Shown: positions 1 through 33,545 of the stretch, one piece after another | Layout: each line of letters starts with the position of its first letter | Numbering within the stretch: the stretch's first letter is position 1 | Source of the DNA: Pseudomonadota bacterium | GTDB taxonomy: Bacteria > Desulfobacterota > Desulfobacteria > Desulfobacterales > JBDRRP01 | Length of the DNA: 33,545 nt | Assembly (NCBI GenBank): GCA_043825735.1 | Contig: JBDRRP010000050.1 | Location: 62,001-95,545, forward strand | Reading direction: 5' to 3' | The notes under the pieces: generated by a model | Database searches by the model: none | What the model saw: only the letters and a program-made list of their open reading frames with translations | Told to the model about the DNA's origin: nothing | Program-made: the position numbers and the translations under genes

Positions 1-341
1 CTGCGGATGGTGTCCACGACCCCCGTGTTGATGACCACCGGCTCACGAAACACCGCGCCACCGTGCACCACCCGGTGGCCGATGCCAAAAAGCGTGCCGG
101 AACCGTCCAGGTCTCCGGAGTCGCGCAACACCTGCCAGATAAGGGCAAATCCAGTTCTGTGGGTGGCGACGGCGTCGTCTACGATGATATCCGCCACGCG
201 GTCTGCCGACCGGTGCACGAGGCGGCTCTTCTCTTCGCCAATGCGTTCCAGCAAGCCGCCGGCATGCTCGGAACCAGCGGCCATGTCATATAGTCGGTAC
301 TTGATGGAGGAGCTTCCCGTGTTGATCGCCAGAACCTTCAT
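1..341 (-). CDS. ackA: Acetate kinase, 5' part (runs off window start; not in the supplied ORF track)
   Basis: Manual minus-strand translation from ATG at 341: MKVLAINTGSSSIKYRLYDM...LLERIGE...GIGHRVVHGG (acetate kinase signatures). RBS AAAGGAG just upstream. Confidence 0.93.
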   Translation of the reverse strand, partial: MKVLAINTGSSSIKYRLYDMAAGSEHAGGLLERIGEEKSRLVHRSADRVADIIVDDAVATHRTGFALIWQVLRDSGDLDGSGTLFGIGHRVVHGGAVFREPVVINTGVVDTIR

Positions 342-401
342 TCACACTCCTTTCGAGAGTTCCCATCATGCCGTGCCGGCGTCTCGATTGCAACCACCGG
401 T

Positions 402-530
402 GATGCATTCGTAAAAAGTCGGGATCTCTCGCAAAGCCGCCAAGATCGCAAAGTTAACGCAATCATATTAAATAATTTCCTTGGCGCGCTTGGCGTCTTT
501 GCGAGAAAATTGCTTTTTTATGACTTCATC
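402..530. repeat. Nested intergenic inverted-repeat element (REP/MITE-like)
   Basis: Outer arms GATG..CGTAAAAAGTC / GCTTTTTTATGACTTCATC enclose inner arms TCTCGCAAAGCCGCCAAGATCGCAAAG (427-453) / CTTGGCGCGCTTGGCGTCTTTGCGAGA (480-506) around an AT-rich spacer. Confidence 0.75.
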
Positions 531-615
531 GTCCTTGCGTGTCCCGACGCTGCAGTTTTTGTTGACCTGGACTCCCGTTGCCGGTAGTCAGGAACGTTCG
601 CCCGCCAAGGAGAGG

Positions 616-1575
616 ATGTTGAACGACCACGAACCGCCATTTCAGGCCCCAGGACCCTTCCGCCCCCTGCTGATGCTGCTCATCGGTGCGGTGATGATCA
701 GTTTTTCATCGGTGTACGTCAAGATCGCCCATGTGAGCCCCTCGGTGTCGGCGTTCTACCGGGTGTTTTTCGGGGCGCTGGTGCTGATGGGTATGGCTGT
801 GTTTCGTCAGCGCTTCCGCTGGCGGGGGCGGCGATACCTGATGCTGGCGGCAGTGTGCAGCGGCAGTTTTGCCCTGGACCTTTTCCTCTGGCACCGGAGC
901 ATCCACTTCGTGGGTCCTGGTCTGGCCACGTTGCTGGCCAACTTCCAGGTTTTCATCCTGGCAGCCATCGGCATCGTGGTCCTCAAGGAACCCTTTCGGT
1001 GGCGGATTGCCGTTGCCATCCCCATGGCTTTTTGCGGCCTGGTCCTCATCGTGGGCATCGACTGGGGACAGCTCGGCGCAGCGTACCGTCTCGGCGTGGT
1101 GTTTGGCCTCCTGGCAGCACTTTGCTATAGCGTGTACCTGATATCTCTCAAACGCATCCAGTCTCTGCCCGCGGGTCTGCCGCCCCTGGAGAATCTTGCC
1201 GTGGTTTCCCTGATGGCCGCCGGGTGGCTGGCCGTGGACATCTGGTACAGCGGTGAAAGCTTTCACATCCCGGATACCACATCCACCCTCGCCCTGTTGG
1301 CCTATGGCGTTTTCAGTCAGGTGGCGGGCTGGGTGATCATCGCTTCGGCGCTGCCCCGGGTGCGGGCATCCTTTGCCGGGCTGGCGCTGCTACTGCAACC
1401 GACGCTGGCCTATGTGTGGGATGTTCTCTTCTTTCACCGGGCCGTATCCCTGCTAAATCTGGCGGGGGTGGCGCTGGCCATTTGCGGGATTTACCTGGGA
1501 ACCTCATCGGCTGCAGCGCAGAAGCCTTTGCCGGTTGATGCAGACGCTGCCGGACCATTTTCACGTCGCTTTTGA
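616..1575 (+). CDS. DMT/EamA family transporter
   Basis: About 10 hydrophobic helices in two halves; motifs AFYRVFFGA, SIHFVGPGLATLLAN, LKEP, LLQP. Start placed at ATG 616 after AGGAGAGG. Confidence 0.88.
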   Translation: MLNDHEPPFQAPGPFRPLLMLLIGAVMISFSSVYVKIAHVSPSVSAFYRVFFGALVLMGMAVFRQRFRWRGRRYLMLAAVCSGSFALDLFLWHRSIHFVGPGLATLLANFQVFILAAIGIVVLKEPFRWRIAVAIPMAFCGLVLIVGIDWGQLGAAYRLGVVFGLLAALCYSVYLISLKRIQSLPAGLPPLENLAVVSLMAAGWLAVDIWYSGESFHIPDTTSTLALLAYGVFSQVAGWVIIASALPRVRASFAGLALLLQPTLAYVWDVLFFHRAVSLLNLAGVALAICGIYLGTSSAAAQKPLPVDADAAGPFSRRF

Positions 1576-1695
1576 CGCGAGGGGCCATTGCGGTATAGAG
1601 TGCAGCCAACATCCTCATCTGTACACGCATCCAAGATGGTGCTGCCCGGCACTGTTTGCCGTTTTGAACAGATGTTGGAAATGGGAGACTGAAAG

Positions 1696-2514
1696 ATGCA
1701 TTCAGTGAAAATCTATCTTCTGGGGTTGGCGGCAGCCCTGTGCTGGGCGGTTCAGTTGCCCGGGCCAGCGGTGGCCGATGTCATTATTTTGAACGACGGC
1801 CGGCAGATCGAAACCCCCCGGGCCATTGTGGAAGGCTCGCAGGTTTTCTATTACAAGGGCGAGAAGGTGTACTCGATGCCCCATTCCCAGGTCCGGGAAA
1901 TCCGGCGGGGCGAGGCCGAAACCGAGTCCACCGCTGAAAAAAATGCCTCGCATCCCAACCATTTCTACCGGTTGGTATTCACCGACGGACGGACCGTTCA
2001 GATTGACGACTACAACGACGCGGGAAACGTCATCCGATATACCAAGTACGACGTTCGAGTGACCATGGATAAAAGCGTTATCCGGACCATCACTCGCGTC
2101 TCCGAGGACGGCGAGCAGGTGGTCTTTCGTCATGGCGAAGCGCTGAAGAAGGCCCCGCCGGTCCAGCAGCGTAAGCAAGAGGAAGCAGCCCTTCGCCGGA
2201 TGAGCGAAGAAAGCCGGGAGCGCGCCGTTTACAGCGCTATCGTCGACGAAAAGGCCATGGAAGCCGATGCTTCCAAGGAAAGACAGAAGGGAAACAAACG
2301 CTGCCTGGACAAGTGCCTTCAAACGATGTTGGCTTGCCGCAACAAATGCGCCGAGATTCTCGACACCCTCAAGTCCAGAAAGGTCGGGGAAACCGATCCG
2401 GCCTACGTCATGATCCACAAGGACGTGGTCACCCCCTGCATCCGCCAGTGCGTCACCACGGAATCCGCCTGCCGTTACAATTGCGACAAGGCGCCCGCCA
2501 CGTCACAGCCCTGA
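1696..2514 (+). CDS. Secreted hypothetical protein with a duplicated small beta domain and an 8-Cys C-terminus
   Basis: Signal peptide ending PAVA-D; RBS GGGAGA; two 'DGR' repeats; two Cx3Cx6Cx3C clusters. Confidence 0.75.
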   Translation: MHSVKIYLLGLAAALCWAVQLPGPAVADVIILNDGRQIETPRAIVEGSQVFYYKGEKVYSMPHSQVREIRRGEAETESTAEKNASHPNHFYRLVFTDGRTVQIDDYNDAGNVIRYTKYDVRVTMDKSVIRTITRVSEDGEQVVFRHGEALKKAPPVQQRKQEEAALRRMSEESRERAVYSAIVDEKAMEADASKERQKGNKRCLDKCLQTMLACRNKCAEILDTLKSRKVGETDPAYVMIHKDVVTPCIRQCVTTESACRYNCDKAPATSQP

Positions 2515-2549
2515 TTGGTAAATGACGGCACCGGAAAAAACCCGAATTT

Positions 2550-2586
2550 ACCACAGAGGGCACAGAGGGCACAGAGAGCGCAGAGA
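2550..2586. repeat. 9-nt-period CACAGAG/CGCAGAG short repeat between convergent genes
   Basis: ACCACAGAGGGCACAGAGGGCACAGAGAGCGCAGAGA; same family as the arm at 24549. Confidence 0.7.
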
Positions 2587-2700
2587 TAAAGCATTAATAA
2601 TTCGTATGATTTCCAGAAGGCTGCTACGATTCCCGCGTTTTAAAATCGAGGCCTTACTTCCACCGTGGCCGTGGGTGCATGGTGAGGTTTCAGATAAGCG

Positions 2701-4209
2701 CTATCGGCCCCGACCCGGCAGCAGCAGGCACAATGCGAGGCAGAGCACTGCGGCCACGACCACGGCCCAGAACACCTGGGTGACACTGGCGGCAACAGCC
2801 TCGTGGAGCATGCGGCTGAGCGCCGGCGGCATGAGCGCCTGCGCCTCCGGCTGAAGCAGGCGCTCGATGTGTCCGGCGGCGCCTTCCTTCAGGTGGGGCG
2901 GCAGGCGGTCGAGAAGGCCTGACGCCTGCATCTGGGATTCCAGGCGGGCAAACCCGGTGGCGATGAAACTGCCGCAGATGCCGACCCCCACCGCACCGCC
3001 GAGGGTCCGGGCAAACTGATTTGACGCGGTGGCTACCCCAAGATCTTCCGGTCCCACGCAGGACTGCACCACCAGCAGCGTGGACAGCGAAACGCAGCCC
3101 ATGCCGACCCCCACGATGAAAAAGCTCGAAAAACTGTAAGCCATCCCGGTGCCTTCCGAAAACCCCAGGGTCATGGCGCAGCCGGCGACCAGCACCGCGG
3201 CGCCGGCCGCGGCGGTCGATTTGAGACCCATTCGGTCAATGAACCGGCCTAGGGCGAGGGCGCCCAGTGACCAGCCCAGGCTCAGTGAGAGCATGGCCAC
3301 CCCTACGGCCATTGGGGATTTTCCCTGGACGCCCTGGATGAACAGCGGCGCGTAGGCAAAGAGGGAGAAGATGGCGACGCTGCTCAAAAACACCGCCCCG
3401 TTGCCGGCGCTGAATGCCCTGATCTTGAAAAACCCGATGGAGAGGATGGGATCGGCGGCGCGGTTTTCGGCCCACACGAACGCGGCGGTTCCCAGAGCAA
3501 ACACGGCGAGCAGTCCTGCCACCGGCGCCGATCCCCAGGCGACCGTCCGTCCGCCCAGCATGAAGGCGAACAGCAACGCCAGAATCGCGGTGGACAGGGT
3601 GGCAACGCCCAAAAAATCCAGTGTCACGTGCGCCTTTTTAGGCCGGGTTTCCACGAAATGGACGCCCACGCCCCATAATGAGAGCGCGCCCAGGGGGATG
3701 TTGATGAAAAATATCCACCGCCAGGAAAAGTACGTCACGATGAACCCGCCCAGTGTGGGTCCCAGCACACTGGCGATTCCCCAGACGGAACTGGCCAGAG
3801 ACAGGGTGCGCCCCCGGAGCGCGGGTTCCGAAACGTCGGCCAGCACGATGTAGACCAGTGCGAAAATACCCCCGGCGCCGATGCCCTGAACAATGCGCGC
3901 GGCGATGAGGGCGATCATGTTTCCCGCGGCGCCGGCTGCCGCCGAGGCGGCGAGAAAGACGGCGATGGCGATCAGAAAAAGATTGCGGCTGCGATAGAGG
4001 TCGGCCAGTTTGCCGAAGACGGGCAGCGATACAGCCCGGGCGAGAAAGTAGGCCGAGTAGACCCAGCTATACAGGGCGAGTCCGCCGAGATCAGCCACCA
4101 CGCTGGGCATGGTCGCCGAGACCACCAGCGCGTCCATGGCGCCCAGAAACAGGGCCAGCAGGGTGGACAAAATTACGGTGGTGCGCTGGGCTGGGGTAAT
4201 GGGTGACAC
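2701..4209 (-). CDS. MFS drug:H+ antiporter (DHA2/EmrB-QacA type, ~14 TM)
   Basis: LFLGAMDALVVSATMP, GKLADLYR, RIVQGIGAGG, GPTLGG, SWRWIFFINIPLG. Likely GTG start at 4209 after AAGGA (ORF is open to 4245). Confidence 0.9.
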   Translation of the reverse strand: MSPITPAQRTTVILSTLLALFLGAMDALVVSATMPSVVADLGGLALYSWVYSAYFLARAVSLPVFGKLADLYRSRNLFLIAIAVFLAASAAAGAAGNMIALIAARIVQGIGAGGIFALVYIVLADVSEPALRGRTLSLASSVWGIASVLGPTLGGFIVTYFSWRWIFFINIPLGALSLWGVGVHFVETRPKKAHVTLDFLGVATLSTAILALLFAFMLGGRTVAWGSAPVAGLLAVFALGTAAFVWAENRAADPILSIGFFKIRAFSAGNGAVFLSSVAIFSLFAYAPLFIQGVQGKSPMAVGVAMLSLSLGWSLGALALGRFIDRMGLKSTAAAGAAVLVAGCAMTLGFSEGTGMAYSFSSFFIVGVGMGCVSLSTLLVVQSCVGPEDLGVATASNQFARTLGGAVGVGICGSFIATGFARLESQMQASGLLDRLPPHLKEGAAGHIERLLQPEAQALMPPALSRMLHEAVAASVTQVFWAVVVAAVLCLALCLLLPGRGR

Positions 4210-4764
4210 GGCGGTTCCTTTTAATGTGGACAATCCGCCGTCCATACTTCAAGACTGCCCTGCTCGCAAGCGTAGTCAGGAGTTGTCCTGGCCCAATAGC
4301 AGATACTCCGGGCTCTCCCTAATAGCGATACCAAGCCAGAAGTGCCGAGGCGATATGCGCGACACGAAAATTGGCTACAAAAACTTCTTGACAAAAACTT
4401 TGACAGTATTGTATCGGAATTGCAAGTTCTCTGAAGGGCCAGTTCACATTACCTTTCATTGAATCACCCCTCCCAGCAAACGCTTTCCCTCCTGCGTTGA
4501 CTTGTTGACGGAAGCATAAACCCTTCCGATAGACAGTATTCTGTTTTATATCACAGCATGCGATCTGCCCAAACAGATACCCAGAAACAAGACAGTTTCG
4601 TCGCGAAAAGTGAATACCAATGATGCGCGTTGAGAGGCCCCTGTCCCCTGTGGAGCGGTCATCATCTATCACTGAAAACGCTGTAGAGATGTAATTTTTC
4701 AGCCTTCCCGTCATCCGGGCGAAGGAGGCTGTGTCGTAATGATAAAATGCTGTCAAAATCAGAT

Positions 4765-4845
4765 CGTCATGCCGGTGAAGGCCGGCATCCAGAAAGCTTT
4801 AACGGCCTGAAAACCAACTGGATATAGGCCTGCGCCGGAATGACG
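4765..4845. repeat. REP-like palindromic doublet (GTCATGCCGG...CCGGCATCCAG / CTGGAT...CCGGAATGAC)
   Basis: Inverted arms with internal hairpins. Related copy at 21009-21081 and a degenerate one at about 4890-4992. Confidence 0.75.
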
Positions 4846-5134
4846 GCCGGACGAAAACCGTCCCTTCTGGGGATTATGACACAGCCTCGAAGGCCTGAAT
4901 CCTGAGGTTTCGGTCAGTCCTGGACTGTCTTGGAAAACCGATGCCTCCTACCGGGTTCCAGGCGAAAAGCACCTGCTTGCGCAGGAGTGACGGGCATTGG
5001 GTTTACTAAAAAGCCCGAAAGCGCAACGAGCAACAGTGCGCTGAGGTAATCCGTTAAAAATACTAAGTCCCCTCTGCGGTTCGAACTAATGTTGGGTGCG
5101 CAGCCTTTGGATTCCACAATCAACAGGAGCTGAT

Positions 5135-6274
5135 ATGAAAAGCACTTTGGTAAAAAGGTATTGGCTGAGTTTACTTGTGGCTGTCGCAACAGTATGCAGC
5201 GCACCTGCCTTTAACGCTCTTTCTCACGCGAGTACAACTGAAACCGCATTCCTGCTGGTTTCCGATGAGGCGCCGGGGGCCGCTGTTTTTCAGGATATTT
5301 CTGGAAACAATATCCAGGTGACACCGACGGGGAATACCAACCACAGCGCGGCTCAGTCCAAATTTGGCGACACTTCGATTCGATTTGATGGAAGTGGTGA
5401 CTACCTGACACTATCGCAGGATCCGCTCTACAATGTCGGATCCGGGAATTTTACAATTGATATGTGGGTTTTTCTGAATTCTCCGGACGCCATTTTCTTC
5501 TGGAATTACGACTTCAACAGTGGTGGTGGCTTGCAGGTCTATCAGGGGTCTGGCCAATTGGCTGTAATGGTGGGAGGAGCACCATCATTATTGACAGCTG
5601 GCCCCTTGCCGACCGGTATGTGGAATCATCTGGCAATAGTGAGAAATATCACTCAATTGTCAGTCTATGTAAATGGCGGCCTCGTCGCTGCTACCACATT
5701 GTCCAGTGCTTATGCAGTTTCGAGTAATCCAACGAGTTTCGGCTGCATTGCTTCGATTCCTACAGTTTATCCTATGAACGGATATCTGGAAGCGATTCGG
5801 TATACTAAGGGGGCCATTTGGACCAGCAGCTTTACTCCTCCAACAACAGCTGCGCCTGTTATGCCCGCCAGATGGCAGACTACTGACAATAACGCCTTAG
5901 TGACAGAAGGCTGCATTGGCATCGGTACGGCCACGCCCCAATCGGCGCTTGCGGTGAATGGAACCGTCACCGCCAAAGAAGTCGTGGTGACAGACGCCGG
6001 GTGGGCCGATTTTGTCTTTGACGAGGGGTATGTCGTTCCTGAGATCGGCGCCGTAGAAACCTTCATCAAGCAAAACGGCCGCTTGCCGGGGATCCCGCGT
6101 GCTTCGGTCATCGCAGAATCGGGCATCAGCGTTTCTGAAATGTTTCGTCTCCAGATGCAGAAGATCGAAGAGTTGACCCTGTACATGATCGCTCTTGAGA
6201 AGAAGAACCGGGAAATGGGCGAAAAGATTCGGTCGATGGAGGCGCAGCAGGGCCACCATCTGAGTCATGAATGA
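5135..6274 (+). CDS. Secreted LamG-domain protein with tail-fibre/intramolecular-chaperone-like (S74-related) C-terminus
   Basis: RBS AGGAG, ATG 5135, signal peptide. LamG motifs AQSKFG..FDGSGDYL, NFTIDMWV, WNHLAIVR, VYVNG, GYLEAIRYTKG. C-terminus GIGTATPQSALAVNG...WADFVF...LPGIP...KIEELTLY plus coiled coil. Confidence 0.8.
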   Translation: MKSTLVKRYWLSLLVAVATVCSAPAFNALSHASTTETAFLLVSDEAPGAAVFQDISGNNIQVTPTGNTNHSAAQSKFGDTSIRFDGSGDYLTLSQDPLYNVGSGNFTIDMWVFLNSPDAIFFWNYDFNSGGGLQVYQGSGQLAVMVGGAPSLLTAGPLPTGMWNHLAIVRNITQLSVYVNGGLVAATTLSSAYAVSSNPTSFGCIASIPTVYPMNGYLEAIRYTKGAIWTSSFTPPTTAAPVMPARWQTTDNNALVTEGCIGIGTATPQSALAVNGTVTAKEVVVTDAGWADFVFDEGYVVPEIGAVETFIKQNGRLPGIPRASVIAESGISVSEMFRLQMQKIEELTLYMIALEKKNREMGEKIRSMEAQQGHHLSHE

Positions 6275-6330
6275 TGGTTTTACCTAAAAGCGCTCCCGTC
6301 ATGACACGTTTCTCCGAAAGCGAGTTTCAC

Positions 6331-8748
6331 ATGGCTAAAATCAACACCCTTGTCGGCTTGTTATTCGTGCTCCTCATTGCCTCCCCGGCCCTGGGGGAAA
6401 TGGATGTTCTCCTCAGAGACGCGGCCGTCGTATCCGGAACAACGGCGGCATACACGGCCAGCCGGTCGATTACCGCCGGGCCGAGTTATGTGGTTGAAAA
6501 CGGGGCGACATTGTCGCTTTACGCCGGGCAAACCATCACCCTGCTGCCTGGTTTTCACGCCCAGGCCGGCAGCGCCGTTCTGCTGCACGTTACCGGTGAA
6601 GATGCCGTCCCGCCGACGATACTGAGCGCATACCCGGCAGATGCTGACGTTATCGCCTCCCAGGGCAATCCGGTGACACTGCTAATCGCCTTCTCCGATG
6701 CGCATTCCGGCATCCGCACCGTGACGCTGCTCGACGGGCTGGGAAACGACATCAGCACCCAGGCCATTATCGATGGGGACTCTCTTGAATACGTCATCGA
6801 TGCTACTGGCGATGCGGATTATTCGTTCACGATCATTATCGAAGATCTGGCCGGAAACACCGTGACCAAGGTGATGTCCTTCAGAATCGATGCGACGATC
6901 CCGGTAACGACCGTTGACACCGCCGGCGAGCAGTTCACAGACCCCGTAAGCATCTCCTTTGGATGCTCCGAGGACGCCACCATTTACTACTCTACCGACG
7001 GGTACCCGCCGTTCATCGGTGCGGCCAACACGATCGTCCTCCCCGCTGCGGCGGCGGCCCTGACCATCGACGGCACCACGCGCCTGACCTATTTCGCGGT
7101 GGATGCGGCCGGCAATGTCGAGGAGACGAAAAGCGTCGTTTACTATTTCGACGATATCCCGCCGACGGTGACCGAACTGTCTGCAACGTACAACGCCGGC
7201 AGCGATCGAATTGAACTGGCGTGGCAGGTTCCGGCCGTGCCGGTTGCCTCATATCAGCTATACCGCGCCATCAGCCTCCACGACCTGAAAATTCTTGAAG
7301 ACAGCCGGACTGGCGGTTACCGGCCTCCGGAGCGCTTGCGCCTCGCCGCCGGGCAGACCACCGGCACCAGCTTCAACGACACCGACATCATGCCCGGTAT
7401 CACTTACTGGTACGGGGTCACTGTCATAGATGCGCTGGGTCAGGAAAGCCTGATCTCATGGCTGGTGAATGCCACCTCAACGGCCGTAACCACCGCACAG
7501 ACCCGGGAGGAGGCCATCGCCAAGGCATTGACCTGGCTCGAAGCCTATCAGCAACCGACCGGTTTTTGGGGAAATAGCCGGCGCCTGAAAACCATCGCCA
7601 CCATCCATGCGCTGGATCTCTTCCGGCAACATGATGTCGATTCCGCCGGCATCCGCAGCGGCGTCTATGCACTGAGAGGCGCGCCGGCCCTGAACAACGA
7701 TTTTCTGGCCCGTCGCATCGCCACGCTGTCTTCCTACGGGCAGAACGTCGATGCCGAAATGGCGCAGCTCATCGTCAATGCCCATCGCATCGGCGACCAG
7801 TTGAACGGTTGGGGCATCCAGAAGAACTATTTCCCCGATCCTGTCGACATCGTGCTGGGCGCTAAAGCCGTTGAGCAGTCCGGCACCGCGCTGACATTTC
7901 CCAATGAATGCTACAATTCCCTTCGCGACTGGCATGCGCCGCTCAACGAGAACTACAATATCCGCAGCGCAGAGGCCGACAAGTTCGCGTGGGTGAACCT
8001 GGGCGAGCCGAGCATTTATGCCTCGGCCATGGCCTATGCCGTCATGGACGCCCATTACCGAGACGATGCGCCGGTGATCGATTACCAGTGGATCATAGAC
8101 GCACAGCAGGAAGACGGTTCGCTTGGCGGAAGCCTCATGGACACTGCCGGTGTGCTGCTGTGGCTGGACATCCCCGAGAGCGCCCGCACCGCAGCGGTGG
8201 GTTATTTGGTGTCACAGCAGGCAGCCGATGGCAGTTGGGACGCCAGCCCATTCACCACGGCCCTGTGTGCCAAGGCGCTCACCGCGGCACATCCCTTCGG
8301 TCACAAAAAACACGCCTTCGGTGGAAGCGACTACGCTTTTTCAATATTCAAGGATGGCTGGGACTTTGCCGGGGACGACTTCACTTTCACCATGAAGGTG
8401 AAACTCGTCGATGACGGCCGAAGGTTTCACGGGCTCGCATCTCAAAACCAAAGTTGGAGAATCCACTACGACCGGCTTTACAACATCATCGCATTGAATG
8501 CTGCCGACGGCAGCGTCAGCTTCAACACCAATGCGCTCGGCGACCTTCTCTTCGATGGCAGTACCCACACCGTCGAAGTGAATCGGACGGGTAGTCTCTG
8601 GCGGATATGGGTCGATGGCAGCCTGCAAAGCTATTACACCAACGCCAATGCCATGCCCGATCTCGACCGCCGCCGGTATATCGGCAGGGTCAACCTTGGC
8701 AGCGGGTGGGATTACCTAAACGGAGAGATCGAAATCATAATGCCATAG
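6331..8748 (+). CDS. Secreted multidomain protein: beta-stack ('ITLLPGFHA') + Ig-like + chitobiase-C/Fn3-associated + FN3 + prenyltransferase/squalene-cyclase-like alpha-barrel + LamG-like
   Basis: Signal peptide MAKINT...SPALG. Motifs DLAGN, ATIYYSTDG, AVDAAGNVE, FN3 (LAW..YQLYR..TYWYGV), QW-type repeats QQPTGFW, QQEDGSL, QQAADGSW, and C-terminal HTVEVNR..IWVDG. ORF is open from 6271; start uncertain. Confidence 0.75.
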   Translation: MAKINTLVGLLFVLLIASPALGEMDVLLRDAAVVSGTTAAYTASRSITAGPSYVVENGATLSLYAGQTITLLPGFHAQAGSAVLLHVTGEDAVPPTILSAYPADADVIASQGNPVTLLIAFSDAHSGIRTVTLLDGLGNDISTQAIIDGDSLEYVIDATGDADYSFTIIIEDLAGNTVTKVMSFRIDATIPVTTVDTAGEQFTDPVSISFGCSEDATIYYSTDGYPPFIGAANTIVLPAAAAALTIDGTTRLTYFAVDAAGNVEETKSVVYYFDDIPPTVTELSATYNAGSDRIELAWQVPAVPVASYQLYRAISLHDLKILEDSRTGGYRPPERLRLAAGQTTGTSFNDTDIMPGITYWYGVTVIDALGQESLISWLVNATSTAVTTAQTREEAIAKALTWLEAYQQPTGFWGNSRRLKTIATIHALDLFRQHDVDSAGIRSGVYALRGAPALNNDFLARRIATLSSYGQNVDAEMAQLIVNAHRIGDQLNGWGIQKNYFPDPVDIVLGAKAVEQSGTALTFPNECYNSLRDWHAPLNENYNIRSAEADKFAWVNLGEPSIYASAMAYAVMDAHYRDDAPVIDYQWIIDAQQEDGSLGGSLMDTAGVLLWLDIPESARTAAVGYLVSQQAADGSWDASPFTTALCAKALTAAHPFGHKKHAFGGSDYAFSIFKDGWDFAGDDFTFTMKVKLVDDGRRFHGLASQNQSWRIHYDRLYNIIALNAADGSVSFNTNALGDLLFDGSTHTVEVNRTGSLWRIWVDGSLQSYYTNANAMPDLDRRRYIGRVNLGSGWDYLNGEIEIIMP

Positions 8749-8913
8749 ATGGTGCGGTTGCAGACCAAAGATTCAATGCATCGGCCCGTTTTTGAAAAGG
8801 TGAACCTGGCTATGCACTATTCTCCAGTGGATGGGCGAGATCGAATTGGGCAAACAAGACGAGTCGTTGCAACGAAGCATCCATGCATGCAAAACCATAT
8901 GGGAACCCAAACC

Positions 8914-11900
8914 ATGCGAAAGATTATACTCATCGGCATCATCGCGAGTTCTTTCCTTCTCACCAACGGATGGGCTGCCGAAGCGCCCGGCGAAGCGTAT
9001 CTGGCCCAGACCATGGAGTGCCGCTTCACGCCGGAGCTGACCGCGCTGGCCGAAAGCCTCGATCACGATCCGGTGAGCATTTATAACTGGGTCTACGAGA
9101 ACGTGGCGTATGAGGACTACCGCTGCTCCAGAAAGGGCGCGCGCTCGACGTATCTTTCCCGCCGAGGAAACGAGTGGGACCAGAGCAGCCTGCTGATCAC
9201 CCTGTTGCGCATCTCGGGTATTCACGCCAGGTATCGCCAGATCGGCGGAGATGCGCGAGTTATCGTGGAAGCATGGCTGCCCACCGCCAACTACCGCGGA
9301 ATGCCGTTTGGCGATGAAAAGGATTGGATTCCCCTGATCCCCTGGCTCAAGAATACGCGCAAAACAGCCGGAATCGATCTCTTCGAAAACGACGTGATCC
9401 CGCCGGCCCTGGCGTTCGATTTCGACGGCTACCTCACCCAGCACCGGCAGAAAACCGCCATCGAGCTTTTTCAGGAAAGCGTCCGCGATTACCTGGCGGC
9501 CAATTACCCGGACAAGACCATTAAGGATGTGCCGGCCCGCGAAACACTGATTCAGCGCCCGCTCGCGGTGCTGCCGTCAAGCCTTCCTTTGGCCATCGAT
9601 CGCGTGGCTGAAAGCGCCTATTACGACGCAGTCCCTGAATCGGAACGTGAAAGCATCACGCTGTATATCAAAAACGAAGCAGGCGGTGCGGTGCTTTTAG
9701 AGAGAGAAATTTATCTGCCGGAGGTGGCCGGGCGACGATTCACTCTGGAATTTAATCAGGGCGCGGCCGGCTGGTTGATCCCGGTATTCAAACTCGACGA
9801 CGAGATCATTCAGGAAGGCGCTGCCATTCTTGCAGATGCCAATTTTTTCCCGGCTTTCGAGAGCGATTGGTATGCATATACGGCAAGGCCGTCGAAGAAT
9901 GCAGGTACTTATATGCTCATGGCGTTTGACCCGCTATCGGCCTCAGAAAACGACGTCGAAATGCTCAAGGACGAACTGGGTCAGTTGAGCGCCTCAATGG
10001 TATTGGACCCTGCCACCCGCGGGCAGTATCTCGGCCGCATCGCATCCGTCATCATGAACACCTATCTGATACGCTACCTGCAGAATACAAATGCGGCGGC
10101 CGACCTCCTACACCTGGGCCTAATTTATGCCGGGCAATGTCCGACGTTCATTTATACGTCAACGGATAACCTACCCACCGTGTCGGATGCTAAATTCATT
10201 GTACATCCTCAATGGAGTTTCGATTCATTTTTTGCCTCGGTGAAAGCCTATCATGCCGATGACCCGCTTAGGACGCTCATCGACAACAGCTCACCGATGG
10301 CCGAATTGCTGTGCAAGCTTTATATGTTCAGTGCCTCTTACAATGAAGGACGCATTTTCGAAGACTGGCAGGATACAAAAGCCTTGAGCACGATCCGGGG
10401 CATCATGGCGGCCCACGAGCAGGGAATACCAGTGGTTGATCTGACGGCCGCGGATATCGTTAACGACACGATTCCTGTTCTTGCCAACCAGAGCACGAAC
10501 AAGTTGCCGGATGGGGTGATCGCCGGAATGGTGGATGAGCTTCAGGAAGGGCAGGAGATCAAGACACCCGTCCAGAGCATCGGTTTTGAAGATATTAACG
10601 GCTATGTTTACCTGAGCTATGGGCCGACTTACAGCAGCTATGTCTTCAATGGAGATATGGGGGCAAAGGCTGTCCTCAATGCGCTGGAGAGCGTTAGAAC
10701 GGCTTTAAAAGGAGAGCTGCCGCCGGACCTGCAGGCCATTTACGACAAGTACAAAGGAAAAGATAGCAACGGGGCTGAAGTCATACAAAATAGCAAGGCC
10801 GATGAGAATAAAAGCTTTGCCGGCGCGATTGCCAGTTTCATTGGCGATCCAATTGATATGGTTACCGGGGAGTTTTATGCGGAAGAGCAGCCGGATATCA
10901 ACATACGCGGCCGTGGCCTGCCGCTGAACGTGACACGCAAGTACCGAAGTCAGCTGCTGTACAACGGCCCTTTTGGTTACGGCTGGACGTGGAATCACTC
11001 AGACGAACTGATAGTGTATGATGGGGGCGATGTCGTTTACAACAATACAGATGGCAAGCACATATACGTTTCGTACGATGCCACCGAAGGTTACCAATAC
11101 CCCCCCGGCATGACCTTTACCCTGGTGCAGACCGCTATTGGTTACGAGATCCACAACAAAGATCTCAGCAAAATCTATTTCGATGCCAACGGTCGCCTCG
11201 TATCCAAAGCTGACCCTGATGGCAACACGCTGAGCTTTGCCTACGATGCAGAGGGGCACCTGTCCACCATCACAGACGATCTGGGCCGCAGCCTCACGTT
11301 CATCGTCGGCGCCAATGGCAAGATCACCCGGGTCACCGACTTCACCGGGCGATACTGCGAGTATGCCTACAGCGGCGACGACTTGATCAGTTTCACTGAC
11401 CTCGAGGGAAACACCACAACCTTCGAGTACTATGCCGATCTCGACAACCCTCAGAACCTTCACAATCTCACCAAGTACATCCTGCCCACCGGCGACTACC
11501 TTGAAATCGGTTACTACAAAAACGACCAGGTGGCCTTTCACAGAAACAAAAAGGGCGAGGTCTTCAACTTCCAATACAGCCGGCTCAACAAATACGGCGA
11601 GACCTGGAACGAGGAAGGCTACTACCGCAAGGTTTTCTTCAACGACCAGAACGATGTCATCCGCATCACCAACGAGGATAAAACCCTCGAAACCATGACC
11701 TATGACACCAATCACAACAAGCTCACCCACACCGATGCCAACGGGCACACCACCACCTTCACTTACGACGACAAACGCAACCTCACCTCGAAAACCAACG
11801 CGCTGAATGAGGCTTGGGCTTATGTCTACAGCAACCCACTTGTCAACAAGCCCACTGCGGTCACAGACCCACGCGGGAACACTACGCAGTATGAATATAA

Positions 11901-14900
11901 TGCACAGGGCCGCGTTACTAAAAAGACCGACGCGCTTTTGAACGAAACCGATTTCAACTACGATCAGTACGGCAACCTGGTCCAGGTCACCGACGCCCTA
12001 AACCACTGGGAAGCTTTCGTCTACGACGCCAACGGCCTCCACCTGGTATCGAGCCTCGATAAAAACGGCAACGAGACGCACTTCGCCCATGATGCCATCG
12101 GGCGGGTCGTCTCCGCCACCGACTCCCAGGGGCATGCGACCCAGTTCGCCTTCAACGCCTACGACCAGAAGACCGTGGTCACAGATGCCCTGGGCAACCA
12201 GACGTCTATCACCTACAACGCCGTCCGCCAGCCGGTATCGCAAACCGACGCCAGGGGCGGGGTCACCCGGATAATTTATGACACCGCCCGAGACATAGTG
12301 ACCGGTGCCAAGGTAAAAGAAAAGATCGACCCGTTGGGGTACCGCGAGTACTTCTACCATGACCGCGTGGGGAATCTGGTCTGGCAGGAGGACAAAAAAG
12401 GCAACATACACACATTCGTTTACGACGGCCTGGGCCGCCGGACCGAAACCATCGATCCTTTCAAAAACGTTGTCCGCGACCGTTACGACGGCAGCGGCAA
12501 CCGTGTCGAAAGCATCGATAAGCGCGGGTTTGTCACCGGCTATGCGTTCGATGCCGAAAACCGGCCCACCAGCGTTACGGATCCTCTGGGAAATACGGTC
12601 ACCAATACCTACGATGCCAACGGCAACCTAAGCACAGTGACGGATGCCAACGGCATTGTCACCCGTCTTGAATACGATGCGCTGAACCGTATGGTCCAAA
12701 AAACCCTGGCCTACGGCAGCGCCGATGCCGCAGTGTTTCAATACGAATACGATGCCCTGGGCCGGCTCACAAAGACGACCAATCCACTCGGTCACTATGA
12801 AACCTACGGTTACGATGCCAACGGCAACCGCGTAAGCATTGCCAAGTACCAGTCCGATGGTTCCCTGCTGGCCACCCAGGCGTTCGAGTACGACGCCCGC
12901 AATTTACCTTTTGAGGAGACCGGACCGACAGGATCTGCGACAACCTATGAATACGATGCCATGGGCCGAAAGACCGCCATGATCGATCCGGCCGGAAACC
13001 GCACCGAGTATGCCTACAACGAGACGGGTAATCTGGTGGCCGTGACCGATCCGCTCTTTAACATCATAAAGCATGAATATGACCTGCGAGGGCAGCGCGT
13101 GCTTACAATCGATGCCGAAGGCGGCGAAACTGCCTATCGCTACGATGGCAACGGCAACCTCGTCTGGCAGCGCGATGCCGATGGCAACGAGACAGGGATT
13201 TTCTACGATGCGTTAAACCGGAAAATCGGTATCCGGGACGCGGTGGGCGCCGAAACCAGCTTCGACTACGATCCTGCAGGCAACCTCATCGCACAAAACG
13301 ACGCCAACGGCGGTGTGACGCGTTTTGAGTACGATGCGGTTGGGCGGAAAGTGAAGACGATTCGCCCGATGGGTGAGGCGTTCAGTACAGAATATGACGC
13401 CGCGGGAAACAAGACAGCCGTCATTGATGCCATGGGGCAGAAAACCGCTTACAATTACAACGATCTGTACCAGATCGAAACCGTCTCCTATTATGCCGCC
13501 GCCGATTGGGTGACGCCGGTAAAAACCGTTTCGTTCACCTACGATGAAATGGGCAGCCTGCTGTCCTATGACGACGGCACGACTTCGGCCCTTTACGGCT
13601 ACGATGCCCTTGGCCGTAAGACCGCCGAGTCAGTGGATTACGGCCCCTTCGCCCTGAACCATTCCGTCACCTACCGGGCCGATGGCCAGAAAGCCTCCTA
13701 TACGGGACCGGACAATGCCACCGTCAGCTATGGCTATGACGCCTACGACCGCTTGACCGATATCAACTTGCCTGGAGGCGCCCAGGTGAGCTATGCCAAT
13801 TTCGAGTGGAACCGTCCAACGACGGTAGCAATGCCTGGCGGCGTTACTACCACATACGCATATACGGCAAAGCAACAGGTTGCCGCGATCACCACAACAG
13901 ACGGCGCTGCCTCGACCATATTCAGCCGGCATTACGAGTACTCGCCGGCGGGCAACATTACGGCAAAGCACTCCGAGCACGGCACCTACACCTACCAGTA
14001 CGACGCCGTGAACCAGTTGACCCAGGCAAACAACCCGACCTTATCGGGAGAAGCTTATGGCTACGACCTGTTAGGCAATCGCATGAGCACTGCCACTGCC
14101 AGCGGGTTCACCTACGATTTGAATAACCGGTTGTTGGCCCATGATGGCACAACGTTTGATTATGACCTAAACGGCAATACGACCTCGAAAACGACCGGTG
14201 GGGTCTTCACCCGTTTTTATTACGACACCTCGGATCGATTGGCCCGCGTGGCAGACAGTGGTGGCGGCACCATCGCTGAATACAGCTACGATCCCTTCGG
14301 GCGCAGGCTTTGGAAGGATGTCGGTGGCACGCGAACCTATTTCTTTTATACCGATGAAGGCCTGTCCTGCGAGTACGGTGTTACTGGGCAGGAACTGAGG
14401 ACCTACGGTTACCGGCCGAATCCGGGGTGGACCACCGCACCGGTGTATATGATAGAGGCCGGAGTCTACTATTACTACCTAAATGACCACCTGGGTACCC
14501 CGCAAAAGGTGGTTGACTCTGCAGGAGGCGTTGCTTGGGAGGCTATATTTGAAAGCTTCGGTGTTGCGCATGTGGCGGGTGGTGCGGTCGTTATAAACAA
14601 CGTGCGGTTTCCGGGCCAATACTACGATGCAGAAACAGAATTGTATTACAATTGGAACAGATACTATGATCAAAAGATTGGAAGGTATTTGAGAAGTGAC
14701 CCCGCAGAGGATGGGGTCAACCTTTATCTCTATGTTCGCAATAATACGATAAGATTTTTTGACCCAAACGGCTTAACAACATTAGCCAGAGCCCAATGTG
14801 GTATAGTAAACGGGGGTAAAACTGTTGGTGGCGGATATATGAATTGTCGTATTAGGACAGAATGCCGGGGGGGCTCTCAGCAAGTGGCAATGTATGAGGC

Positions 14901-15240
14901 AACTTTTGCAGGTGGAACGTACGGTGATAATGTTGTCAGTGCTATTTGGACGTATTATGATTTAGAGTTCTATGATATTAGCCAATTAAACGGCAACGTT
15001 TCAATGGTTTCAGCTACAGTTGCGGCTGGCGTAGGTTTTACTTACGGTAATGCGTGCTTTGGGAGAGTATGCGTAAATAACTCAGCAAACCCGGTGATGG
15101 GTATTGGATATGGGCCTACACTTCCGGGTTTGGAGGCGACATTAGATGCCTTTTTCGGTGCCGGTAGTATAACAATAATAGGGGATGTGAACTGCTCAAA
15201 TGAAGAGACGGAATTAATACTGGCACCTGAGATGCCATAA
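8914..15240 (+). CDS. Rhs/YD-repeat polymorphic toxin with signal peptide, transglutaminase-like N-terminal domain, DUF6531-like segment, Rhs core and 154-aa C-terminal toxin tip
   Basis: Signal peptide MRKIILIGII...GWA. IYNWVYENV..GNEWDQSSLLITLLRISGIHARY; GDPIDMVTGEF..GPFGYGW; dozens of YD repeats; DHLGTP, RFPGQYYDAET..YNWNRYY..GRYLRSDP; DPNGL at 14761-14775. ORF is open from 8749. Confidence 0.93.
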   Translation: MRKIILIGIIASSFLLTNGWAAEAPGEAYLAQTMECRFTPELTALAESLDHDPVSIYNWVYENVAYEDYRCSRKGARSTYLSRRGNEWDQSSLLITLLRISGIHARYRQIGGDARVIVEAWLPTANYRGMPFGDEKDWIPLIPWLKNTRKTAGIDLFENDVIPPALAFDFDGYLTQHRQKTAIELFQESVRDYLAANYPDKTIKDVPARETLIQRPLAVLPSSLPLAIDRVAESAYYDAVPESERESITLYIKNEAGGAVLLEREIYLPEVAGRRFTLEFNQGAAGWLIPVFKLDDEIIQEGAAILADANFFPAFESDWYAYTARPSKNAGTYMLMAFDPLSASENDVEMLKDELGQLSASMVLDPATRGQYLGRIASVIMNTYLIRYLQNTNAAADLLHLGLIYAGQCPTFIYTSTDNLPTVSDAKFIVHPQWSFDSFFASVKAYHADDPLRTLIDNSSPMAELLCKLYMFSASYNEGRIFEDWQDTKALSTIRGIMAAHEQGIPVVDLTAADIVNDTIPVLANQSTNKLPDGVIAGMVDELQEGQEIKTPVQSIGFEDINGYVYLSYGPTYSSYVFNGDMGAKAVLNALESVRTALKGELPPDLQAIYDKYKGKDSNGAEVIQNSKADENKSFAGAIASFIGDPIDMVTGEFYAEEQPDINIRGRGLPLNVTRKYRSQLLYNGPFGYGWTWNHSDELIVYDGGDVVYNNTDGKHIYVSYDATEGYQYPPGMTFTLVQTAIGYEIHNKDLSKIYFDANGRLVSKADPDGNTLSFAYDAEGHLSTITDDLGRSLTFIVGANGKITRVTDFTGRYCEYAYSGDDLISFTDLEGNTTTFEYYADLDNPQNLHNLTKYILPTGDYLEIGYYKNDQVAFHRNKKGEVFNFQYSRLNKYGETWNEEGYYRKVFFNDQNDVIRITNEDKTLETMTYDTNHNKLTHTDANGHTTTFTYDDKRNLTSKTNALNEAWAYVYSNPLVNKPTAVTDPRGNTTQYEYNAQGRVTKKTDALLNETDFNYDQYGNLVQVTDALNHWEAFVYDANGLHLVSSLDKNGNETHFAHDAIGRVVSATDSQGHATQFAFNAYDQKTVVTDALGNQTSITYNAVRQPVSQTDARGGVTRIIYDTARDIVTGAKVKEKIDPLGYREYFYHDRVGNLVWQEDKKGNIHTFVYDGLGRRTETIDPFKNVVRDRYDGSGNRVESIDKRGFVTGYAFDAENRPTSVTDPLGNTVTNTYDANGNLSTVTDANGIVTRLEYDALNRMVQKTLAYGSADAAVFQYEYDALGRLTKTTNPLGHYETYGYDANGNRVSIAKYQSDGSLLATQAFEYDARNLPFEETGPTGSATTYEYDAMGRKTAMIDPAGNRTEYAYNETGNLVAVTDPLFNIIKHEYDLRGQRVLTIDAEGGETAYRYDGNGNLVWQRDADGNETGIFYDALNRKIGIRDAVGAETSFDYDPAGNLIAQNDANGGVTRFEYDAVGRKVKTIRPMGEAFSTEYDAAGNKTAVIDAMGQKTAYNYNDLYQIETVSYYAAADWVTPVKTVSFTYDEMGSLLSYDDGTTSALYGYDALGRKTAESVDYGPFALNHSVTYRADGQKASYTGPDNATVSYGYDAYDRLTDINLPGGAQVSYANFEWNRPTTVAMPGGVTTTYAYTAKQQVAAITTTDGAASTIFSRHYEYSPAGNITAKHSEHGTYTYQYDAVNQLTQANNPTLSGEAYGYDLLGNRMSTATASGFTYDLNNRLLAHDGTTFDYDLNGNTTSKTTGGVFTRFYYDTSDRLARVADSGGGTIAEYSYDPFGRRLWKDVGGTRTYFFYTDEGLSCEYGVTGQELRTYGYRPNPGWTTAPVYMIEAGVYYYYLNDHLGTPQKVVDSAGGVAWEAIFESFGVAHVAGGAVVINNVRFPGQYYDAETELYYNWNRYYDQKIGRYLRSDPAEDGVNLYLYVRNNTIRFFDPNGLTTLARAQCGIVNGGKTVGGGYMNCRIRTECRGGSQQVAMYEATFAGGTYGDNVVSAIWTYYDLEFYDISQLNGNVSMVSATVAAGVGFTYGNACFGRVCVNNSANPVMGIGYGPTLPGLEATLDAFFGAGSITIIGDVNCSNEETELILAPEMP

Positions 15241-15275
15241 TCGAATAAATCGGTCAAAATATGAATTGATAGAAA

Positions 15276-15770
15276 ATGAATACTAAATATTTTATTCTAC
15301 TATTATCATTATTAATTGTTGAAATGACGTTATTGGCAAGATGGAATAGACTGTACTTGCGATATGGTCTCCCAATTTACTTCAAGAAAATAGCCCTAAA
15401 TAATACTTTTAATGACGGAGCATCTAAAAAAATAAATGGTGCACTCAAATGCTTGCCTATTGGTTATGAGTATAGAGAGATAGAAAATAATGTATTTGCT
15501 TTACGAGACAGTTTCGCTCGGTTTTCAGCGAATTCACTTATGCGAGGAATAATTATCTATGATTCGAAAAATAATACAGTTCGTATATATGGGCATCTCT
15601 ATTTATCGATCGTTGCGATTTTTGCATTTGTTCTGTCGGTACTCGGCCCTGCTGTAATTCCCTTTTGTATAATTATCTTTAGTATACCATATATAAGAAA
15701 CAGAATTGATTTCAATAAAATTGCCGATATCATCAAAAATACAAGGGACACCCATTTGGAGCAATGGTAG
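15276..15770 (+). CDS. Putative immunity protein (membrane) for the main Rhs toxin
   Basis: AT-rich small ORF 35 bp after the toxin stop; N-terminal and two C-terminal hydrophobic segments. Confidence 0.7.
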   Translation: MNTKYFILLLSLLIVEMTLLARWNRLYLRYGLPIYFKKIALNNTFNDGASKKINGALKCLPIGYEYREIENNVFALRDSFARFSANSLMRGIIIYDSKNNTVRIYGHLYLSIVAIFAFVLSVLGPAVIPFCIIIFSIPYIRNRIDFNKIADIIKNTRDTHLEQW

Positions 15771-15960
15771 AGTAGAGGGCAGATCAGAGGGAAGACATAA
15801 GGGTCACCCATTAAAGGACTCGTCAAGTAAATTGAAATGGGGTCGCACCGAGATATCCTATTGCAAACACACATATTATCATCCAAATTATAGGTGTTTG
15901 TATAGGCTATTTCGTCCTTTTCGGGGCCAAAAACGGTCATATAGAAAAAGCGAAGACATA

Positions 15961-16633
15961 AGGCTCAAACCTACACATTGACAAAACGATTTGTGTATCG
16001 ACCGAGCAAAATATCAATGTAAACTTTAACCGAACAGCCCTACGGATGGCCCGTCAATTACGTATAGAATACCCAGGTGCGTATTACCATGTGACTTCTC
16101 GCGGTAATGAGCGAAAGGCTGTGTATAAAAGCCGGCGCGATTGCGAGCAGTTTCTATCCTATTGGGATATTTTGGAGAAAATGTATTCGAAGCCATGCAA
16201 AGGTACCAACGTTTCCTGGGTTCTGTTAGCGGCGCAGAACTGATCAGTCCTCGGAAGGAGAGGCTTCATTCCGTAATACTGGGCAGTCAGGAATTTATTG
16301 ATAATATAAAGAAGCAATATTTAAGCCATATAGAGCCAGATCGCGAACTGCCTGAGCTAAATGATCAGCCTAATAAAATCGGTATTGAAGACATTGAAAA
16401 TGCTGTGAACAAAGTGTTCGGTACAGACAAAAGGCTTGCCCGCCAAGTGAAACTGTATCTAAGCCACCGATACACTGGTCTTAAACTTAAGGAAATAGGC
16501 CAGTGGTATAGAATTGGGCAATCCGGTGTCACTCAGGCAAGCCGTAGAGTTCAGAATCGTATTGACATGGATCGGAAATTCAAGCGCACCGTTTTGAAGG
16601 CTAAGCGGTTTGTCAATGTGTTGGTTTGACCCC
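15961..16633 (+). mobile_element. Defective RAYT-like (Y1/IS200 superfamily) element bounded by 25-bp imperfect inverted repeats
   Basis: AGGCTCAAACCTACACATTGACAAA (15961-15985) versus the reverse complement of 16609-16633 (GGGGTCAAACCAACACATTGACAAA): 22/25 match. Confidence 0.75.
16046..16629 (+). pseudogene. Internally deleted RAYT-type tyrosine transposase with C-terminal DnaA-like HTH
   Basis: The N-terminus MARQLRIEYPGAYYHVTSRGNER jumps near 16155 into another frame encoding ILGSQEF...LYLSHRYTGLKLKEIG (HTH). HUH motif and catalytic Tyr region are absent. Confidence 0.8.
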
Positions 16634-16770
16634 TATTTCCTGTGGGTGGGATCGGCACTGCAGGTGCGGAAGTTGGTGGGTATGCAGAGGGCTTATTTCA
16701 TGGCCTTATGTCAGGGGCCACGAATGAGGCAAGCGAATATGCGCCGGATGTTATAGGAGCGATGTTTTGA
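16634..16770 (+). pseudogene. Probable remnant 3' end of an orphan toxin tip
   Basis: Startless open frame VGGIGTAGAEVGGYAEGLFHGLMSGATNEASEYAPDVIGAMF* whose TGA (16768-16770) overlaps the TTG start of the next gene. Confidence 0.5.
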
Positions 16771-17024
16771 ATTTACTAAATTTATACTTTAAACTTCGCA
16801 AAGTCTTCTTTATTTTTATCTTCGTATCATTGCCAGCATATTTTTTAATTATGGGCCTCATATTTAAAGGAAAAACAGGCCTATGGGCTGGGATATTCTT
16901 TCTGTTTATACTGCTAATATTTGACTTATACTTCTATAAATGTCAAAGCTGCAGAAAGAGAAATTTCATGAATGAGCATGATAGAATATGTAAGTTTTGT
17001 GGTCGAGATTATCAAAATCTATGA
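16767..17024 (+). CDS. Small membrane protein with C-terminal CxxC...CxxC (putative immunity protein)
   Basis: Two hydrophobic helices then CQSC...CKFC; AT-rich; AGGAG upstream. Confidence 0.6.
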   Translation: MNLLNLYFKLRKVFFIFIFVSLPAYFLIMGLIFKGKTGLWAGIFFLFILLIFDLYFYKCQSCRKRNFMNEHDRICKFCGRDYQNL

Positions 17025-17094
17025 GAGAGTGTTGGGCGAGGGTAATAGGGGACACCGCGTGCGATTCCGGGTCGATAGATTGGGGGTCGGGTTC

Positions 17095-18099
17095 CGGGTC
17101 GGGCCACGCTATGAGATCAATATTGCACAAATAGTTGGATAGGCATTGTCTAAATGAAGCCCTTAATCGAGCAGTTTTCCCCGAAAACTGCATTGTTAAG
17201 AAAGTCGGCTCACAATGGCACGCGCAAAAAGGCATTACATCCCCGGTCATGCCTGGCATATCACCCAACGCTGCCATAAAAGAGACTTTCTTCTCAAATT
17301 CCCCAGAGATCGACGAAGATGGATCGAGTGGCTTTATCGAGCCAGGAAAAAGTATCCAGGTCTGAGTGTGTTGGATAATATGGTCACCTCAAACCACATC
17401 CACCTGCTGGTGTATGATACCGGCGGCCGGAACGTGATCCCCGATTCAATCAAGTTGATAGGGGGCCGAACAGGTCAGGAGTACAATATACGTAAAAACA
17501 GAAAGGGTGCTTTCTGGGAAGACCGCTATCATGCAACCGCCGTGGAGAGTGGCCGATATTTAAGGCAATGCATCGCCTACATAGATATGAACATGGTTCG
17601 CGCCGGTGTTGTAAAGCATCCATCCGAGTGGGGTTTTTGTGGTTATAACGAGATCCAGAACCCTCGGAAGAGAAAGGGGATCATCGATTTTAATCGACTG
17701 ATTGGATTGTTGGGCTTGGAGAGCTACGAAGATTTAAAGGATTCCCATTTCAAATGGATTGAGAGCAGAATCGAGAAAGCTTCCAGTAAAAGGGAACTCA
17801 AGTGGAGCCAGAGCGTTGCAGTAGGTAGTGCAGAATATTTAGAAAAGATAAAAAGGAATCTTGGTTTTAGAGCCAAGGGAAGAAAGATCATCGACAGTGG
17901 CGGAATCTTTGAACTAAGAGAAGGGTTGGAACCATGTAGGTTCCCGGATCGTCTGGGTTGCACGAATATTTCGCGATGGAATAAACGCTAGTCAGATAAC
18001 CGGCCGGTTTTGGGATAAAACTGGCCAATTAAGCAGGAAATATCGCTAGAAAATATAATCTTTTCACGACTTGTCAGTAAGTTGCTGCGGCCCGACCCG
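17095..18099 (+). mobile_element. RAYT-like element bounded by 11-bp inverted repeats
   Basis: CGGGTCGGGCC (17095-17105) / GGCCCGACCCG (18089-18099). Extra GGGTCG copies at about 17068 and 17084. Confidence 0.65.
17215..17991 (+). CDS. RAYT-type Y1 HUH transposase, apparently intact
   Basis: MARAKRHYIPG..WHITQRC; HUH motif SNHIHLL; RKGAFWEDRYHA; catalytic-Tyr segment AYIDMNMVRAGVVKHP. Confidence 0.88.
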   Translation: MARAKRHYIPGHAWHITQRCHKRDFLLKFPRDRRRWIEWLYRARKKYPGLSVLDNMVTSNHIHLLVYDTGGRNVIPDSIKLIGGRTGQEYNIRKNRKGAFWEDRYHATAVESGRYLRQCIAYIDMNMVRAGVVKHPSEWGFCGYNEIQNPRKRKGIIDFNRLIGLLGLESYEDLKDSHFKWIESRIEKASSKRELKWSQSVAVGSAEYLEKIKRNLGFRAKGRKIIDSGGIFELREGLEPCRFPDRLGCTNISRWNKR

Positions 18100-18113
18100 A
18101 ATCCGCGAATCAC

Positions 18114-19013
18114 GCTGTCGTTACAAATAACTTGCGTTTTCCTGGGCAGTACTACGATATTGAAACAGGATTACATTACAATTGGAATCGGTATTTTGAT
18201 CCAATTACAGGTAGATATTTTAGGAGTGACCCTGCTGAAGATGGAATAAACATATATATGTATGCACAAAATAACCCCACAGCATCGTATGATCCAGAAG
18301 GCCTTATGGCGAAAGAAGCTTACAATAAATGGGAAGGCATTTCTGTTGATATTTGCAGCACAGCATTTGATCATTGGTATCCGATTACTCAAGAAGGATA
18401 CGCTAATGCAATAAAATACTGGTACTATACAGATTCAGGTGTAAATATTATTAACAACATTGTTGATGAGTTAAATTATAGCTATACTTGGAATAAGAAT
18501 TTCTTTGCGAGTTCAAATAATGTATTTGAGAGAGGCTTTGATATAAGAAATTATACTAATAAGTATACCGTCCTCGGCTATAATACAGGTGGAAGCTACA
18601 CAGGGATAGGAACAAAATTCGCTATCAGTTCAGCAATAACGTTCGATTGGTCTGGAAATTTGACGTACACTTCTTCTATTGATGCAGGGGCGGGTCAAGG
18701 AAGAGATTTAAGCCTTTTTGGAAATGTTATTGTCGGCATTGGTCGGGGGCTTACTTCATCGAAGTTTGGAGAAAACTCTTTCTCCGTCTCAGGGAGTCAC
18801 CATATAACGGAAACGGTTGCCCTAACAGGTGCTGTGACCACCCCAATTGATAAAACTAATAACGGTGATTGGCATTTCGTTGAGTCGGGACTATCATTTA
18901 GTACCCCTTGGGGAACGAAAGGAGAGATTGGCGAAACCATAGGAAAAGGAGAGTCATATACAATCAACCTGGTAGATGTTCTTAATAATATATTTGAATA
19001 TAATCCACAATAG
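18114..19013 (+). CDS. Orphan Rhs core fragment plus alternative 235-aa toxin tip
   Basis: AVVTNNLRFPGQYYDIETGLHYNWNRYFDP..GRYFRSDPAEDGINIY; DPEGL at 18291-18305. Possible TTG start at 18132, no clear RBS; probably a silent cassette. Confidence 0.85.
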   Translation, partial: AVVTNNLRFPGQYYDIETGLHYNWNRYFDPITGRYFRSDPAEDGINIYMYAQNNPTASYDPEGLMAKEAYNKWEGISVDICSTAFDHWYPITQEGYANAIKYWYYTDSGVNIINNIVDELNYSYTWNKNFFASSNNVFERGFDIRNYTNKYTVLGYNTGGSYTGIGTKFAISSAITFDWSGNLTYTSSIDAGAGQGRDLSLFGNVIVGIGRGLTSSKFGENSFSVSGSHHITETVALTGAVTTPIDKTNNGDWHFVESGLSFSTPWGTKGEIGETIGKGESYTINLVDVLNNIFEYNPQ

Positions 19014-19025
19014 CATTGATATATT

Positions 19026-19460
19026 ATGATCATTTTCGTGTCCATTTTATTGCTCATTGTAGGGTTTCTTCTAATAGATATATTCTTAATCGGATTTATT
19101 CCTAGCCTTTTAGGTATTTATCCTTCTTATCTAAAAATTAAGAGGGATATTCTCATTGAGGACAGGTCATTCGAATATGGCGTTGATACCAATCTCTTTC
19201 CTTTTTATAAAGTAATATTGAAATCTATATTAATCACGAAAAAACGCCTGTATGTTAGACACACCTACTTGGCCTGTGCAAGAACTATTCGAATAGATCA
19301 AATATGCGGTTTTCAAATTAGCAATCCAATTTTATTCAGTGGGCGTAGAGTCAAGCTACTGATAAAAGAGGAAAATGAGATCAAGTATTTTTCATTTAGA
19401 ACAAAAATTCCAAATGAATGGGTCAAAGTTTTACATGAGGTTGGGATACATCAAATTTAG
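19026..19460 (+). CDS. Putative immunity protein (N-terminal membrane anchor) for the orphan toxin
   Basis: 12 bp after the orphan stop; AT-rich; hydrophobic N-terminus; ITKKRL segment suggestive of a PH-like beta domain. Confidence 0.65.
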   Translation: MIIFVSILLLIVGFLLIDIFLIGFIPSLLGIYPSYLKIKRDILIEDRSFEYGVDTNLFPFYKVILKSILITKKRLYVRHTYLACARTIRIDQICGFQISNPILFSGRRVKLLIKEENEIKYFSFRTKIPNEWVKVLHEVGIHQI

Positions 19461-19615
19461 TGAAAAACAAAAGGGTTACCCAGTAAAGAACGTGTCAATA
19501 GAGAAAACACCTCATCATAGGAGTTTTGAAGCCCAGTTTTTTGTTGTACACCAATACATGGAATTGTGGAAACAATGAAGCAAAGGGGTCACATCTTAAA
19601 TGAGGAGAAGGGGAT

Positions 19616-19876
19616 GTCCATGAATAAATAACTATCTTTAAATCTGCCGGTGCGCGCTGAAATGGTGTAGGGCTGAGATATCAATTTCGCCTTAAAGCAG
19701 AGTACGCGTTCACGGGGATCCATTGGGATAAGGCAACGACCCGCCTACACCCAAGCCAGATTCGGGGGCGCTCCCAGAAAATATGAGCGGATGGGGGAAA
19801 TGGACGTCCATGAATAAATAACTATCTTTAAATCTGCCGGTGCCCGCTGAAATAGTGCAGCGCTGGGTATCAATTT
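19616..19876. repeat. Direct repeat of about 70 bp with 190-bp period
   Basis: GTCCATGAATAAATAACTATCTTTAAATCTGCCGGTGC is identical at 19616-19653 and 19806-19843, continuing imperfectly to TATCAATTT. Confidence 0.9.
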
Positions 19877-19972
19877 AGCCAGGAAATCGAGATTGTCCAA
19901 AATAGTATTTATTGCAATCACTATTGGCAGGAAAGAGATTTGATATCGCAGTAACATCAGGGGGGATTCTCA

Positions 19973-20695
19973 ATGAAAAGATTTGTGGTTTACAGTATTA
20001 TCGTTGTGGTTTTGATTTCGCTGCTTTCTGTTGCTGCCGATGCTGAAGACGTCGTTGTTGAGTTGTCTACCGATGACGGTTCTTCCGGTCTGGTGATCAA
20101 AAACTCAGCCGGTATCGTTGTTGCCCGTATTGACTCTAAAGGCAGCTTTATTCAAAACGCGGGCCCTGTTGTGCCGCCTGGCGCCGTAATGGCCTTTGCC
20201 ACGGGAAACCCGCCAACAGGATGGTTGCACTGCAACGGGGCGGCCATCTCAAGAACTGATTATGCAGACCTTTTTGCCGCCATCGGAACGATGTACGGAA
20301 GCGGAGACGGTAGCACTACTTTCAACTTACCAGATTACCGGGGACAGTTTCTTCGTTCTTGGGACAATTCGGCAGGTCAAGACCCGGACAGAGCTAATAG
20401 AGCTGACAGAGGTGACGGGACTACCGGTGATAACGTCGGTACAAGACAGGCCGGCCAGTTGGCTTCTCATCACCATAGTGTCTCGGTGGCAGCAGCCGGC
20501 GGACACTCACACACTGTTGCTGGCGGCAGTGTCCTTTCGGATTATGGTGGCGGCGGCGTTGTTCGATACAGCGGGACATCCAGCGCGACAACCAGCGCCG
20601 CAGGCAGCCATGGTCATGCCGTGAGCCAGAGTTCAGTCGGTGGCAACGAAACGCGGCCGAGGAATGTCTCGGTGATGTGGGTGATCAAATTATAA
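19973..20695 (+). CDS. Signal-peptide-bearing phage tail-collar domain fibre protein
   Basis: Signal peptide ending AADA; collar motif PPGAVMAF..P.GWLHCNGAAISRTDYADLFAAIGTMYG.GDGSTTFNLPDYRG.F; HxH motifs (SHHH, GHSH, SHGH); terminal ETRPRNVSVMWVIK. Confidence 0.9.
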   Translation: MKRFVVYSIIVVVLISLLSVAADAEDVVVELSTDDGSSGLVIKNSAGIVVARIDSKGSFIQNAGPVVPPGAVMAFATGNPPTGWLHCNGAAISRTDYADLFAAIGTMYGSGDGSTTFNLPDYRGQFLRSWDNSAGQDPDRANRADRGDGTTGDNVGTRQAGQLASHHHSVSVAAAGGHSHTVAGGSVLSDYGGGGVVRYSGTSSATTSAAGSHGHAVSQSSVGGNETRPRNVSVMWVIKL

Positions 20696-21008
20696 AATCC
20701 AGGGAGCCGATTTCGACCCACTAATTCACAATTCAATTCTTGAGCCCATTGTCTCCCTCGCAATCTCTGAGCGCGCGCGTCATTCTATTGCCTATCAGCG
20801 CTTACCCGCCGAATTCGATCAGGCTCATGACTTCAGCAATTGCCCTTGATCTTGACAGGGCCTTCGGAACGCTGGAATATCATCGCACAAGATGAATTGG
20901 GTGCCATCACGCGATTCGTTTAGGGGAAGGCTGCCTGAAGCGGAAGCGTATCCCGCGTCGATAGCGGTTGTCATAAGTATGTTCTGAATCAACACGGTTC
21001 TACCCGTC

Positions 21009-21081
21009 GTCATGCCGGGCTTGATCCGGCATCCAGAGATCGCTTCGGAGCAACCTGGATCCCGGCCTTCGCCGGGATGAC
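21009..21081. repeat. REP-like palindromic doublet, same family as 4765-4845
   Basis: GTCATGCCGGGCTTGATCCGGCATCCAG...CTGGATCCCGGCCTTCGCCGGGATGAC. Confidence 0.78.
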
Positions 21082-21265
21082 ATCGGAGCTATGACTGGTC
21101 TATCGCATTGCCTTCAACACCCGACCAATCGGAACGTTATTATGACAATTACTATAAGAGCAACTTTCTGCTTTCTGACCTATGTGGGAGGAAATGTTGA
21201 AAAATAAATTCTTTAGTAACTTTTTGAACAAACCGGATATATCTGCGGAGGAGGGCGGACAGACG

Positions 21266-23110
21266 ATGATAAACCAGTTGCCGGAGGCGGTGAAACAAAA
21301 ACTCACGACACCGGAAAAGGCCTTTGAATCGATCAAATCAGGGGATCGCATCTTTGTGGGGACCGCCTGCGCAACGCCCAAGGCGCTCATTGCCGAGCTT
21401 GAAAGCGGCGCAAGACGCCTTGATGACGTGCAGATGATTCATTTTCTGACGGACGGCGCCATTCCGGTTGTGGACGGCGTCCCCAAAACCCGCTTCCTGC
21501 ACAAGGTCTTTTTTGTGGGCTCAGATACCCGGGAAGCAGTCAAGCAGGGCAAGGCCGATTACATTCCGATCTCGCTCGCCCGAGTCCCCAATCTCTTCAG
21601 GACCGGCAGGATTCCCCTCGACGTTGCCCTGATCCAGGTCTCCCTGCCCGATGATCACGGATACGTGAGCCTGGGGGTTTCCGTGGATATCACGCGGGCG
21701 GCGGTGCTCAGCGCAAAAACCGTTATCGCCGAGATGAACCCGAACATGCCCCGGACCCTTGGAGACAGTTTCATTCCCATCAGCCGAATTGACCACTTCG
21801 TTTGGGTGGATACGCCCATTACCGAGTACCTGCATCCCCAGGTGGATCAGATTGCCGAGCGCATTGCCCGGTATGCGGCCAGAATCATCCAGGACAACGC
21901 CACCTTGCAGATCGGGCTGGGGCGCATCCCCAATGAGATGCTCCGATACCTTTCCAACCGGCGAAACCTTGGCATTCATTCCGATGTCATTACCGATCCG
22001 GTGATCGATCTCATCGAAAAGGGAGTCATCACGGGCGCCTCGAAAACCAGCCACAAGGGCAAGGTGGTGACCAGTTACTGCATGGGAACCCGCCGGCTGT
22101 ACGAAAAAGTCGATAACAACCCCATGTTCGCCTTTCATCCCATCGACTACGTCTGCGATCAGGCCGAAGTGAAAAAGAACCACAACATGGTTTCCGTCAC
22201 CCAGGCCTTTGCCATCGATCTGATGGGGCAGGTGTGCGCCGACCAGTTTGACGGCGAGTTTTATGGCGGCGTGTCCACTCAGCTCGATTTCATCCAGGGC
22301 GCCGCTGCGGCCCCCGGCGGCAAACCCATCGTGTGCCTGCCCGCCACAACGGACGATGGCCAGCGCTCACGGATTCGTCCGCTGCTGCTGGAGGGGGAGG
22401 GGGTGACCATCGCGCGCTCGGATATCCACTACGTTATCACCGAATACGGCAGCGCCTACATTTTTGCCAAATCCATCAAGGAGCGGGCGCTGGCGCTCAT
22501 TGAGATCGCACATCCCGATTTCAGGGAAGACCTTTTGAAAGAGGCCAAACGCCTGGGGTATGTCCGGGCGGATCAGACGCTGAAAAGCCGGTGCGGATAC
22601 CCGGAGGCCGAGGAGAAGGACGTTGTCCTGAAAAGCGGTGAGAAATTATTGCTCCGGCCCACCCGGGCATCCGATGCCCGGGGCCTGCAGGACATATTTT
22701 ACCACCTGCGGCCCGAGGATATTTATACGCGCTTTTTTAACATGCTCTCGTCCCTGTCGGTGACCCAGGCCCAGCATCTGTGCAATGTGGATTACGAAAA
22801 CGAGATGGCCTTTGTCGCGGTCCAGGGGGAAATGGAAAACGAGACCATCATCGGCAGTTCCTGCTATTTCAAAGACCCCAGCGAGAACCTGGCGGAGGTG
22901 GCCTATATGATCCGGCCCGAATGGCAGGGCAAGGGCGTCGGAACGGTTCTTCAGGAAAGGATGACCCAGTATGCCAAATCAAAGGGTATCAGCGGATTCA
23001 AGGCGGATATTCTTGCCAAAAACACCAAGATGAACCGACTGTTTCAAAAGGGAGAAAACGTTCAGATACGGCGCTCCCAGGATGTTTATGAAATGGTCGT
23101 AACCTTTTAA
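21266..23110 (+). CDS. Acetyl-CoA hydrolase/CoA-transferase with C-terminal GNAT domain
   Basis: IKSGDRIFVG, DVALIQVS.PD.HGY.SLGVSVD, TLQIGLGRIP, VITEYG; GNAT segment EVAYMIRPEWQGKGVG. RBS GGAGGAGG before ATG 21266. Confidence 0.88.
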   Translation: MINQLPEAVKQKLTTPEKAFESIKSGDRIFVGTACATPKALIAELESGARRLDDVQMIHFLTDGAIPVVDGVPKTRFLHKVFFVGSDTREAVKQGKADYIPISLARVPNLFRTGRIPLDVALIQVSLPDDHGYVSLGVSVDITRAAVLSAKTVIAEMNPNMPRTLGDSFIPISRIDHFVWVDTPITEYLHPQVDQIAERIARYAARIIQDNATLQIGLGRIPNEMLRYLSNRRNLGIHSDVITDPVIDLIEKGVITGASKTSHKGKVVTSYCMGTRRLYEKVDNNPMFAFHPIDYVCDQAEVKKNHNMVSVTQAFAIDLMGQVCADQFDGEFYGGVSTQLDFIQGAAAAPGGKPIVCLPATTDDGQRSRIRPLLLEGEGVTIARSDIHYVITEYGSAYIFAKSIKERALALIEIAHPDFREDLLKEAKRLGYVRADQTLKSRCGYPEAEEKDVVLKSGEKLLLRPTRASDARGLQDIFYHLRPEDIYTRFFNMLSSLSVTQAQHLCNVDYENEMAFVAVQGEMENETIIGSSCYFKDPSENLAEVAYMIRPEWQGKGVGTVLQERMTQYAKSKGISGFKADILAKNTKMNRLFQKGENVQIRRSQDVYEMVVTF

Positions 23111-23137
23111 ATGATTCGTTTATCCAGCAAGAATATT

Positions 23138-23166
23138 TCTCGCGCAGAGCCGCGGAGACGCAGAGA
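23138..23166. repeat. 9-nt-period CGCAGAG repeat arm
   Basis: TCTCGCGCAGAGCCGCGGAGACGCAGAGA between convergent genes. Confidence 0.6.
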
Positions 23167-23267
23167 ACTGCGGGAAGTGGCGGGCGGCTATCGCTATGCC
23201 AGTGAAAAAATCGATAGCCTGGAAAATGATCAAATCCTGGCTGACTTGCGGGCATAGTGGGGTGCGT

Positions 23268-23453
23268 TCAGGATTTGTCCTTGTTTGGCGGCGCGGTGCA
23301 TTTTCCCCGGTCACAGCGGCAGATGGCGCAGCGCTCGTCCGCGCACTGCTGACAGGCGAAACAGTCGGCGCAGGGGTGCTTTTTTGCCGTGATGAGGCAT
23401 CCCTCGGGAACAAAAACTTTCCCGGTGATGCCGGGCATGATTATAAAAGGCAT
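23268..23453 (-). CDS. Small Cys-rich hypothetical protein
   Basis: 61 aa; KHPCADCFACQQCADERCAICRC; RBS GGAG upstream; directly follows pyrB on the same strand. Confidence 0.6.
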   Translation of the reverse strand: MPFIIMPGITGKVFVPEGCLITAKKHPCADCFACQQCADERCAICRCDRGKCTAPPNKDKS

Positions 23454-23485
23454 CGCGCACTCCGGATCTCTTGCCCGCAGGGAGA

Positions 23486-24436
23486 CTACTTGATTTCACC
23501 ATTGAGCAGCAGGTGCAACAGCGCCATGCGGATGTAGAGGCCGTTTTTCGCCTGGCGGAAATAGTGGGCGCGGGGGTTATCGTCGACGTCAGCGGGAATT
23601 TCGTACAGCCGCGGCAGTGGGTGCATGATGATGGCCTCGGGCTTCATCATTTCGGCCTTTTCCTGAGTAAGGACGTACTTGCCGGAGGCCTCCTTGTACT
23701 GGTCCGGATCGACGAACCGCTCTTTCTGGATACGGGTCATGTATACGCAGTCGGCCACCGGCAGGACGTTGTCCAGAACGGCTTCCTCCTCCCACTGGAT
23801 GTCGTGGCGATCCAGATACTCCTTGATATCGGCTTCCATCCGGCACACCGAAGGCGAGACGAAGACGATCCGGATATCTTCGTATTTGGCCAGCAGGTAG
23901 CACAGGGAGCGGACCGTCCGTCCGTATTTCAGATCTCCCACCAGGGCGATGGTCAGGCCGGCGATGTGTTTGAAGTGGTCCTTGATGGTAAACAGGTCGA
24001 GCAGTGCCTGGGTCGGGTGCTGCCCGCTGCCGTCGCCGGCGTTGATGATGGGGATCGTGGACACGTCCGCGGCCTTTTTAGCGCTGCCGGCTTCGTGGTG
24101 GCGCATGACGATGATGTCGGCATAGCCGTTCATGATGCGGGTGGAGTCGATGAGGCTCTCCCCTTTAGCCGCACTGGAGAATTCCCGGGCGTTTTCCGTT
24201 GTGATGATCCTGCCGCCCAGCCGCAGCATGGCGCTTTCAAATGAAAACCGGGTACGCGTGGAGGGCTCGTAGAACAGCGAGGCCATGATCTTGTCCTCGA
24301 GGGCGGAGGCCAATCGCCGCGGATGCGCGGCCAGATCTACCTTCATGGCGTCTGCCGTCCGAAATACCGTGTCCAGCAGATCCCGGTCGAATTGCTGAGA
24401 TTCGTAGATGTGATCCAGTGGAAAGGTGCTCGTCAT
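23486..24436 (-). CDS. pyrB: Aspartate carbamoyltransferase catalytic subunit
   Basis: FYEPSTRTRFSF, KGESL.D, NAGDG..QHPTQALLD, GDLKYGRTV, TRIQKERF, MHPLPR. RBS GGAGGGAG before ATG 24436. Confidence 0.95.
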   Translation of the reverse strand: MTSTFPLDHIYESQQFDRDLLDTVFRTADAMKVDLAAHPRRLASALEDKIMASLFYEPSTRTRFSFESAMLRLGGRIITTENAREFSSAAKGESLIDSTRIMNGYADIIVMRHHEAGSAKKAADVSTIPIINAGDGSGQHPTQALLDLFTIKDHFKHIAGLTIALVGDLKYGRTVRSLCYLLAKYEDIRIVFVSPSVCRMEADIKEYLDRHDIQWEEEAVLDNVLPVADCVYMTRIQKERFVDPDQYKEASGKYVLTQEKAEMMKPEAIIMHPLPRLYEIPADVDDNPRAHYFRQAKNGLYIRMALLHLLLNGEIK

Positions 24437-24530
24437 TGTCTTCTCCCTCCATGGTGCGCGCAGTGAACGGGGTGTCTGGTATTGTGGGTTGCCATCCTTG
24501 TGATCGCCCGCTCTTAATACAGACAAACTT

Positions 24531-24654
24531 GCATAAAAGCGATTGTGAACCACAGAGACCGCAGAGGATCGCAGAGAAACTATGAATAATTAATGAGTTG
24601 TCTCTGCGCTCTCTGCGTCCTCTGTGGTGATTCCAGACTTTTTACATGGCCATC
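24531..24654. repeat. Nested inverted-repeat element with the same architecture as 402-530
   Basis: ACCACAGAGACCGCAGAGGATCGCAGAGA / TCTCTGCGCTCTCTGCGTCCTCTGTGGT around an AT-rich spacer; outer arm GACTTTTTAC..CATC. Confidence 0.8.
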
Positions 24655-24658
24655 AACA

Positions 24659-25603
24659 TTATGCCCCGGTGATCTGAGTGCCGATGCCGGTATTTTCGAC
24701 GGCAGCGGCCAGGGTGTCCAGCCCGGTGATGACGGCGCGCTCGCCGCCGTCCCGGATAAACTGGCAGCATGCTTCCATCTTCGGCCCCATGGAGCCGGCC
24801 GAAAAATGGCCTTCATCGATATGGGCCTGCGCTTCGTCGGTGGTGATCCTGCCCAGCAGCCACTGCTCCGGGGATCCATAGTGCAGCAATGCGCCGGGAA
24901 CGTCGGTGACGATCACAAACAGATCGGCGCCGACTTCAGCGGCCAGACGGGCGCTGGCCAGATCCTTGTCGATGACGGCGTCCACCCCGTGAAACCCACG
25001 GCCGTCGCGCACCACCGGTATCCCGCCGCCCCCGCAGCAGATCACGATAAAGTCCAATTCGATGAGCTGTTTGATTTCCCGCTTCTCGATGATGGTCAGC
25101 GGCCTGGGCGAGGCCACTACCCGCCGGTAGCCCTTCGCCGTTTTTACCACCGGATAGCCGCACGTGGCAATGGCGTCTTCAGAGATCACCGGGCCGATGG
25201 GTTTGCTCGGCTGCGCAAAGCCAGGATCGGCGGCATCCACCACCACGTAGGTGATCAGCGTGATCAGCGGTCGGTAATCGATGCCGATGGCCATGAGTTC
25301 CTCATCGAGAGAGGATTCGATCATGTAGCCGATCTGCCCCTCGGTCTGGGCCACGAGGATCTCCAGGGGCATCCGGGGCACGCTCCCGCACTGCTCCTGC
25401 TGCAGCAGGAGGTTGCCCACCTGGGGGCCGTTGCCGTGGGTGATGATGATGCGGTAATGCCGGGACAGGGCGGCGATCTGGGCGACGGGGACCTGCAAGT
25501 TGGCAAACTGCTCCTCGATGGTGCCGGCCTGGCCCTTCTTGATCAGGGCATTGCCGCCCAGGGCGACGAGCAGGATCGGTTTTGGCCCTTGAGTGTCTGG
25601 CAT
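24659..25603 (-). CDS. arcC: Carbamate kinase
   Basis: VALGGNAL, THGNGPQVG, KPIGP, YRRVVASP, CGGGGIPV, VIDKD, GSMGPK. Confidence 0.96.
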   Translation of the reverse strand: MPDTQGPKPILLVALGGNALIKKGQAGTIEEQFANLQVPVAQIAALSRHYRIIITHGNGPQVGNLLLQQEQCGSVPRMPLEILVAQTEGQIGYMIESSLDEELMAIGIDYRPLITLITYVVVDAADPGFAQPSKPIGPVISEDAIATCGYPVVKTAKGYRRVVASPRPLTIIEKREIKQLIELDFIVICCGGGGIPVVRDGRGFHGVDAVIDKDLASARLAAEVGADLFVIVTDVPGALLHYGSPEQWLLGRITTDEAQAHIDEGHFSAGSMGPKMEACCQFIRDGGERAVITGLDTLAAAVENTGIGTQITGA

Positions 25604-25650
25604 GCTACGGTTTTTCCGTTGGCAGGAGGTTAAGATCCAAGGTGCTGTTT

Positions 25651-25677
25651 ACCACGAAGTGCACGAAGCACACGAAG
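25651..25677. repeat. 9-10-nt-period CACGAAG triple repeat
   Basis: ACCACGAAGTGCACGAAGCACACGAAG. Confidence 0.65.
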
Positions 25678-25730
25678 TAATTCGCTGTTATTTAACCACG
25701 CCATAAAGCGGAGTCGTCCTGGATTAAATG

Positions 25731-26153
25731 TTAGGGTTCATCGGATCTTATGATCAGTTGGATCCATTCTATAAACCTTGGGCCCTCATAAGGAAGAGAA
25801 TGATTGTATGCAGCCAAGTTGGATAATCCACGAGCGATACCTTGGATTGCTTCTCGAAGAAGATCAAATTGCTCGTATTCAGATTCTTTACCGGGCGTCC
25901 AGTGCTTCAGCCAATTGCGTGCTTTGTTAAGATGCTGCTGTGAAATGACTTTGCGTTCTATACTATGGGTTTGAGAAAAACCACGGATAAGGTCTTCATG
26001 CGCCGACTTAACGCCAAGCGCTTTCCCAAGAATTTCCTCAGCAGCACCTGCGAGTGTGATTGCAGGTATTGGCGCATCAAAATCAATAAGGAGACGTATC
26101 GCCCAGTCGAGTTGGTGGGATGCTGCTTCGACTTTTCCAACAGTATGTGTCAT
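25731..26153 (-). CDS. Hypothetical helical protein with RNxxxH motif (HEPN-like)
   Basis: 140 aa, visibly lower GC than neighbours; QLDWAIRL..AITLAGAAEEILG..ARNWLKH. Confidence 0.6.
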   Translation of the reverse strand: MTHTVGKVEAASHQLDWAIRLLIDFDAPIPAITLAGAAEEILGKALGVKSAHEDLIRGFSQTHSIERKVISQQHLNKARNWLKHWTPGKESEYEQFDLLREAIQGIARGLSNLAAYNHSLPYEGPRFIEWIQLIIRSDEP

Positions 26154-26159
26154 TGGGCT

Positions 26160-27500
26160 TTACGATCCCCTTCCGGGTTTTGCGATTTCGTTGAGCCTTT
26201 GCCTGATCAGCGCCGCCAGCGTCGGCGCTCCGTGGTCGCGGTATTCGTAGGTGACGCGGACCATGGGTTTCTCGATGCGCACCAGGCTGGCAAGATCAAT
26301 GGGCGTTGCCGACACCACCACATCGCAGTCGGTGCGGTTGATGGTGGCCTCCAGATCGGTGATCTGCCGCCTGCTGTAGCCCATGGCCGGCAGTACGTGG
26401 CCGATCGCGGGGTAGGCGGCGAACGTGTCTTTGATGGCACCGACCAGATAGGGCCTGGGATCCACCAGCCCGGCCGCGCCGTGACGGCGGGCGGCGATGA
26501 CGCCGGCGCCGAAGGCCATTTCTCCGTGAGTGAGCGTGGGGCCGTCCTCCACCACCAGCACGCGCTTGCCGGCAATGGCGCCGGGATTGTCCGCCAGCAC
26601 CTCGGATTCGGCAAGAATGATGGCCGCCGACGGGTTGTGCGCGGCGATGGTCTCCCGCACGGCCGCGACCTGGGCGGGCTCGGCGCTGTCCACCTTGTTG
26701 ATGACGGCGATATGGGCCATGAGCATGTTGGTCTCGCCGGGGTGGTAGGTGGTTTCGTGTCCGGCCCGGTGCGGGTCGAAGACCACGATATGGATGTCCG
26801 GCCGGTAAAAGGGCGTGTCGTTGTTGCCGCCGTCCCAGACGATGACGTCGGCTTCGGTTTCGGCCTGCCGCAGGATTTTTTCGTAATCCACCCCGGCATA
26901 GATCACCGCCCCCATGCGCACCACCGGCTCGTATTCCTCCCGCTCCTCAATGGTGCAGTTCTGGGCGGAGATATCGGCAAGGGTGGCAAACCGCTGCACT
27001 ACCTGGCGGGTCAAATCGCCGTAGGGCATGGGGTGGCGGACGACCACCACCGTTTTTCCCATGTCCTGAAGGATGCGCACCACCTGGCGGCTGGTCTGCG
27101 ACTTGCCGCAGCCGGTGCGCACCGCGCAGACCGATATGATGGTCTTGTTTGAGGCGAGCATGGTGTACGGGGCGCCGATGATGATGAAGTCCGCGCCGGC
27201 CGCGGTGACGATGGAGGCCTTGTGCATCACTTCGGTGTGGCGCACATCGCTGTAGGAAAATGCCACCAGATCCACTTTTCGGTCACGGATCACGGCGGCG
27301 AGCTGACTGTCGGCAACGATGGGGATCCCCTCGGGGTAAAAAGATCCGGACAGCTCTGGCGGGTACTGGCGGCCGTCGATGTCGGGGATCTGAGTGGCGG
27401 TAAAGCACACCACCCGGTAACGCGGGTTGTCTCTGAAGTAGACGTTGAAATTGTGAAAGTCGCGCCCGGCCGCACCCATGATGATGACGTTTTCGATCAA
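26160..27500 (-). CDS. P-loop NTPase of the cyclic-2,3-diphosphoglycerate-synthetase-like family; probable arginine synthetase (ArcE-like)
   Basis: IMGAAGRDFHNFN, AVRTGCGKSQT, RHPMPYGDL, TIEEREEYE, WDGGNND, VEDGPTLTHG, PAMGY; lies between arcB and arcC. TTG start at 27500 after GGAGGG. Confidence 0.8.
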   Translation of the reverse strand: MIENVIIMGAAGRDFHNFNVYFRDNPRYRVVCFTATQIPDIDGRQYPPELSGSFYPEGIPIVADSQLAAVIRDRKVDLVAFSYSDVRHTEVMHKASIVTAAGADFIIIGAPYTMLASNKTIISVCAVRTGCGKSQTSRQVVRILQDMGKTVVVVRHPMPYGDLTRQVVQRFATLADISAQNCTIEEREEYEPVVRMGAVIYAGVDYEKILRQAETEADVIVWDGGNNDTPFYRPDIHIVVFDPHRAGHETTYHPGETNMLMAHIAVINKVDSAEPAQVAAVRETIAAHNPSAAIILAESEVLADNPGAIAGKRVLVVEDGPTLTHGEMAFGAGVIAARRHGAAGLVDPRPYLVGAIKDTFAAYPAIGHVLPAMGYSRRQITDLEATINRTDCDVVVSATPIDLASLVRIEKPMVRVTYEYRDHGAPTLAALIRQRLNEIAKPGRGS

Positions 27501-27587
27501 CTGATGTATCCCTCCGTGCCTCGGCGTAACAGTTCTGGCGTGCGTAACGGCAATGCCCGTGTCAATCGGGTCTGGAAAAGGATCCAA

Positions 27588-27800
27588 GGATTCGAGGATT
27601 CAAGGGTTCAAGTGAACTGCCCACCCCAAATGATACCGCTTTGATGATGTGGGCTTGATGGGGGGCCTTTGCGCCCTCGGCCGCTACTTGCAACGATGGA
27701 TAGCCGTGATCCCATCCATATCTTGAAAATAAGCTAAAAGAGGCGAGTGGCGGTGGTGTGGTTTTAGGTTTTCCACTTGACCCCTTGAATCCTCGAATCC
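27588..27800. repeat. Inverted repeat of 8-nt-period units enclosing 159 bp
   Basis: GGATTCGAGGATTCAAGGGTTCAAGTG (27588-27614) versus CACTTGACCCCTTGAATCCTCGAATCC (27774-27800): 26/27 complementary. Confidence 0.85.
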
Positions 27801-27817
27801 TCGAACCCTGCATTCTT

Positions 27818-28819
27818 CTAATCTGCCAGCGTGGCCACCATGACGGCCTTGATGGTGTGCACCCGGTTTTCCGCCTGGTCGAAGACCACCGAGGCCGGAG
27901 ATTCGAACACGGAATCAGTCACCTCCATCGCTTCGAGGCCGAACTGCTGAAAGATCTTCTCGCCGATGTCGGTCTCCCGATTGTGAAAGGCCGGCAGGCA
28001 GTGGAGGAATTTCACTTTCGGATTGCCGGTCAGCGCCATGACCGTATCGTTGACCTGGTAGGGCTTGAGCAGCCGGATGCGCTCGGCCCAGACCGATTCG
28101 GGCTCTCCCATGGAGACCCATACATCGGTATAGAGAAAGTCGCAGCCTTTCACCCCGGCGCGCACATCGTCGGTGAGGGTGATGGTGGCGCCGTTTTTTT
28201 CGGCGATGGGCCGCACTTTCGCGACCAGTTCCGGATCGGGCTGGAGCGCAGTAGGCGCCACTGCGCGAAAATCGATTCCCATGAGCGCCGATCCCACCAT
28301 CAGCGAATTGCCCATGTTGTTTCTGGCGTCTCCCAGATAGGCCAGCGACATTTTCGACAACGGCTTGGTGCAGTGTTCCATCATGGTCAAAAGATCGGCA
28401 AGCACCTGGGTGGGGTGAAATTCGTCGGTGAGGCCGTTCCAGACCGGAACGCCGGCATGGGCCGCCAGGGTTTCGACCCGCTCCTGGGCGAAGCCTCGGT
28501 ATTCGATGCCGTCATACATCCGTCCGAGCACCCGGGCCGTGTCCTTGATCGACTCCTTCGAGCCCAACTGAGACCCGGATGGGTCAAGATAGGTGACCTG
28601 GGCCCCCTGGTCGTAGGCGGCAGTTTCAAAGGCGCAGCGGGTGCGGGTCGAGGTTTTCTCGAAGATCAGAACGATGTTTTTCCCTTTGAGGCGGGCGGTC
28701 CCCATCCCGGCTGCCCGGCCCCGTTTGAGCTCGGCCGCAAGGTCCAGCAGTGAGCGGATCTCGACCGGGGTAAAATCCAGCAGTTTTAAAAAGCTTCGGT
28801 GTTTCAGATTAGGTGTCAT
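27818..28819 (-). CDS. arcB: Ornithine carbamoyltransferase (ArgF/ArcB; catabolic role inferred from context)
   Basis: [57 protein letters not shown] before ATG 28819. Confidence 0.93.
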
Positions 28820-28861
28820 CGGCATCTCTCCGTTCGTGTCCATCCACAGGGTGGCGGGGCA

Positions 28862-31072
28862 CTATCCAGCCAGTTTTTGTATCACATATCCGTGCAGGGC
28901 GGCAGCCAGGGCCGGCGTTTCCTTTTCCAACAGCTCCCGGGCGTCCTTTGTCAGCAGGGCCGCCTGGAAGGTGTCGGCGGCGGTGATGGTGCTTTGGGCC
29001 GTGGCAATGCCGAAGGCCGCTCCAGCAGCGGCCACATCGCCGGGCAGCAGTGTCCGCAGCCGGGTGCCCGCATCGTCGTCGGTTTCGGTGGCCTCTCCGG
29101 CGATCACCAGATAAAGGGCATCCACCGGTGCCCCCCTGGCCATAATGACCGTGCCGGCATTGTATTCCCGGAGCTGAAGCCATGGCGACAGATGTTCGAG
29201 CAGCGCTTCATAGCGTTCCTGCTGCTCCAGGTGGGCAATGACGTCGTCCACGGATTGGTCGAACAACGCTTCCCGGCTGTCGCCCGATGTGGCCGAATCT
29301 TTCATCGCCTGGTCGATGAGCCGCTCTTCACACCACTCCAGCCCCCGGTCGATGTCCGGCAAAAAGACAACCAGGGGTAGTGCCGCTGCCGGCAGGTGTG
29401 CTTTCAGGGCATCTTCAAACCGTTTGTCGGTGGCGGTGAATAGCACCATGGTCTTGCCGGAGGCGGCATTGACGGCAAACCGGGTGAAGTTGTTGACGGC
29501 CGATACATCGAAACCCGAGACGCTGCTGAAGTCGATCATGACCACTTCGGGGCGCGGCAGCTTGCCGAGGTCTTCTTTGAGTGATGCCACCAGCGTAGCG
29601 GCGGAACCGAAAAAGAGATACCCCGTCAGTTCATAACCGATGATGCGGCTGCCGGCGGCGGTCAGGATTTTCCGGTGAGGGATTGGGCGCTGTTTGAGGC
29701 TGCGCCGGTCCCCTGCCGTAAAGGTGGACGCGATCACCGGCACGCGGCTGAAGCGCACCACAAAGAAAACCACGGTCGCCACCAGACCGAACGCCACGCC
29801 CTGCATGAAGCCAAAAATGCCGATCACCAGAAAGATAGTCACCACGATGACATAGTCGACCAGGGGCAGGCGTTTTCGGGTTTCGATCACCCAGTCGTAG
29901 ATGAAGAACAGCCCCAGGAGCAGCAGCAGACCTCCCAGCAGGGGTTTTGGGAAAAATTCCAGAACCCGCCCGCCGACAAAAAGGACGGCGGCCACCACGG
30001 CCGCTGTTACCAATCCGGTCCAGCGCGAATCGGCCCCGGTCTTAAAGCCCAGCAACGACAGGGAGATGGCCGGGTACCCGGGTATCGATCCGCCGCAGCC
30101 GGCCAGAAAATTGCCGGCGCTGCCGATGGTGAACTCCCGGTTCATGTCGGTCTCGCCGCCGATGCCCAGCTCGATGCCGCTCATATTGAGCAGCATGCCC
30201 ACGACGGTCACCAGGACGACCGTCAGAATGCCGGGGAGCTGACGCCATACGATGGCCCAGTCCACCTGGGAAAGATCAGACAGTCTGACTGCGGGCCAGA
30301 GGCCGTCGGCCGGAAGACCCGACACGAGAAAACCGGCGGCCTTGGCACTGTCGACGGACATGCCTGTGACGGCAAACCCCACGTAGAACAGCACTGTCGC
30401 CACGGCCAGTGACCCGGGCAGGATGAGAAAATGAGACCAGCGCAGCATGATTGCGAACAGCACGGTCCCGTATACTACCCCCGGCAGCCACAGGGCGGCC
30501 ACTGCCGGTGTCATCATCTGCTGAACCGTGCCTGGGGCCGGAGACACCCCGCACATCACCGAGATGCCGCCCACGCTGAGCAACCATCCGGAGCCGGCAA
30601 GAAATCCGCCTACCACCGGGTAGGGCATGAACCGGAGCAGATTGGCCAGGCGGAACCGCCCGATGACCAGGAAGGCCGCCGCCGATGCAAAGGCCGATGC
30701 CAGCATGGCGGCGGCAACGGTCATGAAACAGGCCTCGAGCGGTGCGGTGGCAGCCATTGCGGCGGCTACGGCCGCAGCCACCGTGGACATGACGGCCGTG
30801 GGTGCATCCTGTCCGATGCCGATGATGCTTTTAAATGCGCTGCCCAGGGCACCCACCGTGCAGATCGCCAACGTTCCCCAGAGCGTGAGTCCAGCGCCCC
30901 TGAGGGCCAGCGGCGCCAGTGGTCCCGAGTAGATCATGGCGGCAAAGGAAAGGGCGAGGATCACTGTCAAGATGCCCATCACCAGGCCGATGCTGACGGC
31001 TGGCAGCATCCTCGGTGACCGAAGATCTTGCGCCAGTTCGGTAAACAGTTCGCTTGGTTTCATGTATTCCAT
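28862..31072 (-). CDS. SulP/SLC26 anion transporter with STAS and cNMP-binding-like domains
   Basis: FMPYPVVGGFLAG and multiple TM helices; STAS GYLFFG..IDFSSVSGFD.S..DRGLEWCE; C-terminal LYLVIAG..LLPGDV. Confidence 0.88.
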   Translation of the reverse strand: MEYMKPSELFTELAQDLRSPRMLPAVSIGLVMGILTVILALSFAAMIYSGPLAPLALRGAGLTLWGTLAICTVGALGSAFKSIIGIGQDAPTAVMSTVAAAVAAAMAATAPLEACFMTVAAAMLASAFASAAAFLVIGRFRLANLLRFMPYPVVGGFLAGSGWLLSVGGISVMCGVSPAPGTVQQMMTPAVAALWLPGVVYGTVLFAIMLRWSHFLILPGSLAVATVLFYVGFAVTGMSVDSAKAAGFLVSGLPADGLWPAVRLSDLSQVDWAIVWRQLPGILTVVLVTVVGMLLNMSGIELGIGGETDMNREFTIGSAGNFLAGCGGSIPGYPAISLSLLGFKTGADSRWTGLVTAAVVAAVLFVGGRVLEFFPKPLLGGLLLLLGLFFIYDWVIETRKRLPLVDYVIVVTIFLVIGIFGFMQGVAFGLVATVVFFVVRFSRVPVIASTFTAGDRRSLKQRPIPHRKILTAAGSRIIGYELTGYLFFGSAATLVASLKEDLGKLPRPEVVMIDFSSVSGFDVSAVNNFTRFAVNAASGKTMVLFTATDKRFEDALKAHLPAAALPLVVFLPDIDRGLEWCEERLIDQAMKDSATSGDSREALFDQSVDDVIAHLEQQERYEALLEHLSPWLQLREYNAGTVIMARGAPVDALYLVIAGEATETDDDAGTRLRTLLPGDVAAAGAAFGIATAQSTITAADTFQAALLTKDARELLEKETPALAAALHGYVIQKLAG

Positions 31073-31466
31073 ATAATTGCGAGTATGTAGGGTCGCTTAA
31101 GGCTTCCGGCGGCCGATGTATTGCGCTGAGTATAGCGATGGACGGTGAGCAGTGGCAATAGCGTTTCAATCAGATGACCCCGAGCCAAGTCAAGCCCCGC
31201 GGTGCGCTTTTTTTTGCGGTGCCGCCGGAAAAGTCACCAGCGCTGGACTGGACACAGTGATCCCGGGCGCTGTTCAGTGGCCGGTGAACCTGATACACTA
31301 TCGACGCGATGGCATGCGCGCGTCTGAGTCCGCATGGACTTCCGAACCTGGTTATGCACTATTCTCCAATGAATGGGCAGGCGCTGTTTTGAGCAAATAA
31401 AATTCGTCATTGCACCGAAGCGCCCATCGCGGCATTCCATATGGGCACCGGGGGTTACCAAATCGT

Positions 31467-31560
31467 GTAGGGTGCGGGGTTTATCCCCGCCCGTGATCGG
31501 TGAACACAAACGATGGGGGTCATCTTCGCCGATTGCGGGAGGGGGTGACCTCTCCCCTAC
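31467..31560. repeat. GTAG-type REP doublet (REPIN-like)
   Basis: GTAGGGTGCGGGGTTTATCCCCGCCC ... GCGGGAGGGGGTGACCTCTCCCCTAC: two hairpins in inverted orientation with GTAG/CTAC feet. Confidence 0.8.
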
Positions 31561-31580
31561 GAAACAGCCAGAACCCCGGA

Positions 31581-31612
31581 TTGACAAACGTGTATAACCA
31601 GATTCATAAAAT
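31581..31612 (+). promoter_or_regulatory. Possible sigma70 promoter for the GNAT-nitrilase gene
   Basis: TTGACA at 31581; CATAAAAT about 18-20 nt downstream (non-ideal spacing). Confidence 0.3.
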
Positions 31613-31688
31613 GAAACACGCGACCGTGTAGTTGCCGGCACCGGAGCGATCCGGCGCGTTATTGGCGGCGCACGAAAAGGAAAAATCA

Positions 31689-33224
31689 ATGACCGATCCG
31701 GAGACGAGTCATAGACTGACCACCCGAAATCTGAAATTGTCCGATCACAGTGATATCAGTGCCATCATGGCCGAAGCCTATGCCGGGATGGGCGGCGCAT
31801 GGACCCTCGAGCAGTTTTCGAACCTGCTTTTGCTGTTTCCCGAAGGCCAGATCTGCATCGAAGACAAAGGCACCGTGGCCGCCGCAGCCCTAACCCTTAT
31901 CATCAAGGAGGCCGACCTGGAGCGGGATCATTCCTATGAAGACATCGTCAGCGACGGCCGGTTTAACAAGCACGATGCCGATGGGGACTATCTCTACGGC
32001 ATCGATCTATTTGTTCATGCCGATTACCGCGGCATGAGGCTGGGGCGAAGGCTCTACGATGCGAGAAAATCCCTGTGCGAGCAGCTCAACCTGAAGGGGA
32101 TCATTGCCGGCGGGCGCATTCCCGGCTATGAGAAGTACCACACGTCTCTCAGCCCGGGTGAGTACATTCGTAAGGTCCAGAACCGCGAAATCGTCGACCC
32201 GGTGCTCACGTTCCAGATTTCCAACGACTTCCACCCCAAACGGGTTCTCAGAGACTACATCCCCGAGGACAACCGCTCGCGGGCCTGCGCAGTGTATCTC
32301 GTGTGGAACAACATTTTCTACGAATCCCGGAAGAAAATCGTGTGGGGGCGAACGTCGAATGTCCGCCTGGGCGTGGTCCAGTGGCAGATGCGGGCGTTCG
32401 AGTCTCTGGACGGACTTCTTCAGCAGGTCGAATTCTTTGTCGACGCCGTGGCCGGTTACAAAGCCGACGTGGTGCTGTTTCCGGAGATGTTCAACGCCCC
32501 CCTGCTGGCCCAGTACGATCAGCAGGATCCGCCCAAGGCCATGCGGACATTAGCCGAGCACACCGCGCGGATTCGAAACGAAATGCTTCAGATGGCCCTC
32601 ACCTACAATATCAATATCGTCACCGGAAGCCTGCCGGAATACAATGACGGCAGGCTCTGCAACGTCTCCTTTTTATGCCGCCGCGACGGCACCTGGGACG
32701 CCCAGTACAAACTGCACGTCACCCCCGACGAGGCGGAATACTGGGGCATCCAGGGCGGGCAGGGGCTCAAGGTGTTTAACAGCGACGTGGGCAAGATCGG
32801 CATCCTCATCTGCTACGATGTGGAATTTCCCGAGCTTTCCAGGCTCCTGGCCGATCAGGGCATGAAGATCCTGCTGGTGCCGTTTTGGACGGACACGAAA
32901 AACGGGTACCTGCGCATCCGCCGCTGCGCCCAGGCGCGGGCCATCGAAAACGAATGCTACGTGGCCATCTCCGGCAGCGTCGGCAATCTTCCCAAGGTGG
33001 AGAACATGGACATTCAGTATGCCCAGTCGGCCATTTTCACTCCATCAGATTTTGCCTTTCCCCACGATGCCGTTGCCGCCGAGGCGACCCCCAACACGGA
33101 GATGACGCTGCTGGCCGATCTCGACCTGGACCTGCTCAAGGAGCTGCGCAAGCAGGGCAGCGTGCGTAACCTGGACAGCCGGCGAAAGGATCTGTACTCG
33201 GTGAACTGGACTGCCGGGAAATAG
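31689..33224 (+). CDS. Bifunctional GNAT / carbon-nitrogen hydrolase (nitrilase superfamily)
   Basis: GNAT FPEGQ..YRGMRLGRRLYDARK; E-K-C triad FPEMF, YKLH, ICYDVEFPE; ARAIENE. RBS AAGGA before ATG 31689. Confidence 0.9.
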   Translation: MTDPETSHRLTTRNLKLSDHSDISAIMAEAYAGMGGAWTLEQFSNLLLLFPEGQICIEDKGTVAAAALTLIIKEADLERDHSYEDIVSDGRFNKHDADGDYLYGIDLFVHADYRGMRLGRRLYDARKSLCEQLNLKGIIAGGRIPGYEKYHTSLSPGEYIRKVQNREIVDPVLTFQISNDFHPKRVLRDYIPEDNRSRACAVYLVWNNIFYESRKKIVWGRTSNVRLGVVQWQMRAFESLDGLLQQVEFFVDAVAGYKADVVLFPEMFNAPLLAQYDQQDPPKAMRTLAEHTARIRNEMLQMALTYNINIVTGSLPEYNDGRLCNVSFLCRRDGTWDAQYKLHVTPDEAEYWGIQGGQGLKVFNSDVGKIGILICYDVEFPELSRLLADQGMKILLVPFWTDTKNGYLRIRRCAQARAIENECYVAISGSVGNLPKVENMDIQYAQSAIFTPSDFAFPHDAVAAEATPNTEMTLLADLDLDLLKELRKQGSVRNLDSRRKDLYSVNWTAGK

Positions 33225-33246
33225 TACCGTGCCGCGCATGCGGTAC
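33224..33246. terminator. Hairpin immediately after the stop codon
   Basis: GTACCG...CGGTAC; no adjacent U-tract. Confidence 0.3.
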
Positions 33247-33458
33247 CCATCGGAGCGGTTTTGATAACCCCGGAGTTAATCCGTGGAAAGTCAACAGTAA
33301 TTTTGGGCGTAAGTCATGCCCGAAGGCGTTGAAAATTCCGAGATAATTCTTTTACGGATTAACTTATAAAAGAGCATAAACTGACGTTAATAATCGTTCC
33401 TTCTCAACCGACCATGATAGAGGTTTTACCGATAAACAAAATCAACTGCTTTTGATTT

Positions 33459-33485
33459 TCTCCGTGTCCTCCGCGACTCCGTGGT
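33459..33485. repeat. 9-nt-period repeat arm (reverse orientation of the CACGGAG family)
   Basis: TCTCCGTGTCCTCCGCGACTCCGTGGT. Confidence 0.6.
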
Positions 33486-33545
33486 GCTCCCGATGTCAGC
33501 GGGGACACCGTTATTTGATGCTGAATTGGCGCTTCATAGAGAAGC

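Follow-up and report, generated by a model that had tools for sequence, protein, structure and literature searches.

Rhs toxins that ride on the spike of a type VI secretion system (T6SS) are well understood. How signal-peptide-bearing Rhs or teneurin-like shells reach their targets without a visible machine is treated as an open question in the accessible part of PMC13018210. The same question is raised by a locus from a Desulfobacterales genome (GenBank assembly GCA_043825735.1), of which we analysed 33,545 nucleotides (contig JBDRRP010000050.1, positions 62,001 to 95,545; hereafter the window). An earlier note, made from the sequence of the window, had proposed that a Sec-exported Rhs toxin, a multidomain scaffold and two domesticated phage-tail-fibre proteins form a four-part extracellular system. 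We conclude, with a probability of about 0.6, that this locus carries the genes of a two-protein Rhs polymorphic-toxin module, exported through Sec, in which the barrel of a partner protein docks on an inactive ('dead') transglutaminase (TGase) domain of the Rhs protein. The Sec-type N-termini and the tie between the scaffold (our partner protein) and Rhs are retained from the four-part model, while one of its fibre genes falls outside the module and the other accompanies it only occasionally.

Results

Organization of the locus

Table 1. Features of the locus, in window coordinates
Feature	Position	Strand	Basis
LamG/WADFVF gene	5135..6274	+	ORF call
Partner gene	6331..8748	+	ORF call, Pfam, AF2
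3-coathanger stack domain, partner N-terminus	6451..6576	+	NCBIfam NF045639, 35 bits against a cut-off of 26
Terpene-cyclase-like (alpha/alpha)6 barrel of partner, predicted Rhs docking site	7489..8292	+	AF2
Rhs polymorphic toxin gene	8914..15240	+	ORF call, Pfam
Inactive transglutaminase/papain-fold domain, mature residues 1-225	8980..9654	+	Structure match, alignment
L-P-x-S-L-P loop of Rhs TGase	9571..9588	+	Alignment, predicted complex
DUF6531, Rhs N-terminal plug region	10843..11064	+	Pfam, 5e-17
DPNGL motif, end of Rhs-associated core	14761..14775	+	TIGR03696 match (4.4e-20) ends here
C-terminal toxin domain, 154 aa, 15% Gly	14776..15240	+	Composition, position
Candidate immunity protein, three hydrophobic segments	15276..15770	+	Directly 3' of toxin gene, hydropathy
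HTH ORF of mobile-element stretch 16141..17991	16141..16629	+	Between main and orphan cassettes
REP-associated tyrosine transposase	17215..17991	+	Pfam Y1_Tnp
Orphan Rhs C-terminal cassette: core end, DPEGL, different 235-aa toxin	18132..19013	+	TIGR03696, 1.5e-17
Candidate immunity protein of orphan cassette, N-terminal hydrophobic segment	19026..19460	+	Position, hydropathy
Tail-collar gene, outside module	19973..20695	+	Pfam Collar

All four genes singled out by the earlier note (starting at 5135, 6331, 8914 and 19973) lie on the plus strand, and the product of each begins, as had been read from the sequence, with a basic n-region, a hydrophobic h-region and a small-residue cleavage motif. 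We judged signal peptides by our own heuristic scan, in place of SignalP; for the Rhs protein it returned MRKIILIGIIASSFLLTNGWAA, followed by E after the predicted cut. By the same heuristic, signal-peptide-like N-termini are retained in all 16 Rhs homologues and in all 12 partner proteins with a complete and unambiguous N-terminus, consistent with the proposed Sec-type export. No component for translocation across the outer membrane is encoded within the module.

A Pfam scan of all large ORFs of the window found no VgrG, PAAR, Hcp, sheath, CdiB, Tc or phage structural family, in agreement with the earlier description of the window as free of T6SS, CDI, Tc and phage structural genes. The flanks of the window encode transporters and carbamoyltransferases; tRNA and Rfam scans of the window gave no matches, and a promoter/terminator scan counted 18 terminator-like sites where 18.3 were expected. 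On the left, synteny with a genome of the same genus (G062) extends up to about position 2847, and a short stretch at 23317-23464 is matched about 100 bp further on in G062. The right flank corresponds to a different G062 contig, and clean insertion borders are not definable from this comparison.

An inactive transglutaminase in a known class of Rhs protein

The Rhs protein consists, in order, of the signal peptide, the inactive TGase, an unknown domain, the DUF6531 plug, the RHS shell, DPNGL and the C-terminal toxin. Pfam recognized Transglut_core right after the signal peptide (PF01841, 6.2e-10), DUF6531, the RHS core and 14 stretches of RHS/YD shell repeats (PF05593, 1.6e-117; TIGR01643, 1.3e-108). 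The fold of the TGase domain matches 3isr with a Z of 12.4 and TG2, TG3 and factor XIII with a Z of about 10. The position of the catalytic Cys is taken by E, S, Q, T, H or A, and never by Cys, in the 13 aligned rows; the TGase, as the earlier note had it, is dead. In the L-P-x-S-L-P (LPxSLP) loop, L220 is invariant and P221, L224 and P225 are kept in 12-13 of 14 rows. For residues 225-560 of the N-terminal model there was no fold match above a Z of about 4, and Foldseek returned nothing at E<=0.001, a weak test in which one domain fills the list.

The same architecture, signal peptide, TGase, RHS repeats and polymorphic toxin, was found in about 60 proteins. The Rhs core is a Sec-type polymorphic toxin with an inactive TGase, and this class is already known: the accessible part of PMC3482391 (Zhang et al. 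2012) describes the combination of signal peptide, inactive TGase and RHS repeats and places the class under Sec/T2SS export, so the word 'undescribed' had been too strong for the Rhs protein itself. That part of the paper also suggests that the TGase of RHS toxins anchors the toxin via peptide binding, and its tabulation gives no signature neighbouring gene for the inactive-TGase RHS class. The words prenyltransferase, macroglobulin and LamG do not occur in the text of PMC3482391.

A partner protein with a terpene-cyclase-like barrel

In the partner protein, Pfam matched CHB_HEX_C_1 and Ig, with squalene-hopene-cyclase matches below threshold. The core of the protein comprises Ig, CHB_HEX_C, Fn3 and an alpha/alpha barrel, after which comes a C-terminal LamG-like domain. 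The barrel (residues 365-632 of the AF2 model) aligned by VIA-align with the class II terpene cyclase 8zg0 at a Z of 22.9 (rmsd 2.8, 241 aligned residues) and with 1gsz at a Z of 21.7 (rmsd 3.2, 250 aligned), which bears out the alpha-barrel domain named in the earlier note. Q..DGSW-type motifs, that is, QW-type repeats, are present in it.

The catalytic motif of class II terpene cyclases is DxDD. None of 14 aligned partners has D.DD in the barrel; the single D.DD, in one of these proteins (L034), lies outside it. Alpha-2-macroglobulin and other thioester proteins carry the thioester motif CGEQ, which is absent from 14 of 14 partners. An alpha-2-macroglobulin/thioester identity was rejected on this ground and on the Foldseek alignments with A2M, TEP1 and C3, which were long, with TM values of only 0.21-0.23. 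Judged by its sequence, the partner barrel is without the motifs expected of an enzyme.

Homologues of the partner core amount to 104 representatives at E<=1e-30, some of which match the Ig stretch alone. The N-terminal adhesin domains vary widely between loci, with cadherin, MAM, PKD, beta-helix and F5/8C domains in the arrays at other loci, and the conserved part is the barrel-containing core. We found no earlier description of this gene in a literature search that had most subscription journals outside its range; the partner gene thus appears to be an undescribed element of the locus.

The partner accompanies TGase-type Rhs proteins across genomes

We compared the neighbourhoods of related Rhs genes. 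The partner core lies directly upstream of, and co-oriented with, a close TGase-type Rhs gene in 23 of 23 distinct evaluable loci, and the spacing between the two genes is tight across loci. A locus counted as evaluable if 1.5 kb or more of its upstream sequence was available; the starting set of 35 loci had been reduced to 27 clusters. The loci belong to Desulfobacterales, Syntrophales, Scalindua, Verrucomicrobia, Lentisphaerae, Phycisphaerae and one gammaproteobacterium. Conversely, no partner was found at 31 Rhs loci without a TGase N-terminus, 10 of which have at least 6 kb of upstream sequence. Of 401 genomes of the order, those with strong matches to the Rhs N-terminus were the identical 5 that had strong barrel matches, and the two kinds of match lay on the same contigs. 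The two proteins also occur in fused form: P0043 is a single chain with barrel, Ig, TGase, DUF6531 and RHS, and its barrel aligns over the whole domain (25% identity, E 7e-07).

At eight distant TGase-type loci (22-25% identity) tblastn gave no partner match, and hhalign of the partner profile with the upstream protein of one of them (L093) gave an insignificant probability of 2%. Distant TGase-Rhs loci have giant upstream proteins.

Structure prediction for the Rhs TGase with the partner barrel gave a complex score of 0.66, as compared with 0.00 for the best of three controls. Of 157 solved complexes, 116 came up to this mark of 0.66, as did 2 of 215 mismatched pairs, counts that are only approximate because our own alignments were used. 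Contact agreement between runs was at least 81%, and the pLDDT of the partner at least 85. The LPxSLP loop of the dead TGase is placed on the barrel, where it makes the lowest-error contacts of the predicted complex. Invariant or near-invariant residues of the predicted interface are L220, P221, L224, P225, Y127 and W138 on the Rhs side and N455, D457, W554, S561 and D604 on the partner side. Averaged over the predicted interface, conservation is barely higher than over the domain as a whole (0.57 against 0.53 for Rhs, 0.56 against 0.51 for the partner). The adjacency, the shared distribution, the fusion and the predicted complex together uphold the functional tie between the 6331 gene and Rhs, and the predicted contact between the 6331 protein and the Rhs N-terminus passes the controls.

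It is also conceivable that partner and Rhs are co-regulated and form no complex, the partner being an independent adhesin that gathers cells and the toxin acting separately. Such an arrangement would fit the N-terminal arrays of cadherin, MAM, PKD, Ig and beta-helix domains, which are typical of adhesins, and the interface conservation just described; a structure predictor may, moreover, set chains side by side that do not bind. However, the conserved portion of the partner is the barrel core and not the adhesin array, and the strict adjacency with tight spacing, the fused form and the passed controls point to physical coupling, so that we regard independent action of the two proteins as unlikely.

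Toxin ends and candidate immunity genes

The DPNGL motif, which we take to mark the point where Rhs proteins usually cut off their own C-terminal domain, lies at residue 1950 of the Rhs protein and is followed by 154 residues that belong to no family. An Atlas search with the main toxin domain gave only leads scoring below 0.9, and neither the toxin domains nor the candidate immunity proteins had a Pfam match at E<=1 or an NCBIfam family. The orphan cassette downstream is 65.5% identical to the end of the main Rhs core over 58 residues. Between the two cassettes stand mobile-element genes with paralogues at other sites in the genome; the transposase scored 63 bits with NCBIfam REP_Tyr_transpos, under the cut-off of 80. 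Small membrane-protein ORFs directly follow both toxin ends and are putative immunity genes.

The bearing of these genes is on the target of the module. YD shells that are exported by Sec, bear variable adhesion domains and lack delivery machinery are known, as bacterial teneurin-like proteins, from the accessible part of PMC13018210, and MAM, cadherin and F5/8C domains occur in the partner arrays; both would suit a module that serves mainly as a teneurin-like device for cell-cell recognition or adhesion, or that is aimed at eukaryotic grazers and not at competing bacteria. A small gene after the toxin, in the window as in related loci, and an orphan toxin/immunity cassette are, however, hallmarks of interbacterial polymorphic toxins, and they make such a role, in our view, rather improbable.

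Relation to the T6SS

The genome from which the window comes encodes a T6SS elsewhere, with Hcp and TssC on contig C120. We therefore considered that Rhs might be cargo of that system, its apparent signal peptide being a membrane anchor or irrelevant. Within the order, TssC, taken as the T6SS marker, occurs in 4 of the 5 genomes that carry the module, as against 108 of 401 (27%) overall, which speaks for such a link. Against it, the window has no PAAR, VgrG or chaperone gene, the genome gave no match to the PAAR motif (PF05488), and the heuristic finds signal-peptide-like N-termini kept in all homologues. Furthermore, TssC was found in five and not found in the other five of 10 module-bearing genomes; the latter are G002, which is 96% complete, and the Scalindua, Verrucomicrobia, Lentisphaerae and Phycisphaeraceae assemblies, for which completeness is not given. 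This distribution supports retention of the module independently of a T6SS, as the earlier note implied, and delivery as T6SS cargo seems very unlikely.

The fibre-like neighbours

The product of the first gene in Table 1 carries, after its signal peptide, a LamG domain (Laminin_G_3, 5.3e-15) and a conserved C-terminal domain (WADFVF...EELTLY) with a coiled-coil tail. PHROG matches are confined to residues 25-242, and the C-terminal domain matched no Pfam, NCBIfam or PHROG family; the label 'fibre' given to this protein is backed by the LamG domain only. A gene with the WADFVF/EELTLY domain immediately precedes the partner gene at 5 of the 23 distinct loci and is missing from 18, and the domain family (334 clusters, mostly annotated 'hypothetical') is widespread outside Rhs loci. 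The LamG gene is an optional third gene of the module and not, as proposed, a constant component.

The tail-collar product is a genuine relative of phage tail fibres (PF07484, 2.2e-24; phrog_523, 2.1e-38; other matches to PHROG tail-fibre families). Over 159 aa it shares 53% identity with a prophage tail fibre on contig C115 of the same genome, and it amounts to a copy of that protein's distal part headed by a signal peptide. The C115 paralogue has a Phage_tail_fib domain, which Pfam did not find in the window copy, and adjoins genes for a tail assembly chaperone and DarA. A tail-collar gene stands beside a close TGase-type Rhs gene at one of 23 loci, namely the window itself; none of 16 genome loci and none of 58 metagenome loci has it, and searches of whole genomes missed it in 5 of 5 and, among other module-bearing genomes, in 3 of 3. 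The tail-collar gene is a neighbour outside the module, and its proposed role as a system component is withdrawn. Co-occurrence with this type of Rhs, predicted for all three neighbours, held for the QW-barrel gene, was occasional for the WADFVF gene and failed for the tail-collar gene. The single particle built from LamG fibre, scaffold, Rhs and domesticated tail-collar fibre is hardly credible, for although all four proteins have signal-peptide-like N-termini, the collar protein is a true tail-fibre homologue and the WADFVF gene recurs beside the module, each of these two genes is missing from most loci, and two candidate immunity genes, a transposase and the orphan cassette separate Rhs from the tail-collar gene.

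Discussion

The module as we read it comprises Rhs, the partner and a candidate immunity gene; it is preceded by an optional gene for a third secreted protein and followed by an orphan toxin/immunity cassette. From their N-termini, Rhs and the partner would each cross the inner membrane via their own signal peptide. Outside the cytoplasm, the barrel of the partner is predicted to clamp the LPxSLP loop and neighbouring strands of the dead TGase. The partner would thereby lend the toxin shell a long, lineage-specific adhesin/lectin array (in the window 3-coathanger, Ig, Fn3 and C-terminal LamG-like domains), which, to judge by its domain content, may either hold the shell on the surface of the producer or bind the target cell. 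The Rhs shell would then release its Gly-rich C-terminal domain, cut at DPNGL. Since both candidate immunity proteins are membrane proteins, the cell envelope is the most likely site of action of the toxins. The LamG/WADFVF product may serve as a facultative extra binder.

More tentatively, the reading may extend beyond this locus. Sec-exported dead-TGase Rhs proteins could possibly be bipartite toxins at large, made of a binding subunit and a cocoon, in which a terpene-cyclase-barrel partner clamps LPxSLP, swaps of the array retarget the toxin, and delivery is independent of the T6SS, in at least five phyla; we would give this generalization somewhat less than even odds. If true, it would explain how Rhs and teneurin-like toxins that lack a delivery machinery are directed to their targets. 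The strictly conserved partner turns targeting or anchoring into a testable hypothesis, with a constant docking domain, a hypervariable adhesin array and a predicted interface. Two enzyme folds without catalytic motifs, transglutaminase and class II terpene cyclase, would, on the model, apparently have been reused as a protein-protein clasp.

Among known systems, the module resembles the Sec/T2SS-type toxins of Zhang et al. 2012, as described in the accessible part of PMC3482391, in its signal peptide, triad-less TGase, RHS repeats, variable toxin and putative downstream immunity gene; unlike those toxins as described there, it has a conserved upstream alpha/alpha-barrel partner, the predicted ligand of the TGase. 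With the bacterial teneurin-like proteins it shares, as far as the accessible part of PMC13018210 describes them, a Sec-exported YD/Rhs shell, a polymorphic toxin, variable adhesion domains, a putative downstream immunity gene, the lack of a known delivery machine and a rare yet widely scattered occurrence. Their adhesion domains, however, are in the same chain, whereas here they reside in a separate protein for which docking is predicted, and Pfam found no NHL or teneurin-specific domain in the window Rhs.

Tc (ABC) toxins likewise combine a Rhs/YD cocoon around the toxin with a separately encoded large binding component. Unlike in Tc toxins, no TcA-like pore former and no TcB SpvB/beta-propeller was found among the ORFs of the window and 102 neighbour ORFs of related loci, docking is predicted to be of barrel on TGase, and the candidate immunity genes point to bacterial targets. 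Rhs effectors of the T6SS have in common with our protein the DUF6531 plug, the RHS shell, the DPxGL core end, orphan cassettes and, as candidates here, immunity genes. Their N-terminus is a PAAR domain or binds VgrG or an adaptor, whereas a signal peptide and a dead TGase take its place here; no T6SS, vgrG, eagR or PAAR gene is nearby, and some carriers have no detected TssC. WapA of Gram-positive bacteria resembles the module as a surface-associated YD-repeat toxin that leaves through Sec; it has immunity, for which the module offers candidate genes. It is fixed to the cell wall by domains of its own, whereas the conserved partner here is a separate protein, and the hosts here, unlike those of WapA, are diderm.

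Organization of the locus

The window forms the end (33.5 kb) of contig C50 in a genome of 6.8 Mb, and its run of plus-strand genes is flanked by housekeeping genes, as judged from window ORFs and Pfam matches. GC content falls to 0.38-0.47 across 15-20 kb, the cassette region. Further on, at 21182-23110, acetyl-CoA hydrolase/transferase domains are fused to a C-terminal GNAT acetyltransferase, within a stretch of ~20 kb that the same-genus genome lacks at this locus. Short intergenic repeat families (400-600, 20900-21200, 23100, 24500-24700, 31300-31700 and 33400-33545) reach copy numbers from the tens to above 150 in the genome, and also occur in same-genus and same-family genomes.

Genes of the plus-strand run, in window positions
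Positions	Strand	Product or domains	Basis
5135-6274	+	LamG domain, unclassified C-terminal WADFVF/EELTLY domain	ORF and family scan
6331-8748	+	Partner: 3-coathanger, Ig, CHB_HEX_C, Fn3, alpha/alpha barrel (squalene-cyclase matches sub-threshold), LamG-like end	
8914-15240	+	Rhs: Transglut_core, DUF6531, RHS repeats, Rhs core	
15276-15770	+	Small membrane protein	
16141-16629	+	HTH ORF	
17215-17991	+	REP-associated tyrosine transposase	
18132-19013	+	Orphan Rhs end	
19026-19460	+	Second small membrane protein	
19973-20695	+	Tail-collar protein	

A partner gene accompanies the transglutaminase-type Rhs gene

We searched reference genomes and metagenomes with the Rhs N-terminus to gather loci. 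The 35 close loci of the transglutaminase (TGase) type, including the window, fell into 27 clusters at 95% nucleotide identity, of which 23 had 1.5 kb or more of sequence upstream and could be evaluated (L033, L081, L085 and L092 had too little). A homologue of the partner core lies directly upstream and co-oriented in all 23, and the partner is also present at L047, where the Rhs gene is truncated by the contig end. Hosts include Desulfobacterales, Syntrophales, Scalindua, Verrucomicrobia, Lentisphaerae, Phycisphaerae and one gammaproteobacterium. The partner was found in none of 31 Rhs loci lacking the TGase N-terminus, collected via a second pattern of the scan (10 of these extend 6 kb or more upstream). 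Within the order, the same five of 401 genomes contain strong matches to both the barrel and the Rhs N-terminus, on the same contigs, and two further genomes share weak matches to both. The module of partner and Rhs was not found in any genome searched from the same genus or family; it is therefore scattered, and probably mobile.

Partners range from 653 to 3,192 residues, with a conserved, mostly C-terminal core of ~560 residues and a variable N-terminal part (MAM, cadherin, Ig, PKD, PASTA, beta-helix, TSP3, LamG, FG-GAP, LVIVD or F5/8C). The AF2 model of the window protein (mean pLDDT 79.6, pTM 0.70) shows beta-sandwich domains; these are followed by residues 365-632 of the model, which form an (alpha/alpha)6 barrel. 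The best fold matches of the barrel are class II terpene cyclases (8zg0, Z 22.9, rmsd 2.8, 241 aligned; 1gsz, Z 21.7), and Foldseek gave a loose alignment of the entire chain with alpha-2-macroglobulin-type proteins (TM 0.21-0.23). The barrel lacks both DxDD and CGEQ and is therefore probably non-enzymatic.

Distant TGase-Rhs loci (22-25% identity) carry a giant co-oriented upstream gene (L093:1-5094, L094:2-9241, L100:3-9170, L109:3-2213) encoding MG2, PA14, CARDB, FG-GAP, DUF11 or PKD domains. The L093 protein has QW-like repeats at its N-terminus, yet profile comparison with the partner gave no significant match.

Predicted contact between partner and Rhs

One protein, P0043, combines barrel, Ig, TGase, DUF6531 and RHS in a single chain. 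Complex prediction with mature Rhs residues 1-560 and partner residues 255-632 scored 0.66 against 0.00 for the best control. Of 157 solved complexes 116 reached this mark, as did 2 of 215 mismatched pairs; these counts are approximate here because our own alignments were fed to the prediction. At least 81% of contacts agree between runs, with partner pLDDT of at least 85. On the Rhs side, the lowest-error predicted contacts involve the loop L220-P-x-S-L-P225 and the strands near Y127 and W138, and on the partner side a barrel face with N455, D457, W554, S561 and D604; mean conservation of this interface barely exceeds the domain averages. The prediction stops short of proof, and supports binding of the partner to the Rhs N-terminal region.

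At L033 (3-1052) the Rhs frame runs on without a stop for a further 350 residues ahead of the TGase region, with an Ig-like domain inside; this short contig may encode a fused or N-terminally extended Rhs.

Fibre-like neighbours and export

The earlier note had proposed that both fibre-like proteins join partner and Rhs in one extracellular particle. Among the collected loci, the window is the only one with the tail-collar gene beside this Rhs type, and the gene was absent from all five genomes searched; it is a neighbour and not a module component, which leaves the four-protein particle with phage fibres unsupported. Over residues 81-239 the collar protein shares 53% identity with a prophage tail fibre encoded on contig C115; this fibre has an N-terminal fibre domain, and a tail assembly chaperone gene lies next to it. 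The collar protein, which contains HHH, HSH and HGH motifs, resembles the distal, receptor-binding part of this resident fibre (L072:9083-10312, minus strand) and has a signal peptide where the fibre has its tail-attachment domain; a role as receptor blocker or decoy is conceivable. A WADFVF-domain gene, in the window the LamG gene at 5135, lies just upstream of the partner in five of 23 distinct loci (window, L035, L036, L089, L090), the rest lacking it, and we read the 5135 protein as an optional accessory. PHROG matches of this protein are limited to the LamG part. In the length range searched, the WADFVF family comprises 334 clusters, mostly unnamed and mostly from Bacteroidota and Desulfobacteraceae, with three copies in one module-bearing genome.

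As had been claimed, all four proteins have signal-peptide-like N-termini (basic stretch, hydrophobic stretch and small-residue motif, by a custom heuristic rather than SignalP), and Pfam scans of window ORFs found no T6SS, CDI, Tc or phage structural families. T6SS-dependent delivery from elsewhere in the genome was considered, as Hcp and TssC are encoded on another contig; PAAR had no match anywhere in the genome. TssC occurs in four of the five module carriers of the order versus 108 of all 401 genomes, a modest excess among related, large genomes. G002, a module carrier that is 96% complete, gave no TssC match, and neither did the module-bearing Scalindua, Verrucomicrobia, Lentisphaerae and Phycisphaeraceae assemblies, whose completeness is not stated. 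These TssC-negative carriers, together with the conserved signal peptides, argue against T6SS dependence, without proving its absence.

Toxin ends and cassettes

The C-terminal domains of the main and orphan Rhs are glycine-rich (15% and 11%) and had no family match, and both candidate immunity proteins contain hydrophobic segments; such features would suit toxins acting on the cell envelope. In three loci, genes or remnants of Y1/IS200-like transposases are found next to the toxin end of the module (window 17215-17991; L043:2813-3355 and 18577-18693; L044:18427-18621), and may help to move cassettes.

On two Desulfospira chromosomes a second Rhs gene, with DUF6531 and RHS and no TGase, directly follows the module's immunity gene (L040:19087-22779, L042:18464-22681). 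The second Rhs gene of the window's own genome (C145:75644-82075) is distant, with 26-27% identity in the repeats. At metagenome locus L089 the Rhs frame is broken into two ORFs (7408-9183, 591 aa; 9257-14059, 1600 aa); either a frameshift or an assembly error could explain this.

Relation to known Rhs toxins

Zhang et al. (PMC3482391) assign RHS toxins with an inactive TGase domain to Sec/T2SS export, without a signature neighbouring gene, and propose that the domain anchors the toxin through peptide binding. The window Rhs belongs to this class: it has the TGase fold (Z 12.4 to 3isr, rmsd 3.1, 133 aligned), a catalytic position that is never Cys in 13 of 13 aligned rows, RHS repeats and the DPNGL core end. 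Its architecture is common to ~60 proteins, most from Desulfobacterales MAGs. The literature searched, with thin coverage of subscription journals, yielded no published description of a conserved docking partner, and the conserved, predicted docking partner found here makes this Rhs a new variant of the known class.

Follow-up and report, generated by a model that had tools for sequence, protein, structure and literature searches.

Ends of TIRYT elements as putative joints between Rhs toxin/antidote modules in some bacteria

TIRYT elements, or TIRtrons, mobile elements that have received little study, were described in 2013 as Y1-HUH transposons with the TIR consensus GGGGWSAS (Di Nocera et al., 2013; PMC3733652) and are widespread, with subclass 2.1 of the TnpA-Y1 transposases present in 14.9% of strains (Quentin et al., 2018; PMC6006769). 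Neither a mechanism nor a cut site, a target geometry or a flanking duplication was found in the texts of these two papers, and no biochemical data on any TIRYT were found in the TIRYT literature consulted. The main text of PMC3733652 has 0 occurrences of "rhs", and no publication linking TIRYT to Rhs was found in a search of mostly open-access main texts. Rhs neighbours could be listed in the additional files or Figure 9 of PMC3733652, or in tables of PMC6006769.

Rhs C-terminal displacement (Jackson et al., 2009, PMC2935791; Poole et al., 2011, PMC3150448; Kirchberger et al., 2017, PMC5361080) has been modelled either as two homologous crossovers via a circle or as homology-facilitated illegitimate recombination, with no integrase known to participate in the accounts given in these papers. 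How the circular intermediate first arises is asked by Jackson et al. (2009), no evidence of an integrase is reported in the text of Kirchberger et al. (2017), and the text of Poole et al. (2011) mentions IS elements only as disrupting orphans. In the case of the prochlorosin genes an association with TnpA-REP was reported (Laurenceau et al., 10.1101/2020.03.09.984088), with subclass 2.1 transposases and fragments interspersed among a diversifying gene family, much as transposases that may belong to that subclass are here, and diversifying recombination was proposed, although the authors later withdrew a causal claim. Unlike the array described below, no inverted repeats were found there and the genes face each other.

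In the window (a stretch of 33,545 nucleotides from contig JBDRRP010000050.1 of a Desulfobacterales genome) a full rhs gene precedes a core fragment whose tip is unrelated, the arrangement of an Rhs orphan array. As in published cases of displacement (Jackson et al., 2009; Poole et al., 2011; Kirchberger et al., 2017), the core fragments vary in length, their tips are unrelated and small genes lie downstream. Features lie on the + strand unless stated, with toxin and immunity functions inferred from position. The full-length Rhs protein (8749..15240, 2163 aa) has transglutaminase-like, DUF6531, RHS repeat and core matches (Pfam; NCBIfam TIGR03696) and a 153-aa C-terminal tip at 14779-15240 of a family without a name, for which the Atlas matches were unnamed clusters only. 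Immunity-like ORF 1 (15276..15770, 164 aa) follows, with a TIR-type end GGGACACCCAT (15743..15756) within its 3′ end such that the TIR end supplies the last nine codons; resembling ends lie 3′ of immunity-like genes in L179, L184 and L220. A TIR-family end at 15792..15827 has a 24-nt core (15801-15824) that is present in 6/301 genomes of the order, with an identical copy 3′ of an immunity-like gene in G041:C6. Beyond it, on the − strand, lies the inverted end fragment of another TIRYT element of the same genome (15833..15950), identified by sequence match (96% identity to C58, 94% to C129 and 82% to the right end of the C31 element).

The non-autonomous TIRYT element 1 (15955..16639) abuts with the outside of its right end a 44-codon open stub (16636..16770). 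The sequence-only reading had taken this stub for an orphan toxin segment, but it carries no Rhs core and a homolog search found no homolog, while its position together with L254 and L163 makes it a probable toxin-tip remnant. Immunity-like ORF 2 (16767..17024, 85 aa) is hydrophobic with a Cys-rich tail, and a search of 301 genomes turned up no convincing homolog for it (E about 1e-3 for the best other match). A stack of TIR ends (17047..17109), in which GGGGACAC matches the TIRYT consensus in full and is accompanied by partial repeats and by element 2's left TIR, precedes the intact-looking Y1-HUH transposase of that element (17215..17991, 258 aa), with the right TIR and outer tail (18087..18115) joined to Rhs-core sequence. 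The last C of element 2 is at 18098 and Rhs-core homology begins at 18114, with 15 nt between.

The orphan Rhs tip (18114..19013) consists of 65 core codons and a 234-aa tip at 18309-19013, again of a family without a name. Its core has 67% aa identity to the main Rhs, with TIGR03696 matching both, and 71% DNA identity to 14584-14772, the identity being confined to the core. Immunity-like ORF 3 (19026..19460, 144 aa) is followed by a terminal stack of TIR ends (19471..19601) that includes the motif at 19471 and in which 19584-19601 is identical to the end of a TIR-bounded element of ~100 bp on contig C70. Beyond it lie two copies (19604..19880; 87.5% over 88 nt, 190 nt apart) of another TIR end, which is found stacked on the C31 element as well; at that level of identity the duplicated ends at 19604 and 19794 are old. 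The three immunity-like ORFs gave no Pfam or NCBIfam match above cut-off, and neither Rhs tip matched a named family in Pfam, NCBIfam or the Atlas.

On sequence grounds both elements belong with TIRYT/TIRtrons, having flanking TIRs, the TIR consensus and, in element 2, a Y1-HUH core. As in TIRYT, TIRs instead of REP hairpins flank the transposase and occur in dimers and clusters (Di Nocera et al., 2013). In element 1 the TIR arms (15955-15991/16603-16639) are 37 nt long and 84% complementary, surrounding an internally deleted transposase gene (16046-16629) without about residues 54-170, including HuH and the catalytic Tyr; the element is dead. Its tail may be a DnaA-like HTH, with a weak Bac_DnaA_C match under cut-off (E 6e-4); TnpA-Y1 subclass 2.1 has a C-terminal HTH of the Bac_DnaA_C or HTH_23/28 type (Quentin et al., 2018). 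Element 2 (TIR arms 17096-17109/18087-18098) retains its catalytic residues, with H61, H63, Y122 and N126 invariant in 42 homologs, Pfam Y1_Tnp above cut-off and 4ER8 as the top fold match (E 4e-7), the match to NF047646 being under its cut-off (63 bits against 80). It differs from published TIRYT and subclass 2.1 transposases, as their texts describe them, in having Y---NM rather than Y---NP, and Pfam and NCBIfam scans detected no C-terminal HTH. The consensus GGGGWSAS is matched in full at 17048 and 19585, and the own ends of elements 1 and 2 deviate from it at one or two positions. Four of the ends fold at only -1.9 to -3.1 kcal/mol, the right end of element 2 at -5.0 kcal/mol and a 73-nt stack of ends at -9.3 kcal/mol. 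A REP-hairpin reading of the motif, as for canonical REPtrons (RAYT groups 2/3), was rejected on weak folding and the lack of a GTAG foot; an attC reading was rejected too.

The four motifs and three GGGGTC sites from which the sequence-only reading had started are present at the positions and spacings it gave, and its claim that a motif stands behind every immunity gene holds in the window, with 4/4 motifs within -25..+31 nt of an immunity-like stop. Between 15241 and 19975 GGG[AT][CT]ACC occurs four times on the + strand and not at all on the − strand, where 0.83 (genome rate) or 0.25 (low-GC tiles) would be expected, the nominal 2e-7 being overstated because the motif was picked post hoc. 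The GGGGTC sites, proposed as related motifs, are not enriched (3+1 seen against 2.36 expected genome-wide). The claim that a RAYT lies directly before each orphan is borne out for element 2 but not for the first, where the transposase is a broken remnant. The motifs are real, yet they are TIRs of TIRYT elements and not cassette sites, the ends being recognised as TIRs of transposase genes in the same genome and in homologous loci.

The ends stack on one another and closely trail immunity-like genes. Where they meet rhs coding sequence the position within rhs varies, and the joint lies 6-10 nt beyond the terminal CCCC, an offset measurable in the 8/15 junctions with a close intact paralog. Identical elements in G041 are joined at differing rhs positions, indicating that there is no single att-type insertion site. 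A clean insertion, with the upstream rhs continuing across the element, was seen in 0/15 junctions; by contrast, rhs does continue across an ordinary IS that interrupts it in the same array (residues 3814/3811). The same anatomy recurs in unrelated DNA (L163, G007 and G041, including the arrays G007:C40 and G041:C6, C9 and C15), with the L163 twin running immunity, ends, transposase, end, core, tip, immunity, end, transposase, end, stub, immunity, ends. Several orphans begin after a truncated element interior and not at an end (G041 C9, C2 and C6). Among the homologous loci, TIR pairs with usable flanks were obtained in 34, while the script detected none in 29.

Tandem duplications that have an end as their starting or stopping point span from a few bases up to several hundred. 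In G007:C4, as read from a draft assembly, a complete element lies between 250-bp direct repeats of rhs that are 100% identical and lie 6 nt outside both ends; passive insertion explains this case poorly because a long perfect rhs duplication brackets the element. The same geometry is found inside a pilC-like gene in G041:C11. Such a long flanking duplication was found just once among all loci examined, and in 0/34 loci of the element 2 type, and a genome-wide test for end-anchored repeats gave no separation (GGGG[AT]C 0.0023 against control hexamers up to 0.0026). In G419 a block of end, transposase start and rhs start is present three times, indicating that a joint can arise once and then spread through recombination alone. 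IS-associated adjacent deletions and IS-centred large duplications have been described as rare events for the DDE elements IS5, IS150 and IS481 (Ngan et al., 2024; PMC11708052), and the loci here resemble the cases in that text in having an element without a short target duplication at a deletion junction or between duplicated copies. Unlike those DDE cases, a TIR-bearing HUH family is involved here, repeatedly at toxin loci.

The reading that we favour, and consider probable with some reserve, is that the array was colonised by TIRYT elements whose ends form the module junctions, with deletions and duplications anchored by the transposase at those ends supplying the non-homologous joint of Rhs tip displacement and homologous recombination doing the exchange. 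This departs from the displacement models in the texts cited above in that the end of a specific HUH element would be the non-homologous joint. The transposase would nick the DNA a few bases beyond GGGG(A/T)C and join that end to a distant site with little sequence preference. A downstream join would trim the next module to a core fragment or tip stub, with selection halting the trimming at the immunity gene, while an upstream join would duplicate the unit of core, tip, immunity gene and element or excise it as a circle. Homologous recombination in the Rhs core would then import or swap tips. The role of TIRYT would be opportunistic, in lineages where the elements are abundant, and arrays would not require them.

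A further-reaching version, which we hold only tentatively, would cast TIRYT, in some lineages, as the missing enzyme behind the non-homologous half of C-terminal displacement. It would join the end, 6-10 nt outside GGGG(A/T)C, into upstream Rhs core and so release a circle of core, tip, immunity gene and element, or, once a homologous anchor is in place on one side, into a recipient gene. Capture would then take in toxin/immunity modules as well as further 3′ gene ends, pilC plus cargo among them, and the elements would be kept because they diversify competition loci.

Somewhat doubtful, in our judgement, is that the elements are passengers, the arrays being built solely by homologous or homology-facilitated illegitimate recombination while TIRYT accumulate in the AT-rich, neutral stretch that follows immunity genes or serve to patch breaks from other processes, so that their position reflects selection and a taste for their own ends. 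In keeping with this, the long arrays examined in the phylum are mostly without ends (G313, G538, G504, G476, G438, G034 and G011), the same ends often lie among ordinary genes in G007, in 20 non-Rhs regions, the TIR family at 15801 adjoins non-Rhs accessory genes in 16/17 loci, and TIRYT ends also adjoin toxin-antitoxin-like, ATPase-like and ordinary genes. The sense bias of the motif likewise recurs in very low-GC genes of the source genome (13 vs 3 of 95), and duplications and deletions centred on IS elements, which may have inserted into breaks already present, have been documented (Ngan et al., 2024). Passive insertion should, however, also strike the neutral orphan coding sequence of ~1 kb with two-sided continuity, as the ordinary IS does and none of the 15 junctions do, and both the narrow 6-10 nt offset and the perfect duplication of 250 bp speak for joining directed by the ends.

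In the first set a sense-strand motif followed 27/83 immunity-like stops and an antisense motif 6/83, against 12.4±3.4 (maximum 23) in 300 shuffles, whereas the independent phylum sample gave 19/79 sense and 8 antisense against 13.8±3.1, which is not significant. The motif used in these surveys is loose, with a background of 13-15% per gene end, and the immunity ORFs were called mechanically such that the counts are noisy both ways. In G007 at least 11/15 Rhs cores have TIR matches within 5 kb, in at most 2.4% of the genome, with 32 TIR matches counted by hand <5 kb from an Rhs core among the matches listed (100 of 111).

That the array is a dedicated integron-like HUH system, with the motif as cassette site and the transposase capturing and shuffling toxin/immunity cassettes, had been the proposal of the sequence-only reading and is now improbable. 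In integrons (IntI, attI, attC; described in Kirchberger et al., 2017) the modules are ordered, every gene is followed by a repeated sequence and older modules are displaced by newer ones, features that the array shares. An end follows every immunity-like gene in the window, a pattern near-complete in G007 and G041, each module has a right end on one side and a left end on the other, the layout of an excised circle that carries one element, and transposase matches ≤3 kb downstream of a core are mostly co-oriented (19 against 4 opposite). Unlike integrons, the enzyme class is another, no IntI tyrosine recombinase was found among the 11 ORFs scanned from 5096 to 20695, and there is no fixed insertion site, the joints varying along rhs, and no cassette-specific hairpin here. 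Several TIR families are mixed in one stack, the phylum sample was not significant, and 72/79 transposase homologs have no Rhs nearby, with an Rhs core within flanks of up to 6 kb in 7/79, six of the seven coming from a single genome; in the source genome the 11 other transposase matches are all on contigs without Rhs. No excised circle or alternative allele was seen in the one sequencing run that contains the locus and may be its source run, and no orthologous locus in a close strain was found. The sequence-only interpretation is supported in part: the motif belongs to Y1-HUH elements whose ends mark junctions here and in independent arrays, but a dedicated system is not supported, since the motifs are known TIRs of TIRYT elements and the joints vary.

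In that run a deletion allele over 15921-19645, where depth falls from 24 to 14.8, was rejected since depth follows GC across four contigs (24/22.9/18.2/14.8 at GC 0.55/0.52/0.47/0.41). A joint linking 15849 with 19580 was not counted: one of its sides spans just 21 nt, and a 19-nt piece of the 33 intervening letters is absent from G000. It is very unlikely that end stutters and duplications are sequencing or assembly errors at inverted repeats with only the co-location being real. The sequences of the window, of G007 and of the metagenome loci do come from draft assemblies, and in G007:C4 an N gap lies 0.9 kb away from the element. Against this, stutters at the ends are seen in L009 too, a record titled complete genome, the window junctions 16633 and 18098 lie inside a single 3725-nt contig of the source run, and the duplicated ends at 19604 and 19794 are old.

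TIRYT elements themselves are already known, the apparent novelty being their ends as joints between Rhs toxin/antidote modules in some bacteria. This bears on how orphan Rhs tips get displaced without deletion, such that one test would address both tip displacement and the TIRYT mechanism, the locus and its relatives offering a named enzyme, a predicted cut site 5-10 nt outside GGGG(A/T)C and, as predicted products, end-anchored deletions, long duplications and circles. If true, this would be an unusual HUH transposase working at symmetrical inverted repeats and not at hairpins. The findings suggest that the transposase helps to build or trim Rhs arrays, with many arrays forming without it.

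The array is headed by an Rhs gene of 2163 aa (8749-15240), and the AT-rich stretch downstream of it contains, besides one orphan Rhs tip, three small ORFs and two genes resembling transposases. A sequence search of the window found every motif where the sequence-only reading had placed it. The proposed link of these motifs to immunity genes held in part, with GGG[AT][CT]ACC present in four sense-strand copies in the array, all -25 to +31 nt from the stop codon of an immunity-like gene (a small ORF behind an Rhs tip, so called by position only), against 0.83 expected by genome rate and 0.25 by low-GC tiles, while GGGGTC alone is not enriched. The supposed first RAYT (element 1, 15955-16639) proved to carry a transposase lacking about residues 54-170, HuH and Tyr included, and what was described as the orphan toxin segment following it is a stub of 44 codons that has no Rhs core and for which a homolog search found no homolog. 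An identical 12 bases occur at 15792-15803 and 15952-15963, 160 nt apart and each before a different terminal inverted repeat (TIR) end, with the stretch between them placed as if brought in with the 12-bp repeat.

The inverted arms of element 1 are 37 nt each and those of element 2 (transposase 17215-17991) lie at 17096-17109 and 18087-18098; inverted ends beginning GGGG(A/T)C also flank other transposases of the same family in this genome. Judged from sequence, the additional motifs in the window are ends of such elements: an inverted end fragment at 15833-15950 has 96% identity to an end on another contig (C58), the end at 19584-19601 equals that of an element of ~100 bp on C70, and the repeated end at 19604/19794 matches one stacked on an element on C31. 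The elements belong to the TIRYT/TIRtron class, with the consensus GGGGWSAS (PMC3733652; PMC6006769). Y1-HUH enzymes are established to nick and join single strands via phosphotyrosine (PMC6006769). The 17215 protein retains H61, H63, Y122 and N126, and in structure comparison its model best matched TnpA-REP 4ER8; its activity is not assured because Asn replaces the nearly invariant Tyr55.

The gene order of the window, stub included, is repeated in a metagenome locus (L163). In an uncultured Desulfosarcina sp. (G041, the genome of locus L014) one element is present in four full copies (100% identical as rounded), all within Rhs arrays, with an immunity-like gene before and truncated rhs after, and the 24-nt end at 15801 of the window is identical to an end behind an immunity-like gene there. 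Comparison genome G007 had 111 matches to its own TIR (control 13), at least 32 of them <5 kb from an Rhs core by hand count among the 100 listed; the near-core matches listed, likewise hand-counted, fell at 11 of 15 cores, within at most 2.4% of the genome. Transposase matches ≤3 kb downstream of a core were co-oriented in 19 of 23 cases, two being the window's own, and the distance from stop codon to first end ran from -36 to +169 nt (median 19; 19 hand-picked cases, descriptive only). The sense motif lay near the stop in 27 of 83 scorable modules drawn from 78 metagenome and 29 relative loci, some near duplicates (antisense 6; shuffles 12.4±3.4, maximum 23 of 300).

Fifteen end junctions were examined, and at none did the upstream rhs carry on across the element as after clean insertion; rhs continuity is preserved around an ordinary IS in a G041 array. 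At the eight junctions with a close intact paralog the target sequence starts 6-10 nt outside the terminal CCCC, and the rhs join position differs between identical elements. On G007:C4 two 250-bp rhs coding copies, 100% identical, flank a complete element, each 6 nt outside one of its ends, with the downstream join at the left end and the upstream join at the right, the geometry of immunity|element|core. On G041:C11 an element end is joined within a pilC-like gene, behind cargo, in a 5.5-kb tandem repeat (99.8%) that may derive from homologous recombination; at this locus (L120/L239, 269257-280821) the 3′ end of the pilC-like gene is duplicated, the cargo is an 801-aa repeat protein, and the end joined inside the gene belongs to a TIR-bounded 460-bp element. 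Shorter duplications with an anchor at an end occur frequently, one of 574 nt in G041:C9 and two, of 345 and 200 nt, in G007, and element ends stutter in many loci.

The reading that we consider probable, with some reserve, is end-directed cutting and joining by the transposase together with homologous crossover in the Rhs core. The transposase would cut DNA a few bases beyond the TIR and link the cut end to a remote site, chosen with little selectivity. A downstream join would cut the next module back to a piece of core or to a stub, selection sparing the immunity gene, and an upstream join would duplicate or excise the core-tip-immunity-element unit; an added homologous crossover in the core would yield C-terminal displacement whose non-homologous joint carries a TIR. 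For core-less stubs circle integration alone would be insufficient, and trimming or a one-sided anchor would be needed.

Passive accumulation of elements is the less likely account, set beside the lack of rhs continuity across all 15 junctions. In its favour, element ends are frequent between ordinary genes of G007 too, 16 of 17 loci of the 15801 end family adjoin toxin-antitoxin-like, ATPase-like and other genes (names judged from sequences), and at low-GC genes of the window's genome the loose motif occurs in sense at 33 of 232 (antisense 17). A dedicated integron-like system, as the sequence-only reading proposed from the motifs behind immunity genes, seems improbable. Among 30 genomes sampled independently from the phylum, the sense motif (19/79 modules; antisense 8; shuffles 13.8±3.1) was not significant, in the long arrays of seven genomes (G313, G538, G504, G476, G438, G034 and G011) immunity mostly adjoins the core directly, a core lay near 7 of 79 loci of transposase homologs, 6 of the 7 from G041, and sequencing reads showed no circle or alternative allele. 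The counts and the long arrays also limit the favoured reading. A sequencing or assembly artefact is very improbable. The long duplication is one case only, in a draft assembly. One junction block is present as three copies in G419, and therefore recombination can spread an existing joint.

Several neighbouring features were observed. On G041:C6 one element occurs in three copies, two partial (L110-L112; 1-1800, 3719-10715 and 42372-45179). It has a long ORF resembling a primase and two resembling tyrosine recombinases (names judged from sequences), and the Rhs core fragment at the end of each copy has a tip and an immunity-like gene that differ from copy to copy. The element may be a second carrier of Rhs tips, of integrase type. 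On G007:C44 (L331, 3374-4950) two genes of 247 and 141 aa, 35% GC, lie between outward-facing TIR ends and resemble a toxin/immunity module without Rhs core. At locus L009, upstream of 6001, short direct repeats immediately before a TIRYT left end resemble a CRISPR array. Flanking the Rhs locus, 5096-8748 and 19973-20695 hold genes with signal-peptide-like starts, in a domain scan a laminin-G-like protein, an Ig-like/squalene-cyclase-like repeat protein and a phage-collar-domain protein, which may serve in delivery or be accessory components. At 27579-27809 the two 36-nt arms of an inverted repeat, separated by 159 nt, are made of short repeated units, with similar 8-nt stutters on C136, C145 and C155; intergenic repeats of another kind are scattered at 2523-2606, 24581-24655 and 427-506. 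An ordinary cluster of aspartate carbamoyltransferase-, carbamate kinase-, GTPase- and ornithine carbamoyltransferase-like genes, judged from translations, occupies 23486-28843.

Rhs displacement has been modelled as a circle with two homologous crossovers (PMC2935791) and as homology-facilitated illegitimate recombination with no integrase known (PMC5361080), and for DDE elements deletions and duplications centred on an IS have been documented (PMC11708052). A tie of subclass 2.1 to prochlorosin diversification was proposed and afterwards softened (10.1101/2020.03.09.984088). Literature searches, covering main texts, found no TIRYT-Rhs link, nor do the available parts of PMC3482391, PMC3150448, PMC11751169, PMC6329079, PMC5581495 and 10.1101/2024.07.17.603846 contain one. 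Both the class of the elements and the kind of array are known, while the coupling of the two, whose junction geometry can be measured, seems not to have been described; it is lineage-limited, probably opportunistic, and open to direct test.
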